Shown: positions 1-64,000 of the stretch, piece after piece
Layout of the letters: every line of letters starts with the position of its first letter
How positions within the stretch are numbered: position 1 is the stretch's first letter
Position numbers and translations under genes: made by a program
The notes under the pieces: model-generated
Seen by the model: only the letters and a program-made list of their open reading frames with translations
The model's database searches: none
What the model was told of the DNA's origin: nothing
From: a virus
Lineage: Duplodnaviria > Caudoviricetes
Length of the DNA: 64,000 nt
Strand: one strand, 5' to 3'
Virus record (IMG/VR): IMGVR_UViG_3300032038_000003
Span: 96,001 to 160,000 of that record

Positions 1-1
1 A

Positions 2-2026
2 GTTTAAAATAGATGGAGAAACATTTTTGCTTTTACTTGTTAATACAGCCATAATTCTAAATCTAAGTTTATTAGATTTAAAATATTGCTGCATATTTTG
101 CTTTAATCCGTAATAGCTAATAAAGAATCCCATATCGTTATTAGCAGAATGAATCATTTCGGTAGGATCTACATTGACGTAAACAGTATTTGATTTGATA
201 GTAAAGTATTCATAGCTTGGCTCTAATGATTTTTTGAGCATGTTTACGTTAGTGTATTGCATTGGTTTAAAAGCAAAAACGTCATTAGTTAACTCTTTAA
301 AGTTCATGTTATGATACAAGAATCTTGTAACGACATGTGAGGTTGGGCAATAAATAGCCATTTGAATTTTATTTACGCCTTTTTTGAAATTGATAGCATA
401 TAAACCATTATCACCAGACACTTGTTCATATCCATTGACGAATAATCGTATTGTACTTGCAGCATCACTATCTCCTTCGATATTAGTAATTACTCTTATA
501 AATTTGTCATATACAGCTGTTGTTTGTGGAGCATCAACGTATTGAGTAAAAACATACAATACATTTGACATCAACTCAAAATTAGTATAGTTTTCACAGT
601 CCATAAATAACTGTGTTTTAGTACAGTTTTTAATATACTCTGTTACGTCTGTATCTTTAAGATGGAAACCATCATCATAATCGCCATCTTTACGATTATA
701 TCTTTGTACAGACCACATGTTATATCCTGGAGTTACTTTTAAAGAGTTCACGTTAACGCCAGTAGGCAGTTTGAATATTTCATACAAACCAGTTAATGCA
801 GACTGTACACCATAGTTCTTATATGTACCATTATTGGCTATATTATGTCTTTTTTCAAACATAAATAATTGATGCTCTTTATGATTGTCGATTGCATCCC
901 AGCCGATTTTATCATAAGAGTTATCAAATCCAATAAAGTAATTGATTCTGGTATTTGCATATACCATGTCAGTAGCATCAAGTTTAATAAAGTTAGTAAG
1001 ATTATTAAACTCAATAGGCTTGGTAACCAATACAGATTGAGATTCAAATTCTTCAAGAGCGATAGTTATGTTCTTGAAAATATAATAATACTCATATACG
1101 TTATATCCTTGAGTATTTACTGATTGCCCATCTGCTTCGTTTTTAGTACATGTAATCTTAAGATACTTTGCAGACTTTGTTTCAAAGTTCCATTCGATTA
1201 AATCTTTGCCATTAATGTCATAGACAGTATAAAAACTATTACCGTCTTCTGATAATGCAAGAGTAAATGTCATGTCGTTAGATGATGTAGATTTAAAAAA
1301 GACAGTATTGAATTTCATTGTCATTCCTAAATCAACAATCAAATTTACAGACTTAGGTTTGTTATTAGAACTTTGTCCAGTAAGTATAAAAACATCATTG
1401 ATAGTATCGTTAAGGATTCTTTTTAATTCCCCTTGAGATTGATAACCACCAAAGTTATCCATACCAGTAATTGCAATATCTGCATTAATAATAGATAACT
1501 TATTTACTTGACTGTTGGTTTTCTCTGTTACTACTTTCTTTTGTAATAGATCTACAAACGAAGTAGTAAAAGGAATATTACGGGATTCATCACCGTACAG
1601 TTCAAGGTTATACAGGCTATCAAATACTTCAACGTATTCTTGAATCTGCTTATTAGATTTAAGAGACTCTTGAAGACAATTCGCTCTTAATACTATTTTG
1701 TCAATAGCATGAAATACTTTTGCTTTCTCTGTATCATAATATTCTTGTATTGAAACGGCCTTATTATTTGCTTCGATATTAGCTTCGTAAATGGTTTCAA
1801 TATCTTCTTTAAACGTAAGAAAATTATGATTGTAATCGTCTTTAGAAGATTCTTCGTATGGGGTCTGCTTAATTGGTGCATAATAAGGCATACCCATAGT
1901 ATGGTTATCAAAGTATTCTCTCAAGAGATTATTCAACTCGTAATTGTTAGGCTCGATACCTTTTTGAGCAAGCTCTTGAGCGAATTGTTTTATTTTTCTA
2001 TCTCGTTGTATTTTACTAATACTCAA
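2..2026 (-). CDS. Virion structural (baseplate/tail-associated) protein, paralog of 2016-3794 and 6947-9220; runs off the left edge
   Basis: Not in the ORF track (no stop inside the window). TTG start at 2026 follows a GGAGGAG RBS and reads MSISKIQRDRK...SSKDDYNHNFLTFKEDIETIY. It ends at the window edge with RIMAVLTSKSKNVSPSILN, matching the paralog C-termini (RLKAILRR...TPILNSYKL; QLKIVMKK...TPIVYSYKL). Only the two ends were translated by hand. Confidence 0.75.
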   Translation of the reverse strand, partial: MSISKIQRDRKIKQFAQELAQKGIEPNNYELNNLLREYFDNHTMGMPYYAPIKQTPYEESSKDDYNHNFLTFKEDIETIYEANIEANNKAVSIQEYYDTEKAKVFHAIDKIVLRANCLQESLKSNKQIQEYVEVFDSLYNLELYGDESRNIPFTTSFVDLLQKKVVTEKTNSQVNKLSIINADIAITGMDNFGGYQSQGELKRILNDTINDVFILTGQSSNNKPKSVNLIVDLGMTMKFNTVFFKSTSSNDMTFTLALSEDGNSFYTVYDINGKDLIEWNFETKSAKYLKITCTKNEADGQSVNTQGYNVYEYYYIFKNITIALEEFESQSVLVTKPIEFNNLTNFIKLDATDMVYANTRINYFIGFDNSYDKIGWDAIDNHKEHQLFMFEKRHNIANNGTYKNYGVQSALTGLYEIFKLPTGVNVNSLKVTPGYNMWSVQRYNRKDGDYDDGFHLKDTDVTEYIKNCTKTQLFMDCENYTNFELMSNVLYVFTQYVDAPQTTAVYDKFIRVITNIEGDSDAASTIRLFVNGYEQVSGDNGLYAINFKKGVNKIQMAIYCPTSHVVTRFLYHNMNFKELTNDVFAFKPMQYTNVNMLKKSLEPSYEYFTIKSNTVYVNVDPTEMIHSANNDMGFFISYYGLKQNMQQYFKSNKLRFRIMAVLTSKSKNVSPSILN

Positions 2027-3794
2027 TGGTATCTCCTCCCGTAGTTACTTTAAGTTTATATGAATAAACTATTGGAGTTGCATAATCATAGTTAACAATT
2101 GACTTAGGCTTTTTCATTACTATCTTAAGCTGTACTTGATTTGTATTGGTAAGTACACTTAAGTTTTGTGCCTTAAATTTATCAGAATGATTCGTCAATA
2201 AGTTTTCAATCGAATCATTATTGATAAAGTATTTATATACGCCTTCGTATGATCTCTGAATCGGAGTGATAGGATACCAAACACTTCCATTATCTACCGA
2301 TATAAAGTATTGTAATACACTTGGGTCATCTCCAGGAATGTATTCTTCAGTTTCAAGCATGATACTTGTTATCTGTTCATCAGTAGTAAATACTCTACTT
2401 ACATATTCAGAGTAATCTGCAAAAGTACAATTTGGCAATCTGATTTCTCGGATACCTATCATGTATCTAAATGCATCAATCATTTCTGCATTAGACTTTC
2501 TTTCGATTGTACTTTCTGGTAGCGTAAATAACGAAGACTTAATATAAGTTTCATTAGGAATACTTGTTGTTTTATCTCTGTAATTAAGCCATTTTGTAGT
2601 AGGATCATATTTTAAACCAAGCATAGTTACGTTTGGTTTTGGTCCTTCTATACGTGTAAACTGATCAGCGTCTTCAAAGTCTTGGTATATAGATATATTA
2701 TCAGTATTTACGTTTGTATAAAAGAAATGTCCAACCTTACACAAATATCTCGTATCTTGAATAAAAGTTAATTCAACACGATTAATAGTTTGTGCTGGGA
2801 AAGCAAAGGTTAATACTTGGTCAAAAATCTTATTCTCCGCTACTTTATAGCAATAATTATTAGAAGCAAATACTTCACACTTTTCAAGAGTACAATATGT
2901 ACCGCCTTTAGCATCAGAAAGATATGGAAGAATACTGATCCATGAACAAACTGTATCGTTGGTAAGATTTAATATAAGCTTTAATCTCAATAAAGTTTTA
3001 TTATTATCTACCCAAGATACACCTTCTTCGTAATCAAAGCCATATGAATTACATGCTTTACGTACTTTATCAGTAACGTTAAATAATTCAAATTCGAACC
3101 ATGTATCTTTGTTTCCATCAACAATTGCACCTGGATCAATATGTAAACCATCTTGTCCAACAAAATGTAAGTTGCCGTTTAATGTATCAACACAATGAGT
3201 GTTACCTGGAAACCCATTGGAATATTCATCATCGATTTCAATACTAGCAATGTTTGCATTACTAGAAGAACTCTGATTCAACGTCAAAATACCATCGAAT
3301 GTATCGATGGTACACGAAGTATTCGCAGACATATTTCCTACGTTTGCGAAATCATTAAATGAATCAGAAAACACTACCATGCCACGACCTTGGTTAGTGG
3401 ACAAGCTCTGCTTGATATTATTAACCTTATTAGAGAGATAGGTAAGCTGATTAGACATCATTGTTCGACTAAGTTGTGCATCAACAAAAGACTGCGAAAC
3501 ATAGTCTTGCAATGCCTCGCAGTCTTTAATAATGTACTCCATATCATTATAAGATTCATTGATCATTGCATTGTATTCGCTAGATATTGGTGTAGTAACT
3601 GCTGGTCTGTATGTAAAACTTGGTTTTGTCAATGATTCATAAAACGTATTTAGCATCGTTTTAATCTTATAATAGTATTCAGTCTCTGTCCTAATCTCTC
3701 CATTCTTGTACTGATAGTTGATTGCGGCAAGTAATGTTTTAAGCTTGTTGTCTATAGTTTTAGACTTATCTGTATACTGGAGTAAATTTCCCAT
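2016..3794 (-). CDS. Virion structural protein (592 aa): helical N-terminus plus beta-sandwich domains
   Basis: Long ORF with AAGGAG RBS. AIVDGNKDTWFE resembles a discoidin/galactose-binding-like segment. Paralogous termini with neighbours. Confidence 0.7.
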   Translation of the reverse strand: MGNLLQYTDKSKTIDNKLKTLLAAINYQYKNGEIRTETEYYYKIKTMLNTFYESLTKPSFTYRPAVTTPISSEYNAMINESYNDMEYIIKDCEALQDYVSQSFVDAQLSRTMMSNQLTYLSNKVNNIKQSLSTNQGRGMVVFSDSFNDFANVGNMSANTSCTIDTFDGILTLNQSSSSNANIASIEIDDEYSNGFPGNTHCVDTLNGNLHFVGQDGLHIDPGAIVDGNKDTWFEFELFNVTDKVRKACNSYGFDYEEGVSWVDNNKTLLRLKLILNLTNDTVCSWISILPYLSDAKGGTYCTLEKCEVFASNNYCYKVAENKIFDQVLTFAFPAQTINRVELTFIQDTRYLCKVGHFFYTNVNTDNISIYQDFEDADQFTRIEGPKPNVTMLGLKYDPTTKWLNYRDKTTSIPNETYIKSSLFTLPESTIERKSNAEMIDAFRYMIGIREIRLPNCTFADYSEYVSRVFTTDEQITSIMLETEEYIPGDDPSVLQYFISVDNGSVWYPITPIQRSYEGVYKYFINNDSIENLLTNHSDKFKAQNLSVLTNTNQVQLKIVMKKPKSIVNYDYATPIVYSYKLKVTTGGDTIEY

Positions 3795-3854
3795 AGATTA
3801 AAACTCCTTAAAATAAAAATTTAAGTCTTATAAAATTGTTTCCTATATACACCT

Positions 3855-4775
3855 TTATACATCTTTTGCACGAAGATTTTCTTTTATACTATCTTTTAAT
3901 CCATCAAAATATGCTTGTCTTGTTGTATAACCAGGAACAATTTCATATTCTTTTTCTGGTAAGCCTAACAAATAATCACCAACATAACCTTGTTTATGTG
4001 CATTATATGCATCAGAGTACCATGCATTATAGTCATCTAATTGGTTTAATTGATGTTCAAAATCTATATCATCAAGATCGTTAACACCTTTCCAAGCCTC
4101 ACGTTGAGCTTCATAAAAATTAGAAAATTTTTTCGGTTTTAATGCAGTTTCTATAGATTCCACTTCTGCATTACTAAGCGTTGGTGTTATAGGTTTCGTA
4201 TTACCAATAGCGTCTTCAATTCCTTTATGAAAATAATTTTGATATTTTCTTTGCATATCCACATCGTTAAATTGAGAAGAAAGTTTTAAAGAAGCGATAT
4301 TTGTTGCATTTTGCATATCTTTTTCTGACAAATTATCTATTCCTCTTAATTGAGAACGATAATTTATTGCATCCATATGAGCAAGCTCTTTTATTTGAGA
4401 ACCAGACAAACTATTAGGATCAGATAATTTTGATATTGAAATTGAAGAATCTCCAACTTTAAAATTCATAACGTTTTTAGCAACATTTAAATCATTAGCA
4501 TTACTTGGCATTTCATGTTTGGCATATACTTTTTCTGCTTCTGCCATTACAGAATTAGAAATGCTTTGATCATAAACTTTAGAGGTTAATTTATTTTGTA
4601 ATGCTTGTTTACCAGCACTTATACCAGCACCACCGATAGAACCAACAAAAGCACCACCGACGATACCTCCAAGAATATTTCCATCTTTATCTCGTGATTC
4701 TTTAATGCCGCCTATGGTAGCACCAACAGCACTGCCTATACCAGCAGCTCTTGCCATTTTACTAATATTTACCAT
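3855..4775 (-). CDS. Hypothetical protein (306 aa) with N-terminal glycine-zipper hydrophobic segments
   Basis: AAGGAG RBS. GIGSAVGATIGG and GGIVGGAFVGSIGGAG are GxxxG repeats. Confidence 0.65.
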   Translation of the reverse strand: MVNISKMARAAGIGSAVGATIGGIKESRDKDGNILGGIVGGAFVGSIGGAGISAGKQALQNKLTSKVYDQSISNSVMAEAEKVYAKHEMPSNANDLNVAKNVMNFKVGDSSISISKLSDPNSLSGSQIKELAHMDAINYRSQLRGIDNLSEKDMQNATNIASLKLSSQFNDVDMQRKYQNYFHKGIEDAIGNTKPITPTLSNAEVESIETALKPKKFSNFYEAQREAWKGVNDLDDIDFEHQLNQLDDYNAWYSDAYNAHKQGYVGDYLLGLPEKEYEIVPGYTTRQAYFDGLKDSIKENLRAKDV

Positions 4776-4791
4776 ATGTATGCTCCTTATG

Positions 4792-5067
4792 TTAAGACAG
4801 AATACTTATGATTTCCTGTCTTAATACTAATAAAATATCTTTTGGCATACACTGTGGCAATGCTGTACTGATTACTATATTATCGCTATTATTAGCATAA
4901 ACATAATCATATACTGCATCTGCAACTTGTATGGCTGTTGCATTATTATCCATAGCATCTGTTGCTTTTTTGATTACATCAGCCTGTGTATAGCGTTCGA
5001 GATATTCATTAGTATATTGTTCGATTACTTGAGTAACCGAATCTTTCTTTGCTTTTGAATATGCCAT
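4792..5067 (-). CDS. Small helical hypothetical protein (91 aa)
   Basis: AGGAGAG RBS, operon-packed. N-terminus MAYSKAKKDSV resembles MAGYSDAQIKSV of the neighbour. Confidence 0.7.
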   Translation of the reverse strand: MAYSKAKKDSVTQVIEQYTNEYLERYTQADVIKKATDAMDNNATAIQVADAVYDYVYANNSDNIVISTALPQCMPKDILLVLRQEIISILS

Positions 5068-5082
5068 GATTATCTCTCCTTA

Positions 5083-5685
5083 TTACTCAGCGGTAATTGT
5101 TACTACGCAAGAATCAGACTTTGTATTGTCCTTTGTAGATGTAGCAACAACAGTAACTTCACCAGCTTCTGCTTCAGCATCAACTGTAACTACACCGTCA
5201 ACAACTGTAACCTTGTCGTTTGCGGTTGCAAGAGACCAAGTAACAGTTTTGTTTTCTGCTTCATCTGGAGAAGCAACAACGGTAGCGGTAAGAGTTTCAG
5301 AACCACCTTTTGCAATGCTTGTAGTATTCTTGTTAAGAGTTACACTTGTAATAGTAACTACTGCTGGCTCTGGTACGGGTTCTGGTGTAACACCGCCCTC
5401 AAGTTCTTTAATAGCATTGTAAACAGCTCCTCTTACATATGATCCATAGTTGAACATTACAAGATTTGAACCGATGGTATTGTAAGTACCATTATTGAAT
5501 AATGGTAAATCATCGATTGCAGCACGAGCATTGTTTGCAATGGTATCTGCGTCTAATCCAGCTTTCATACCAGAAATGATTGCAGTTGTAGGAAATGTAA
5601 CATTTTGAGCATCAGTAAAACCATGTAAAACTTCTGTTGCTTTATCGCATACAGATTTGATTTGAGCATCTGAATAACCAGCCAT
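5083..5685 (-). CDS. Virion decoration-type protein with C-terminal bacterial Ig-like (Big_2) domain
   Basis: PEPVPEP linker, then ITSVTLNKNTTSIAKGGSETLTATV...NKTVTWS...VTVVDGVVT...SDSCVVTI, a Big_2 pattern. AGGAGG RBS. Confidence 0.8.
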   Translation of the reverse strand: MAGYSDAQIKSVCDKATEVLHGFTDAQNVTFPTTAIISGMKAGLDADTIANNARAAIDDLPLFNNGTYNTIGSNLVMFNYGSYVRGAVYNAIKELEGGVTPEPVPEPAVVTITSVTLNKNTTSIAKGGSETLTATVVASPDEAENKTVTWSLATANDKVTVVDGVVTVDAEAEAGEVTVVATSTKDNTKSDSCVVTITAE

Positions 5686-5701
5686 GACTTATAACCTCCT
5701 T

Positions 5702-6016
5702 TTAATTATTATCTTTGTTATTATTATCAGTCTGTTCCTCTTCAGCTTCTGTTGCAAGTAACGCTCTGATTTCAGACATAGCGAATCTTACGTTATTAGC
5801 GGTAAAAGCTCTAGTATTACTAGTAGGTAATAAGTCAGACTGTCCATTTCTCATAGTATCAAAAGAATCAAGATATGTTGTCATATCAAGAATTGTTTCT
5901 TCAGTAGGGTTCTTTACGATCTCATTTGCAGCATGAGTAATTTCTTGAATGTTTAAAAAGTCACTACAATATTTGTAAAGAATGTTATGCATCTGGATTT
6001 TCTTTTCATCATTCAT
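5702..6016 (-). CDS. Small hypothetical protein (104 aa)
   Basis: AAGGAG RBS, operon-packed. Confidence 0.7.
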   Translation of the reverse strand: MNDEKKIQMHNILYKYCSDFLNIQEITHAANEIVKNPTEETILDMTTYLDSFDTMRNGQSDLLPTSNTRAFTANNVRFAMSEIRALLATEAEEEQTDNNNKDNN

Positions 6017-6032
6017 GATTGTTCTCCTTTAA

Positions 6033-6917
6033 TTATATTCTAACTAACATTCCTGTTTTTACAACACCAGTAACGGCTCCAGACTTTTTCGTACTAAATT
6101 TCCAACCACGACTATCTTCTCCTCTGTAATAAAGAGTAGATTTTTGTACCCATGCTGGAATCTTTTTGCCGTTATAATATGTATCTGTTAATAGTTTAAT
6201 TTTATCACCGATTTCAAGTTTTGTCTCTTTTTTTATAGGATAAACCAATTTGCCATCGGAATCAAATACGTAATATCCAGGATGCTTATCGCATTCTTTT
6301 TTCGCATTTTCAATTTTTTCATATGCCCCGATTTGATTTTTGGAATCTTCCCATGAAGTTCTTACACGATAATATTTTTTATCTTGAGATGGTTTAACTG
6401 GATCTGGTGTATGGAGAACACAGTCCAAAACCATTCCTTGGTCGTATTGTGTAAGGTTGTGAGAGTTAATAACTCGTTTAATGTTTTGTGGATATGCAAG
6501 AGAAGTATAGTATTTACATTGACCAAGTACCTCTATAAACTTAATTGGATCCGTAATATTTTGTCTTACTGGATCGTAATTGGAAATAGAAATAAATTCA
6601 AAATATCCTTTTACGCCATCCTCCATATTACGGAACTTAAACCATTGATCAGTAATATCATAGTAAGAGCCATCTGGTCTTTGTTCTTTACTACCATCTA
6701 CAAATGTTCCACATGCAGATGGACATCTGTTACTTCTATATTTCAGTCCAAAATAGTTATTGAATTGGGCTTTATAACTTGTACCGTAACCAGATTCTAA
6801 ACAAGCCTGAGCGATAATCGGGCTGGCTACTTTATATCCGTTTTGTTTAGCGTATTTTTGTACAAGCGGACCGATTTTAGAAATAAAAGATTTCATAGTG
6901 TCAAAATCTGCTGCCAT
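6033..6917 (-). CDS. Endolysin: GH73 glucosaminidase/muramidase with C-terminal cell-wall-binding domains
   Basis: IIAQACLESGYG, NNYFGLK, YYTSLAY and NLTQYD are GH73 motifs. YYRVRTSWEDSKNQIGAYEKIENAKK is a Clostridiales-type binding repeat. Start moved to ATG 6917 because AGGAGGT lies at 6924-6930. Confidence 0.85.
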   Translation of the reverse strand: MAADFDTMKSFISKIGPLVQKYAKQNGYKVASPIIAQACLESGYGTSYKAQFNNYFGLKYRSNRCPSACGTFVDGSKEQRPDGSYYDITDQWFKFRNMEDGVKGYFEFISISNYDPVRQNITDPIKFIEVLGQCKYYTSLAYPQNIKRVINSHNLTQYDQGMVLDCVLHTPDPVKPSQDKKYYRVRTSWEDSKNQIGAYEKIENAKKECDKHPGYYVFDSDGKLVYPIKKETKLEIGDKIKLLTDTYYNGKKIPAWVQKSTLYYRGEDSRGWKFSTKKSGAVTGVVKTGMLVRI

Positions 6918-6946
6918 TTTTGAACCTCCTTTTATTTTTAAAATGC

Positions 6947-9220
6947 TTATAAAGTAGTAAATTCTAACTTGTAACTGTTTAAAATTGGCGTAAGCCAATT
7001 ATCATGTTTAGTATTTCTTCTGAGTATAGCTTTTAATCGTATCTGTGATCCAAAACTTGGATAACTGATTTCGATTTTTTGAGTAGGTGCGATTGGCTTA
7101 TTAAAATACAAGTATCTCCCATTAGTATAATACTGTATTTTATTTGTGTTTGCAACGAAGTTCTTGAAGCTGCTTGCTGGGTTGAGTTTATCAGTAACAC
7201 ATTCAATAGATTTATCTGATAATGCACTAGCAGTGTTTTGATTAAGAACTAAGTTTGTATCGACATTGACGATTTTTACGTAAGTCATTGTATCATCTGG
7301 ATGCTGACGATTGTAGTAAGGATATTCATCAAGACGATAACAAGCAGATCCTGTACCAATAATTTCTTGGAAAGTATTACTTGGCTGAGGATTTTCGTCG
7401 TTAATAAGAGTAATCTCTTTTGAAGTATCTAATGGCATATAAGACACAGTATAAATTGCAAAATTATCAAATCCAGCAATTTCAATTGCATGTACATTAC
7501 CGTCATCATCGTATCTTAAAATATAGTCGGCATCTTCTGTTAATACGATATCGTTGTAATATACGATTGGACGTTCCATTACTGTTGTTTCTTTACCGTT
7601 AGCATCGTAAGTAATAATATTACCACAGACAGCTTTATGTCTTAAGTAGCAATATGCATAGTCAAGCTGAAGAAGCTCGTGGTAAACGTAGTCCTTATTA
7701 GATGGACATATAGGAATCCAATCATTATATTCTGGGTTACGTTTTGTTGTAACATAAAACTCTATATCTGTAAGTATCTGTTGATCTGAAGATAATGGAT
7801 GTGTTTCGTCAGATACTAATTTAATAGTATCTACAGAACCATCACATTCAATAACCTTAGATACAAATACACCAGCTCTTTGATATTCTGAGAAGCAAGG
7901 AGCAATGTTATAAAAGCCATAATTGTATTGATACTTGGTTACTGGTAAGTATTTCTCTTCGTTTTCGATTAGTAATTCATTAATATCAAGAAGTTTATTG
8001 GTTATCATCTTGTTATTAATATACTTCCAAACATTACTTTCTAATCCTCTATCAAGATACAATGGCTGGAAAACAGTAGAATTATCCATTTTAATTTTAT
8101 CGTTTAGCTCATAAGTCGCATTAAACCAGAGTTCGTTTTTGAACATCTGATTTGTAGAAAGCATATATGTATCTTTAATGCAATGGATCTGATTGATTAA
8201 GATATATAACTTCTTACAAGTAATGGTTTTAAAGTGAAAAGCATATTCTTTATCAATACTTGTAGTAGCTAATAATTCATTTTCGTTACCTGGATAGATA
8301 ACGTCATATATAGTATCATCTTCATCATCAGATAATTGATATCTCATTGCTACGATATCAATTGGAAAGTTACCATATGGCTTTAAAATTAATTCGTTTA
8401 CGTTTGTTAATGCTTCAAATGTAAGACATATTTCGCATAATGCTCCTCTTGGAAGATTATAATACGAACGATTAGTATCATATAAACCATCTGAGTTTGT
8501 AAAGTTTAATCCTTTGATCTTAATTTCTTGATTAGTTAAGATTGTTTCTGACCAGTAACTAGAGTTACTAGTATCTATTGCGTTATCCAATTTGGTTTCA
8601 GAATTACGTGCTACTATAAAGCCAGCACCGTATTGTTTAGTAATACTAATTTCTCCTAACTGTACACCAGATTTATATACCATAACATTCTGTTGACGTG
8701 TATAGTTAAGAGTGATATTCTCTTGATCTGAATTAAAACGGACATATGTATCTTCTGGCATTTTCTCGCCATAACGTTCCGTATAATACATTTTATCCGT
8801 TTCTTGATTGTTAATAGTACGTAAACCTTCGTAATAGCATTGTGGAGCACCTTCAGTTCCAATAACAGCTTCGCAAGCAGTAAGCTGGTCATTTAATTCA
8901 CCAATAGTAGAATGTAATGTAGTAATAATACTCTCGTTTAATTTCTGGTGAGACTGAAGTGTATTATATAAATTATCAATATAATAAAATGTCGTAAGAA
9001 TATCCAAGTATAATTCATAAGCTGTCTGGTTATAATCATATGCATTGGTTAAACCAGACTGTTCTCTAACGGTGGTTGTAAGCTTGTTATTCTGTAAATT
9101 AGATAACAGTTTACGCTTATATAGGTCTTTTTCTTTAGAAGTCATATAACGCATATCAATTAATTGTTCTATAACTTCATTGACCATTTTTTCTTTTAAT
9201 TCATTTAAAGAAGTGATCAT
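6947..9220 (-). CDS. Virion structural (baseplate/tail-associated) protein (757 aa)
   Basis: Helical N-terminus, NAIDTSNSSYWSE segment and C-terminal TPILNSYKLEF shared with paralogs. ATGA overlap with the upstream gene. Confidence 0.7.
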   Translation of the reverse strand: MITSLNELKEKMVNEVIEQLIDMRYMTSKEKDLYKRKLLSNLQNNKLTTTVREQSGLTNAYDYNQTAYELYLDILTTFYYIDNLYNTLQSHQKLNESIITTLHSTIGELNDQLTACEAVIGTEGAPQCYYEGLRTINNQETDKMYYTERYGEKMPEDTYVRFNSDQENITLNYTRQQNVMVYKSGVQLGEISITKQYGAGFIVARNSETKLDNAIDTSNSSYWSETILTNQEIKIKGLNFTNSDGLYDTNRSYYNLPRGALCEICLTFEALTNVNELILKPYGNFPIDIVAMRYQLSDDEDDTIYDVIYPGNENELLATTSIDKEYAFHFKTITCKKLYILINQIHCIKDTYMLSTNQMFKNELWFNATYELNDKIKMDNSTVFQPLYLDRGLESNVWKYINNKMITNKLLDINELLIENEEKYLPVTKYQYNYGFYNIAPCFSEYQRAGVFVSKVIECDGSVDTIKLVSDETHPLSSDQQILTDIEFYVTTKRNPEYNDWIPICPSNKDYVYHELLQLDYAYCYLRHKAVCGNIITYDANGKETTVMERPIVYYNDIVLTEDADYILRYDDDGNVHAIEIAGFDNFAIYTVSYMPLDTSKEITLINDENPQPSNTFQEIIGTGSACYRLDEYPYYNRQHPDDTMTYVKIVNVDTNLVLNQNTASALSDKSIECVTDKLNPASSFKNFVANTNKIQYYTNGRYLYFNKPIAPTQKIEISYPSFGSQIRLKAILRRNTKHDNWLTPILNSYKLEFTTL

Positions 9221-11973
9221 GCGTTATCTTCTCCTTTGCCTGGTACAGTGAATAATCTATAACTTATTGTAGCATTGTCAAACAGACTATTCAAAGAGCC
9301 GTACAAAAATTCACCATAATAATACCATTTTTCATCTTCCGTTAACGACTCTACATCACCATTGATAAAATATTGGGTGTTGCTATTATTAACATGGTAA
9401 TAAGGCAGTTCGGAATCTTGTAACAATAATATAGAAGCCAAGTAATCTTTATTTGTATTTGTAACATTGCATAAATCAGCATTAAAATCTGATAGATACA
9501 TTTTTAAATCATTGTAAAAACCCATATATGTGTTATCACAAAAATACAATCTATCATTAAATCCATTACTTTTATTCTTTTTAATTACTATTTTCTTTTC
9601 ATATTGACTTATATTAGTATCTGATATTAACTGATACATACTATTATCAGCAAAGTCAGTAAATGAATCTAAAACTGTATTGTAATGAATTGTCTTAATA
9701 TCTGAATAAGCACTAATTGTAACGTTATCTGTTGTACATAACGTACCACTGTTCTCTTCGTCATTTTCATTGGCGTTTACACATAGCTTATAAGAAATTG
9801 TTTCATTTTGATCTGACGCTTTAATAGTAAACTCATATTGTTCATCTGTATCGGTTACAGAAATACATTTACCAATAATAGTAGGAGGATTAGGTATTTT
9901 TGTATCAAGCGGAGAATGAGTATATGACATATTAGTATTGCAGTTAATTCGTCGTGCATTATTAACAACGACTTCATATGTGAACGGAGGATCACTTCCA
10001 ATTAAATCTCCAGCTGTTTCATAATGTTTGGTAATTGTCCATGATAAATCAGCAGCATCTCCGTTTTTATCTGCGTTGAAAACAACATCACAATCTACTT
10101 CTACTTCTTGTAATACTGATACGGCAAAGTTTTCATCGGTGTTAAAACTATATACAAATTTATCTGCTTCAGTACCGCCACCATTACATTCTTGAGTAAT
10201 GATTTTATAAGTGTGTCCGTTAACAAAAGTGACATTACTCATAGATAACTCTAATGCCTGGTCATTATAATGTGTAGCATTACTGCTGGCATAGTTATCT
10301 GTTACATATGAAAAATTTGTACCATCAATACTTTCCCAAATAGCAAAACCGTACCAGTGTCCAGTATTCATTTTAAGTTTAAATGCACCAGTATAGTTTT
10401 CTCGTGCAGTAAACAGTAATAATTCTTTTAATGCACCAAAGTCTCCATTACCAAGACCGCCAGCACCATATTCAGCGGTTACAGTATGTAAATCATGAAT
10501 ACGTTGAGTTGCAAACGGTATACACATTCTTTTAAATTTAAAATGTGAAGTTGTACTGTCATGTGATATGAGAGTGTTATTGTCTTGAGTACAGCCATTA
10601 TCAACATCTGATACATCACTATTATCTATTTGCAAAAAAGAATTGTTTATTTTATTAGAATTATCTTCTACCCATGCAAATAATATCATTGGATGATAAA
10701 GATAAACAGGCAAGCAAGATAATCTTTTAAAGTAAACATTAATATTATTAGATTCGTCTATTTCGTAGTCCGCATAAATAAAATCATGCTGACTGTCATT
10801 TAACGAATATACATGAGGTAACATATCACGATAATGTTTACCATTTTGATTATATTCAAAAAAGATTTCGAGATCGCCATTGATAATATTATTATTAGCA
10901 AAGTTTTGCAAAACATTACCAGTAATTTGTTTGTTGCACATACATGATAATGCAAGCTTAGTATAGCCATATTTAATATCAAATTCTGAATCGTGATATT
11001 GTCCATGTTTGGTTTTGGTATTAATAGAATCTAAATCATCTAATATAAAGTTTGCCCCAGTAACAGGAATTGTACCAGAGTCTACAACACGAATAGAATG
11101 TTCTAAGGTATCCTTAAGTAAGTTAAACTCTTCATTGCTTAAATAGTTCTTAAGAAGAGTATGAATATATTGTTTAAAACTAAAGTTTTTAACGTCAGTA
11201 TATGTATTTGCATCTCTAACAAAGTCAGAGATCCATAGGTCAATGTTATCATCTACATATTTAAGCTTATTATATATAGGAGTAAAGATATCCTGTAACT
11301 GATTGATATAACGTTGACCGATAGAAGTAAAATATTCATCGGTCTCTTTAAAACGCTCAACTGCTTTTTCAACTCTGGCTACCAGATCTTCTATGAGAAT
11401 CAAATCTATACTTACACGAGATCCAGTATAGATAAGCATATTTAATATATTCTGGTTCGTATGTAAATGGAATCCGCCATTTATTAAATTATACTCTTCA
11501 AGTTTTTCACGTAATCCTTTTACTTCGTCAATCGTATGTATGTGAGCTAATGGAACTCTTGCATTAGAAAGACGATCATCATCACCAGCTACGAGATGGT
11601 CTTCCTGTTTTTCTCCATAATTAAAATAATCTTCGACATCATCATTCCATAATGTTGTACTTTCTGTTGTAATATCACAGAAATCTTTATTAAAAGCAGT
11701 GTTTTTATCGAACGCTTCTTCTCCGCCAAAGTCTCTGATAAACAGATCTATATTACCAGAACGTTCGTTAATACATATGATATATTTATTTGAATAAGCA
11801 TTTAAGATTTCTTTTAATCTTGTATAAGCCTGGATAATAATGGCTTCTTTAGATTCTTGAGAAATCTCATTTTCAATTTGAAAATATCTCTGAATAATAT
11901 TTTTTAAATAAAGAGTAATAGGATCATTCTCTTCTTTAGTGATAATATTATTCTCGTGTTCCTTTAAAGCCAT
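9217..11973 (-). CDS. Tail fibre/receptor-binding protein (918 aa)
   Basis: GDDDRLSNARVPLAHIHTIDEVKGL and HLHTNQNIL are HxH tail-fibre repeats. Paralog of 11988-13265 with a large insertion. Confidence 0.65.
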   Translation of the reverse strand: MALKEHENNIITKEENDPITLYLKNIIQRYFQIENEISQESKEAIIIQAYTRLKEILNAYSNKYIICINERSGNIDLFIRDFGGEEAFDKNTAFNKDFCDITTESTTLWNDDVEDYFNYGEKQEDHLVAGDDDRLSNARVPLAHIHTIDEVKGLREKLEEYNLINGGFHLHTNQNILNMLIYTGSRVSIDLILIEDLVARVEKAVERFKETDEYFTSIGQRYINQLQDIFTPIYNKLKYVDDNIDLWISDFVRDANTYTDVKNFSFKQYIHTLLKNYLSNEEFNLLKDTLEHSIRVVDSGTIPVTGANFILDDLDSINTKTKHGQYHDSEFDIKYGYTKLALSCMCNKQITGNVLQNFANNNIINGDLEIFFEYNQNGKHYRDMLPHVYSLNDSQHDFIYADYEIDESNNINVYFKRLSCLPVYLYHPMILFAWVEDNSNKINNSFLQIDNSDVSDVDNGCTQDNNTLISHDSTTSHFKFKRMCIPFATQRIHDLHTVTAEYGAGGLGNGDFGALKELLLFTARENYTGAFKLKMNTGHWYGFAIWESIDGTNFSYVTDNYASSNATHYNDQALELSMSNVTFVNGHTYKIITQECNGGGTEADKFVYSFNTDENFAVSVLQEVEVDCDVVFNADKNGDAADLSWTITKHYETAGDLIGSDPPFTYEVVVNNARRINCNTNMSYTHSPLDTKIPNPPTIIGKCISVTDTDEQYEFTIKASDQNETISYKLCVNANENDEENSGTLCTTDNVTISAYSDIKTIHYNTVLDSFTDFADNSMYQLISDTNISQYEKKIVIKKNKSNGFNDRLYFCDNTYMGFYNDLKMYLSDFNADLCNVTNTNKDYLASILLLQDSELPYYHVNNSNTQYFINGDVESLTEDEKWYYYGEFLYGSLNSLFDNATISYRLFTVPGKGEDNA

Positions 11974-11987
11974 AAATTATCTACTCC

Positions 11988-13265
11988 TTAATAATATACT
12001 GGGCAAAACGCTTTAGCGTATATGTCACAAACAAGATATCCGTCTAACATTTCATCTGTTAACTGGTTTTCATTGGTTTGAAATACAAGCTGTAATTTAT
12101 TATTATTCTGCTGTATCGCTTCAATGTAACCAGCTATCGTTAACCGAGGAATTAGCGGATACATGAACGGTTTGAACTCTGTACTGAAATTATCCATGTG
12201 AGGTAATGGCTGCTTGATTTTTACACCATTACGCTCATATTGCAAATAAAACTTGAAGATAACTTCTGTACTAGTAGCAATATCAACCGCTCTTTTTAAG
12301 AATTTATCAAGAGTGGCTTGTGATAAAGTAAGATCAGCAATTCTTGTATCTTGGTCTGAACGAATATATAAGTCTCTAATAGACCACATATCGGTATTAA
12401 CAAATGTGTAGCACTGATTTGCAATATCAATGAGTTCTTGTATGTTTTCTTTTTTGACATAATTAGTATCTATATAATTAGTATCTATATAATTAGTAAG
12501 TTCTGTAACGGAATTATCAAATACAGTATCTGTATATTGTTTTGCACGTAATAAATACTCTTCGCATTTTTCTAATACGTATTGATAAATAGCATCAATA
12601 CGCTGATTGATTGTAACCAATTCGGCATTAATTCTATCGATTTCTGTTTCAGTATCTCTGATATATTTTTCAATATCTTGTCTTATCTGTTCTGTGATTT
12701 GATTAATCTTAGGTTCAAGAGTATCCAGGATACCAAGATCAATACTTGTTTTATCACCAGTATATTCAAGAATATTAAGAAGGTCTTTATTTGCATGGGT
12801 GTGATTATACACATCTGTACGTTCTATTTGTCCTATAATAGTAGATAAGATACCATCTAAACCTCTGATATCACTAATTTCGTGTTCATGTTTAATAGGT
12901 TTTCTAGCATCATATAATCTTGGATCATTACCTTCACATGCTGTATTTGCAGTGTTACCAAAGTTAACATTAAATGCAGAAAGCTTGGGAGAGATTAATG
13001 GTTCTCCACCCAAGTCTTCAAGAGTAATGCTAACATCTCCAGTTCTTGTTTCTCCGTTTGGCAGAGTAATACTAAGAACACCCAAAGAGTTATAATCCAT
13101 TTCTGTTCTTAATCTATCAACAGCTTCACGAATTATATACTCTTTGGATCCTTCAAGAGCTTCGTTAGAATCTCTAAAATATTCTTGAATGATATTTAAT
13201 AAGTACTTCTCTACGGAATCCGTAGATTTAATATACATATTATTTTGAAGTTCTTCTATTCTCAT
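11988..13265 (-). CDS. Tail fibre protein (425 aa)
   Basis: SAFNVNFGNTANTACEGNDPRLYDARKPIKHEHEISDIRGL and HTHANKDLL are phage tail-fibre motifs, followed by coiled coil. Confidence 0.7.
   Translation of the reverse strand: MRIEELQNNMYIKSTDSVEKYLLNIIQEYFRDSNEALEGSKEYIIREAVDRLRTEMDYNSLGVLSITLPNGETRTGDVSITLEDLGGEPLISPKLSAFNVNFGNTANTACEGNDPRLYDARKPIKHEHEISDIRGLDGILSTIIGQIERTDVYNHTHANKDLLNILEYTGDKTSIDLGILDTLEPKINQITEQIRQDIEKYIRDTETEIDRINAELVTINQRIDAIYQYVLEKCEEYLLRAKQYTDTVFDNSVTELTNYIDTNYIDTNYVKKENIQELIDIANQCYTFVNTDMWSIRDLYIRSDQDTRIADLTLSQATLDKFLKRAVDIATSTEVIFKFYLQYERNGVKIKQPLPHMDNFSTEFKPFMYPLIPRLTIAGYIEAIQQNNNKLQLVFQTNENQLTDEMLDGYLVCDIYAKAFCPVYY
12459..12498. repeat. In-frame 15-bp tandem repeat (about 2.7 copies) encoding TNYID-TNYID-TNY
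   Basis: ataattagtatctat x2 followed by ataattagta. Confidence 0.9.
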
Positions 13266-13666
13266 ATGGCAGCAACCCTTTGTGTATTAATTTTATCCAT
13301 GTCACTAAGTTCTTTATAGATGGACTTATAGATTTGTTCGTTTTCTGCACTCAGTTTAGTGACTTTTACTCCATTCATATATTCTTTAGTAACTTTAGTA
13401 ATCTGTCTAACCTTTGTTAAGACAGATTCTATTTCACCATAACTTGTAAGATAAGGTTCGTAATAAAGTTTATGGAGCTGCGATACAGCACCAACAGAAT
13501 GATAGTTATCCCATTCTGTTCTAATATAATGAAGTCTTCCCTGGTCATTCCAATCGAATGTGAGGTAAACAGTGTCAAGTGGTTCTATGACCTTTACTAC
13601 TTTATCTTCTTGAGCACGATCCCTAACTATAATAGTTAATCCATCGTCATCGCCTACCTCTATACT
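13262..13666 (-). CDS. 134-codon open frame without a usable 5' start; probable +1 frameshift extension of 13665-14321
   Basis: Hand translation SIEVGDDDGLTIIVRDRAQEDKVVKVIEPLDTVYLTFDWNDQGRLHYI...QRVAAI*. It fills the operon gap and ends in an ATGA overlap with the next gene. Confidence 0.7.
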   Translation of the reverse strand, partial: SIEVGDDDGLTIIVRDRAQEDKVVKVIEPLDTVYLTFDWNDQGRLHYIRTEWDNYHSVGAVSQLHKLYYEPYLTSYGEIESVLTKVRQITKVTKEYMNGVKVTKLSAENEQIYKSIYKELSDMDKINTQRVAAI

Positions 13667-13673
13667 AGGGAAA
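13665..13673 (-). promoter_or_regulatory. Putative +1 programmed ribosomal frameshift site TTT-CCC-TAG
   Basis: Pro CCC codon directly before a stop. The +1 frame reads TTC-CCT-AGT and stays open for 134 codons. Confidence 0.65.
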
Positions 13674-14321
13674 TCTCATAAGGTCTGGATTTGTAAGTCC
13701 ATAATTAGCTTCGACTTGTGCATCCCAGTAAAGAATACCATATCCATTAAGTACAGGATATTCGTTTAACTGATTAGGAGTAAACTGAGCAACCAAAACG
13801 AAACCTTGTGTAATGTTCTTTGTTAAATGTAATGGCAATTTAATCTGATTAGCTTCGATAGGCCATCTTTCGCCAGTATACATCTCAAGATAGTATTTGA
13901 TAGAAGCACCTACTGGAACTTCTTGACTTGTTACCAAGAAGAAATCATTCATTTCAATATCTGCACCATGAGGGCTATATATTCTGACAGATTTGAATTC
14001 TCCAGGCTTCGATTTATCTTTTAATGATACTTGGCTGGTTTTTTCTAAAATACATACATTGTTTGAATCAGTAAGATTGATTTTTTTACCGTCTTGGAAA
14101 TAATCAATCGAACATGAATTACAATATAAGTTGTTATCTAAAATAGTATAAACCCTTTCTTCAAAGGCTTTATCTTTAACATCATTTGTTTCCTGTTGAG
14201 TAGCGTTAACATCTTGCTGTAATGAATTTACGGTTTGAGCATTAACCCTTTCACTAGACTCGTTAACGTGTCTTTTGTATTGGGTATATTGTCTTTTGTT
14301 GTTGTTTTCATTCATTGCCAT
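13665..14321 (-). CDS. Virion structural protein (218 aa; predicted 352-aa frameshifted form)
   Basis: AGGAGGG RBS. Ends ...DLMRFP at CCC-TAG. Confidence 0.75.
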   Translation of the reverse strand: MAMNENNNKRQYTQYKRHVNESSERVNAQTVNSLQQDVNATQQETNDVKDKAFEERVYTILDNNLYCNSCSIDYFQDGKKINLTDSNNVCILEKTSQVSLKDKSKPGEFKSVRIYSPHGADIEMNDFFLVTSQEVPVGASIKYYLEMYTGERWPIEANQIKLPLHLTKNITQGFVLVAQFTPNQLNEYPVLNGYGILYWDAQVEANYGLTNPDLMRFP

Positions 14322-14336
14322 AGCGTATAACCCTCC

Positions 14337-14828
14337 TTAAATAATGACGTTATGGTTTCCGTAAGTATAAGTATCAGCAAAGATCGGTTTGATTCTAATC
14401 TGGCAGTTAGATTCAAGTGGATAAGTTCTTGTAATCATATCTCTAAAATACTCAACTCGTATTTTGTCGTTTAAATCAAGAGGTTTAAGGTTTTTATCAA
14501 TAGTAATAAATCTATTATATTTATTATATTGATAATAAAGAGTATTCAAAACAGCGTCATTAATATATACCTTGAACTTATGATCTCTGTCGGTATATAA
14601 ATCTTTAGGTAATTCCCATGTATAGTTATCATTATATTCAAGGTCTATACTGGTACGCTCAACATTTGGTTCAGAAGGATTATCGAAAGCGTCTATGAGT
14701 TCTTCACGAATACCAGAAGAATAATTATCATCTGGAAATAAACCATAGACTTCATATCCTTGAACATGCTTATTATTAAGCCTTTTAAATGTAATTGTCT
14801 TTGTTAATAATGCTGGGATTAAAGACAT
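14337..14828 (-). CDS. Hypothetical structural protein (163 aa)
   Basis: AAGGAG RBS. Beta-rich (KVYIND...DKIRVEY, similar to segments in the large baseplate proteins). Confidence 0.7.
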   Translation of the reverse strand: MSLIPALLTKTITFKRLNNKHVQGYEVYGLFPDDNYSSGIREELIDAFDNPSEPNVERTSIDLEYNDNYTWELPKDLYTDRDHKFKVYINDAVLNTLYYQYNKYNRFITIDKNLKPLDLNDKIRVEYFRDMITRTYPLESNCQIRIKPIFADTYTYGNHNVII

Positions 14829-14840
14829 ATTTACAACTCC

Positions 14841-15998
14841 TTATGTTTCAAGAACGTAATGAGTATTCTCAGATACGTTCTGATAAACGTCTATTAAATA
14901 TATGTCAAAGACATATAAATTACCAACTACACCAGATATTTGAATATTGATGGTATCCTGTACGCTAGATTCAGAATATACCGCAAGCTTATTGGATTCA
15001 AGTGGGATATTCCACTGGTTATATCCTAATGATTTGTGCTGAGTTTTATCATAATAAATACCGTCTCTTCTTATGATTTCAATCTTGTGAGCATCAGTAT
15101 CATTAATATCAATTACGGTATCTTGATCATCTGGATTTTCTTTATACAGAATAACCATTTTTTCAATACTTACTGGTAATTCACTCTGATATGTCGGCAC
15201 ACTGAATTCACCATAATCAGATCCATAGACATTACGTACCTTATAGGATTTTAATTTTCGATAATTAAATTCCTTATTATCGTTTTGCCATGGATTTTGT
15301 ACTTCAAGTACCATAAATGTATTAGAAATTAAGCTGTGTAATGACACATGTACATTTTGAATTTTAGGAACTGCTTCAACCATTGGTAACCCAAGCTGTT
15401 GAATATTATAAGAACGTGTGACATCACCTATTCTTATTGTATCATCGTTTTCGTTATATGGAATATTATTAACAAGCTGCCATGTATCAGTATCTGAATC
15501 TGTATAATTGTCACATGACCATAGCTGTCTTGTTAAATCGGTTGCATCGATATAGTTAATCAATACACCGCTTACTTTAGATAAGTGTGTCATTTGGTTA
15601 TTTATTTCATCTACTGCAATAACAGAATAGTAAAATACAATACCTTCTTTATGTGTGAGTGGCAAAGGTGAAAGAATTAATTCATTTACATAAGAGTACG
15701 TATTAACTTTTACAAGATTTATTGCAGTTTCATATTCAACAATAGGAACCGTATTGGTCTTTGGACCGTTATAGGTTACACCAGTAGTATCTTGAAGCGT
15801 ATCAAAAATAATATAACAAGGCTTACCGTTATAGCTTTCTGTAGCTGCGGTTGCCTGATCTATAACTATGATTGGTTCAAGATTTGCTACCTTTGATATT
15901 GTATTAATATCATCTGCATTCGTTGAACGGAATATATATAATTTGAGATCGTTGTCGCTTTCTACTTTTGGTATTGTAAGTTTTGCAGTATATCCCAT
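14841..15998 (-). CDS. Hypothetical structural protein (385 aa), possibly FN3-like segments
   Basis: AAGGAG RBS. FYYSVIAVD and YLIDVYQNVSE resemble FN3 F-G strands. Confidence 0.65.
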   Translation of the reverse strand: MGYTAKLTIPKVESDNDLKLYIFRSTNADDINTISKVANLEPIIVIDQATAATESYNGKPCYIIFDTLQDTTGVTYNGPKTNTVPIVEYETAINLVKVNTYSYVNELILSPLPLTHKEGIVFYYSVIAVDEINNQMTHLSKVSGVLINYIDATDLTRQLWSCDNYTDSDTDTWQLVNNIPYNENDDTIRIGDVTRSYNIQQLGLPMVEAVPKIQNVHVSLHSLISNTFMVLEVQNPWQNDNKEFNYRKLKSYKVRNVYGSDYGEFSVPTYQSELPVSIEKMVILYKENPDDQDTVIDINDTDAHKIEIIRRDGIYYDKTQHKSLGYNQWNIPLESNKLAVYSESSVQDTINIQISGVVGNLYVFDIYLIDVYQNVSENTHYVLET

Positions 15999-16014
15999 AT
16001 TAATCTCCTTATAA

Positions 16015-16050
16015 AATTGAGCTGGAAACCTTTGAATTTCCAGCTCAATT
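16015..16050 (-). terminator. Perfect 14-bp inverted repeat; terminator or RNA-processing hairpin
   Basis: aattgagctggaaa-N8-tttccagctcaatt. Short U run and then the RBS of the next gene on the minus strand. Confidence 0.6.
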
Positions 16051-16079
16051 GCAAAGCTTTCCTGTTATTTATTATATTA

Positions 16080-19000
16080 TTAAACCGCAACACATTCAAG
16101 AAAGATTTCTGGTGTGATGTCTATCACGTTAGTATAGTTGTCTTGTATCTCTAATGTATATTGAGGCAAGTCTTCTTTCTTGTATGAGTCTACAAATTCA
16201 ATAATTGGATAAATACCAGCTCCAAGCCAACGTTTAACTTTTTGTTCTACGTCAGCAGTGGTAAATCTGCCACCATATTCTTTTAAAATTCTATTGTCGA
16301 GCCTTACAATAATAACACCGTTTTCTTGATATGGCTTACCATCGTAATAACCAATATCAAGATAGAAGTCTGATTCTGGCTCAAGTTCGTGTCGTAATGA
16401 ATCAGACATTGCTTCAAGGACACCACCGCCACGAGTTCTTGAATCAGTAATAATAGTTGAATGTAATGAAGTATCTTGTCTGATATATACAGAACCGATT
16501 AACATATCTTCGTCTGCTGCTGGTTCTGCATTATCGATTTGGTGATATAAGCAGTTTTCGTTTTCTGATATTACTTTTGATACTTCGTCAACTGGAGTAA
16601 TTTCTGTACCAGTATATTCTTCTTCAACATCTTCAAAACCGTCAAGTAATGTCTCTGTAGTTTCTCTTGGAGTACGAGTAACGATATTAACCTTAAGAGG
16701 GCTTGCGATATTAAACGTATATACAAATTTGTCTGCGTCTTGTCCGCCAGCACTACATTCTTTTGTTAATATACGATATGTTCGTCCAGGCAAGAAGATT
16801 ACTTCGTCAATTGAAAACGTATATGGATTCATCGTATGTGTATGTCCATCTGCTGGTGCAGTATAGAGAGTAGTCCATACTTCTGGGAAATCGTCTTCGC
16901 TTTCAAGTATTTGTATTTGGAATCCATCCCAATGACCAGTACCCATTGTCATATTAAATGGTCCATTGTATTCAATTTCGTTTTCATTAACTGTAAACGA
17001 TAATACTTCTTTCCAATCTGGTGAAAATTCAGAATACTTAGTAACCACTTCTGAGATATCCATGTCTGGACTGTATTGTTTTTCAACCCATCTTTTAGTT
17101 TCAGTTTTATATTTTGGCTGTTTAACGGTTCTCGTTTTTGTAACTTCAGTTGCCGTTACGCCGTCTTTACCATAATATAAGCTATCTGCATCTGCACTAA
17201 TTTCGTAAATACCAGTAGGCTTTAAGAAAAAGTAGATAACTTTATTAAATAAGTTTTTCGAAGGACTTACTTCTGATGGTAAATAGTTAGGGTTGTTATA
17301 AGTATGATAGATATTAGGATTTAAATCTATTCTTACAAAGTCAGCAGCGTCTCTCCAATATCCACGATAATGATAATTTTCTTCTAAGTAAGTATAGTTA
17401 GCAATAATCTTATCATTTTCTGAGATAGCTTCTTTAATGATAACGACACCGTCTGTGAACGATACATTTTCAACCGTTAACTCAAACAACTCGTCATCTA
17501 TCTTTTTGAAGACATGCATAGTTAACAGTTTATAATTCTCGTCATATAAAACATGCAATGGATAACATAAAGTTTTAATCATGTGAGGATTAAGTATTGT
17601 TACTTGTTCGTTTTCAATATCTACATATGGTTGTCCATAAGTAGTTGAATAATGCTGGGTATCATATTCTGGCATAGAGTAACATACTTTAGTATGAGCA
17701 CCGTATTGATCCATGATTCTTGAGAAATGTCCAAACTGAATCATTGGATACCATGATTCTAATAATTTTTCTTCTCTTGGTGCTTTAACTCTAATGTTTC
17801 GAGAGTCTATACATTTAACTTTGTATCCTTGATAAATATATTTTCCATCTGTCCAGTATGGATTTTCCATATCAAGTTTCTTAGTATATGCTGCATGAAC
17901 TATATCGTAAAATCCAGTATCAATAGTTGTTTCTGCTGTAATAAAACCAGATCCATCTGGATTACATTTGATATTAACAGATCCAGCATTGTTAATATTA
18001 TGTATAATTACAGAATAAACAAATGTATCAGCAGTATCTGATATTACTGGTTCATAATCATCATCTGCTGATTGATAGTCAGCTTGATCGTTCATACATA
18101 ATTGTTTTGGAGAACATGGAACGGAATCTCCGTTTAATTTAGGAGAAATGATCATACCACGTCCTTCAAAGTCTTTATATTCACAAGGAATACAATAATC
18201 TTTATTTAAAATACTTGATTGACGTATTTCGCTATAAAAGACTTTGTTGTTATCTTTATCTACAGCCATTACTTGCCATTCGAAAGTAACACGATATCTT
18301 TCATCTTTGAGAGGCATGTAATTCAAAATTTGAATATAGCTGAGTCTTGTTTTGCGGTTAACTTTACAAAGACGATAATCAACACCCTCTACCATATAAG
18401 GAGCATTATATATATCTTCTTCGATACCATTATTTAAAACTTTGTTATCATCATCAATATCATTAAATCCGTTATAAACGACTTTAAATGTATCTGTAGA
18501 GCTTGATACAAAGTTAGTAAACAAGTCGGCGTAATAACATTTAGGAATTAATTTCGTTGTAGGTTTATTATACTGATCATAAGTGGTTTGTTCTGTATAT
18601 TCTGCTACTGAAAGCTTCATGTTATGTTTATAATTTTCTGGTACGTCTTTTAGCATACTCGTATAGATTTGAACAGCATCACCTTTATACATACCGTTTT
18701 CATCTGGTCCACGGTAATCATATATAGGCTGTTTTAATCTATATTTATAAAAACATCCTTCACCATCTTTAAATATATCAGTAACATAAACCGTATCTGC
18801 TTCTAATCGATAATAACTACGATATTCAACTGAATACGTAGGTCGATTATCTTTATCTGTTTCTGTTTTTAATCCTTCAACAATCTGACGCAAATAACCG
18901 TCTTGGTCTGGGAACATAACGATTTCGTTATCTTCATCAGCGTTTTGGTTGCCAACAGAATTACCTTTGGTAACAGAACCCATATAGAAAGCAATACCGT

Positions 19001-20510
19001 CATAATCAATCCAGTTTTTATTTACTAATCCAGAATAATGACAGTGTGCTCTATAACTTGTTGCTTCTTCTTTTCTGGTAGTAATAGTTCTGGTTACTGA
19101 TTCATGACCAGCTTTTTCTATCCATACGCTATGATAATTAGCTGTAATATTATACAGCATAGTACCTTCAGTTCCACGGTCAGATATAACGTATTTAAAA
19201 CCTAAGACAAAGTGACATGGCGAAGGCTCTAGTTCTTCATGAATTTCATTCTCTGAATCGCCTTCGAACACACTACCGTCACGCAGCATATCTATGGTTT
19301 TATCATTAACAACGAACTGTAAATCTGATAACCAAATAGCTATATCTTTTCCAGCATCAATAGCATCTTGTAAGATTTTTAATACAGTCTGATATGATCC
19401 AGGGGCATTTTCAAGCATAACCATAAAGTCTTCAATTTCTTCATAGCCTTTACCCATATCAGCAAGGTATGAAGTTTCTGGCTTTTGACCACCAAGTTTT
19501 ACATCTTTATCAAAAGTAGGCAGTTGATTTTTATAACTGTCCTGATCATCAGTATGAGTAACATGCCATGGAAAATCATCTGATTGAATGTTAGATATTT
19601 TTCTTTCTTTTGAAATAGAACCGTCTTTAGGTTCTACGTCGTATTTAACTGGCTCATATTCCAGTTTATCAAAATATAAAAATCCAACTGGTTTAGATGA
19701 ACTAATAATATCTGGATTGTTGATAAATTGTTCGTTAGAACCATCCCATTGGTTCGTAAGATTATTTACAAAGTTTGCAATCCTGTTATTAGTATTTGTT
19801 GTTGGCATACCAGAACCGCTACACTTTAATTTGGTTGGAGTGATTTCGATACGTGCGGGCCAGCAATAATCTTCGCCTGCCATTGGATTTGGTACGTTAG
19901 TCCACGGACCATTATTCATATCATTTGAATTAAGATATGTACCAAAGATTTCATGGTAATTAAGCTCGAAGTTATTAATCGTATAATCCAGCTCTTCAGT
20001 AATAGAAGCGTCTTTTGTTGTATATGTTTCGTATTGAGCAGTATCAAGATATAAATGACCTTTATATCCATCTGCATCTGCATATTCTATTACTTTGTCT
20101 TCATCACCCTTTTTAGAAACGATCTGGACATTATCATACGTAACTTCTTTCTGATTTACGTGTTGTTCTGGATACCAACGAACAGTATTTTCTTGTCTTG
20201 TAAGACGACCATAATATCCTTCTTCGTCTGAATGATAAATGTATTTAGGTAAATATAAATCAGTAGTAGGCTCTTCACCATTAGGACCAGAAGCTACGTC
20301 TGTTACGGTTAACCATTGTGTTTCAATTCTATGATCAATGGTCTGGCGTGGAGGATCACTCGCTAAGATTTTTTCTGAATCTGTAGCAGTTGGATTAAAA
20401 TAATATGCAAGATTTACAGCATTTTGAGGAACCTTCTTTCCTATACGGAGAGAAGGTTCCTTGTCATATCCTGTAACTGTATCTTTGAAAGGTTTCGTAG
20501 CTTTGAACAT
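16080..20510 (-). CDS. Large baseplate/tail structural protein (1476 aa)
   Basis: C-terminal DSRTRGGG...DIGYYDGKPYQENGVIIVRL, recalled from large Firmicute myophage baseplate proteins. Carries an inserted module shared with the 918-aa fibre. Confidence 0.65.
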   Translation of the reverse strand: MFKATKPFKDTVTGYDKEPSLRIGKKVPQNAVNLAYYFNPTATDSEKILASDPPRQTIDHRIETQWLTVTDVASGPNGEEPTTDLYLPKYIYHSDEEGYYGRLTRQENTVRWYPEQHVNQKEVTYDNVQIVSKKGDEDKVIEYADADGYKGHLYLDTAQYETYTTKDASITEELDYTINNFELNYHEIFGTYLNSNDMNNGPWTNVPNPMAGEDYCWPARIEITPTKLKCSGSGMPTTNTNNRIANFVNNLTNQWDGSNEQFINNPDIISSSKPVGFLYFDKLEYEPVKYDVEPKDGSISKERKISNIQSDDFPWHVTHTDDQDSYKNQLPTFDKDVKLGGQKPETSYLADMGKGYEEIEDFMVMLENAPGSYQTVLKILQDAIDAGKDIAIWLSDLQFVVNDKTIDMLRDGSVFEGDSENEIHEELEPSPCHFVLGFKYVISDRGTEGTMLYNITANYHSVWIEKAGHESVTRTITTRKEEATSYRAHCHYSGLVNKNWIDYDGIAFYMGSVTKGNSVGNQNADEDNEIVMFPDQDGYLRQIVEGLKTETDKDNRPTYSVEYRSYYRLEADTVYVTDIFKDGEGCFYKYRLKQPIYDYRGPDENGMYKGDAVQIYTSMLKDVPENYKHNMKLSVAEYTEQTTYDQYNKPTTKLIPKCYYADLFTNFVSSSTDTFKVVYNGFNDIDDDNKVLNNGIEEDIYNAPYMVEGVDYRLCKVNRKTRLSYIQILNYMPLKDERYRVTFEWQVMAVDKDNNKVFYSEIRQSSILNKDYCIPCEYKDFEGRGMIISPKLNGDSVPCSPKQLCMNDQADYQSADDDYEPVISDTADTFVYSVIIHNINNAGSVNIKCNPDGSGFITAETTIDTGFYDIVHAAYTKKLDMENPYWTDGKYIYQGYKVKCIDSRNIRVKAPREEKLLESWYPMIQFGHFSRIMDQYGAHTKVCYSMPEYDTQHYSTTYGQPYVDIENEQVTILNPHMIKTLCYPLHVLYDENYKLLTMHVFKKIDDELFELTVENVSFTDGVVIIKEAISENDKIIANYTYLEENYHYRGYWRDAADFVRIDLNPNIYHTYNNPNYLPSEVSPSKNLFNKVIYFFLKPTGIYEISADADSLYYGKDGVTATEVTKTRTVKQPKYKTETKRWVEKQYSPDMDISEVVTKYSEFSPDWKEVLSFTVNENEIEYNGPFNMTMGTGHWDGFQIQILESEDDFPEVWTTLYTAPADGHTHTMNPYTFSIDEVIFLPGRTYRILTKECSAGGQDADKFVYTFNIASPLKVNIVTRTPRETTETLLDGFEDVEEEYTGTEITPVDEVSKVISENENCLYHQIDNAEPAADEDMLIGSVYIRQDTSLHSTIITDSRTRGGGVLEAMSDSLRHELEPESDFYLDIGYYDGKPYQENGVIIVRLDNRILKEYGGRFTTADVEQKVKRWLGAGIYPIIEFVDSYKKEDLPQYTLEIQDNYTNVIDITPEIFLECVAV

Positions 20511-20520
20511 TTGACTACTC

Positions 20521-23500
20521 CTATTCGTTAATGATTTCTACAGAAGCTTCAATTACTTTGCCATCGCTTGCAGTAGTACGTGCAGTCAGTACATCGATAC
20601 AAGGCTCAACAGCGGATTCATATAATACATGAATAACACCATTAATATCAGTAAGATGTTTAGCGTCGGTATTATCAAAATTAAGAATACCACTATCGCA
20701 GTCGATATCAATATCTTTAGCAATGACTGGATTACCTTCGTAATCAAGGCATTCTATTGATACATCTATTTTATCATACCCTCCAGATTTAATGTACTTT
20801 GGATTTCTGTAGATATTAATTGTATAAGGCTCATTATGTTCATCAGTTAAGTAAATAAATCCTTTATAGTCAGTTCTATAAACTGGATTAAGACTAAGAT
20901 TAGTAGCAATAAACTTATTATTAGTCTTATTGGTTTCAAAGTACACTTTGTATTTATGCTTCAGAGTCTGTATCTGCTCTTCAACGGTAATTGTACGATC
21001 AACACGAGCAACTAATTCTGGAGATACAAAGTAAGTATCTTTTTGTGATCTTACACAGAAACCATAACAAACAGCTTGTGTAAATATGTCCAGGCGGTCT
21101 GATGATGTAAGATCAACGGTTAACGTTGAATCATCGTTCCATACATTTGGATTATTCCATTCAGAAATTTTACATTGTACTTGAGAACCATTCTTGGCTA
21201 CACCGATTTTGATACCATTAACCATATCATTCCAGTTTACATATCCATCGTGTTCAATGGTTTTATTAGTAATAACCAATGCATCGTCACGTCCATAATC
21301 AAGAACGATTGCTGTATTACATCTATTAAATGTATAATCGTCTGCTAAAGAAATTAAATAGCTTAATGTATGATATGCACCACCAGAGTCTTTAGCATAA
21401 CCAATGACAAAACCTATAATGTCTTGATCAGCATCTGTTGAATATGCTATGACACTCATTGAATAACTAGTTACTGGAACAAGATTATTAATAATAATCG
21501 AGAACTCGTCTAAGTTATATGAGTAATATATAGCGTCAAGCCCAGCATCATATTTCCAGTTTACATCTGATATTGTAGAGTTCTTATTGATTGCCTGTTT
21601 AAAACCGTTAGCATAAATCTGTCCTAAATGACATTCTGTATAAGTATGAGTATCTACGATAGGAACAAGATTTTGTATTTCTTCTCTCTTTGCAACCTCA
21701 GAATCGTAGTCACTGTAAATTGTCATTTGAGTCTTATCTTTTTCGTAATCTATTTCTGTATAGAAAGAATTTAAAATATTGTATTTAACTTGAATTTTAT
21801 CGTTTATTTTTGGATTTATATCAAAAATAATCAGATTATTTACAATTTTAAAGCTTTCAAACGGTTCTTCATTTAATGTAAGAGTTAATGTTTTGATGTC
21901 AAAATCGTTACGAGAAAGCTTAATGTAGTGCTGATCGTCCGCATTTAAAATCTCAAAGTTTTCTGTTTTTTGCATTGTGACAGGATCAACATCAAATACC
22001 TCTCTATAAGAAATACCATCAGCGTCTTCCATTGTAATTGGACAGTATTGCTGAGGAGTACCTTTTGTAATAGATAAGACATCAAGTGTTTTAACTGGAT
22101 CCATATTTGCAAAGATATATGGTGTATATTTTACAGAGATTTCTGTTTCAAAATCTGCTGTTGCAAATATAGGAGTATTTAACGAGCTAACACTTGGGTA
22201 TTCATTTTTAGTAGACTCTTCGTAGTTTAAGTGAATATTATGTTCTGTTGAATTGATTTTTACATAATGAATTTCATTATCTTTGAATCCTTTAGCTTTA
22301 ATATCTCCAGAAATAATATCATAAACCGAAGGGAATATTCTGTGTGATTTACCATCTGTAGTAATTTCAAACGACTGTATTTCTTGGAAAGAGTCATATG
22401 TATCAACTGGAACATAATCTCCAGTCATTTGAATTTGCTCAATATATGGTAATAACACATCGCTTTCTTTAGTTAATAATTTCTTATGAAGCCAATAAAC
22501 TTTTTCACCATAAGGAATTACTATTCTGTATCTAAAGAATCTCGTAGTAAGTGTAGCAGTACCATTTACTCTGGTCCATGTAACATTCTCAAGTAACAAC
22601 TTGTCTTTATTATAGTTTTCTGTAGCAACATATAATTCACAATTTTTGTTAATATTAGAAGCAAATATATCAACGCTAATAGTAGATACACAACCAAAAT
22701 CAATTATCTTTGAATTAAATATACCGTCTGATTCGTAAGGACCAGCCTGTAAATGATCAGTAATAGTAACACAGTTTGTATGGTTTTGAGTGTCACCGTC
22801 ATCTACCCAATCAAGGTAACAGCATAAGTAATCTTCAATGGTTTTATCATGGTGTGTTACACTTGCTGCAATAGTAAACTGTACTTGATATGCACAGCTT
22901 AATGGTACATTTGGTACTGAATCATTTGCAAATTCTTTCCAATCAGACCATTGACCTTCTTCAATGTCATAACTTCTTACTTGCATAGGTGGCAATTCAG
23001 AACCATCTTCAAAGTGACAATCAACTCTTAATTTACCAGCAGAGGTAAGAGTATTAGGGAATAAGATAACTGGTGATGTATAAACATGTGCAGTATATTC
23101 TTTATAGAATTCACCATCTATCTTAGGCTGAATTGTTAATCCCTTACCGTTAACCCATACAAACTCTTTTTCGTTTTGCATGAGTTCTGAACGAGTATTT
23201 TTAACAATATCGTAATGCTCTGGATCTCCAGCTTTACGAAGTAAATCAACATCAATAGTCATATAGCCATTGATTGTCTTAAAGTTTTCTTCGTTATATT
23301 CTTCAAAATCGGCTTCTACATCAAATTCAGAATAAGCATAATACTCATGCTGATTGAGATAATAATATCCGTTATGAATTCGTGGAGACCATTTTGTTGT
23401 TGCATTTACTACACCTTTAAAGTTAGCACCAAATTCTGCTTTGCCATTTTCATCAAATGCTACTTCAGATGGATAATTAAGAGCAAGTACATCTGAGTTA

Positions 23501-26500
23501 TCTGAGAATAATTCGATATAATAATGGTCGTATGGATATCTTGTTAATGGTTTAGTAAGTTCAAAGTGTTGTAATGTAGTCTTATTATCAAACAGTTCAA
23601 TAGGTTTGCTTGTGACTGTTTGCAGAAGTTCATTATATACGACATCCTTATATGTAAGGCTATCAGAACTAAACGTTACATAATCGCCGTTAACATTAGT
23701 AATACTATCTTTTTCAGACGATGGATGCTCCCATTTGTAAGCAACTAAAGCTGTATCTGGATAAAATTCAGTAATCATGATATAGATTTTAATATTTTTA
23801 GCATCTATTGTAGTAGGAAGATTAAATTCTGGTGTTACTACTCGTAAATCTTTTTTACCAGATTTATTGCTTTCTCTATATCTACCGTTTACATTTCCAT
23901 AAAAACTATCCATACCAGGATTAGGCTTTTCGTCATAGTATGGTCTTGTTTCATAATGAGGTTTAGCTTGGAACCAAATGTAATCATCAATATAGTCGTC
24001 TCTAAAGTACGTTTGTCCTTCTATTTCTTGCGATGTCAAATAGAAAGGAGAAAATCTTGTTGCAATTGGATCATCACCAAATGAACCAATATATTGTGTA
24101 TTTGATCCGCTTATTTGATTTTCGTCCTGTATAAAGATATTTTTTGCATAATATATATGTACGAATACGATATTTTTATAAGGACTGAATGGATCACAGT
24201 CTGGTAATAATTCATAATAGTTTGTATAAGCATCTGGATCTTCGTAATTAAATCTATAATTTAAGATTGGAGATGTATAATGCTCGTCGTTATGAGCTAT
24301 AACATCTTGAGCTAATATTTCAATAACTGGATATGTTACGCCTCGAACAAATTTATTAGTATCTACTCCAGGATCAAGAATATTATCATTATCTGTATCT
24401 ATACTAACGTTTGGTGTATCAGCATTATCGTCATGGTTATATGTTGTACCAACTGGTAAAAATAATGTCCAATCACCAGTCTTTTTTAATGTATCGCTGC
24501 CAGTAATATAAATATCTTTATCTTTATCAACGATATCAACAACATGTTTAATAACGTTAGGGTCACCAGTATATGGAATATCATGGAGTCCAGTAGATAT
24601 TCTTGTCTTTCTATTCCACAAATATCCTTTGTAATCACCGCTAGGAGAAATTAATATTTCAGTCTGATGATCTCTTGGGTCATTATGACTAGGTTCGTTA
24701 TTAGAAGCATTTAATTCAAATGATCCAATACGTTCGCCGTCATATATAATTGCATCTGTATAACCAGATAACCATACATATTTGTCTTCTCCAACAGCAT
24801 AAATATCATCACCAAAAGCAGATGTGTCTAATTTATTAATGTCCGCATAGACATTAATAGATCCAACATATCCGTCTTCCAGTCCGTCATCTGAAAAGTC
24901 TACATCTGGAACTTTATCTTCGTCGGCGTATTTATATGTATCTTTAATGATAAGACCACGGATAATGTAATTACCCTGTTTCTGTTTCTTTTCTTCGTCA
25001 GTATATGCTTCAACAAGTTGATTATATCCTTGTTGCCAGACAGTTGTATTCTTAACTTCTTCAAGAATCATTTCTTGAATACTACGACTATCTACTTGAA
25101 TCGCTTCTTGTCTGATAACAGCGTCTTGATCAAAATTTCTATCGACTATAATAGAGTCCGAAGGAATAATAGCACGTTGTTCATTACGAGCATATACAAT
25201 TGGAGTAACGGTATCATTAAGCGTAATTGTCCATGGATCTTCATCTTTAGGTGGGAAGTATACTCTTGCCCATTTACATTCATCAATATCCCAGTCTGCG
25301 GTAAGATTGATTTCTTCTCCAGTATCTTCCCAGCCTTCGAATTCCCATCCGTCTGGCTCTTCGTGATATGGTTCATCTGTACGGTTACCATCTGGATCAA
25401 GATAGTAATCTTCTCCAGCTATTGTTTCTTGAAGTTTATCTAAAAACTTTTTAAAGGCAGCACTTAAAGAAGCACCATCAGTCCAAGATGATACTTCATT
25501 ACCAACATATCCAGCAATAAGGCTCATATAATCAGCTGAGAACGTTTGAGTTGGAGAACCACTGGAAATACCTTCATTAATCTTATATACACACGCTAAA
25601 ATATAATCACATGCAGCTTTAATAGAATCACCTTTTTCCTGTATATAATTCGCAACACCAAAATTACTATCAGCAGTGAAATTATATCCAGCCAAAGAAC
25701 CATTAGTTGTATTAGCTCCACCGTCTGAGAAGAAGAAGACAGCAGAATGTTCTTGAACAAGATAATTCTGTGCAAGATCCAAACCACAACCCCATTCTGT
25801 ACAAGTTAATGCTCTATAGTCTAACTCAGGTACACATGAGGATTTAAAAGTCTCAGCATCAACATTTGTAGGTCCAACAGTCCATGCTTGTTCATCAAAC
25901 GCAATTAACGTATAGTCAATTACACCAGCACCTTTTGCAGCCTCAATTAAATCAACAAAATTATTGATTTCGTTTCTAACGTAAGGAACACCTTCCATAC
26001 CAAGAGCAGAAATCATACCAGGTGTTTCATATTTACCTTCTTGTGATGATTTAGTAACGTCAACAACAAAAACAATTGAAACTGGACTAAATTTTAACTC
26101 TGGTTCAATATGTACTGGTGTATTAGGAACTTTCTTTGTTTTCTTTTTCCATTTAGGATGTTCAAGAGGACATGTAATATCTTCGCTGTCATCTTTCTTT
26201 TTCTTAACTAAGACATCTGCTCTCATACGAGCACATACAGTAACTGGTTGAGAAGCGTACATATAATCTTTAATAGAAATGTTTTCTCTTGGATAAACAT
26301 CTATATCAAAAGTTACTTCGCCCTTTTGTTCTTCTACTGTCTCTATTGATTCGAGACATACTTTATAGTTGAATCCAACGGAGTCATAACGTTTCTCTCT
26401 TTGAGTACGAGAACCTCTTAATTGGATATAAGCCTTGAATTTCTGATAAAAATCAGCATCCATCTGCTTATATACTTTTAAATCGTTATAGTCGCCAACA

Positions 26501-27243
26501 CCAGAATGAAAAGCTTCAAGGTTTTCTTGGATAATTTCACGTTCTGAATCGTCAGATGTATAATCATAATTCTTAGGAATTTCGTATTGTTCAAGAGATT
26601 GGTCAATTGGAGCTGTTGCTGTTCTAACTGTTGTTGCATGAGAAGGACCAGATGTTTGTTCGCTGTTATAAGCGATTAAACGTCTGGTATATGTTGTATC
26701 TGATTCAAGACCAGTTTCGGTATAATTATTTCTGCCAATAGGAATTTGAGCAATGATTTTATCTTGTTGGTTTTCATCATCGACATCAATTGCTTCAGAC
26801 ACAAGATAATGAGCTTGTCCATCATCTTCCCATGACCATATAATAGTATTGTTATCGTATGCCTTTCCGATTAACTCTGGAGCCTTTAAAGGATCATATT
26901 TCGGATAAACATAGCAATTGATATTTGGCTCAAGAGAGATTTGATTAGAATCATCACCATCTCCAGGCTCGAAAAATACATCAACTCTATCTGTAAGAGA
27001 ATTGATATTAAATTCGTCAATATCTATATTGTTAATAGTAAGTGCATGAATTCTGCAATACTTATTGATTTCTTTTTTGAACAACGTAAACATCTGTACG
27101 TTTGTAGCTATCTTATGATAGTTATCGTACAGATCAGTATCGGATAATCCATCTATATCAAAACTGAAATCTTTTTGAAAGGTTTCAGTTTCATTATTTG
27201 TAAGATTGATTATTGTAAGAATAATTTCATATGCTATCGTCAT
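20521..27243 (-). CDS. Giant baseplate appendage (2240 aa): FN3, vWA, thrombospondin-C/L-lectin-like and C-terminal Ig-like domains
   Basis: FN3: IIWSW...YTETGLESDTTYTRRLIAYN. vWA: IVFVVDVTKSS...LIAFD...TEWGCGL...FFSDG. Lectin-like: DADQDIIGFVIGY. Ig-like: LDYEGNPV...TDINGVI. Confidence 0.75.
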   Translation of the reverse strand: MTIAYEIILTIINLTNNETETFQKDFSFDIDGLSDTDLYDNYHKIATNVQMFTLFKKEINKYCRIHALTINNIDIDEFNINSLTDRVDVFFEPGDGDDSNQISLEPNINCYVYPKYDPLKAPELIGKAYDNNTIIWSWEDDGQAHYLVSEAIDVDDENQQDKIIAQIPIGRNNYTETGLESDTTYTRRLIAYNSEQTSGPSHATTVRTATAPIDQSLEQYEIPKNYDYTSDDSEREIIQENLEAFHSGVGDYNDLKVYKQMDADFYQKFKAYIQLRGSRTQREKRYDSVGFNYKVCLESIETVEEQKGEVTFDIDVYPRENISIKDYMYASQPVTVCARMRADVLVKKKKDDSEDITCPLEHPKWKKKTKKVPNTPVHIEPELKFSPVSIVFVVDVTKSSQEGKYETPGMISALGMEGVPYVRNEINNFVDLIEAAKGAGVIDYTLIAFDEQAWTVGPTNVDAETFKSSCVPELDYRALTCTEWGCGLDLAQNYLVQEHSAVFFFSDGGANTTNGSLAGYNFTADSNFGVANYIQEKGDSIKAACDYILACVYKINEGISSGSPTQTFSADYMSLIAGYVGNEVSSWTDGASLSAAFKKFLDKLQETIAGEDYYLDPDGNRTDEPYHEEPDGWEFEGWEDTGEEINLTADWDIDECKWARVYFPPKDEDPWTITLNDTVTPIVYARNEQRAIIPSDSIIVDRNFDQDAVIRQEAIQVDSRSIQEMILEEVKNTTVWQQGYNQLVEAYTDEEKKQKQGNYIIRGLIIKDTYKYADEDKVPDVDFSDDGLEDGYVGSINVYADINKLDTSAFGDDIYAVGEDKYVWLSGYTDAIIYDGERIGSFELNASNNEPSHNDPRDHQTEILISPSGDYKGYLWNRKTRISTGLHDIPYTGDPNVIKHVVDIVDKDKDIYITGSDTLKKTGDWTLFLPVGTTYNHDDNADTPNVSIDTDNDNILDPGVDTNKFVRGVTYPVIEILAQDVIAHNDEHYTSPILNYRFNYEDPDAYTNYYELLPDCDPFSPYKNIVFVHIYYAKNIFIQDENQISGSNTQYIGSFGDDPIATRFSPFYLTSQEIEGQTYFRDDYIDDYIWFQAKPHYETRPYYDEKPNPGMDSFYGNVNGRYRESNKSGKKDLRVVTPEFNLPTTIDAKNIKIYIMITEFYPDTALVAYKWEHPSSEKDSITNVNGDYVTFSSDSLTYKDVVYNELLQTVTSKPIELFDNKTTLQHFELTKPLTRYPYDHYYIELFSDNSDVLALNYPSEVAFDENGKAEFGANFKGVVNATTKWSPRIHNGYYYLNQHEYYAYSEFDVEADFEEYNEENFKTINGYMTIDVDLLRKAGDPEHYDIVKNTRSELMQNEKEFVWVNGKGLTIQPKIDGEFYKEYTAHVYTSPVILFPNTLTSAGKLRVDCHFEDGSELPPMQVRSYDIEEGQWSDWKEFANDSVPNVPLSCAYQVQFTIAASVTHHDKTIEDYLCCYLDWVDDGDTQNHTNCVTITDHLQAGPYESDGIFNSKIIDFGCVSTISVDIFASNINKNCELYVATENYNKDKLLLENVTWTRVNGTATLTTRFFRYRIVIPYGEKVYWLHKKLLTKESDVLLPYIEQIQMTGDYVPVDTYDSFQEIQSFEITTDGKSHRIFPSVYDIISGDIKAKGFKDNEIHYVKINSTEHNIHLNYEESTKNEYPSVSSLNTPIFATADFETEISVKYTPYIFANMDPVKTLDVLSITKGTPQQYCPITMEDADGISYREVFDVDPVTMQKTENFEILNADDQHYIKLSRNDFDIKTLTLTLNEEPFESFKIVNNLIIFDINPKINDKIQVKYNILNSFYTEIDYEKDKTQMTIYSDYDSEVAKREEIQNLVPIVDTHTYTECHLGQIYANGFKQAINKNSTISDVNWKYDAGLDAIYYSYNLDEFSIIINNLVPVTSYSMSVIAYSTDADQDIIGFVIGYAKDSGGAYHTLSYLISLADDYTFNRCNTAIVLDYGRDDALVITNKTIEHDGYVNWNDMVNGIKIGVAKNGSQVQCKISEWNNPNVWNDDSTLTVDLTSSDRLDIFTQAVCYGFCVRSQKDTYFVSPELVARVDRTITVEEQIQTLKHKYKVYFETNKTNNKFIATNLSLNPVYRTDYKGFIYLTDEHNEPYTINIYRNPKYIKSGGYDKIDVSIECLDYEGNPVIAKDIDIDCDSGILNFDNTDAKHLTDINGVIHVLYESAVEPCIDVLTARTTASDGKVIEASVEIINE

Positions 27244-27291
27244 CTTAATTCTCCTATCAGAAAGATTTTCTGATATTATTATATAATTATA

Positions 27292-27322
27292 AAGGGCTAA
27301 TTAAAAGTATTAATTAGCCCTT
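27292..27322 (-). terminator. Perfect 13-bp inverted repeat, probable intrinsic terminator after 27341-27703
   Basis: aagggctaattaa-N5-ttaattagccctt, followed on the minus strand by an AT-rich tract. Confidence 0.6.
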
Positions 27323-27340
27323 GCAATCTTTTGTAGGGAA

Positions 27341-27703
27341 TTAGAATACTTCGAAATCCCATTGAGTATTAACATACATGTCTTCATGAATTTTATAAAA
27401 CTTACCATTCGGATAGCTATCAACAACTTCCTCTACGTAAAGCATTGTGCCTTTTGGAATGATGCCAGCAACGTTATTATTAACATTAGGAACTTTAAGA
27501 TACGGAGTATCTTTTTTGCAATAAAGTTTAGTCATGTTTTCACGTTGTTTAGCTTTCTCTAATGCTTCTTGTGCAGCTTTAGCTTTTAACTCTGCTAATG
27601 GATCTTCGACAGTAGCCTGTTCTTCTACTTTTTTCTCCTCTTTGGTTTCAACTTCTTTTTCTAATACTTCCTCTTGGACAGTATCTTTCTTTGCTCTTGC
27701 CAT
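27341..27703 (-). CDS. Small protein with charged N-terminus and C-terminal SH3b-like domain
   Basis: YLKVPNVNNNVAGIIPKGTMLYVEE...FYKI...YV fits an SH3b pattern. AGGAGG RBS. Confidence 0.6.
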   Translation of the reverse strand: MARAKKDTVQEEVLEKEVETKEEKKVEEQATVEDPLAELKAKAAQEALEKAKQRENMTKLYCKKDTPYLKVPNVNNNVAGIIPKGTMLYVEEVVDSYPNGKFYKIHEDMYVNTQWDFEVF

Positions 27704-27708
27704 TGGTA

Positions 27709-29166
27709 TTATTCCTCCTTTTCTTTTTCAAGATGTTGTTTTATAAGCATAGCATCTATTGCTCTTCGATATAAACATGTAATGAACCATTCAGTGTCAC
27801 ATCTGGCAGATAGTCCAGTAAGCTTTGGAGCGTATAATTTATATCGACCATAATGACCAGTATCTTTTATACGGTTTAGTATTTTGCCCCAATTGAAATA
27901 TCTATTGCCAGCAATTTGACATGCTTCATCGAAGTCTTCTGTAACGTCAATAACAGAATGCGTATTTGGGTCATAGTAGAGCATTTCAAAATCGTGCTCT
28001 GGATAAACTGTTTCTTCATAACCCATAATAGCAACTTTATCGGAAATAGTCCAGTTATTATATCTGTAACGAACTGTAAACCAATTAGCACCAGTATGAT
28101 GTATAGCGAAATCTAATGGATCTATTTGACAATGATCAAATGGGATCATTTCACGATTATGATTAGGATAATATAAGTAAATTCTAAAATTGCCTGGTAT
28201 GAATTTTTCTCCAACTCTTACAGGTTCGCCTTCATACCATGCATCAAGACGACAATTTGCTGATAGCCATAAAAATGGCACTTTTACTTTACATCTTAAA
28301 TCGTTCCTCATAATTTCGAATAATCCAAGATTAGTATTAGTGATTTGAGGAAAAGTTACAAATTCCCATTCTTCATTTGTTAAGAAGCGTCTTTTTTCTT
28401 CGTATCCATCAAAAGTAATTAACGATACTAAGATTTCACTTTTAGATACCAAATTATTTAGCTGTTTTTCTTGTATTTTGTCAGCTTTACCATCACCATC
28501 AAGATCAATTGCAATGCCAACATAAGTAGCTTCTATGCGAAGCTCCTGTTCTTTACCATAGACTGTAATAGGTGCTGTCCATGTTTGATCAAGAATGGGA
28601 TCATAATATGAAACTTCAATCGTATTAGCATCTACATGTTCTATGGTTTGCGGAGTAATAATATAATTGTCATAAACTTCACTTTCTAAAGTAAATCGTG
28701 CAGTTGTATTATTAGACTTTGTAACTAATACTTGAACGTATTTTCTTGGAATGACATCGTTTACTGCTACTAATTGATTCGAAATATAAGTAGCTTTAAA
28801 GTCTGTAATAAACGGTTCAAATGGAATGATTAAATTATCACAGACATGATAGCAAGTATATTTACTTGGATCAGCCATTTGTGATATATCAATGGTATCG
28901 TCGTATTCGGATACCATATATATATCAATACTAATGCGGCAACGTCCACTAAAATGGAACTCTATACGACCGTCTTTATCAGAATATATCGTATGTCCAT
29001 TATTTAAGTCTGGAACTGTGTCATCATACGTAATATCATAAACAGCGTATACTTGTTTATTGCTGATACGGATATTGTTATCATCATAAGCCAGGATTGT
29101 AGCAATAAATGAATTAAGCTGAGTTTTCCATGTTGATATATCTGGTTGAAGGTAAAATTTACTCAT
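27709..29166 (-). CDS. Structural protein with about 3 bacterial Ig-like repeats (485 aa)
   Basis: Repeats FKATYI...VQVLVTKSN, IEATYVG...ILVSLITFDG and LDAWYEG...FRIYLYYPN. Also an EF-hand-like DLDGDGKAD loop. Confidence 0.6.
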   Translation of the reverse strand: MSKFYLQPDISTWKTQLNSFIATILAYDDNNIRISNKQVYAVYDITYDDTVPDLNNGHTIYSDKDGRIEFHFSGRCRISIDIYMVSEYDDTIDISQMADPSKYTCYHVCDNLIIPFEPFITDFKATYISNQLVAVNDVIPRKYVQVLVTKSNNTTARFTLESEVYDNYIITPQTIEHVDANTIEVSYYDPILDQTWTAPITVYGKEQELRIEATYVGIAIDLDGDGKADKIQEKQLNNLVSKSEILVSLITFDGYEEKRRFLTNEEWEFVTFPQITNTNLGLFEIMRNDLRCKVKVPFLWLSANCRLDAWYEGEPVRVGEKFIPGNFRIYLYYPNHNREMIPFDHCQIDPLDFAIHHTGANWFTVRYRYNNWTISDKVAIMGYEETVYPEHDFEMLYYDPNTHSVIDVTEDFDEACQIAGNRYFNWGKILNRIKDTGHYGRYKLYAPKLTGLSARCDTEWFITCLYRRAIDAMLIKQHLEKEKEE

Positions 29167-30281
29167 AATAACTGCCTTCTTTTAAAGTTCTTAAATCCTT
29201 GAATAGAACCGTCATATAAATGTTCGATATATCCAACGCCATTTACATCCTCAGCATTTTGATCCCAGTAATGTTCGTTCCAATGAAAATGATCCCAAAA
29301 GATTGGAGATTCAGATTCAAGAACTTTGATATATTGCTCAATCTTAGGCTTTGGCTTACCTTCTACAGTAAATAATTCATTACGTAATTTAACATCATCT
29401 TCATTCCATAACTGGTGCATCTCAAGACCATATACATAAGTTACTTCTGCATTTGCACTTAAATCTTCTGTTGGTGTTAATAACACACTTCCAGCAGCAG
29501 TAAAATAAATGTGGTCTTGTGGATAATACGATCCGTTAACCTTAATAGAATTTAAAACAATCATAGGATCATTTAATTCTAAGTCACGATCAATATTCTC
29601 CCAGGTTAAGATTCTACGTATTGCAAGTTCACGTCCGATACCATTAATTAAACCGTTTTTAGATGCATTTGCTGGGTTTTTAAATACATCTTGAATACGC
29701 TTTTTATATTCTATATTGGGTTCTTCTGGTAATCTTGGACAAGACATTAATGCACCGAGTTCATCAAGATAATTCCATACTTGATGCGGTATTAATGCAA
29801 CTTCACGAGACCAGTCTTCGTTTTTATATTTGATTTCGATTTTGCCATTATTATGAATAGCATCGGCATTAAATTTTTTACGTACATAAATAATATTACG
29901 TTTATAGTCTACATAATAACATTCGAATGAATGTAATGGTTTGTCTTCAATCATTTGAAGATTAACACCAAAGAATTCTTTAAGATTCTTAGCTTCGTAT
30001 AGACCAGTACCATTAGCAGATACTGTTTCTATGTTATAAGCAGAAAAAGGCATTGGAATAATAGCCTTATAACAAAAATCAATTTGCTTAATATCAACAG
30101 TATCTATATAACATTGATTATAAGCATAATCGATAGTGAATAAGGCATCATCTAATTCCATGCCGAATATATTCAAATAATTTGCACCATTACTATCTTG
30201 TGATTGCTTTCTCATTGAAAACCAATAAGGAAGTTTTTCTAACAAGATACTAGTATGTTCAGCATAAGGAAGTTTTGCCAT
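29163..30281 (-). CDS. Baseplate wedge protein (372 aa)
   Basis: WNYLDELGALMSCPRLPEEPNIEYKKRI...NASKNGLINGIGREL wedge motif, downstream of baseplate J. Confidence 0.7.
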   Translation of the reverse strand: MAKLPYAEHTSILLEKLPYWFSMRKQSQDSNGANYLNIFGMELDDALFTIDYAYNQCYIDTVDIKQIDFCYKAIIPMPFSAYNIETVSANGTGLYEAKNLKEFFGVNLQMIEDKPLHSFECYYVDYKRNIIYVRKKFNADAIHNNGKIEIKYKNEDWSREVALIPHQVWNYLDELGALMSCPRLPEEPNIEYKKRIQDVFKNPANASKNGLINGIGRELAIRRILTWENIDRDLELNDPMIVLNSIKVNGSYYPQDHIYFTAAGSVLLTPTEDLSANAEVTYVYGLEMHQLWNEDDVKLRNELFTVEGKPKPKIEQYIKVLESESPIFWDHFHWNEHYWDQNAEDVNGVGYIEHLYDGSIQGFKNFKRRQLL

Positions 30282-30423
30282 TTACATACCCCCTTGAGAT
30301 AACGTAATAAGCTGTGTCTTTAGAAGCTTCTATTTGTTTTGTAGGCTTAATAATAATTAATGTATTAGGAGCAGTAATACTTCTAAGATAATCATCTAAT
30401 TTTTCTGCCATTATCTTAATCAT
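30259..30423 (-). CDS. Small unannotated protein (54 aa)
   Basis: AGAGGT RBS 7 nt before the ATG. MIKIMAEKLDDYLRSITAPNTLIIIKPTKQIEASKDTAYYVISRGYVNGKTSLC fills the operon gap and is below the ORF-track cutoff. Confidence 0.55.
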   Translation of the reverse strand: MIKIMAEKLDDYLRSITAPNTLIIIKPTKQIEASKDTAYYVISRGYVNGKTSLC

Positions 30424-30436
30424 TAATCATACCTCT

Positions 30437-31255
30437 TTATAAAATTACTACATTATCTACGTCATTAGATAAAGTAAATCTTTCAAACCATCTTGATGTT
30501 TGATTCGTATATAATGCTTTTTCGTTATTGATGTAAAACTCTTTGTTTTGTTCCTGGATGATATATGGACTTACATCCATTATGATCTGAGTCATCTTAT
30601 CTATATTGAACATCTCTCCAATCTTAAGATTAGAAAGATAATCCATAACGACTTGCTGTACTTCGTATTTAATATCTTGTTTGTCGTTATCCGATATATT
30701 ATTGGCAAATGATAATTGCTGTGTAAGTTTAATATAGTTTAAAGTAGGACTTACTACATTATAACGAATACCATATCCATGAACATCTTTAAGACGTTCA
30801 TAGACGTTATCTAAAACATCTTGAGGAGTTACATCTTTATTAGTAAGAACGATTACTGTAAAAGAACCAGCCCCCATTGAATACGGCTGTAATATAACAT
30901 CCTCAACGCCATCAGTTGTAAGAGCTGTTAATCTTACAGCTGTATAATTAGAAGTAGCAAGAGTTAAGCATTGATTGGTAATTCTTGCTCTATAATTATC
31001 ATCAGATTCATTGTCGAGTCTTGTACACTGCAAAAGGCTACCAATAGCATCTAAAGCGTCGTTATCTGCTGTAGTAACGAATGCTCTTAAATGATTGATA
31101 GTCAATGTTGTATATAGATCAGCGATACTTGAATTGATAATATTTAAAAATAATTTTGCAATACTACCAGGACTTGAGTTAAAGCCTATGGCATTAAGAG
31201 CCTTAACACCTTCTTCTGATAGTTCATTAAAGGTTTTTGTATTTAATACGATCAT
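30437..31255 (-). CDS. Baseplate J-like wedge protein (compact, 272 aa)
   Basis: TADNDALDAIG...RLDNESDDNYRARI...GVEDV...GAGSFTVIV. Confidence 0.85.
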   Translation of the reverse strand: MIVLNTKTFNELSEEGVKALNAIGFNSSPGSIAKLFLNIINSSIADLYTTLTINHLRAFVTTADNDALDAIGSLLQCTRLDNESDDNYRARITNQCLTLATSNYTAVRLTALTTDGVEDVILQPYSMGAGSFTVIVLTNKDVTPQDVLDNVYERLKDVHGYGIRYNVVSPTLNYIKLTQQLSFANNISDNDKQDIKYEVQQVVMDYLSNLKIGEMFNIDKMTQIIMDVSPYIIQEQNKEFYINNEKALYTNQTSRWFERFTLSNDVDNVVIL

Positions 31256-31688
31256 ATTTTGGCTCCCATCCGTACCTAATATTTACTCCTTTAACCATAT
31301 CGATTTCTGCGATTAATTCATAAGAGTAAGTGTCTTCGGTACTAGCATCTTTTATCTTGAAATAAATATTATATGTAATATTTATCATATCAACTATAGT
31401 GGCTTTAATAAAGATTTCTTCTGGATTCCATAATGAATCAAATGTTAACTGCTGCATGATTAGCGTTTTACCAGTTTCAGCAGCTGTTTTGTTACATGGT
31501 TTACCAATAAGAGACTCTAAATTAGCACCAATTTCGTCAATAAACCAGTTTGTACTTACTGATTTAATTCTATTATAGGCTAACTGAAGTCTCAAATCAT
31601 TATCCATTTTTGCTTGAATATCCCATGTACTTTGATTAAGCACAAGTTCACCACCTGTACTTAATCCAAAATCAAATCCTTGAACCAT
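31227..31688 (-). CDS. gp25/gpW-like baseplate sheath-initiator protein
   Basis: DFGLSTGGELVL...QLAYNRIKS...W...IGANLESLIG, directly upstream of J. Confidence 0.75.
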   Translation of the reverse strand: MVQGFDFGLSTGGELVLNQSTWDIQAKMDNDLRLQLAYNRIKSVSTNWFIDEIGANLESLIGKPCNKTAAETGKTLIMQQLTFDSLWNPEEIFIKATIVDMINITYNIYFKIKDASTEDTYSYELIAEIDMVKGVNIRYGWEPKYDRIKYKNL

Positions 31689-31705
31689 TTATTCATCCTC
31701 TATAA

Positions 31706-33319
31706 TTAATTATTATTTTTATCTTGTTCCCAAAGATCCATATCAAATTCATATTGAATATCATAATCAATATGAGCTAAGTTAAAGCAACTTTGATCGT
31801 GATCTGAAGAAGCAAAGAAACGTAATTGTATAATGTCATCATTCTTGGTAAACGAATCTGTAATATTCCATTGAGTGGTAGATAAATTATCATTAGTTAA
31901 TTCAAAGTCACCAACAGATAATTTATACGTACCACCATTATAAATGTCTGCTCCAGTGATGCTACCAATACTAATTTCTTTTTTGAGATTTGCTGTATTA
32001 CCAAAATCATATAGTAATATCATTTTGCCAGATGATGTTTTGCCGAATACTGCAAGTTCATCATGTTGGCTACCATGACCACCACCAGATTTGTAATTAT
32101 AAGTATATCCTTTGATCCAGCAACCTTTAATAATATCTGTAGAAATCCAGCCACTATCAAAATAAGATACAGTAGGGTTGGTTTCGAATGTCATTGTACC
32201 TTCGCCATTCATTCCACCGTTTTCACCAGCAACTTTAATAACGCCAGTAGCTTGTACTTGTTTGTCTTTACGTTTATGAATGACAATAACAGGATAAAAT
32301 CCTATCTCTGTAAATTTAAACTGATTGTCATAGCTATTTTGTGTTTCATTTGCAAACTTTGAAATAAAGATTGCATTATCGCATTGTAAATCTCTTTGTA
32401 CATTTGAGTATCCAGTAGATAAATTACCACCATGTACAACAACGGTAGCAATTTCTTGACCATTAGATAATTTACCACCATTTTGATAAGTAATATCTAA
32501 TGTAATATCTGCAAGATTCATTTCTTCAAGTACAGCATATAAGATATACGCTCCACCTTTATCTGCAAGATTTGTGGTAACTAATTGTCCAGGTTGATAA
32601 ACAACTGTTTTAGCATTTGGATCTGGTGACCATCCTTTAAATTCATAATCATCTAATACTGGCTGTGTGCCAATAATAGAGAACTGTTGATCATATTCGA
32701 CTTGCTGCTGATAAGCATATTGTTTTAAAACATTAATAACATATATAATGTTGTATTTGGTAAACTCTTCAAGTTCACCAACAACATCAAATATAATAAC
32801 ACCTTTACGAATATTTTTAGGAATTAAATCTTCATCACCATCTACAAATACACGACTTAAAACATGATCGTCATCTGGTTCTATGATTAATTCATGAACA
32901 CCAGGATGTGCATGTTTTTCTTGAGTTTGTATTCTTACATTGCTTTCTTCGTGATATCCTTTTTCGATAATCTGCTCTGCATGTTCTTCATCAAGAATAA
33001 CATCGCCAATATTAAATATTGGTATACGTCCAACGACTTTTTCTCCTTTTGAATAAGCAATCTTACCTAATAAAATATCATCACTTGTAGCAGTACCGTC
33101 AAAGGTATCTACTATATATTCTATATGAGGAGGATTATCACCATATACCCCCTCATACAGACCAAGTAATCTATAAAGAGCAACTACAAGCTCGTCAAAT
33201 GTCATGTGTTGAATAAAGTAGTAGTCTGGAGCATTAAGGTACTCAAATATTTTATTGATAATATCTTTTGCCTCAAGAAACGAGGTCTTCATGAGATCAT
33301 ATTCTCTATTAAGACTCAT
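31706..33319 (-). CDS. Tail-associated fibre-like protein with a Listeria-Bacteroides (InlB B-type) repeat
   Basis: ATSDDILLGKIAYSKGEKVVG and DLIPKNIRKGVIIFDVVG fibre repeats; YEFKGWS...YQPGQ...LYAV repeat. ATG 33319 preferred because of a GGAG RBS. Confidence 0.65.
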   Translation of the reverse strand: MSLNREYDLMKTSFLEAKDIINKIFEYLNAPDYYFIQHMTFDELVVALYRLLGLYEGVYGDNPPHIEYIVDTFDGTATSDDILLGKIAYSKGEKVVGRIPIFNIGDVILDEEHAEQIIEKGYHEESNVRIQTQEKHAHPGVHELIIEPDDDHVLSRVFVDGDEDLIPKNIRKGVIIFDVVGELEEFTKYNIIYVINVLKQYAYQQQVEYDQQFSIIGTQPVLDDYEFKGWSPDPNAKTVVYQPGQLVTTNLADKGGAYILYAVLEEMNLADITLDITYQNGGKLSNGQEIATVVVHGGNLSTGYSNVQRDLQCDNAIFISKFANETQNSYDNQFKFTEIGFYPVIVIHKRKDKQVQATGVIKVAGENGGMNGEGTMTFETNPTVSYFDSGWISTDIIKGCWIKGYTYNYKSGGGHGSQHDELAVFGKTSSGKMILLYDFGNTANLKKEISIGSITGADIYNGGTYKLSVGDFELTNDNLSTTQWNITDSFTKNDDIIQLRFFASSDHDQSCFNLAHIDYDIQYEFDMDLWEQDKNNN

Positions 33320-33320
33320 A

Positions 33321-33929
33321 TTATTCCACTCCAAAACCTTTTATTCTAAATGCTCTTCCTGTAAAGTATAAACTGCTTTCCTTTACCCCGCCTTTAGGAT
33401 AAGGAGCATTATTAGCTGCATGTATAATCTGATCGTTGCCTTCGTAAATAACTACGTGTGAAAGACTTGAATTACATAATATATCTCCAGGTTGCTTACT
33501 ATCCCAAGGAATCTCATTAAAATATCCAGACCCTGGAATTGTTGAAACCGTAAAACGTGGAGCATTTTGAGGCATTAAACCCATCTCTTTCATGAGATAA
33601 GTAACGAAACCAGAACAATCAAAACACTTACCTTTACTGTCACTAATTTCTCCTTCAGCACCCCATACGTATGTATGACCGATAAAAGTTTTAGCAAGAG
33701 CAATAAAGGCATTTGTTTCTTTAGTTGTCATTGATGTAACGTTTGCTACAGCCATACCAAGTTCACCAACAGCATCAAGGAACTCGTCATTGAATTGTTG
33801 GAAGAGCTTTATATATTCATCTATTTTTTCATCTTCATCCACATCTAATTCATAAAATTCTTTTTTAAGATTCTTGTATGATTCAATGCGGGCTTTTAAA
33901 TCTTGAAATTGTGAAGAGTCATTTGCCAT
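33321..33929 (-). CDS. NlpC/P60 peptidoglycan endopeptidase with N-terminal coiled coil
   Basis: YVWGA...FDCSGFV...PGDIL...HVVIYEGNDQIIHA; Cys-His-His triad intact. Confidence 0.9.
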   Translation of the reverse strand: MANDSSQFQDLKARIESYKNLKKEFYELDVDEDEKIDEYIKLFQQFNDEFLDAVGELGMAVANVTSMTTKETNAFIALAKTFIGHTYVWGAEGEISDSKGKCFDCSGFVTYLMKEMGLMPQNAPRFTVSTIPGSGYFNEIPWDSKQPGDILCNSSLSHVVIYEGNDQIIHAANNAPYPKGGVKESSLYFTGRAFRIKGFGVE

Positions 33930-34759
33930 TATGATTCATCTCCATTTAATTCTGTAGAGCCTTGCATATCTTCTTCTATCGTACTTACGTATCCATCTAC
34001 CTCTTTAATAATATCATAGGCTAAGCATATTTTCATTATTTGTGCGACTTTGAGCTGGGTTGAAATTGAATGATCAGTCTTTTCTGATTCGCTAGTAGCC
34101 TTAGTAAATTCTACGTCGTTACCATAGAATTTAATGTTACCAGTATCTTTGCAGATACGTATACCAGTATTGGCACTAGTAAAGATATCAATGTCTCCAT
34201 TATCTCTTAATTTTATTGTACTCTTATTTTTGAGATTAGTAAGTCCGACTTCGTCGTCTTCGTATTTGTCAAGAGTAGTAATCAAATCCATTGAGGTTTG
34301 ATTGACATCAATATCAGTATAACGAGCACTACTGTTTTCGTATTTGCTTAATTCTCCAGTATCATTAATCCAATCGAGATTCATTGCTATGATATGTTCT
34401 GGAGTACCAGTTTTCCATACGGTATCATCAGCAAGGTATGCTCCTTGGTCAGAGCAACTCCTTGCTGTATAATAACTTTCTGGTATACCAGTAATGACTG
34501 GATTATAAATATTACTGTTAATAAAACTAATAGAACATTTCTGTCCAGCAAAGATACTACCAGATGCCAATCCGCCAGCATGATTCGCAATCGTAACATT
34601 ACCACGATAAAGCCAACCAGAGCCGTTAGGATTAAGATACTTGATTTTACATGTTTCCGTTGTACGGTCATATTCAAGTATCGTACCAGTAGTATCTGAA
34701 AACTGTATACGATTATTATTATTAATTTGTTCTTGTAGACTGTTTTTAATTAAACTCAT
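33929..34759 (-). CDS. Baseplate central spike (gpV/gp5-like OB fold plus beta-helix)
   Basis: GTILEYD...GQKCSISF...PVITG OB-fold pattern and STIKLRDNGDIDIF beta repeats. Follows the hub gene. Confidence 0.7.
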   Translation of the reverse strand: MSLIKNSLQEQINNNNRIQFSDTTGTILEYDRTTETCKIKYLNPNGSGWLYRGNVTIANHAGGLASGSIFAGQKCSISFINSNIYNPVITGIPESYYTARSCSDQGAYLADDTVWKTGTPEHIIAMNLDWINDTGELSKYENSSARYTDIDVNQTSMDLITTLDKYEDDEVGLTNLKNKSTIKLRDNGDIDIFTSANTGIRICKDTGNIKFYGNDVEFTKATSESEKTDHSISTQLKVAQIMKICLAYDIIKEVDGYVSTIEEDMQGSTELNGDES

Positions 34760-37700
34760 TAGTTATCCTCTACTGAAATCTCATCGGCATCTGTTTCTTT
34801 ACCATCTTCACCAGTATTTTCTTCAGTACCAGAGTTTTCATCACCTATTAATAATATTTTTTCACCATCTTTAACACCAGCAATAAATGGTTTGCCTTCC
34901 CACCATAATGGCAATAACACACAAACGTTACGGTTTTCGAGCCAAGAAACAATCTCATCTAATACAACATCAATAATTAATGTAATGATAAGCGTAACTG
35001 CTAAAGAAAGTCCTAATGTTTCTGGAGCAGCAGCAACACCTACAGAATTTAAACCAATAGCAACTTTATCTGCTATACCAGATATCTGATTAATGGCTTC
35101 TACGGCTCTTACTATTCCAACAACAGATTTTCCAAATTTAACCGCTTGAGTAGCTGTTTTTGCATATTTCGCAACAGCTCCCAATGTTTGTAATGCGTGT
35201 GTTATAGATTCAAAGCTTCGGAATGTTCTAATTAATGCATAAACTTCCAAAGCAGATGTTGCCATAGCAGTAGTGTGTACAGCACTTTTAAATCCAAGCA
35301 CACCAGCATTAAAAGCTTGGTTTGCATTTAATTTTCTATATGATGACTGTATCAAAGTAACTGCATCTGCATAACGTTCACAATTTTCTTTTAACAATTT
35401 TCTTGATTGAGCATATTCTGTAAATTGTGAATATAATTTTAAGAAACTGGCAATCAGTGTAATATTTCCACTATCTTGTTCTGGACAAAATCCGATAATG
35501 CCAGGAATAATTGAAGTAGTAAAGCCAGTACTTGTACTAAAGGAATGAATGACTTCTCGTGTCATTGCAAGACCATTTAAATTAGTATAAAAATCATTTA
35601 CCATTAGATAATCATCTGGTTTAACTTGTGGTTGTCCTAAACATAGTATCTGTCCTTGATATTGCTGTTGCCAACCGTATAAAAGATTAGAGATACCAAG
35701 TTTTCTTGCAGCCTCTTTGCCATGTTTAGAGATACCAGTAAACTCATAAAAGGCATCCCATCCAAGATAATCTTGTACAATACAAGAATCTATAATATGA
35801 GTAGATTGTTTAGAATTGTCTATCGTATCATCGCTATGAATAATAGCAGTAGCTTTAGGTGTGCTACCACGGGTATAAATAACTTTAGCGTTTGTAAAAC
35901 TTGGTCTTGATGTTACAGACACTTGATTCTCAATAATAGCACTTAATGAATCTATATAATGCATTTGTGTATTAGCCTTACATTCTTGATAGATAGTACC
36001 ATTGATAATATCGTATCTGTATTTGGTTAAATCAAACGGTAAACCAAAATACAATCTTGAATCAAACTGATATTTCTCAGCTTTGATTAAGTATTCTGGC
36101 ATGGTTTGAGCACATAGCTGGAAGACATCCCATGGTGTCATATTATATTGGTTAAATACAATATTAGACTCACCATCACGACCAAAGATAGCCAGCAAGC
36201 TTTCGCTGGTATACATATAACCCCAATGTCTATAAGTTACACCAAACCAGCCATCACTGTTAGATGCTTTATAGACGTTCATCATTAAGTCATATTGCTC
36301 GTATATACCAGTATCAATACCGCCTTGTAAGAAATATTGATCACCACTGTTTATATATAAACCAAAATGTTCAATATTATATTTAGATCCTTCAAACCAG
36401 TTACCACCAAAGAACAAATGATTCATCCAGCTTTCACGCTTAACCATTATCTCTCCGATAATGTTAGACGCTTCTTGAGTAGCACCAAGACCAAATAATC
36501 CTAAAGCACCATTGTTTACGTCTTTAGTCTTGTCTGAAGTAATAGATTGAATCAGTTCGTGTCCATCAGAAGTAACTGTAATACTAATCTGATCTCCTAA
36601 TGTCATACCAGAGATAGTACCGTTTATAATAGGAGCAAGTGACATTGGATCAGATCCATATCCCATTCGTAAATGAACTCTTGCACCTTCTCTTACTTTG
36701 GTATGGTTAAATAAAATACTGTGCATCTGAATTAATCTGTTGGTAATTTTCAAACCACCAGCAATCATACCAAAGTTTTTATATAGCCATCTGTTGAATC
36801 CACAATAGTCTTTGTCGTCTGCAATACTATAATTGATTAAAGCAGCAGAACTTCTGTCAAGATTGTGATATGTATTAGTAACTGTTATTTGAGCAGTTTC
36901 TGTTGGCATATCGTTAGCGGCATGGTATTGAATATCTATAACAGGCTTATAAACATAGAAGTTAGTCCAAAGCTTACGACCGTCATACCATTGTGCCTGG
37001 TCATCTAAGATACAGAATAGGAAAGTAGGGAATGCCTTAACAAGTCTGCCTTTTGATGAATACTGACAGTCATCGACAAATGATGTGTTGATTCTGTTTA
37101 GATCATTATTAAGTTTAGACCATTCTTCTCCTACATTACTATCATGTGTATCAAAATGTTTAGACTTGATATAGATTGGCTTACCAAACGCTAATGTGTC
37201 AGAAATATTTACAGCAGACACTGAATATTGTCTTGCAACAGTAACGGTATTACTTGATGCCTGACTCACACCATATCCTTTAATATTATAACCAACTGTA
37301 TAAGAAGGTTCTTTATATCCATAGAAGATATGCTGATTAACAGTTCCTATTTGAACATATTTAGCATTTCTATGGTTAACTGCATAATTGGAATTGCTCA
37401 TACTTGTAAAAGCAAGCACCTTGTAATTCTTTTTCCAGCGAGCACCAGCTTGGAATACTCTTTGTACGCAAGCTTTTGCCTCATTCATATCTTTCTCTTC
37501 TTGACTGGTTTTATCAGAAGAAAAGTTATTGTTTTTAATATAAGCTGTAATTCCACCACCCTTATAATGGAACTGAATCGAATCATAAATGTATTGAGCC
37601 ATTGCCATTTTACATGCCAATGTTTCTCCTTCACATTCAGTTGCAATAGCAATAGCTAATGCATTAAATTCATCGGTAGTCATTGTCTTATATTCTGATA

Positions 37701-40700
37701 TAGTTACAGAACCGTCTGTCCAAGCAGAACCATCGTCTTCAATATCTGGTAAAGACAATTCACTTATACTTGCTTGATCTAATTCAATAGGAGCAGTTGT
37801 ATCAGCTAATTCTTCTGCGTTAGCTGCTCTATTTCGTCTATTGTATTCATTTAATTTAATAGCATCACTATTATCAATAGAAGCAGATACAGTTGTACTT
37901 GTACCAGCTGGTCCATTAATGCATTGAGCAGATGCATTACGTGGCATTCCATCCATAATTTCAGCAATCTTATTATGCCATTCTGGATCAGTTGCATACT
38001 CATGAACTCCACCATTATTACGCATCTGGTTCAATGTTTTCTGTCCATATGAACTATTGTAATAGTTATTAGATATCCATTTTGCTCCGCCTATAATACC
38101 AGCAGCCAAACCAGAATTAAATGAATACGCTGAGCTATATGGAGAACTATCAAATGCTCCAATACCAAAATAGTTATTCTTATCTCTTGAAATCTTAGAT
38201 GTTCCCCATCCAGATTCAAGTGCTGCATGTGCAAGAATATATCTTGGATCCAGACCAGATTCTTGTCCAGCTTTAATAAACACAGAAGCATTATTTCTAA
38301 ATGGAGAATTAGAAGGAGCTACTGAGTTAATATAAGCGTTTAATTCTGTTTCTGATATTGGAGACCATACACCAAGGTCTTGGTTAATAGTATCTGTATT
38401 TCCGCCTCCACCAGTACCAAACGAAGCATTGCTTGTTTGGTTATAAGCTCTTGATTCAGCACTATCATCACCAAATGGATTATCAGATTCATATCCTTCT
38501 GTTTGTGAAATGACAGTAGCTTTTTTAGGAACAATGTTACCGTTTTCATCTGGATATTGGTTACCATCACTATCATAAGGATTAGATTGTGATGTACCTT
38601 GCATATTGCTATCTTCTTGCAATGGAATGATACGATACACATTTCCAACGCTAAATGGTAATTGTTCTTCTGTTACGCCATCTATTTGATTGACATCTAT
38701 AACAGCAAGGTTCTTTGTTTTGTCATAGCCGAGAGCAACAACATGCCAAGTTTTAGAACTGTCTGATATAATATCTCCTCGTTTTATATCGCTCGACGAT
38801 ACTTGCTGAAAGATATCCATAGAATCTAAATCTCTGGCCTTCAATCTCTGGAAATTATCTGGTAAAATTCCCATAGTTTTTAATGTCCAAGTAATAAGGC
38901 CAAGATTGTCAAACTTTTCGCCTTTCCAATCTCGAACTTCTCCTTCGGCATTCGCTTCGTAATGGCATCCTAATTTAGTTCTTAAGAGATTAATAAAACC
39001 AGTGACTTTGGTATCAGTGTCTTCACCGTCACCATAAGTAGGTTTGAATTGTCTTTCTGTACTACCACTAATTCCATCTGTTTGTACTGGGTTTGAATAT
39101 CCTTGGAAACCAGTAGAACCAGTGCTTTGTTTTTCTTGATTAGCCTGTTCTTGTTCTTCATGATATATAGAAAGATAAGTATTAGGATAAAATACGTAGA
39201 AATCTGGATCTACATATCCTTGGTATATTGGAGAACTTGGAACGTTACCGTTTTTATATACATTATTACCACCTTCATTCAGCCAAGAATTAGGATATCT
39301 TGAGCGAGTATCTCCTTTACCAAATGAAACATTCGATGGTTGTAATGGATAGCTTGTATATGGTAATTGGTCTTTATTATTATATCTTCTGAAAGCATTG
39401 ATATTAGTAATTGCTTCGTTTACTTCAGCATAAGTAGGAAGTCTTAAATCTGGATAGACTTCCATGGTAGTTCTTAATTTCCATTCTGCATAATTGTCTT
39501 GATAAATCTTCGTCATTAAACCAGACAAAGATTGTTCAATACATTGATTTTCGTTAGGTGCAGTTGCTGCTTTTAATGCACTGCCAGTTAATTCAAGTTC
39601 TGACACATTAGATTCATGACCATCAAACGGCAAGAATCCATTTAACTCTTCACGTTTAGACTGAGCAATATCATAAGATACGCATAATAATCTAACTTGA
39701 TATAATCCTGGAATGCCAGGAACCGTATGAGTTTCTACTGATTCAATCGTACAGAACAATGATCCACAGAAAGTTACGAAATCGGCTTCTACTTTAACAA
39801 ATCCGATAGAACCTCTAATCTTTGGATTATTACGAGTCATTAAGTCATTCTTAATTTGGCATTGTTCGATACTACCAACTACGTTTACATCAGTAGTTTC
39901 AAATACAATATTAAACTGAGTATCTAATCCACCAAGATACTGAAGTGTAGGACTACAAGCATCTGACATCTGAATAGAAGTAAGCATGTTTGCATAGCTA
40001 CACTGAAAAGCAGTAATATGTACATCTGAATCATTTGAGTCAATTACTGTTTCATAATTGTCTGGATTAATAACTTTCTGTAATATTGTCTGTTCTTTTG
40101 TTGTACCATCTGTTTTATCTTCAACGGTTGCCAGTACTTTTTCACTTAAAATACTTAATTTAAATGCAGTATGATCTCTATTGACTGGTAACGATTGAAG
40201 ATTTTTATATACATGTTCTTCAGTTAAAATGGACTGTGTATAATATCTAAATAGATCCCAATCAATAGTATGCCTAAACATAATATTTGGCATCTCAATA
40301 TAAGGCATCATATCTACTTCTTGCAAAGTGACATGTGCCGTTAATGCATTTTGGAATCCATCAATTGTAGATATAACAATAGACTGTAAAGCAACGACGT
40401 AGATATTATACGCATCATTCAAAAGTTCATTACGTACTGGTAAGAATGGAGTTAATTTGAATTGTGCTAATAAAGGTCTTAATCCATCAACATAATAAAA
40501 GTTAGAATATTTATCGCCATCTTTATGTGCTGGACCAGGAACTTTATATCCATTGATTTCGTCCATACCATCAAATACCAAATCAATTTGAATGGTACGT
40601 TTATGATAACCAGTCTTTTGCTTTTGAGAGTTCTCTTGTCTTAAAGTTTGGATATTTTGAGAAAATGATTCCGAAGAGACATAAATAAACTCTGGAGGAA

Positions 40701-40875
40701 TCATCATTCTAACATCACCAATCTCTAAGTTAAAATCGTCATATAAATATCTATGATCATAACTTATATAATTGTCTTGGTCTAAAGGTTTGATCTGTCT
40801 CGCACTATTTGTGCGAGACAGAGCATCAAACATTTGTAGACCTTGTTCAGTTGTAAAGTTAATTACATCAGACAT
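34759..40875 (-). CDS. Baseplate hub/tail lysin (2038 aa) with inserted NlpC/P60-like (degenerate), GH73 and SleB/Hydrolase_2-like domains
   Basis: FDNLG (38899-38913); ILAHAALESGWG...NNYFGIGAFD...YATDPEW; LAIAIATECEGE...HIFY. Hub-like RVHLRMGYGS, TPWDVFQ and GQPQVKPDDY. Confidence 0.8.
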   Translation of the reverse strand: MSDVINFTTEQGLQMFDALSRTNSARQIKPLDQDNYISYDHRYLYDDFNLEIGDVRMMIPPEFIYVSSESFSQNIQTLRQENSQKQKTGYHKRTIQIDLVFDGMDEINGYKVPGPAHKDGDKYSNFYYVDGLRPLLAQFKLTPFLPVRNELLNDAYNIYVVALQSIVISTIDGFQNALTAHVTLQEVDMMPYIEMPNIMFRHTIDWDLFRYYTQSILTEEHVYKNLQSLPVNRDHTAFKLSILSEKVLATVEDKTDGTTKEQTILQKVINPDNYETVIDSNDSDVHITAFQCSYANMLTSIQMSDACSPTLQYLGGLDTQFNIVFETTDVNVVGSIEQCQIKNDLMTRNNPKIRGSIGFVKVEADFVTFCGSLFCTIESVETHTVPGIPGLYQVRLLCVSYDIAQSKREELNGFLPFDGHESNVSELELTGSALKAATAPNENQCIEQSLSGLMTKIYQDNYAEWKLRTTMEVYPDLRLPTYAEVNEAITNINAFRRYNNKDQLPYTSYPLQPSNVSFGKGDTRSRYPNSWLNEGGNNVYKNGNVPSSPIYQGYVDPDFYVFYPNTYLSIYHEEQEQANQEKQSTGSTGFQGYSNPVQTDGISGSTERQFKPTYGDGEDTDTKVTGFINLLRTKLGCHYEANAEGEVRDWKGEKFDNLGLITWTLKTMGILPDNFQRLKARDLDSMDIFQQVSSSDIKRGDIISDSSKTWHVVALGYDKTKNLAVIDVNQIDGVTEEQLPFSVGNVYRIIPLQEDSNMQGTSQSNPYDSDGNQYPDENGNIVPKKATVISQTEGYESDNPFGDDSAESRAYNQTSNASFGTGGGGNTDTINQDLGVWSPISETELNAYINSVAPSNSPFRNNASVFIKAGQESGLDPRYILAHAALESGWGTSKISRDKNNYFGIGAFDSSPYSSAYSFNSGLAAGIIGGAKWISNNYYNSSYGQKTLNQMRNNGGVHEYATDPEWHNKIAEIMDGMPRNASAQCINGPAGTSTTVSASIDNSDAIKLNEYNRRNRAANAEELADTTAPIELDQASISELSLPDIEDDGSAWTDGSVTISEYKTMTTDEFNALAIAIATECEGETLACKMAMAQYIYDSIQFHYKGGGITAYIKNNNFSSDKTSQEEKDMNEAKACVQRVFQAGARWKKNYKVLAFTSMSNSNYAVNHRNAKYVQIGTVNQHIFYGYKEPSYTVGYNIKGYGVSQASSNTVTVARQYSVSAVNISDTLAFGKPIYIKSKHFDTHDSNVGEEWSKLNNDLNRINTSFVDDCQYSSKGRLVKAFPTFLFCILDDQAQWYDGRKLWTNFYVYKPVIDIQYHAANDMPTETAQITVTNTYHNLDRSSAALINYSIADDKDYCGFNRWLYKNFGMIAGGLKITNRLIQMHSILFNHTKVREGARVHLRMGYGSDPMSLAPIINGTISGMTLGDQISITVTSDGHELIQSITSDKTKDVNNGALGLFGLGATQEASNIIGEIMVKRESWMNHLFFGGNWFEGSKYNIEHFGLYINSGDQYFLQGGIDTGIYEQYDLMMNVYKASNSDGWFGVTYRHWGYMYTSESLLAIFGRDGESNIVFNQYNMTPWDVFQLCAQTMPEYLIKAEKYQFDSRLYFGLPFDLTKYRYDIINGTIYQECKANTQMHYIDSLSAIIENQVSVTSRPSFTNAKVIYTRGSTPKATAIIHSDDTIDNSKQSTHIIDSCIVQDYLGWDAFYEFTGISKHGKEAARKLGISNLLYGWQQQYQGQILCLGQPQVKPDDYLMVNDFYTNLNGLAMTREVIHSFSTSTGFTTSIIPGIIGFCPEQDSGNITLIASFLKLYSQFTEYAQSRKLLKENCERYADAVTLIQSSYRKLNANQAFNAGVLGFKSAVHTTAMATSALEVYALIRTFRSFESITHALQTLGAVAKYAKTATQAVKFGKSVVGIVRAVEAINQISGIADKVAIGLNSVGVAAAPETLGLSLAVTLIITLIIDVVLDEIVSWLENRNVCVLLPLWWEGKPFIAGVKDGEKILLIGDENSGTEENTGEDGKETDADEISVEDN

Positions 40876-40881
40876 ATATTA

Positions 40882-43800
40882 TCACTCCGTTAGTTGTGCA
40901 AATTTATTTTCGAGCCAATTATCAGTAATTTTTGAATTATCTCTGGTAATGTTTACTTGTCCATTATTTACTCCAGATTGATTCATCATTCTCTGATAAG
41001 ATTGTGCTTGTAATTTGTTATAGCTTTGTGCAGAAACTTTAAAGTTAAAACCAGAGGCTGCATCATGGTATATTGTCTTATTCTTTAAAGCAGAAGGTAT
41101 AGATGGAGGAGCAATCTTTTTGTGTGATCGCTGTGTTGTTTGTGCATCACTTGCTTGATTGCGATACTGTAAACCATTTTTATTATTGATTTTAACACCC
41201 TTAACATCTTGTGATGTTAATTGTCTTTCTACAGAATCTGGTACTTCGACGCTGTCATTGTCTTGTTTAGTAAATAATGCATGTCCTACAAGTCCAAGTA
41301 CGGCAGCTCCACCAGCAATAGCTCCACCTATTTTAAGACGTTTTCCAGTTTCTGGAGATATATTTTTAAATGATTCACCAATTTCTTTAAGTAAAGTCTT
41401 TTTCTGTATACCTTCAGATGCTTCTCTTGCAGCTTTAGCAGCATTTTCTTTTGCTTGACTAGCAGCTTCTTCTGTAAAAGTTTTGCTTAAGTTATTAAGT
41501 GCATCTGGATTAAATACTGCCTTATAAGATTCTCTTAATGTATCTGCATTAGTAAAATCTAAGCCTATTGTGGTTGCATTCGTATTTCGATTGACAACTG
41601 ATAATATTTCTTTAGTATTTAATGCAGCTTTATATTCAAGAGAATCAGTAGCAAGTGTATTTAATGCATCGTCAATTTCGGTACGTATAGAATGAATCTG
41701 ATTGCCAGAAAGATCCAAAATTCTTGTTCCTGTAAATTGTCCATAGCCTATTCTGGCATTACTAATTCTCGTATCTAATACATCTTTTATTTTAACATTG
41801 TTTAAGCTAAGAATAAAGTCATCATTTCTGGCAAACTTATCCCATCCGAAACGATATATCATTTCTTCTTCAGCGTTTTTAGCTTGAGATAAAGACTTAA
41901 ATATATCTTTTGTGGTGTTATCAACTTCTGTCTGATATAGCTTTTTAGCATTATCAAATGCTGTAACTTCAGATGTATCAGTATTAGTAATACTATCATA
42001 AAAGTCTTTAGCGATTTTATTAACATTTTCTGTTCTTGTAGCTATTAAATTTTCTATTTCGCTAGAAATTTTATTAGACAGTTTTACTTCGTTTAAATCT
42101 CTGACTAAAAATTCATTGTTTTTAATTTTTATATTACTGTCTCTTAAATATTCAGTAATAGTCTCTTCTGCTGTATTACCAGTAATTCTGTTTTTGTTTT
42201 TATTTGGATTAGCAGCTATTTGCTTATTGATGCTACGTATTAGTTCTTTGGCATCTTTAGAACCTTCAATCATGCCGTTTTCAATGCCAAATTGTAAACG
42301 TTCATTAATATCAGTAATTCTACGTTTTAATGCTACGCTATCAGTACCAACAATATTAGCAAGAGTAGTGCCGAGTTTTATATGTGGATTGTAACCTTGA
42401 ATAATAGTAGAAGCATTAATACTTTCGTTAAATCTAGCTTCAAACGAAGCATCGTTAACGTTATCAAATAACCATTGAAGATTATTTTCTATTGTTAAAG
42501 CACCAATGTGTTTTTGTACTTGTGGTAAGTTTCCTGTTGTAATATTCCTTATGTTTAAGTTCCACTCAGGTGTATCTATATCGGTAACATTTAATAAATT
42601 ACGACCTTTATATTTCTTAATATTTTCATTAAGTTGCCTAATGGTCACTGGATTCCATTTAGGATCTATTTGACTAATAGCCTTACCTTCTTGACCAGTT
42701 AAGAAATCAAATTCGCTTAAGTTAACTTTAATCGGTCCATTTTCTTTGTCTTGAACAAACCCTTTAAAGACTAAACCAATTGGACCGTTTTTGCCAGCAT
42801 ATGTTAAAATATCACCATTTCGTAATGCTCTACCAAAAATGTTAAGTGCGTCATCGGTTTTTGACATACCAGCTTTTAGCATTTTTCTAACTGGCATATC
42901 TAATGTGAAATTACCTTTAATGAGTTCGTTCAATCCATCACTGTCTAAGTCTTGAACACCACTTAATAATTTCGGCAAATACGATGTTCTAAAAGAACTA
43001 TGGTATCCAGCATAAGCGTTTTCGTGTTGAGAAAGGTCATATAATCCGCTTAAGTAAATTTTACCAAGCAAATTAAAATCATCGGTATCTTCAGCAATTT
43101 GTAAAGCAGTTTTAAGTGATTTATTCCATTCTGTAAAAGATTTGCCCATAATTTCTTGAGCAAGTTCTGAATTGGTTTGGCTTGAATCTGCAAAGAATAC
43201 TTTACGAGCACCTTCTACTAAGTCTGTCATTGCTTCTTGTATCTTGTCTTGATTAATTTTTTCTGCACCATTGGCATTGGCAAATAATTGAGCTACACCA
43301 ATTCTCCAAGCACTTGAATTATTTAAAGTAGCAGCATCATGTACATGCTTTGTATCGATACCTTTCTGTTCAAGTAAAGTTAATAAACCGCCTGGTTCAC
43401 CATTTTCAAAAGTAAATAATACTCTTCTAATATCTCTTAATGAATCAAGTTCTTTTTTATCAGTTGCAAGACTCATCATATAAGTCATTGCATCTCTTAT
43501 TTCAAGGTTAGGCTTTGAATAATTACCGATATATTCTTTTGCTATTCTTGCTTGAATGGCAGCTTTAATCATATCTGGATTGTTAATCGAACGCCCAACT
43601 CTTTCATCAAATTGTGCAAACTGCTCTCTAATTTGTTTGGAATGTGCTATTAATAACGATTTAATATCTTTATTATCGTCTTTTAATAACAATTCATAAT
43701 CTTCTGGAGATTCATTTTTGATAGCCATCATAAAATTGTTTTCAGCATTATCATAAGCTGCTTTATCAAGGTCTTTTAATAACGAAGCCTTAAAAGATGC

Positions 43801-46800
43801 TTCATCTCCATAGCGGTAGTCTTTAATAGAATCCTTTAATGATTTCGCAAAAATATTTTTATTATGTAAATTCATATTTTCGAACTGTGTTTTCATTAAA
43901 TTATATTCAGATTCTTTATTAGCATTTTTAGCAAGTAATCCACCATTACCTAAGAATTTAATGAATTCCCGATCGCCATCAAAGTCCAGATTTTGGAGTA
44001 TAGAAAACTGAGGACCAAGAAATCTTACTTCATGTCCTTGCATTAAATCATCGAGATATATTCTTACTGGTAACACACCAGTTTCGTTAAAGAACGGATA
44101 ACGACCAGTGAGTCCAAGGATACCTACTTCTCTGGCATATCTATCTCCAACATTTTCAAATAACGAATTTATTTGCATCAAAAATGTTCTTTGATCTTCT
44201 GATGTAATACTTTTATTTAAACCATTAATACCATCGTCGAGATTAGATAATGCAAATAAATCATTAATATAAGAATTAGTTCTTTGATTAAATGTCTTTA
44301 CAGCCGTTTTTTGCTTAGTAAAATAATCTCCATGACTACTCAATATTTTGTCTATAGCATAAGCTGTATTATTTGCCCATTCTTGATGATTAGTACCATC
44401 GAATGTGGTTCGTAACTGTTGTAATGCATCATACAATTCTTGATTAGTAATATTGAATTTAGAAGCTTCGTATTGTATGCCCTTAGATAAATCATATGTG
44501 ACATTTCCAGGTGTATCTTGATAATGAAATCTGCTGATATCATCATAATGAGTTAATCCAGCACTATCACCACTGAAATAATCTTGTACTATTTGCCATC
44601 CTATATGACCAGTATCCATTTCTGTATCTTTAAACATTTGTTTACTGGTCGTAATAGCACTTTCAATAACGTCACCAATTAATACGCCATTATCATCATA
44701 ATGTCTTAAGTATTGAGCATATTTTTCATTACCAGATGTAATATTCAATAAAGAAACAACATCTGTTTTTTCATTTTTAATTTTTGCAACTCTTTCATTA
44801 AGTAAGTTTTTTCTTTTTTGATATGCTGCTGCAAGACTTTGTAATGATTTACTATTGTAACTACCAGTTTGTTCAAGTGATTTAGATAATGAATATTCTA
44901 AATTACGTATATTAGCTATATCATCAGAAGACATAGGTAAAGTAGGCACAATAGCATCTTTTGCTAAAGCACCATATGAATTAGGCATATTCATTTTGTA
45001 TAATGCTTTTGTTAATAAAGAATTCTTATCAGCAGCATTAAGTTCTTTACCGTACGCCTGAAATAAGTCTTGTAATGCACTACTAATTTTATCAGCGTTT
45101 TTAGAACCATTTACATCTAACTCTTTAAGTGTTCTAAAGAATTTTATAGTTGCTTGAGTAGACTTACCAAGGAACATATCTTCATCAGTAGTTCTTAAAT
45201 ACTGATACGGTAATACAATACCAGTCATTTTTCTGTTATTGAACTTGAATTCGCCATATTTTAATAAGTCTAAATAAAAACTATTGCTTTTATATTCTAA
45301 GCGAACACTATTATTGCCAAGTCCAGCTAATGATTGAATATAAGGAGTGTCTTTACCATCTACCCTAAAGATAAAGTTAGCGTATGCTTCTGTCCCAGCT
45401 CCTTTATGTATTCTTGATAATAAGTCTTGAGCGTCTACTTTAATGATATTTTTAGCGTTAATATCGAATTTACCATTGATGTAATCTATAGCATCAAATG
45501 TACCAGATACCATTCTTGATTCAAATTCTGGAGATAAAGTACCTCTTCTTGAACGTACAATATCAGACCATGTACGGTCTATATTTTTTAAACCAACACC
45601 AGCAATTGTTTTATCATATGTTCCATTTTGAATACTGCTTCTAATATGTTCTGCAAGTTTAGCACCATTACCATTAACATAATCACCAGTATCTTGCATT
45701 ACAAGAGCTTGATACAATCTTTGGTCCATTTTAAATGCTTGACCTTCAAATGTATTCATTTGCTGTCTTTGAATAGACTGTAATGCAATATTGTTCTGTT
45801 CAAAATAATCAATTGTTTTAATAGCTTCTTGTGCAATAGCATTATTACTTTTTCTTAACGAATTAACTAAAGCATCAAGTCGATTAATAGATTCATTATC
45901 CATTGGATTATCGAACATTATTGCTCCAGAAATTTCATCATAAGAAAGATGATCTCTTAATTCTTGATTGATTATTTTATAAAATTCGCTCTTTTCAAAG
46001 CCGTTTTTCTGAATATCATCTTTAAATGTTGAGGCAATAATATTCCATCTTGAATCAATAGATGTATCGCTTAAGTGTTTAAAAATATTATTATCAAAGA
46101 TAGCAACCGTCTTGAATTTTGTTTCATTTGGTGCAATTGCATCCATTACTAAATCTGTATATCTATTAAGTAGCCTAACGTCTTCTTTAAAATCGCCAGT
46201 TGTTTTAAGTCCAACAGACTCTAACGTTTGTTGTATTTCTTTTACTCTTTCGTTAGCATCCATAGACATATAATAAGAAAATGTTTCTGCTGTAGCTTTT
46301 TCTTCGCCAGCCATTATCTTAGTTCCTTCTAATTGACGTTCTACTATAGCTTGTGTTTTACCAGTGCTCATTAATTCAACGGCATTCTTTTGTGTAAATT
46401 CAGGAACAGTTTGGCCTTTATAAATAATATCTGTAAATTTACCATTACGGTTCAATTTTCTACCAATGACAGTACCGTTTTCTAATTTGTTGCCAATCAA
46501 TTGATTTAATACATTAGCAGTTTCTTGTTGTTCTGTTTCAGTACCAATTTCAAAGATAGACTTAATTTGAGGAGAACGAATATTTTTTGGATCTCCAAGA
46601 ACAAAGAATTCTTGGTTGGCTATTGAAGGTCTAATATATGCCTTGCCCTCGTATGTATTAATATCGTTTACCATACGGCGGTAAACTTTTATTGCCGCTT
46701 CTTCATCTAAATCACCAAGATTACGTTTAATATACTCTATGGCTTTAGATTCATTAGCACGAATCTCTGCATCACTAATAGACTGCACAGCACCAATAAT

Positions 46801-49800
46801 ATTTCTACGGGAAATATTTTGTGCGGTTACAGCCTCTCCAGCTTCCTTTAAGACTTGTGTATCCATCATTCTTATACTATCAACTTCTTGTTTGGTAGTA
46901 TAAACATCACCAAAGTTAATACCAAGTCTTGTTTGTAAATAATCTGTGTCTGTAAAAAAATGTTCATCTAAGCGATAAGAACGATAGTTTCCTCTCTGCG
47001 TATATGTAGGACGGATAATTCCAGATGATCCAGAGTTATTCATCATACCAGGATTCCAATTATCTATATGCATCATCATTTTATGAGCAAATGATTCAGA
47101 ACCAACGGCATCTAATCCAGCTTCATAAGCAAGTAAATGTAATGCATTACTTAAGTCTTTAGAAATAATATTATTGTCTTCTGATGCTTTAGATAATATC
47201 TGTAAGAAGCTATCACCTTGTAATGCTTTAATGGCATTTATTTCAACATCTTGTAATCCATGTGTATTTGTGCCATTAATAATACCTTCTATAATATTTC
47301 TATCAGAACCTATACCGTCAGTTTGAGAGGTTAAATATCTTTGATAGAAATGCTTAAATGGTTCAGAATCATAGACAGAATTAATAGCAGATTGATTAAA
47401 AATCTGAGTTTTATCTTCTGCATATATTAAATTATATTCATCATTAAAGGCTTTAAAAATACCTCTTAATGCGTTTTCTGCCTGTACAGATTTTCCATTG
47501 GCAGCATTATATCCAGCATCAGAAGTAAGTTTTTTAGTTAAATCTAATAAACCAAGATTGCCTTCTCCTGGATCAAGAGCAATAGTGTGAGCGTACTCTA
47601 TATCTTTAACAGATACAGAATGACGTTTAACAAAGTTGCCATGCAAATCATAAGTACCATTCATTTGCGGAGAAGCTTCATCCGACATTCTGGCAATATT
47701 AGGATTATTAAGTAAAGAGATTGCCCTTCTGTAATCGCCAACAGAGTTTGCTTCAAGAGCAGGCTGCATTCTTTGTCTAATGCTTGTTAAATAGCTACCA
47801 CCCTGGTCTTTAATTCCCCCTTTGATAACACCATCTTTTTCATACATATTCAAGGATAATGTATCATATCTGTAAAAGTTATCACCTTGTTTAACAAGTA
47901 CCGCTCTTGCTCCATGTCCACCGCTCCACTTACCGTCAGCGTCTTTAACGCCGCCAGTTAATTTACGAATAGTATCATTTTCTTCAAGGTTAAATACTTT
48001 AAGATATGGAATTTCAAGATATGAAGCTTTACCTTCTAACGCTTCTTTAATTCGTCTATTAGATGCGTTGCTATCTAAGTTAGATAGTGTCTCGTAAACG
48101 CTACTATAATCCTTGTCTCTTGTGAAAATAGCAAACGCAGAGCCATCTTTTGTTTGTGACTTAAAGAATAAAGACCGTACTGCGTCTTGCCCGTTTTCAA
48201 GGTTTTTATTATATAAAGCTATATTTGATTTTCCTTTATAATTAGTATAATAAATAGTGCTATATTCATTAATGCTTTCATCGTCATAATTCATAGAACG
48301 CAAAACGTCTCTAATTTTAGAAAAATTATCAACGTCTCGTCCATTGACTTTAGTAATATCAAAATTATCTTTTATTAAAACAGATTTGCTTAAGCGATTA
48401 ATATTTTCTGTCGTTTTTGTTTTAACTTCATCAGATAATTTTCCAGTAACAAAAGCCATATTAGAAGTAGCACTTTCAAGCAATATACTACCTTTGTCTT
48501 TATTTTGAATAAATTGAAGTGTCTCAGGATGAATGCCATAAGTCTGGGCGACTTCATCAATAGAGAATCCGCCATCTAATAATTCTTTAACATCTCCAAC
48601 AGTTTGATATCCCAACTTACGCACAGGCACACTATTAGCACTCATATGCGTAACAATAGATTGAGCAATAGAATATGCTTGGCTGCTTGCTCCATGTGTC
48701 TTTTGAATTACAAATCCATGTGTCTTTTGAATTACAGATAAGTCTTCTGTTGTTAACAAACCGTTTTCTTTTAAGGTTTTGGCTGCACCAAGAAGTTTAT
48801 CTGCTACTTCAGATTCAGACATTCCTTTTTGACGATATGTGTTTAATAACTGTCTTGAACCTTTATTAATATCTTCTACGTTAATTCTGGCATAGCTAGA
48901 ACCGTTAGGGACCATGACAGAATTTAAGTCGTCGATTGTATATGTCTTTCCGATAAAAGGTTTTGTGCTGGTTGCGGTTTTTAAATAATCATCACGCATC
49001 GTACTAAATGCAATAGTACGAGAAAGGTTTGTATCTATTTTAGTAATTTCGCTATTTGCAAATGAAAAGAACTCTTTATTTGCATCAAACATGTTAAAAG
49101 TTTGTTGCATAATTTTACGCTCATCATATCTTCGTATGCCAGCTTGATATGCAGTAAGTGATTGAGCGACTTTAGAGTTTCTAAAATGTGATGTAATGCT
49201 ATCTATTTGATTTTTGTCTGCATAGTCAATAATATTAGTAATATTATTGCCAGTACTAATATTAGAAAGCATTCCAGCAACAGTCTTAATTTCTTTACGG
49301 TTAGTATCTAATAAATGCATAGAAGAAACAGCCTCGTCAGATAACGAAGCTAAATCTTGATACATTTTATAATAATTTTGAAAGCTGGCAAAACCACCAG
49401 CTTGTACTGTTTGACCATTACTACGATACGCAGAAACTTGTCCGACATCAAAGAAACCGTCTATGACACGCCTTGCGATATCTCTGTCATGAATGGTATT
49501 TTGTAAATCAATATTGGCTTCTGTTTGATGCACTAAAGAAGTATGGTTTGTAAGCCATGCTTTAAAATCAGCTTCTCCTTCGAATGCTTTAAATAAAGTA
49601 GCTCCTGAATTGTTAACGGATTCAAATCTTGCAAGGTATTTATTTGATGTTTTTGCAATAGTATGATCGTTCCATTCAAGACCGTCATATTGTGTAGAAC
49701 CGACACCACTGAATTTCCAATATTGATTAGATACTGAATATCCAGTAGTAGCTTGACCATCAATTACTACAACGTCTTGAGAACGAATATTACCTTTAGA

Positions 49801-51057
49801 ATTAATCTTTACATAAGAGTTATTTAAAGTAATACTGTTAGGCTTATTAGTAATTTTATTTAATAAATTTATTGCTCTTTGAACAATATTAAAGTGTGAG
49901 GTGTCATCAACAGATCCTCCAACATGATTAAATAATTGTAATGTAGCTAACGAGTCTTCATAAGCATTATGAGCAAGAGACTGCGTATATCCAATACTAC
50001 TTGTCATTGCTTCTGTAAATGCTTCAAGTGAGCCAAGTCTATTATTAGTAACACTTGGGTTTATCTGTTTTACTAATTCACCAACTGTAGCATTATTAGC
50101 ACTCGCCCATGCTCTTAATGCAAACATAGAATCTGCATATTGAAAGTTGTTTGATAAACCTTTAAAACTATGCATACTAGCATAGCGATTCATTGCATTA
50201 ACATCATATTCAAGATTCTGTCCTATAATGGCTCTATTATTTTTTTTATTTTTAGTAAATCCATTAATATAAGATATTAATTCTTCTATCTGTGTATCTC
50301 TATTAGGATTATAGTGAGAAGCCATATTTTCTATACCAGACTGTATATCTTTAATACTGTCTGGATTAGAAATATTAAGCTGATTTACAAAAGTATAAGT
50401 CTTGCCATTCCATTCTCCCTGAAAAGTTGAAAATCCATGAGATCCAAGCGTACTATGACGAGACGCTCTTTCCATAGCAGATTTTTCTGCATCTGTCAGT
50501 TTTTGACCGTTAATCTTTTTCTGCAATACATCTTCAAGCCACTTTTTCTGCTTAGAGTCTATACCAAAAAAGAAAGACCCTGGTGGATTTGTTACTGTAC
50601 GAGCATTACTATAGTTTTTGCTAATAGCCCCCTTATGATGTTCAACGGCAAAGCCTATTTCTGTAATACCAATATTTTCAACAGCTCTTCTTTCGGCTTC
50701 ATCGTTTGATAATAAATTACCAGCAAAGTCACCTATTGTTTCTGTATCGAAGGCAAGGATATTACCACCATTTTTCATGATTTTATCCAGTGCCCACCAT
50801 GCTTTTCTATTATCGTATAGATTATTTTCTGCTCTGTGTAATACAAAATTAAATGGTTCATTATCCCATTTTGCTTTACCTATATTTGTTAAACGTTGTG
50901 CTACAAATACATCACGAGCAGCCCAATAGTCTTCTGCGTCAGTTGTGCCTGTAACTTCCATAAACTTATCCATTGGCGTCCATTGAAGGTCTGGATTGTT
51001 CATAAAAGCAAATGTATTTGGTGCTGTGTAATTACTTCCAAATAATGTAATTGGCAT
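40882..51057 (-). CDS. Giant tape-measure-locus protein (3391 aa): DEDDh exonuclease plus putative single-chain two-barrel RNA polymerase
   Basis: Exonuclease motifs FDTET, GQNLEYD, AHNAYED. Polymerase motifs TYEG, GTKIMAGEEK, GRYP, NLDFDGD (43972-43992), KEYIG, EQKGIDTKH. C-terminal hydrophobic GGAIAGGAAVLGLVG. Confidence 0.75.
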   Translation of the reverse strand: MPITLFGSNYTAPNTFAFMNNPDLQWTPMDKFMEVTGTTDAEDYWAARDVFVAQRLTNIGKAKWDNEPFNFVLHRAENNLYDNRKAWWALDKIMKNGGNILAFDTETIGDFAGNLLSNDEAERRAVENIGITEIGFAVEHHKGAISKNYSNARTVTNPPGSFFFGIDSKQKKWLEDVLQKKINGQKLTDAEKSAMERASRHSTLGSHGFSTFQGEWNGKTYTFVNQLNISNPDSIKDIQSGIENMASHYNPNRDTQIEELISYINGFTKNKKNNRAIIGQNLEYDVNAMNRYASMHSFKGLSNNFQYADSMFALRAWASANNATVGELVKQINPSVTNNRLGSLEAFTEAMTSSIGYTQSLAHNAYEDSLATLQLFNHVGGSVDDTSHFNIVQRAINLLNKITNKPNSITLNNSYVKINSKGNIRSQDVVVIDGQATTGYSVSNQYWKFSGVGSTQYDGLEWNDHTIAKTSNKYLARFESVNNSGATLFKAFEGEADFKAWLTNHTSLVHQTEANIDLQNTIHDRDIARRVIDGFFDVGQVSAYRSNGQTVQAGGFASFQNYYKMYQDLASLSDEAVSSMHLLDTNRKEIKTVAGMLSNISTGNNITNIIDYADKNQIDSITSHFRNSKVAQSLTAYQAGIRRYDERKIMQQTFNMFDANKEFFSFANSEITKIDTNLSRTIAFSTMRDDYLKTATSTKPFIGKTYTIDDLNSVMVPNGSSYARINVEDINKGSRQLLNTYRQKGMSESEVADKLLGAAKTLKENGLLTTEDLSVIQKTHGFVIQKTHGASSQAYSIAQSIVTHMSANSVPVRKLGYQTVGDVKELLDGGFSIDEVAQTYGIHPETLQFIQNKDKGSILLESATSNMAFVTGKLSDEVKTKTTENINRLSKSVLIKDNFDITKVNGRDVDNFSKIRDVLRSMNYDDESINEYSTIYYTNYKGKSNIALYNKNLENGQDAVRSLFFKSQTKDGSAFAIFTRDKDYSSVYETLSNLDSNASNRRIKEALEGKASYLEIPYLKVFNLEENDTIRKLTGGVKDADGKWSGGHGARAVLVKQGDNFYRYDTLSLNMYEKDGVIKGGIKDQGGSYLTSIRQRMQPALEANSVGDYRRAISLLNNPNIARMSDEASPQMNGTYDLHGNFVKRHSVSVKDIEYAHTIALDPGEGNLGLLDLTKKLTSDAGYNAANGKSVQAENALRGIFKAFNDEYNLIYAEDKTQIFNQSAINSVYDSEPFKHFYQRYLTSQTDGIGSDRNIIEGIINGTNTHGLQDVEINAIKALQGDSFLQILSKASEDNNIISKDLSNALHLLAYEAGLDAVGSESFAHKMMMHIDNWNPGMMNNSGSSGIIRPTYTQRGNYRSYRLDEHFFTDTDYLQTRLGINFGDVYTTKQEVDSIRMMDTQVLKEAGEAVTAQNISRRNIIGAVQSISDAEIRANESKAIEYIKRNLGDLDEEAAIKVYRRMVNDINTYEGKAYIRPSIANQEFFVLGDPKNIRSPQIKSIFEIGTETEQQETANVLNQLIGNKLENGTVIGRKLNRNGKFTDIIYKGQTVPEFTQKNAVELMSTGKTQAIVERQLEGTKIMAGEEKATAETFSYYMSMDANERVKEIQQTLESVGLKTTGDFKEDVRLLNRYTDLVMDAIAPNETKFKTVAIFDNNIFKHLSDTSIDSRWNIIASTFKDDIQKNGFEKSEFYKIINQELRDHLSYDEISGAIMFDNPMDNESINRLDALVNSLRKSNNAIAQEAIKTIDYFEQNNIALQSIQRQQMNTFEGQAFKMDQRLYQALVMQDTGDYVNGNGAKLAEHIRSSIQNGTYDKTIAGVGLKNIDRTWSDIVRSRRGTLSPEFESRMVSGTFDAIDYINGKFDINAKNIIKVDAQDLLSRIHKGAGTEAYANFIFRVDGKDTPYIQSLAGLGNNSVRLEYKSNSFYLDLLKYGEFKFNNRKMTGIVLPYQYLRTTDEDMFLGKSTQATIKFFRTLKELDVNGSKNADKISSALQDLFQAYGKELNAADKNSLLTKALYKMNMPNSYGALAKDAIVPTLPMSSDDIANIRNLEYSLSKSLEQTGSYNSKSLQSLAAAYQKRKNLLNERVAKIKNEKTDVVSLLNITSGNEKYAQYLRHYDDNGVLIGDVIESAITTSKQMFKDTEMDTGHIGWQIVQDYFSGDSAGLTHYDDISRFHYQDTPGNVTYDLSKGIQYEASKFNITNQELYDALQQLRTTFDGTNHQEWANNTAYAIDKILSSHGDYFTKQKTAVKTFNQRTNSYINDLFALSNLDDGINGLNKSITSEDQRTFLMQINSLFENVGDRYAREVGILGLTGRYPFFNETGVLPVRIYLDDLMQGHEVRFLGPQFSILQNLDFDGDREFIKFLGNGGLLAKNANKESEYNLMKTQFENMNLHNKNIFAKSLKDSIKDYRYGDEASFKASLLKDLDKAAYDNAENNFMMAIKNESPEDYELLLKDDNKDIKSLLIAHSKQIREQFAQFDERVGRSINNPDMIKAAIQARIAKEYIGNYSKPNLEIRDAMTYMMSLATDKKELDSLRDIRRVLFTFENGEPGGLLTLLEQKGIDTKHVHDAATLNNSSAWRIGVAQLFANANGAEKINQDKIQEAMTDLVEGARKVFFADSSQTNSELAQEIMGKSFTEWNKSLKTALQIAEDTDDFNLLGKIYLSGLYDLSQHENAYAGYHSSFRTSYLPKLLSGVQDLDSDGLNELIKGNFTLDMPVRKMLKAGMSKTDDALNIFGRALRNGDILTYAGKNGPIGLVFKGFVQDKENGPIKVNLSEFDFLTGQEGKAISQIDPKWNPVTIRQLNENIKKYKGRNLLNVTDIDTPEWNLNIRNITTGNLPQVQKHIGALTIENNLQWLFDNVNDASFEARFNESINASTIIQGYNPHIKLGTTLANIVGTDSVALKRRITDINERLQFGIENGMIEGSKDAKELIRSINKQIAANPNKNKNRITGNTAEETITEYLRDSNIKIKNNEFLVRDLNEVKLSNKISSEIENLIATRTENVNKIAKDFYDSITNTDTSEVTAFDNAKKLYQTEVDNTTKDIFKSLSQAKNAEEEMIYRFGWDKFARNDDFILSLNNVKIKDVLDTRISNARIGYGQFTGTRILDLSGNQIHSIRTEIDDALNTLATDSLEYKAALNTKEILSVVNRNTNATTIGLDFTNADTLRESYKAVFNPDALNNLSKTFTEEAASQAKENAAKAAREASEGIQKKTLLKEIGESFKNISPETGKRLKIGGAIAGGAAVLGLVGHALFTKQDNDSVEVPDSVERQLTSQDVKGVKINNKNGLQYRNQASDAQTTQRSHKKIAPPSIPSALKNKTIYHDAASGFNFKVSAQSYNKLQAQSYQRMMNQSGVNNGQVNITRDNSKITDNWLENKFAQLTE
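48691..48736. repeat. In-frame 24-bp tandem duplication (VIQKTHG-F-VIQKTHG)
   Basis: tccatgtgtcttttgaattaca occurs twice with a 24-nt period. Confidence 0.9.
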
Positions 51058-51068
51058 GTAAATCTCTC

Positions 51069-54000
51069 CTAACTATAATTAAGATTCTTAATCTGGTAAT
51101 CTACTTCTGATCTGGTATCCTGTCTAATATTAAAGTCAGATGAATCACCATTTATACCATTCATATAAGAGACTTGGACACTATTTAAACCGTTACTGCC
51201 TAATATTCTGGTTAATTGTGCCTGTACTCTTCTTGGGTCATTACGAGTTCTTATTTTTGGAATAGGGATATTAACTTGGTCAGCTTTCCGTTTGTTATCA
51301 GTCCAGATATCAAATTCACCAGGATCTAATCCGTTAGCATTGACCATCTTAATCTTAACATCTTCAAGATCTGTATCTTCTTGCCATCCTACCCAATTTT
51401 CATCTGGTAATGCATGATTTTTAAAGTATTCTGTAAGCTCTGGTTTTTCGTCAACATGCATACCCCAAGAAGCTTGTAATGCCCGTCGTAAATAACTTGG
51501 AGCTATTCTAAGTATCTTTTGCTTTTCTTCTTCTGGTGCTTCTACTAACTTAGAATAATATTGTCTTTCTTTCTTAGGTAAAGCAGCCATTATATTTCTT
51601 ACATCGTCACCAGGATCATATCCGTACATAGTACGTTCTGCGGCCTGTTTATAAGAAATAGCTTTAATAGCATTTAATGGCAATTTTTCTACTTTTCTGT
51701 CATTAGATATCTCAGCAAGTTCTTTATTAATAGCTCTTACAACTTCTTTTTTGGATTGCCCTTTTTCTTCATATTTAGGCTCTCCATACTTAAAATTATA
51801 ATTACCACGATGCTTGAAATCAAGTTTAACAAGGCGTTTGTAGTTGTTTAATTCTTGCTGTCTAGCCTTATTATCTTCGCCTTTTTGCTCTTGTTTTTCG
51901 ATATATGCATCAACATCAAAGTGATCTTTCTTTTTAGCGAGTTCCTTATATTGATTGTAAAGTTTAGTGTTTTTAACATATTTAAGGGTATCAATATAAG
52001 TATTCATTTCTTCTTGCTGTCTACGTCTCTTAGGTCTCCATTCACGATCCTTATTAGAACCAAGATGATGTATAGTAGTTCCTATAGCTGGCACAGCAGC
52101 ACCAAATATGGTAGCGATCATTTTACCGTATGGGCCTTTACCCATCATGCTACCAAGAAATGCACCGCCAACAATAGCACCAATTGGATGTTGAGAAGAC
52201 AAGTCTTCTACAGTAGGAACTACGAAATCTCTAATAGGGTGATTCCAAGATTTGAAATCTTTATTATACACTTCACGTTTACGGTATTGTTCATAAGGAC
52301 TTCTAATCTGGAAGAACTTATCACCTATAAACGGTAATTTAGATGCACTATGAGTTAAGGTCTCCATCATAGAACCAAAAGCTATATCTCCTTTGGAATA
52401 TCTTGCATGGATTCCAGCTGGAGAATCATCGGTTTCTTTCTCTTTAGCAAGACCTTTATCAAGCATACGTCTATTAAGATTAGTACCTTTTGCATTAACG
52501 ATAGCCCTAATTGACTGTGTAGAGTCTTTATTATATTTGTTACGTTCATCAGCATCATATTGAATGGTAATACGTTGACCAGGCTTGAGATACTTTCTCA
52601 ATTCGTCATTTGCAGCTTGGTTCATTGTTTTACCAGTTCTAACTGTACGCTCTCTACCAGTAGCCTTATTAATTTCTTTCTTTTCTTTAACGGTAGGCTT
52701 ATATAACGTACTATTGGACTCTGAAACATTAATGCCAGCAAATTTAATAGCGTGTTCTTTACCATATTCGTTAACAATAATGGTATTATTATCTATTATC
52801 TCTTTAACGGTAACCTTTTCTGATTTTAAGTTTGCTGTCTTAAACTTATAATCATATACTCTTAAAGGTTCTTTTTGCTCCTGCATACGCTCACGAGCAG
52901 CTTTGACTTCTTTCTTTTCTGCTTCTGATAAATGAGCATGAGAAACTTGAGCAGATATATCTTTAAACTCTTGAGAGTACGGAGCAGTATCTGCGAGTAT
53001 TTTGTATTTCTCTACAAGAGAATATAAATCTCCTCTTGAGATTTCGCCTGTCTGTAAACCAGTATATATATCTTTCTTGGCATCATTAAGATTTTGGATA
53101 CTTGAGCGTAAATCTTTTTTATTAAATCTTACTCTTGCTTTATATATATCATCTGGGTTTTCTTTATCATAATAATAAACATAACCTCTGCCCTTGGTAT
53201 TATTTAAAGCATATAAATCATAATTCATTTCGTAATAATCTTGATTACGAATATTATGACCTTGCTGGAGTCTTTTGAATTCGTCAGAACTTACGCCTCG
53301 AATATTAATCAAAGACTCTCCAGTGCGTGAATGATAATCTTTTATTCTTGCATCTACAAGACCAGATATATCATGCTGAGCGTCATTAAATTTAATTCTT
53401 GAACCCAATAAAACATCTGCATCTCTAAAATGGTCTAATATTTTAGAGACAAACTCTTCTACTTGATTAAGATTTTGGATATCATATTGGTCGTTAGTAA
53501 TTTCTTTAGGACGCTTATCACGTTTTAATGATTTGATATCTTCTTCTTGCTGATACGTTAAGTTAGTATCTTGATGCAAGAAATGTCTTACATGTGCAGA
53601 ACGTGAGTTGCCAATCATGCTGGCACTAATATTAAAGCTGAAATCTATATTGTTTAATCGCTCATATCCTTCACCTGGGAGCCTCTCTTCGCCATTCATG
53701 ATTTTAGAATAAGGATCGCCGTGTAAATAATCAGTAAAGTAATTAGATCCTGGCATCCAAGTAGGCATAGTATTCCTGATAGGATTTAAAAACTTTGTAT
53801 CGTTATCTCTTTTATGAATGAAACGACGAGAGATTTCCGAAAGTTCTCCGCCTAAACCACCAAGGTTCTGATTCCAAAATGATCTGTTCGCAGAATAAGC
53901 ATAACTTGATGTCTCTACTTTAGTAGAGCCAATGTTCTGCTCGCCAGTAAACATAGATTGAATCAAGAAACCTTTTAAACCATAGATATTAGCAATATCG

Positions 54001-57000
54001 TTAAACTCTTCTCCGATATTCCATAAAATATCATTATCGGTTTTTTGTGATTCTTCTTCTTGATATCCTTTATCATATTCGTTTATACTAATACGCTGAT
54101 TAGTACCATAAATCTTATTTAAAGAATAATGTTTAATCTCTTCGTTGACTTTATATAAGTTAAGATTTTCTGGCACGTCAACAACAGATATGCTACCAGA
54201 TGGAGTAGTATAAACATCTAATGCAGTATCGTAACGATTATAATCTCTATAAGGTAATGTAGATGATTGTAATGGGCTTGCATATTCTTTTGCTTTAGTA
54301 AATAATCTTTGCTGAAAATTCTCTGCATCTGAATATGGTAATGTTCTTACAACATCTAACTTACCAGGAGTATTAGGATTATAAGCAACGGTATATGTTT
54401 TTAAGGCATTATCGTACAACGGTGTTTGTTTAAACTGAGTAAATGTATTATTAGTTTGTGGTGTACGAGCCTCTGTTAATGTTTTAGCTGTAAATAAGTC
54501 TAACAATCTTTGATTAGCAGCTTTATGATATTGTTCTTGAGTCTTTGTATTAATTTGATTGAATGTGTCTGTATCTATAAAAGCTTTTTCTAATGTCTTT
54601 AAAATATCGTTTATAAAGCCAGTTTTTGCTTTTGCAAAACTAGACTGACCAGTCATTAATAACTGGCTAGGTTTTTCATCTTCTGGATTAACAGTTTTTA
54701 AAGTACCGTCTGGATTCCAATATTCTTTGTGCATCTTATGACGGTATACCTGTCCTACAGTACCAGATACTAATGGACCAATCAAAGGAATATTTTCGCC
54801 TTTGGCAGCAGTTTCTGCATATGGTCTATCGTTATAATGCTTTTTATCCCAATGATTCGGGTCAGTAATAAAATGTCTGATAGGAGCTAATGGACTTACT
54901 AAATTAGGATACCAAGTATTTTGATAATATTCTTTACGAGAACCATACATGGTATCGCTATATTTAACATCAGCCTCTATACGACGATATATATTAGGTC
55001 TCCAGTGGTCAATTTTTGCACCAGTAAAAGGAGTATTAGAAACAGACCAGTAACGATTTTTACGTACTGGATCGTATCCTTTTTCGATATATTCCTTACG
55101 TTCTTCTGCTGTTTGACCAAGACCTAATTGATATATTCCAGGTAACTCATTAAACTGATCAGATCCTGGTGTCATTTCTTGAAGATACTTAAATATCTTT
55201 GTAAATCCTAATGTGTCACCAAGTTTGTGTGCTCCTATATCAATAGGTTTCACAACGTCTCGCATTAATGTTTTACCAAGAGTATCAGTTTTACCTTGTT
55301 CACGTTCCTCTTTACTAGTAAATAATGGCTCAGAGAAATAGTTAATCATACCAGGAATCTGAGTTAACATGAATACTGGCAATGCTCTTTTTACTAATAA
55401 ATTTCCAACTAATGCTCCAGTAGAACGTTTAGATTTAAGACTCAATCCCAATCCAATACTAGCAAGACCAGAATCGAGTACATTAAATACATCGTACAAT
55501 GTAGAAGATTTTTCATTAAAGTATTTCCCCATTGTACCATCTGCTTTGAAACCAGAAAAACGCTGTCCAAAAAATCCTTTAAGATCATCTACGAATTTTT
55601 CTTGATTTTTATCTTTTGTATCTTGTATTAAATCGCTAAAGTTAATACCTTGTTTTGTTAATATTATGTTTTTCCCATGTACTTTTGTACCATTTTTAGT
55701 GATAAAATCATCAAAGCCTTTACCAAATGCCATGTTATATGATTTATCTCTAATATTAGATGCAGCTTCTTCGTAAGTAGCATATTGAAAATTGTCTGTT
55801 TTAAATAAATTAGAATGAGAAACTTTATCTAATAAATCATCAAAAGTATTGTCTGGGTTAAATGAATCACCTATATTTCCAGCACCACCATCACTAAGGC
55901 TTACAAATTCTTGATGTCCAATATCTAATATATCACCAATTCTTTTTCTAATTTTTTGGCTAAATGTTAAGTTAGCAAAAGGAATGTCTTCTCTAACATC
56001 TTTATTAAGATGATAGTTAGCCATTTGACGCATTGTTTCTACGTGATGAGGCATTTTAAATTTTTTATCTACATCTGAAATATCCCAAGCATCAAAACCA
56101 GAACCTATAAACTCTTTAGTACCTCCAGTACCAAGAGCATAAAGGTCTCCATCTGCAAATAATAAATGAAATGTTTCGTCAAAATTATTAAATCTTTTCT
56201 GAAGAGCGGTATTTATATCATCACCTATTCTACCGCCTTTACCAGAAATATATGGTGAATAATTACCAACACCATTGATTAATGCAAATGAAGTATCTCT
56301 ACGGTTAAACATATTGTCTAACGGAGTGACTTTAATAGCACTATCAATAGGGTTAAATCCTAATACTGGTAAACCAAAATCTTTTCTTATAGAGTTAGTA
56401 AAGAATCTTAAGGCATCTTCGCCCATCATATAGTTAATAATATTGTCGCCTTTTGCATTGATGTTTAATGCTGGATCTATAATAAATTTCTTCCAGACAT
56501 CATCAAAGTTACCTAATGCACCTATTTTATCGCCTTGCTGATAAAGATAATTCGTATTAGTAAGAAAGCCTGTCATAGTTTGTAATACAGTTCTTTCGTC
56601 TTTACCAACGGTTTCGTTAAGATTTATTTTAAATTCATCAAAGAGTCTCTTTTCGTTAAAGCCTTCTTTAAAAATTAATTTCTTTTCTTTTTTGTCAATA
56701 CCTTCGAAGATATCTCCAAAGGTGAGCGTCTTATATCCAGTGTGTTTAATCTGATACTGAGCTGCTTCATCAGTTAATGAGATACGACGAATAAAACGCT
56801 CCATTAAATCGGCACTAACACTATTTCCAGACTGATTTAATCCAGCTCTGTCAATACTACGCATAATATCATTCATTTCGTATGTGTGTTTAATAAAGCT
56901 AGATTCTTTAATACTGGCATTACGATGTTTAATTCTTTTTCGTCCATCTTCCATTAAAGCATTTGTACGTTCTTTTATAGTACGTTTAATAACATCTTTT

Positions 57001-57533
57001 GGTTGACCATCCATTTCTTCCATAATGGATTTACGTAACGCTTTAACTTCTGCTGTAGTATAACCTCTTGTGTCTTTTTCAATCATTTGATTGAGAATAT
57101 CTAAGTCTGCAACGGTATCATTAATAATACGTCTGGTATTAGTTGTGTATAATTGACCTCTTGCAAATGATTCTTTTAAATCTTGCCATAAATCATATCC
57201 AAGAGAAGAAGCTTTTTTAGCATTAAATAAGCTATGATCTGGACGCAGAAATTCTCCAGTATGACCATTAGCCCAGTTTTTCATAGCTTTTGAACGATGA
57301 TATCCTTGATTAGAAGACATTTCTGCAAAGGACGCACCTACTTCTTTCATTTTGCTTGCAATAGGGCGTAAAGCACCACTCTTGTATAAAGCTACACCGC
57401 CAGCAATTACAAGGCCAGCAGTAATAGCTTTTCCAAGAGTATCATTTTGATTTGCATCCTGTTTATCATCTATTGTTTGATTAGTAAGCAAATTACTATT
57501 GTTTTGCCTTAGTTTTTTGTTCTCTAAAGCCAT
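51069..57533 (-). CDS. Tape-measure-like/ejected protein (2154 aa) with degenerate PD-(D/E)XK (Cas4-like) and thermonuclease-like domains
   Basis: Directly follows the chaperone pair and has hydrophobic GxxxG segments. ISASMIG...ISGLVDARI...INIR...EMNYDL...GYVYY; VKEIIDNNT...IKFAGINVSE...NLNRRMLDKGLA. Confidence 0.7.
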   Translation of the reverse strand: MALENKKLRQNNSNLLTNQTIDDKQDANQNDTLGKAITAGLVIAGGVALYKSGALRPIASKMKEVGASFAEMSSNQGYHRSKAMKNWANGHTGEFLRPDHSLFNAKKASSLGYDLWQDLKESFARGQLYTTNTRRIINDTVADLDILNQMIEKDTRGYTTAEVKALRKSIMEEMDGQPKDVIKRTIKERTNALMEDGRKRIKHRNASIKESSFIKHTYEMNDIMRSIDRAGLNQSGNSVSADLMERFIRRISLTDEAAQYQIKHTGYKTLTFGDIFEGIDKKEKKLIFKEGFNEKRLFDEFKINLNETVGKDERTVLQTMTGFLTNTNYLYQQGDKIGALGNFDDVWKKFIIDPALNINAKGDNIINYMMGEDALRFFTNSIRKDFGLPVLGFNPIDSAIKVTPLDNMFNRRDTSFALINGVGNYSPYISGKGGRIGDDINTALQKRFNNFDETFHLLFADGDLYALGTGGTKEFIGSGFDAWDISDVDKKFKMPHHVETMRQMANYHLNKDVREDIPFANLTFSQKIRKRIGDILDIGHQEFVSLSDGGAGNIGDSFNPDNTFDDLLDKVSHSNLFKTDNFQYATYEEAASNIRDKSYNMAFGKGFDDFITKNGTKVHGKNIILTKQGINFSDLIQDTKDKNQEKFVDDLKGFFGQRFSGFKADGTMGKYFNEKSSTLYDVFNVLDSGLASIGLGLSLKSKRSTGALVGNLLVKRALPVFMLTQIPGMINYFSEPLFTSKEEREQGKTDTLGKTLMRDVVKPIDIGAHKLGDTLGFTKIFKYLQEMTPGSDQFNELPGIYQLGLGQTAEERKEYIEKGYDPVRKNRYWSVSNTPFTGAKIDHWRPNIYRRIEADVKYSDTMYGSRKEYYQNTWYPNLVSPLAPIRHFITDPNHWDKKHYNDRPYAETAAKGENIPLIGPLVSGTVGQVYRHKMHKEYWNPDGTLKTVNPEDEKPSQLLMTGQSSFAKAKTGFINDILKTLEKAFIDTDTFNQINTKTQEQYHKAANQRLLDLFTAKTLTEARTPQTNNTFTQFKQTPLYDNALKTYTVAYNPNTPGKLDVVRTLPYSDAENFQQRLFTKAKEYASPLQSSTLPYRDYNRYDTALDVYTTPSGSISVVDVPENLNLYKVNEEIKHYSLNKIYGTNQRISINEYDKGYQEEESQKTDNDILWNIGEEFNDIANIYGLKGFLIQSMFTGEQNIGSTKVETSSYAYSANRSFWNQNLGGLGGELSEISRRFIHKRDNDTKFLNPIRNTMPTWMPGSNYFTDYLHGDPYSKIMNGEERLPGEGYERLNNIDFSFNISASMIGNSRSAHVRHFLHQDTNLTYQQEEDIKSLKRDKRPKEITNDQYDIQNLNQVEEFVSKILDHFRDADVLLGSRIKFNDAQHDISGLVDARIKDYHSRTGESLINIRGVSSDEFKRLQQGHNIRNQDYYEMNYDLYALNNTKGRGYVYYYDKENPDDIYKARVRFNKKDLRSSIQNLNDAKKDIYTGLQTGEISRGDLYSLVEKYKILADTAPYSQEFKDISAQVSHAHLSEAEKKEVKAARERMQEQKEPLRVYDYKFKTANLKSEKVTVKEIIDNNTIIVNEYGKEHAIKFAGINVSESNSTLYKPTVKEKKEINKATGRERTVRTGKTMNQAANDELRKYLKPGQRITIQYDADERNKYNKDSTQSIRAIVNAKGTNLNRRMLDKGLAKEKETDDSPAGIHARYSKGDIAFGSMMETLTHSASKLPFIGDKFFQIRSPYEQYRKREVYNKDFKSWNHPIRDFVVPTVEDLSSQHPIGAIVGGAFLGSMMGKGPYGKMIATIFGAAVPAIGTTIHHLGSNKDREWRPKRRRQQEEMNTYIDTLKYVKNTKLYNQYKELAKKKDHFDVDAYIEKQEQKGEDNKARQQELNNYKRLVKLDFKHRGNYNFKYGEPKYEEKGQSKKEVVRAINKELAEISNDRKVEKLPLNAIKAISYKQAAERTMYGYDPGDDVRNIMAALPKKERQYYSKLVEAPEEEKQKILRIAPSYLRRALQASWGMHVDEKPELTEYFKNHALPDENWVGWQEDTDLEDVKIKMVNANGLDPGEFDIWTDNKRKADQVNIPIPKIRTRNDPRRVQAQLTRILGSNGLNSVQVSYMNGINGDSSDFNIRQDTRSEVDYQIKNLNYS

Positions 57534-58206
57534 TTAAAAGCTCCTTATTATTCCATGCCAATCCTATAATAAATGGATTATCAACCATGTTATTATTAGC
57601 ATTGACTTCTTTTTGTATTTCATCTTGAAATAGAATCAATGGGTTAATCTTTTTATTTAACGCATTCTGGATATCATCTTCGTTATGAATACTTGGTTTA
57701 TGTGTTTGCTGTTCTATGTCTTCAGAACGTTCGATATGATAATTATACCCTTGAAGATTAGCTATGTTTTCTGCACGAACAGTCATATCCATAAGTTTTT
57801 GCCATGTCCAGTCTTCCATTTCTTCGTATGTATAATCGCCAATAAATGCTTTGATTAAATCCATACATTGTTGATATAAATTGCTAGATGCTTTAGCGGC
57901 ATCATATTCATCAAAAATATCTTGTGAACTATCAAACGCAGATAGCTTTTTTAAATATCCAGCAATAACAGAAGGCAAGACGCCAAATTCACATTCTGAA
58001 AACTCGTATCCATCTGGATGTACACATGCAATATTACAAATAGCGGTTTCTTGTTTGAACTGATCAGAATACATTTTGAGTATCATTTCGTATTCTTTAA
58101 CAGTAAGTGTTCTGAATACAAAATCTTCGTTCGAAAAACGGACATAAATTAACTTATGTCCGCTGTATTCTTCTTTATAGTATTGTAATTTTTGGTCACT
58201 GATCAT
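57496..58206 (-). CDS. Tail assembly chaperone, second paralog
   Basis: FVFRTLTVKEY...ICNIACVHP...SAF parallels the neighbour. Lies directly before the tape-measure locus. Confidence 0.7.
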   Translation of the reverse strand: MISDQKLQYYKEEYSGHKLIYVRFSNEDFVFRTLTVKEYEMILKMYSDQFKQETAICNIACVHPDGYEFSECEFGVLPSVIAGYLKKLSAFDSSQDIFDEYDAAKASSNLYQQCMDLIKAFIGDYTYEEMEDWTWQKLMDMTVRAENIANLQGYNYHIERSEDIEQQTHKPSIHNEDDIQNALNKKINPLILFQDEIQKEVNANNNMVDNPFIIGLAWNNKELLNGFREQKTKAKQ

Positions 58207-58797
58207 TTATAAAACCTCGATTCCATAATCATTAGTAAAGCCAGAGTTTTCCATTATGATCTGTGCAAGTGTTCCAGGATAACCAGCGTCATCTTTACCC
58301 ATAGCAGCATAATCATAATTGTATGGAAACAGTACACATGTTTTACAAATCAGCTCTTCGTTTGTGAGCGAATCTAATGCAAGAGATGCAATTTGTTCAT
58401 ACTCTGCACGATTTAATGTTCTGAATAAAAAGTGTCTGTCTAAGATTTTAGTATGATAAATTCTTGAAACGCCGTATTGCTTTTTCCAAAGCTGTACTTT
58501 GGATACTCCAGGTCCACCTTCGAAAATTGGTGCATCGTTTGGATCTATAAAGTAATCGTCATCTTTATCATACGTCATTTCTCCAGGATAGATATCTGGT
58601 TTAGAGTCATAGTCAATCTCTCCAGTAATCTCTGGTTTAGCATCAGAATCTTGATTTTCATCATCGATTTCTGCTTCTGCTCTCAGAGATGCGTAGATAT
58701 CATCTGGAGAATCTGGTTGCTCTTCTGTAAGAGTACCGTTCTTTTCAAACTCAAGTTTTTGTTTAGCAGCCTTCATTAAATCATCGTATTCGCTCAT
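58207..58797 (-). CDS. Tail assembly chaperone
   Basis: WKKQYG...FLFRTLNRAEY...ICKTCVLFP...GTLAQIIMENSGF, with an acidic N-terminus. Confidence 0.7.
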   Translation of the reverse strand: MSEYDDLMKAAKQKLEFEKNGTLTEEQPDSPDDIYASLRAEAEIDDENQDSDAKPEITGEIDYDSKPDIYPGEMTYDKDDDYFIDPNDAPIFEGGPGVSKVQLWKKQYGVSRIYHTKILDRHFLFRTLNRAEYEQIASLALDSLTNEELICKTCVLFPYNYDYAAMGKDDAGYPGTLAQIIMENSGFTNDYGIEVL

Positions 58798-58808
58798 GGT
58801 AATCTCCT

Positions 58809-59171
58809 TTAATAGTAGTTATTTGTAAAATCTTGTGTTTCTAGTTCGCTTAATTTGGAATCACAATCTTCAATATCTTTATTGCAATTTTCAATGTCTT
58901 CAGATAATTGTTCTTCTTGATTATAGGTTTCAAGTTGCTTTTTGAGTTTTAATAAGTCCTTTTGCCGATTAGTTTTTTCGATTTCTATATGTTCCCATTT
59001 AGCCATTGTAAGATAGAAACCTACATATACTGCACCAATACCAAATGTTGAAATTAATAATTGCGACAAAGAACTTAGATCGTTCTGATGATGCATTTCG
59101 TACATAGCATATCCAACAATAATGACTAATACGATTGCAATAAAAACGCCTATCCTTTTAGACATCGCCAT
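58809..59171 (-). CDS. Holin-like two-TM membrane protein with C-terminal coiled coil
   Basis: IGVFIAIVLVIIVGYAMY and LLISTFGIGAVYVGFYL are TM segments. No RBS at the annotated start (see finding). Confidence 0.6.
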   Translation of the reverse strand: MAMSKRIGVFIAIVLVIIVGYAMYEMHHQNDLSSLSQLLISTFGIGAVYVGFYLTMAKWEHIEIEKTNRQKDLLKLKKQLETYNQEEQLSEDIENCNKDIEDCDSKLSELETQDFTNNYY

Positions 59172-59227
59172 AAATCTTGGCGTAGGTTTAATACGTCTTT
59201 TTTCTTTCTTTGTTTTTGTGGAATCAT
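59150..59227 (-). CDS. 25-aa leader ORF, or the frameshifted true N-terminus of the holin-like gene
   Basis: AAGGAG RBS 8 nt before ATG 59227; reads MIPQKQRKKKDVLNLRQDLWRCLKG*. Confidence 0.45.
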   Translation of the reverse strand: MIPQKQRKKKDVLNLRQDLWRCLKG

Positions 59228-59243
59228 AAGAATATCTCCTTTA

Positions 59244-59918
59244 TTAAATATCTTTGAAGAGCGTATCATAAGAATATTTAATATCAGAAGATGATGATAA
59301 TTCACTTTCTTCTCCCACGTATTTATTGTAATCTTCAGAGGCATCAGATTCTTTAATGTCTCTGGCGATAAAATTATAAGTTTCAGATATAGGATTGCCT
59401 GACGTATCTACTTGAACAGAAACACTTCTCATAAATACATCTTTAATAGTTTTAGTGTTAGCCCCATCGCCAAAAGATATTATAATATCTTTATGATTCT
59501 TTCTATAAACTTTACTGCTGTTGTTTAAGAAAAATGGATCATAGTGAGCGTCGTATACATCTGAGCTAGTAAAATCATTATTGTCATCATCGCCATTATT
59601 TGATGAATCACTTATCTCATTACTAGCTCCATTATTTGCTCTTTTATAAATGTCATGTAATAGGTTATCGTCAAGAACTCCAGTTTGTGGTAACCCAAAT
59701 TTCTTTTGATAATTTAATATTATATTTCTAAAAGTAGAACCTACAGCACTTACTCTTGTATTAGTAATATCCCCGCCAGCTCTATCTATCAGATTTACAA
59801 CCTCTTGTACGAGAGGACCAGAATAATTATTACCAGTAGAATCATAGCCAAGCGATGAAAATTGTCCATGTGTAAGGTCTCGTATGGAACTACCTTCATT
59901 TATAAACATATTAGCCAT
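59244..59918 (-). CDS. Peptidoglycan-binding domain plus C-terminal half of a tail-tube-like fold
   Basis: ILNYQKKFGLPQTGVLD is PG_binding_1-like. DIIISFG...TIKDV...GNPISETYNFIARDI matches the tube C-halves (WIARRL, FVAREI). Confidence 0.7.
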   Translation of the reverse strand: MANMFINEGSSIRDLTHGQFSSLGYDSTGNNYSGPLVQEVVNLIDRAGGDITNTRVSAVGSTFRNIILNYQKKFGLPQTGVLDDNLLHDIYKRANNGASNEISDSSNNGDDDNNDFTSSDVYDAHYDPFFLNNSSKVYRKNHKDIIISFGDGANTKTIKDVFMRSVSVQVDTSGNPISETYNFIARDIKESDASEDYNKYVGEESELSSSSDIKYSYDTLFKDI

Positions 59919-60696
59919 TGATTATCGACCCCTTTACATAATGTCTTTTACCGTTCGAATCCATTACCCAATATGTTATACCATCAAGACCAGGTATTGA
60001 TTCAAGAATCAGACCGTCTCCATATAATTGTTTTCCTCCTCGTGTCATAGCGAGGTCATCATATCCAGTTACACCACTCAAATCAATTGAGGTTGCAGAT
60101 TTCATTTGAAACTGTTCTTCAAGTGCATTTTTTGTAATCTGATTCGGTACACCAGTAGCAGTAATATCGTTATTCTTCTGAAATTCTTTTAATGCCTTTT
60201 GATATTGCTGTGTACTGGAATTAGTATTTACGTCATAACCTAAAGCGATTAGCTTAATTAAAGTATCAGTATCTATATTAGTATTATTGTGTCTATCAAT
60301 ATTACGAGCTGTAGATCCAAACCAATCTGTATTGTATAGATTAGTTTCTTCGTTTAGATTGTATCTGTTATTGCCAGATGTAATTGAGTTATCATAGTCA
60401 CCATAAGGCTCAACTGTAAATACTTGAGGAGCCTTATTTTTAATTGGAACGGTAAAAGTACCAGTAACGATACGATTACCGATAACTACATCGTCAAATG
60501 TTCTTGAATTGTATCCATATACTGGTTTTAACTGTTCTTGGATTTCGTATTGTATGAAGCCAATTTCTGTTTGTTCTTCATCATCCATATAGATTTTAGT
60601 ATCTGTACTTGAGTAATATTCTTCTCTATATAAATTGGCTTCTCTATGATCAACAGTTGGAGTATATGAATAATTAAATGAAGGATCTTTCGCCAT
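59911..60696 (-). CDS. N-terminal half of a tail-tube-like fold plus peptidoglycan-binding domain
   Basis: YYSSTD...IQYEIQEQLKPVYGYNS...GNRIVTGTF matches the tube N-half. ALKEFQKNNDITATGVPNQIT is PG-binding-like. Confidence 0.7.
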   Translation of the reverse strand: MAKDPSFNYSYTPTVDHREANLYREEYYSSTDTKIYMDDEEQTEIGFIQYEIQEQLKPVYGYNSRTFDDVVIGNRIVTGTFTVPIKNKAPQVFTVEPYGDYDNSITSGNNRYNLNEETNLYNTDWFGSTARNIDRHNNTNIDTDTLIKLIALGYDVNTNSSTQQYQKALKEFQKNNDITATGVPNQITKNALEEQFQMKSATSIDLSGVTGYDDLAMTRGGKQLYGDGLILESIPGLDGITYWVMDSNGKRHYVKGSIING

Positions 60697-60702
60697 AATT
60701 CA

Positions 60703-62325
60703 TTACTCCTTTACTTTAAAATGCCACTTGTATGGTGTACTACCATAAGGATATATAATATAATAAACATCCGTTGGAGTAAGATTCTGTGGATCATCTT
60801 TAAACATATCTTCAAACTCTGAAATAGAATGTGTTTGTGGTCCTTCAAAAACTAATACTTTAGAATCAGTCTTTGTATTACCGTTTTTATAAACAGACAA
60901 AACAGAATATTTCACTTGTTGAGGATTATTATTAGTAATTGTACTTTCAAACTGATCCAAAGTCTGAAGGTCTGTTATATCATATATGCCAGGTTCTTTT
61001 GTTAATTGGACATCAGCATGATTAGAAATATAACCTCGATACATGGTATTTGTCTGAGATTCTAATATATTCCAAGTATAGTTATCACAAATACCAGTCT
61101 CCATTAAATCATTATCTTGCTGAAATCTTTTTACATAGCTTTCCGTTTTTTCATCAAACGTTCCAGAAGTATAGTCTTGAAAATTAGGATACAAAGTAGA
61201 AAGTGCATTTTGTAATACTGTTACTTGTGGACCGCTATCTGCATAACGAAGTTGTTCAAAAGTATAAGCATCTGCTGGATTATCAAGATAATTATATACA
61301 TCATATAATGAAATATAACCATCTTGTGTCTGATAATAAGTTTCTAAGTTATTCATTACTTTATTAAAGACTTCGACAGATGCTAAATATGATAAAGTCT
61401 TTGTAATTGCAGAATTGGAATCTGGAGATTTATAAATATATGCTCCAGACTTATTAATGACTTGTACGAACTTACTATCTACACCATGTTTAGTGTATTG
61501 TAATAATTTCGTATAAACGCCATTATCTACAATACCATCTACGATTAATCCTTGCGTTGATTGAAAATCACGAACAGCTTGGTCAGTGATTCGATCAAAT
61601 TTATATGTAATTGGAATGTCACGATCAAGAGCCATGTTTAATAATTGCTGTACGCCAGCAATATCACTGCCCATCATCGGACTGCCATTAGTAATCAAAT
61701 ATAATGTACGACTTAATGGTCGAATTTCATATTGACTATTTTCAATAGTAGCCTGTCTTTCTTGTTCGTCTACATAATAGTTTCTTAAAACACCAGTGCT
61801 TACTGTGTATAATGTCTTCTGTTTTTGATCAGAAGCAGTAATGATGTTTTCATCAAATACAGAGATTTCTCTTGCAACAAACTTAAATAAGTTTTCTGTA
61901 AATAAATCTTCTACGGAGAGAGTTTGTGATTCATCAGTAAAGTCTACTCCATAAATGAACATACTACATGAACTACCATATTCGTTTGCAGATACGATCA
62001 TAATGTCAAACAATGGTAGTTCGTCAACTTTAAGCGTAGGATAATCCTGTAAATATGGTGCTTGGTCTTGTAATTCTCTTAGCCAATGTTTATTGATAAG
62101 AGTAAAAACCATAGTACCAGCATATATTCTTGAACCTCTGGTAATACCGTTAATATTAGTACGACCAATGTTGATTACTGGTACTTTATTTCTATACATG
62201 GAATAACTAATAGTAGTTAAAGAACCAATAACAATAGGCTTGAGTCCTGGAAACATTAAAAAGGCAATGGTATCTGTACCAGAGAAAGATTTATAAAACC
62301 TAGAAATAGACATACCTTTATCCAT
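60703..62325 (-). CDS. Tail-tube paralog fused to two PG-binding domains and an SH3b-like domain (540 aa)
   Basis: SFSGTD...ISYS...RGSRIYAGTMVF...DELPLFDI...NEYG...FVAREI; AVRDFQSTQGLIVDGIV; VKRFQQDNDLMETGI. Confidence 0.8.
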   Translation of the reverse strand: MDKGMSISRFYKSFSGTDTIAFLMFPGLKPIVIGSLTTISYSMYRNKVPVINIGRTNINGITRGSRIYAGTMVFTLINKHWLRELQDQAPYLQDYPTLKVDELPLFDIMIVSANEYGSSCSMFIYGVDFTDESQTLSVEDLFTENLFKFVAREISVFDENIITASDQKQKTLYTVSTGVLRNYYVDEQERQATIENSQYEIRPLSRTLYLITNGSPMMGSDIAGVQQLLNMALDRDIPITYKFDRITDQAVRDFQSTQGLIVDGIVDNGVYTKLLQYTKHGVDSKFVQVINKSGAYIYKSPDSNSAITKTLSYLASVEVFNKVMNNLETYYQTQDGYISLYDVYNYLDNPADAYTFEQLRYADSGPQVTVLQNALSTLYPNFQDYTSGTFDEKTESYVKRFQQDNDLMETGICDNYTWNILESQTNTMYRGYISNHADVQLTKEPGIYDITDLQTLDQFESTITNNNPQQVKYSVLSVYKNGNTKTDSKVLVFEGPQTHSISEFEDMFKDDPQNLTPTDVYYIIYPYGSTPYKWHFKVKE

Positions 62326-62350
62326 TATATCTTTCTCTCCTTTCTTCTAA

Positions 62351-62379
62351 ATTATAGCAAAGGATATTATTTAATACAA
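62351..62379 (-). promoter_or_regulatory. SigA-type promoter with extended -10
   Basis: TTGTAT-N17-TATAAT with TG at the extended -10 position (TGcTATAAT), upstream of the AAGGAG RBS of 60703-62325. Confidence 0.6.
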
Positions 62380-62420
62380 GAAATAAGAATGAACCCAGCA
62401 GCATTATAGCATACTGGGTC
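62380..62420 (-). terminator. Intrinsic terminator after the tail tube gene
   Basis: GACCCAGUAUGC-UAUAAU-GCUGCUGGGUUC hairpin followed by AUUCUUAUUUCUU. Confidence 0.6.
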
Positions 62421-62462
62421 CACCCTTATCTATTTTAAGCTATGATTAAATTAGATTCTTGA

Positions 62463-63392
62463 TTAGATAGTAACCATATTGGTATCGCTTGTAACGTCGT
62501 TAACAAGTTTACCAATGATAGTACCGTTCTGATCACGAGTGTAAACACCACGGATCAATGGACTTAATCTACGAGCGATCCATGTTAACTGTCTGCTCAT
62601 GATTACTGTATCAACAGAAGCACCAGAGCTTTCGTTAAGGATATCAACATCGTAAATCTTCTGGAATGCAGTGTGTCCGTACTCAGAACCGAATGTAAGA
62701 GTAATATCGAATGGAGGTAATGTATCTGCATAGATTACATTCTGTCCACGGATTGGAGCGAAGCCAGCTGGAACATTGATTGTATCAGCTGCATTGTCAT
62801 CCCATGCTCCTAATCTCTGATCAACAAAGCCATTGGAATCAATGGTAGGTTTGTTGTTCGAACCCTTTGCTGTCTGAGCAGAAATTGGGTTGCTGTAAGA
62901 ACCAGCACGACCAGTACCCTGTGAAGTAGCTGTATTCGAGAATGAGAATCCGTATCCAGCTCTGTCGTTTGTTGAAACTCCGTTTAAAGCATAGATAGGA
63001 TTGTTAGCATCTGTCTGACCGTTTGCTGTATAGCTAACAGTCTGGTTCCACTTAATCATGTCCATAGCGTTTGTGAAATCTTCTGAACGAGATAACACAT
63101 TGTTTGCAGCAGCAGTAAACATAGCTGAAGGAGCGATGTCTTGCCATACTGTCTGTAAAGCCTCTACTAAAGAATCATGATCGAAAACTGCGAATACCAT
63201 AGATCCAGCGATACCACGTTTTCCACGAGAGAAAGAACGAGCATCAGCAGAACCACAAGTAAACACAGGAGCTTTATCTCTTTGTACAGCCCATGAAATT
63301 TGCTGTAACTCACCAATGGCTTTATTAGCGAACGTAGCAACAAGGTCTGCACCAGAAAAACTAGTTAATGTGCTAATTGTTGGACTTGCCAT
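62463..63392 (-). CDS. Major tail tube protein (309 aa)
   Basis: Directly follows the sheath gene. SFSGAD...ELQQISW...SFSRGKRGIAGSMVF...YADTLPPFDI...EYG...DILNE...WIAR. AAGGAGG RBS and high-expression-type codons. Confidence 0.8.
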   Translation of the reverse strand: MASPTISTLTSFSGADLVATFANKAIGELQQISWAVQRDKAPVFTCGSADARSFSRGKRGIAGSMVFAVFDHDSLVEALQTVWQDIAPSAMFTAAANNVLSRSEDFTNAMDMIKWNQTVSYTANGQTDANNPIYALNGVSTNDRAGYGFSFSNTATSQGTGRAGSYSNPISAQTAKGSNNKPTIDSNGFVDQRLGAWDDNAADTINVPAGFAPIRGQNVIYADTLPPFDITLTFGSEYGHTAFQKIYDVDILNESSGASVDTVIMSRQLTWIARRLSPLIRGVYTRDQNGTIIGKLVNDVTSDTNMVTI

Positions 63393-63423
63393 ATCTTTTT
63401 CCTCCTTAAATTATTTTATCAAT

Positions 63424-63451
63424 TCCTGGATGGCTGTTATACCACCCAGGA
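63424..63451 (-). other. 10-bp RNA hairpin between sheath and tube genes (no U-tract)
   Basis: UCCUGGGUGG-UAUAACAG-CCAUCCAGGA pairs fully (one G-U) only on the minus-strand transcript. Confidence 0.5.
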
Positions 63452-63468
63452 TGCTTCATTTACAGTTC

Positions 63469-63999
63469 TTATTCAGCTGCTCTAAGAGCGACTACAGTAG
63501 TGATCTTCTTTAATGTCATTGCTGGGATGATTGTAAGTGCGATACTTGCTTCACCCAGTAACTGCTGCTGAATGGTTGCACTTACTTCGAACTCGTAACT
63601 CTGGATTTCTCCAAGCTCAACCAACTTAGCTAATCTCTTAGAGATTAAAGCTGAAAGAGCGTTACGCTGTTCAACAGTATTCTGCTCACCAATGAATGGA
63701 TCAGCAACCTGTCTGATGTTATCAACTACGTCGGTAACAACCTTAACGATAGCGATATCAGAGTAGTCACATCCAGGAGCACCAGAAGTTACACCGTCAA
63801 CTACATAAGGAGTAGAAGAAGCAGTAGCCATGCCTTCATTCTTAAGCTTGAAGCAAACCATTCTGTTACCGATAAGAGCGTCCATCTGCTTGTTAGAGAA
63901 TTTGAACTTAATACCGTTAACATTGCGGATTGCCTTGTTAAGAGGAGAAGACTGAGGCTGTAATACAGCGTTGAGGGCTGCATAAGCGATAGCTGGTGA
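63469..63999 (-). CDS. Contractile tail sheath protein, C-terminal part (runs off the right edge)
   Basis: Frame is open to the window edge (SPAIAYAALNAVLQPQSSPLNKAI...). IRQVADPFIGEQN...IQSYEF...LTIIPAMTLKKI is a sheath C-terminal domain pattern. Confidence 0.85.
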   Translation of the reverse strand, partial: SPAIAYAALNAVLQPQSSPLNKAIRNVNGIKFKFSNKQMDALIGNRMVCFKLKNEGMATASSTPYVVDGVTSGAPGCDYSDIAIVKVVTDVVDNIRQVADPFIGEQNTVEQRNALSALISKRLAKLVELGEIQSYEFEVSATIQQQLLGEASIALTIIPAMTLKKITTVVALRAAE

Positions 64000-64000
64000 A

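Follow-up and report, generated by a model that had tools for sequence, protein, structure and literature searches.

The closest known system to the one described here is that of the Thermus siphophage P23-45, in which a virion two-barrel RNA polymerase is fused to the tape measure protein (gp96, polymerase at residues 327-1124) and a second, non-virion RNA polymerase is encoded separately (gp64) (Chaban et al. 2024, PMC10770324). Giant polymerases that are packaged in the virion, ejected and responsible for the first transcripts are also found in phi14:2 (gp66) and N4 (gp50), but these are capsid or ejection proteins of podophages and do not occupy a tape-measure slot. The crAss-like phi14:2 gp66 is a QDE-1-like two-barrel enzyme, while N4 gp50 is a T7-like polymerase; gp66 is far more active on single-stranded or denatured DNA than on duplex templates (bioRxiv 10.1101/2020.03.07.982082). 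No exonuclease domain is present in gp66 or gp50, nor in gp96, and the word exonuclease is absent from the text of PMC10770324. In the Bacillus jumbo myophage 0305phi8-36, the corresponding tail position is held by gp146, annotated as 'hypothetical tape measure protein' and seen in virions by mass spectrometry according to the record annotation; among the tape-measure-slot genes of this lineage, the last 60 residues alone align (Hardies et al. 2007, PMC2147016).

The window analyzed here, a stretch of 64,000 nucleotides (positions 96,001 to 160,000 of the IMG/VR virus record IMGVR_UViG_3300032038_000003), encodes on its minus strand, to which all window coordinates below refer, a protein of 3391 aa (P0001; 40882..51057). 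The ORF list, its translation and synteny assign this gene to the tail module's tape-measure slot, where jumbo phages normally keep the tail tape measure gene. From the tail tube gene the order runs through the chaperone pair and the gp145 homologue to P0001 and the gp147 hub homologue, so that P0001 lies at the position matching gp146 within the gp145-gp146-gp147 order of 0305phi8-36; this order is kept in distant homologues, the most distant one included. The upstream neighbor (2154 aa; 51069..57533) is a homologue of the virion protein gp145 (BLASTP, 34% identity over approximately 1050 residues, E 4e-173), and the downstream neighbor (2038 aa; 34759..40875) is a homologue of the baseplate hub gp147 (BLASTP, E 2e-64 and 2e-59). 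Upstream of the giant genes lie two genes for candidate tail chaperones (236 and 196 aa; 57496..58797), which have PHROG families phrog_29362 and phrog_29368 in common and are positioned as gp143/gp144 in 0305phi8-36. A crAss-like identity was considered for the phage and rejected; its kin is 0305phi8-36.

Canonical tape measure proteins set tail length, are largely helical and contain no globular enzymes, and at least 1500 of the 3391 residues of P0001 are predicted to form compact enzyme folds. The chain is predicted to begin with a DnaQ-type 3'-5' exonuclease, followed some 1,000 residues further on by a cell-type RNA polymerase core; we found no paper describing the pairing of an exonuclease and an RNA polymerase in one tail-slot protein. 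Towards the C-terminus, a Kyte-Doolittle scan with 19-residue windows exceeds 1.4 only at residues 3243-3262 (41272..41331), a single hydrophobic Gly/Ala-rich stretch that is a candidate membrane segment. The C-terminal tail itself (residues 3257-3387; 40897..41289) is weakly similar to the gp146 C-terminus, C-end to C-end (BLASTP, E 0.006).

The exonuclease domain comprises residues ~85-405 (49843..50805), as delimited by the AF2 model, VIA-align, Foldseek against PDB and BFVD, and conservation. The original prediction, which was made from the sequence alone, had proposed a full DnaQ/RNase T-type catalytic set composed of D104, E106, D285, H363 and D368; a string search located ExoI, the ITEIGFA motif, ExoII and ExoIII at exactly these residues, and the span proposed at the time (49950-50760) covers ExoI to ExoIII exactly. 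ExoI (ILAFDTETIG, residues 100-109; 50731..50760), read from the translation, string search and alignment, forms strand beta1 (model strand E98-108), with D104, E106, T107 and G109 invariant in 31 sequences. It is followed by the beta2 motif ITEIGFA (residues 131-137; 50647..50667), which in the alignment and the model (strand E130-141) corresponds to the epsilon-like 'EIG' strand, T132 and E133 being invariant. ExoII (IIGQNLEYD, residues 277-285, N281-x3-D285; 50203..50229), from translation and string search, stands at the start of helix 282-295 and has G279, N281, L282 and D285 invariant. ExoIII (AHNAYED, residues 362-368; 49954..49974), identified in the same way, displays the H363-x4-D368 spacing of the DEDDh subclass as opposed to Y-x3-D, and H363, A365 and D368 are invariant. 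An extra acidic residue, D309 in the sequence YADS (50131..50133), is likewise invariant in the 31 sequences.

Between beta3 and beta4 the alignment and the model place a family-specific conserved insertion of about 130 residues (residues ~142-274; 50236..50634) that contains GSFFFGID, QKxWLE and SAMERASRHSTLG. It is built of helices and a beta-hairpin, with model elements H168-182, H189-200, E210-226 and H235-266 at high pLDDT, and S161, G165, R197 and G241 are invariant among the 31 sequences.

Conservation was assessed on 31 full-length homologues, whose identity to the query over the whole protein averages ~0.52. All five catalytic residues are invariant in them, at identities down to 28%. 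The exonuclease is the best conserved segment of P0001 (mean identity 0.559 versus 0.517 overall). Only 2.9% of the columns of the P0001 alignment are invariant, among them 21 of the 483 D/E/H positions, and the chance that five pre-specified catalytic positions are all invariant is approximately 1.6e-7 if positions are independent; because all five fall among so few invariant columns, the motif set is beyond chance. An exhaustive HMMER search retrieved the domain only in proteins of 3300-3650 aa and in two short, fragment-like proteins (242 and 291 aa), from which we conclude that it never occurs as a free enzyme.

The predicted fold agrees with the motifs. The AF2 model of the domain (pLDDT 79.9, with block means mostly 79-97 over residues 81-400) was compared by VIA-align, and the best 50 matches are all DEDD exonucleases (Z 8.0-12.2, covering model residues 88-406). 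The best of these is the DNA-polymerase exonuclease domain 9qpc (Z 12.2), followed among others by the S. aureus DinG exonuclease, Cas2-DEDDh and E. coli epsilon 1j53 (Z 11.4 each); 1j53 aligns over 172 of its 174 residues (rmsd 3.4) and 8fyc_K is covered whole (164/164 residues). The nearest structural matches among those listed are DNA-acting enzymes, and the matches take in 160-200 of the ~320 domain residues. Nearly all of the 50 Foldseek PDB rows listed are DEDD enzymes, mostly with probabilities of 0.75-0.99, the exceptions among them including three Hsp70-family rows of low probability, and Foldseek against BFVD is in accord. An RNase H-like DEDD fold, as originally proposed, is thus predicted by both the model and its structural matches. 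The profile search proposed as a check in the original prediction was negative with Pfam: RNase_T (PF00929) gave no match to P0001 at E <= 1, and among 21 homologues only two reach RNase_T (best E 0.032), DEDDh_C (2.3e-5) or DNA_pol_A_exo1 (0.01), although PHROG 192 ('DNA polymerase exonuclease subunit') matches the domain at E 1.4e-4. Recognizing the domain therefore needs structure or a family alignment rather than Pfam.

We accordingly predict that residues ~85-405 are a DEDDh (DnaQ/RNase T-like) 3'-5' exonuclease with an RNase H-like fold and, for want of a Pfam score, regard it as a new divergent family, assigned at superfamily/fold level, rather than placing it in PF00929. Compared with DnaQ/epsilon-type enzymes (E. 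coli Pol III epsilon 1j53, PolC-type exonuclease domains, the S. aureus DinG N-terminal exonuclease and Cas2-DEDDh), it has in common the RNase H-like fold (Z 11-12, 164-190 residues aligned), ExoI D-x-E, the 'EIG' strand, ExoII N-x3-D and ExoIII H-x4-D. It differs in having no significant sequence-profile match to them, in the ~130-residue insertion and invariant D309, and in being fused to a 3000-residue virion-type protein rather than to a DNA polymerase, a helicase or a Cas protein.

The second enzyme of the chain, at residues 1440-2639 (43141..46740), is predicted from AF2, Foldseek and VIA to be a single-chain two-barrel RNA polymerase with two double-psi barrels. The AF2 model of this core (pLDDT 81.8, pTM 0.79) retrieves bacterial RNAP beta' chains and QDE-1 at Foldseek ranks 1-18, nearly all of the 50 listed rows being beta' chains. 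With VIA the best 14 matches are all two-barrel RNAPs (Z 6.7-10.0), the best being of the RDR2/QDE-1 type; the matches listed include ZmRDR2 (Z 10.0), Mtb beta' (8.3), AR9 nvRNAP (8.2), QDE-1 (7.7) and phi14:2 gp66 (6.4). For a model of 1200 residues such values are only middling, and we base the identification on the motifs and on the uniform identity of the matches. The beta-like barrel carries the lysines of GTKIMAGEEKAT (K1580, E1586, K1587; 46291..46326), and its K-x6-K, like E1586, is invariant in the 31 sequences. The beta'-like barrel (43972..44103) displays R2319-Y-P2321 and, after ~36 residues, NLDFDGD with D2358, D2360 and D2362, all invariant; string search places DFDGD at residues 2358-2362.

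A separate polymerase gene is located elsewhere in the genome (904-aa ORF, G000:3147-5861, motifs RSP...ADFDGD). It is homologous to 0305phi8-36 ORF099, a 'hypothetical DNA-directed RNA polymerase' (tblastn E 1e-19), and we call it YonO-like, the name given to the 0305phi8-36 enzyme by Iyer et al. 2021 (PMC7824862). The parallel with P23-45 thus extends to a second two-barrel polymerase encoded separately, next to a giant tape-measure-slot protein with a DFDGD two-barrel polymerase and a membrane-type segment, a candidate in P0001, towards the C-terminus. The polymerase is N-terminal in gp96 but occupies residues ~1440-2640 in P0001, where the nuclease takes the N-terminus, and the phage carrying P0001 is a 0305phi8-36-like contractile-tailed jumbo phage rather than a siphophage. 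The solved gp96 fragments were not among the 50 structural matches listed for the core, which may still be related to them.

The combination of exonuclease and polymerase motifs is present in every full-length homologue of P0001 that we found and extends to a more distant protein, gp095 of Bacillus phage vB_BceM_WH1 (also present in phage Edson). Co-occurrence with the DFDGD domain, which the original prediction had proposed to check, and the linkage of an exonuclease to an RNA polymerase in a protein of a structural gene slot are thus both supported. The gp095 protein is deposited as 'virion structural protein', its record gives no function, and we found no paper on it. Its slot order (chaperones, gp096, gp095, gp094 hub) is that of P0001. 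Tblastn gave no match to gp095, which is too diverged, but by hhalign its N-terminal exonuclease is homologous to that of P0001, insertion included (E 2.2e-4, 247 columns), with the motifs FFDIENIG, GGQNINTYD, QKADS (aligned with D309 of P0001) and ATHMALQD, and its RYP...DHDGD barrel aligns with the P0001 core (E 1.3e-4). It is shorter, at 2515 aa versus 3391 aa.

The gp146 family presents a different arrangement. Its invariant DIETTG, GQNVAxAD and HxAxxD blocks read like a DEDDh set, and two of eight members touch Pfam RNase_T (E 0.006). The set lies mid-protein (~1223-1690) with a long helical insertion, unlike the N-terminal set of P0001, and homology between the family and the P0001 domain was not significant in hhalign (E 0.04, probability ~1%), ExoIII being the sole block aligned. 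No DxDGD motif was found in the nine gp146 family members searched. If this DEDDh-like set is real, it argues against the nuclease being a mere accessory to the fused polymerase.

Our preferred reading, to which we give about an even chance, is that P0001 combines a predicted competent exonuclease module, a two-barrel polymerase and a hydrophobic segment, and that the nuclease, together with the polymerase, acts on DNA 3' ends while the genome is entering. By analogy with tape-measure proteins and P23-45 gp96, we infer that P0001 would be assembled as part of the tail and, on infection, be ejected from it with the C-terminal end in front. The N-terminal nuclease would then leave last, beside the leading end of the phage DNA, and from this tethered position it could attack DNA 3' ends in cis, most likely resecting or trimming the entering genome end. 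Polymerases of the QDE-1/RDR-like type prefer single-stranded DNA in vitro, and such resection may provide the virion polymerase with a single-stranded template or loading site. At an inward-pointing gene end, a 3'-5' nuclease would destroy the template strand and not expose it, which speaks against end resection; because the physical genome ends are not delimited, gene orientation lends it no support. With ~1000 residues between nuclease and polymerase, proximity in the chain does not imply functional coupling, and the DEDDh-like set that the gp146 family apparently keeps without any DxDGD motif suggests a role needing no fused polymerase. The difficulty of fitting folded enzyme domains into or through a tail tube is common to P0001 and P23-45.

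Alternatively, a virion-delivered nuclease, perhaps freed by proteolysis, might serve against the host or its defences by degrading nucleic acids with free 3' ends from the start of infection. We regard this as unlikely, even though the nuclease is intact and strictly conserved, the tail slot suggests delivery with the virion ahead of phage gene expression, Orn/REXO2 nanoRNases, the defence-linked Cap18 and TREX1 are among the structural matches, and the gp146 family retains a DEDDh-like set although it has no polymerase motif. Targets for such an activity could be nicked host DNA, msDNA-like molecules, linear oligonucleotide signals or host RNA. Cyclic nucleotide signals would be out of reach, since DEDDh enzymes depend on a free 3'-OH and are unable to open them. 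The domain was never found as a free protein, its tether to a giant protein with a candidate membrane segment would confine it to the entry site unless cleaved, and a virion would bring in no more than a few copies, too little to do much against the bulk of host nucleic acid.

DEDDh enzymes such as coronavirus nsp14 ExoN and the arenavirus NP exonuclease serve viral RNA synthesis or remove immune-stimulating RNA, but these are separate proteins of eukaryotic RNA viruses with RNA substrates, and the analogy is functional only. Trimming or proofreading by the exonuclease of what the fused polymerase synthesizes is, in our judgment, quite unlikely; the product could be RNA, as with nsp14 ExoN, or DNA, as with the PolD nuclease subunit. 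In PolA, PolB and PolC a DEDD exonuclease is N-terminal to the polymerase in one chain, and P0001 repeats this classic proofreading layout, with exonuclease and DFDGD motifs together in 31 of 31 homologues, exonuclease and DHDGD together in vB_BceM_WH1 gp095, and polymerase-associated exonucleases among the closest structural matches listed. However, the two domains are separated by ~1000 residues of unrelated sequence, and the polymerase motifs (R-x-P, NxDFDGD) are of the RNAP type. We know of no two-barrel RNAP with a DEDD proofreader, transcripts being cleaved in the polymerase's own active site, and the gp146 family apparently keeps the exonuclease motifs without the polymerase motif.

We also consider it very unlikely that, once the DNA has entered, the two long terminal repeats are resected by the nuclease and then anneal, by which the genome would be circularized or concatemerized and its ends hidden from RecBCD/AddAB-type nucleases. 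The relative 0305phi8-36 has direct terminal repeats of 6479 bp (record annotation), 3'-5' resection of both ends would by its geometry leave complementary 5' strands, and the nearest structural neighbors act on DNA; but the ends could anneal only once resection had removed, in total, more than the length of one repeat, a slow task for an enzyme on a tether, and the end that enters last would have to be reached by a second copy. The terminal repeats are not delimited in this genome, and in phages that exploit repeats in such a manner the nuclease is normally made after entry. DEDD domains that have become inactive have typically lost their catalytic residues, and a non-catalytic relic, its fold retained solely for a structural or nucleic-acid-binding part in the tail protein, is scarcely credible: Pfam does not recognize the domain, a large insertion breaks into the fold and putative degenerate nuclease-like domains were seen in the neighboring giant protein at first reading, but the five catalytic residues and flanking G/T/N motif positions are invariant down to 28% identity in a protein with so few invariant columns.

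On the preferred reading, action on DNA 3' ends at genome entry, P0001 would have a role like that proposed for P23-45 gp96, namely pre-early transcription at the entry pore, with the resected end serving its QDE-1/RDR-like polymerase for pre-early transcripts. Transcription would later pass to the YonO-like polymerase encoded elsewhere in the genome.

The 3391-aa protein P0001 is encoded by a 10,176-nt ORF located at 40882-51057 (-) in the window, with its nuclease motifs lying toward the 5' end of the ORF. String searches of the protein placed ILAFDTETIG at residues 100-109, ITEIGFA at residues 131-137, IIGQNLEYD at residues 277-285 and AHNAYED at residues 362-368, while DFDGD is found at residues 2358-2362. 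The original prediction had placed an apparently intact DEDDh 3'-5' exonuclease at the N-terminus of this protein, and both its catalytic residues (D104, E106, D285, H363 and D368) and its span (49950-50760) were exact. Conservation was scored on an alignment of 31 full-length members of the P0001 family, in which 97 of the 3391 columns (2.9%) are invariant. Among these are all five catalytic residues, together with T107, G109, T132, E133, G279, N281, L282, D309 and A365. Residues 85-405 form the best conserved segment of P0001, with a mean identity of 0.559 versus 0.517 overall, and the nuclease domain is under purifying selection. This invariance, and an AlphaFold2 fold that matches DEDD exonucleases, bear out the presence of the full DEDDh set.

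By its tail tube genes and a virion protein, this phage, whose genome record (G000) is 210,314 bp long, matches 0305phi8-36, a jumbo myophage of Bacillus, and that phage's relatives. A crAss-like phage, the first guess made from the giant DFDGD protein, was ruled out by these tail tube genes, by the virion protein and by the gene order. Gene by gene, the window follows the order of orf140-147 in 0305phi8-36: tail tube paralogues (counterparts of orf140/141), a pair of small paralogous genes (chaperones gp143/144), a 2154-aa protein at 51069-57533 (-) (virion protein gp145; 34% identity over about 1050 residues, E 4e-173), P0001 in the gp146 slot, and a 2038-aa protein (hub gp147). The 0305phi8-36 record describes gp146 as a 'hypothetical tape measure protein' and notes its detection in virions by mass spectrometry. 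The similarity between P0001 and gp146 is weak (E 0.006) and limited to the C-terminal 130 residues, which fits the result of Hardies et al. 2007 (PMC2147016) that among the tape-measure-slot genes of this lineage the last 60 residues alone align. The tail gene order is still kept around the most distant P0001 homologue. From its positional equivalent in another phage, we infer that P0001 is present in the virion.

Two further observations were made on the tail tube genes. The 540-aa tail-tube paralogue (gp141 homologue; 60703-62325 (-)) matches several PHROG endolysin families over residues about 350-440, and the neighbour of the close homologue shows Pfam PG_binding_1; the 540-aa protein appears to combine a tube-like protein with a module for cell-wall binding. 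In NC_009760.1, ORF140/ORF141 (L001:3319-5661) are named 'major head protein', a label inherited by PHROG 9206, whereas the record's own notes say 'tail tube'. Applied to a tail tube protein and a paralogue of it, this label is wrong and potentially misleading.

The profile search proposed along with the original prediction gave a negative result, as residues 1-460 of P0001 match no Pfam family, RNase_T/DnaQ included. Pfam RNase_T found no match in the entire 210-kb genome either, phmmer and family-HMM searches of PDB sequences with the nuclease domain returned no meaningful match, and tblastn searches of GenBank phages with residues 1-460 and 400-3391 returned none. One weak match was found in PHROGs, phrog_192 'DNA polymerase exonuclease subunit' (E 1.4e-4, residues 229-386), and some P0001 homologues weakly touched Pfam DEDDh_C, RNase_T and DNA_pol_A_exo1. 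A word-indexed search recovered 23 homologues of the exonuclease domain and an exhaustive HMMER search of 1.84 billion representatives recovered 15; the family is narrow. These homologues are 3300-3650 aa long, except for two fragment-like proteins of 242 and 291 aa; since all but these apparent fragments are giant, the exonuclease domain was never found as a free protein in these searches.

The AlphaFold2 model of the nuclease region, built from the family alignment, has a pLDDT of 79.9, with block means mostly between 79 and 97 over residues 81-400. In this predicted structure the first strand holds D104 and E106, D285 opens a helix, and H363 lies in a loop with D368 in the next helix, as in known DEDDh enzymes. 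In a Foldseek comparison with the PDB, DEDD exonucleases occupied nearly all of the best 50 matches, the exceptions being three low-probability entries of the Hsp70 family; E-values were weak (5e-3 and up) and probabilities mostly 0.75-0.99. In a VIA-align comparison with 48,161 chains, all of the 50 best matches were DEDD exonucleases, among them the exonuclease domain (residues 410-608) of a 1213-residue DNA polymerase (9qpc; Z 12.2, 190 residues aligned), the S. aureus DinG exonuclease (Z 11.4, 180 residues aligned), Cas2-DEDDh (Z 11.4, 164 of 164 residues aligned) and E. coli epsilon (1j53; Z 11.4, 172 of 174 residues aligned, rmsd 3.4). The best viral structural match was a 1257-residue piece, A0A7R7G2L5_1 (E 4e-7). 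The known enzymes cover just 160-200 of the about 320 residues of the domain. The remainder is a confidently modelled, conserved insertion (residues about 142-274) of helices and a beta-hairpin, predicted to lie between core strands three and four and containing the conserved stretches GSFFFGID, QKxWLE and SAMERASRHSTLG. Judged by this model, the domain belongs to the DEDDh exonucleases as a divergent member; its catalytic set is intact, its activity putative, and its nearest shapes are DNA-acting enzymes of the epsilon/PolC/DinG type.

The original prediction had also linked the exonuclease to a putative RNA polymerase in the same protein. Nine residues of P0001, E1470, K1580, E1586, K1587, R2319, P2321, D2358, D2360 and D2362, are invariant in 31 of 31 sequences, a combination that Ruprich-Robert and Thuriaux 2010 (PMC2919709) list as characteristic of two-barrel RNA polymerases. 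The model of residues 1440-2639 (pLDDT 81.8, pTM 0.79) retrieved bacterial beta' chains and QDE-1 at Foldseek ranks 1-18, nearly all of the matches listed being beta' chains, and its VIA top 14 were two-barrel RNA polymerases without exception. These included maize RDR2 (Z 10.0), M. tuberculosis beta' (8.3), the AR9 non-virion RNA polymerase (8.2), QDE-1 (7.7) and phi14:2 gp66 (6.4), Z values that are middling for a model of such size. Because of the motifs and the uniform identity of the matches, the assignment of this predicted structure to the two-barrel RNA polymerases is sound, the middling Z values notwithstanding. Sequence searches of PDB and PHROG with the core found nothing, and it is identified by structure and motifs only.

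A separate polymerase gene encoding 904 aa, with the motif RSP...ADFDGD, is located outside the window at G000:C1:3147-5861 (+) (L006:148-2862). Its product is homologous to ORF099 of 0305phi8-36, a 'hypothetical DNA-directed RNA polymerase' (tblastn E 1e-19) termed YonO-like by Iyer et al. 2021 (PMC7824862), and to Enterocloster phage proteins, one of which carries the annotation RNA-dependent RNA polymerase. Two polymerases are therefore encoded by the phage, one within a giant tail-slot protein and one free, the latter likely being the non-virion partner of the former. In Thermus phage P23-45 such a pair, the tape-measure-fused virion RNA polymerase gp96 and the non-virion RNA polymerase gp64, was demonstrated experimentally (Chaban et al. 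2024, PMC10770324). The P23-45 paper nowhere mentions a nuclease.

Elsewhere in P0001, profile searches of residues 400-950 against PDB and Pfam revealed no DNA polymerase or other known domain, the matches being at chance level with the exception of a faint helix-turn-helix signal at residues 824-858. The region that follows the nuclease (residues about 400-825; 48580-49857 (-)) matches no known family by sequence and carries invariant D428, G451, D526-x2-R529-R530, G555, F663, T681 and D710. Folds are assigned to P0001 outside residues 400-1440 and 2640-3391. The protein has just one hydrophobic segment, at residues 3243-3262 in its C-terminal part.

The exonuclease recurs in a cultured Bacillus phage, vB_BceM_WH1, to which phage Edson appears closely related. 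Its gp095, a 2515-aa protein in the tape-measure slot (L007:14593-22140 (-)) annotated as 'virion structural protein', has an N-terminal exonuclease homologous to that of P0001, insertion included (hhalign E 2.2e-4, 247 columns), with the blocks FFDIENIG, GGQNINTYD, QKADS and ATHMALQD; the RYP...DHDGD barrel is also present (hhalign E 1.3e-4). The gp146 of 0305phi8-36 (P0034; L001:14624-22237 (+)) belongs to a family of nine with invariant mid-protein blocks, DIETTG (D1223, E1225), GQNVAxAD (D1446) and HxAxxD (H1685, D1690), and a long helical insertion between the second and third blocks. RNase_T was touched weakly by two of eight members (E 0.006), and the DxDGD motif is absent from the nine sequences. 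Homology of these blocks to the P0001 nuclease is not supported, as hhalign with default or relaxed settings aligned ExoIII only, at no significant score (E 0.015-0.04, probability 1-3%). At the motif level the blocks read as a DEDDh set and offer a lead; if this set is real, the part of the slot protein that stays more constant would be the nuclease, and the part that varies would be the polymerase.

The predicted fold, the catalytic set, purifying selection, the fusion and the gene slot are established by the analysis; beyond these, how the nuclease works we infer. By analogy with tape-measure proteins and the P23-45 model, the C-terminal part of P0001, holding the hydrophobic segment and a lineage-conserved tail, would be located at the tail tip and depart first, whereas the N-terminus would be closest to the head, where it adjoins the leading end of the DNA, and would be the last to enter. 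From there a 3'-5' nuclease on a tether would be best placed to work on the entering genome end, and a cis-acting role on DNA ends, taken overall, has about an even chance of being correct. In predicted structure the polymerase core resembles RDR2, QDE-1 and gp66, and for recombinant gp66 single-stranded or denatured DNA is a far better transcription template than duplex DNA (bioRxiv 10.1101/2020.03.07.982082). The nuclease might therefore strip one strand, presenting a single-stranded template to the tethered QDE-1/RDR-like virion polymerase, and the first transcripts could then be made without any promoter-melting factor. This resect-and-transcribe injection machine is a tentative, rather doubtful proposal. 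It predicts that a 3'-5' nuclease would help only at a genome end with outward-pointing genes. The genes of the genome record form one plus-strand and one minus-strand block, the contig ends within the plus block, and the record lacks a terminal repeat. Since direct terminal repeats of 6.5 kb occur in the relative 0305phi8-36, the physical ends were probably collapsed in assembly; with the break inside the plus block and no resolved terminal repeat, gene orientation lends the resection model no support.

An anti-host or anti-defence nuclease pre-loaded in the virion is an unlikely alternative, and would represent a new kind of pre-loaded counter-defence if host or defence nucleic acids were attacked. 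Editing of 3' ends for the polymerase is improbable, and a DEDDh proofreader serving a two-barrel polymerase would be an even rarer variant. Slightly less probable still is resection of terminal repeats for circularisation. That the domain is a non-catalytic relic is hardly credible given the invariance of its catalytic residues.

The exonuclease fold and the tape-measure-fused virion RNA polymerase are each known separately, and what is new is their conserved fusion; no description of an exonuclease paired with a tape-measure-slot virion RNA polymerase was found in the literature searched, including that on 0305phi8-36, crAss-like phages, YonO-like enzymes and vB_BceM_WH1. To our knowledge, the characterised types of virion RNA polymerase are few (N4, crAss-like, phiKZ/AR9 and P23-45). 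Such enzymes account for the host-independent start of transcription in some phages, and in the P0001 family a polymerase in the tape-measure slot is joined by a 3'-5' exonuclease under strict conservation. In 0305phi8-36-like phages, enzymes are concealed as cargo under the 'tape measure' annotation, and neither the exonuclease nor the polymerase domain is recognised by standard profile libraries. Since the lineage includes cultured Bacillus phages (vB_BceM_WH1 and Edson), the role of the nuclease is directly testable, with vB_BceM_WH1 as a practical experimental model. Should the nuclease indeed resect DNA for the polymerase, it would be the first one built into a virion RNA polymerase as a template-preparing partner, and would answer how a double-stranded genome becomes accessible in vivo to single-chain QDE-1-like polymerases, given their in vitro preference for single-stranded DNA.
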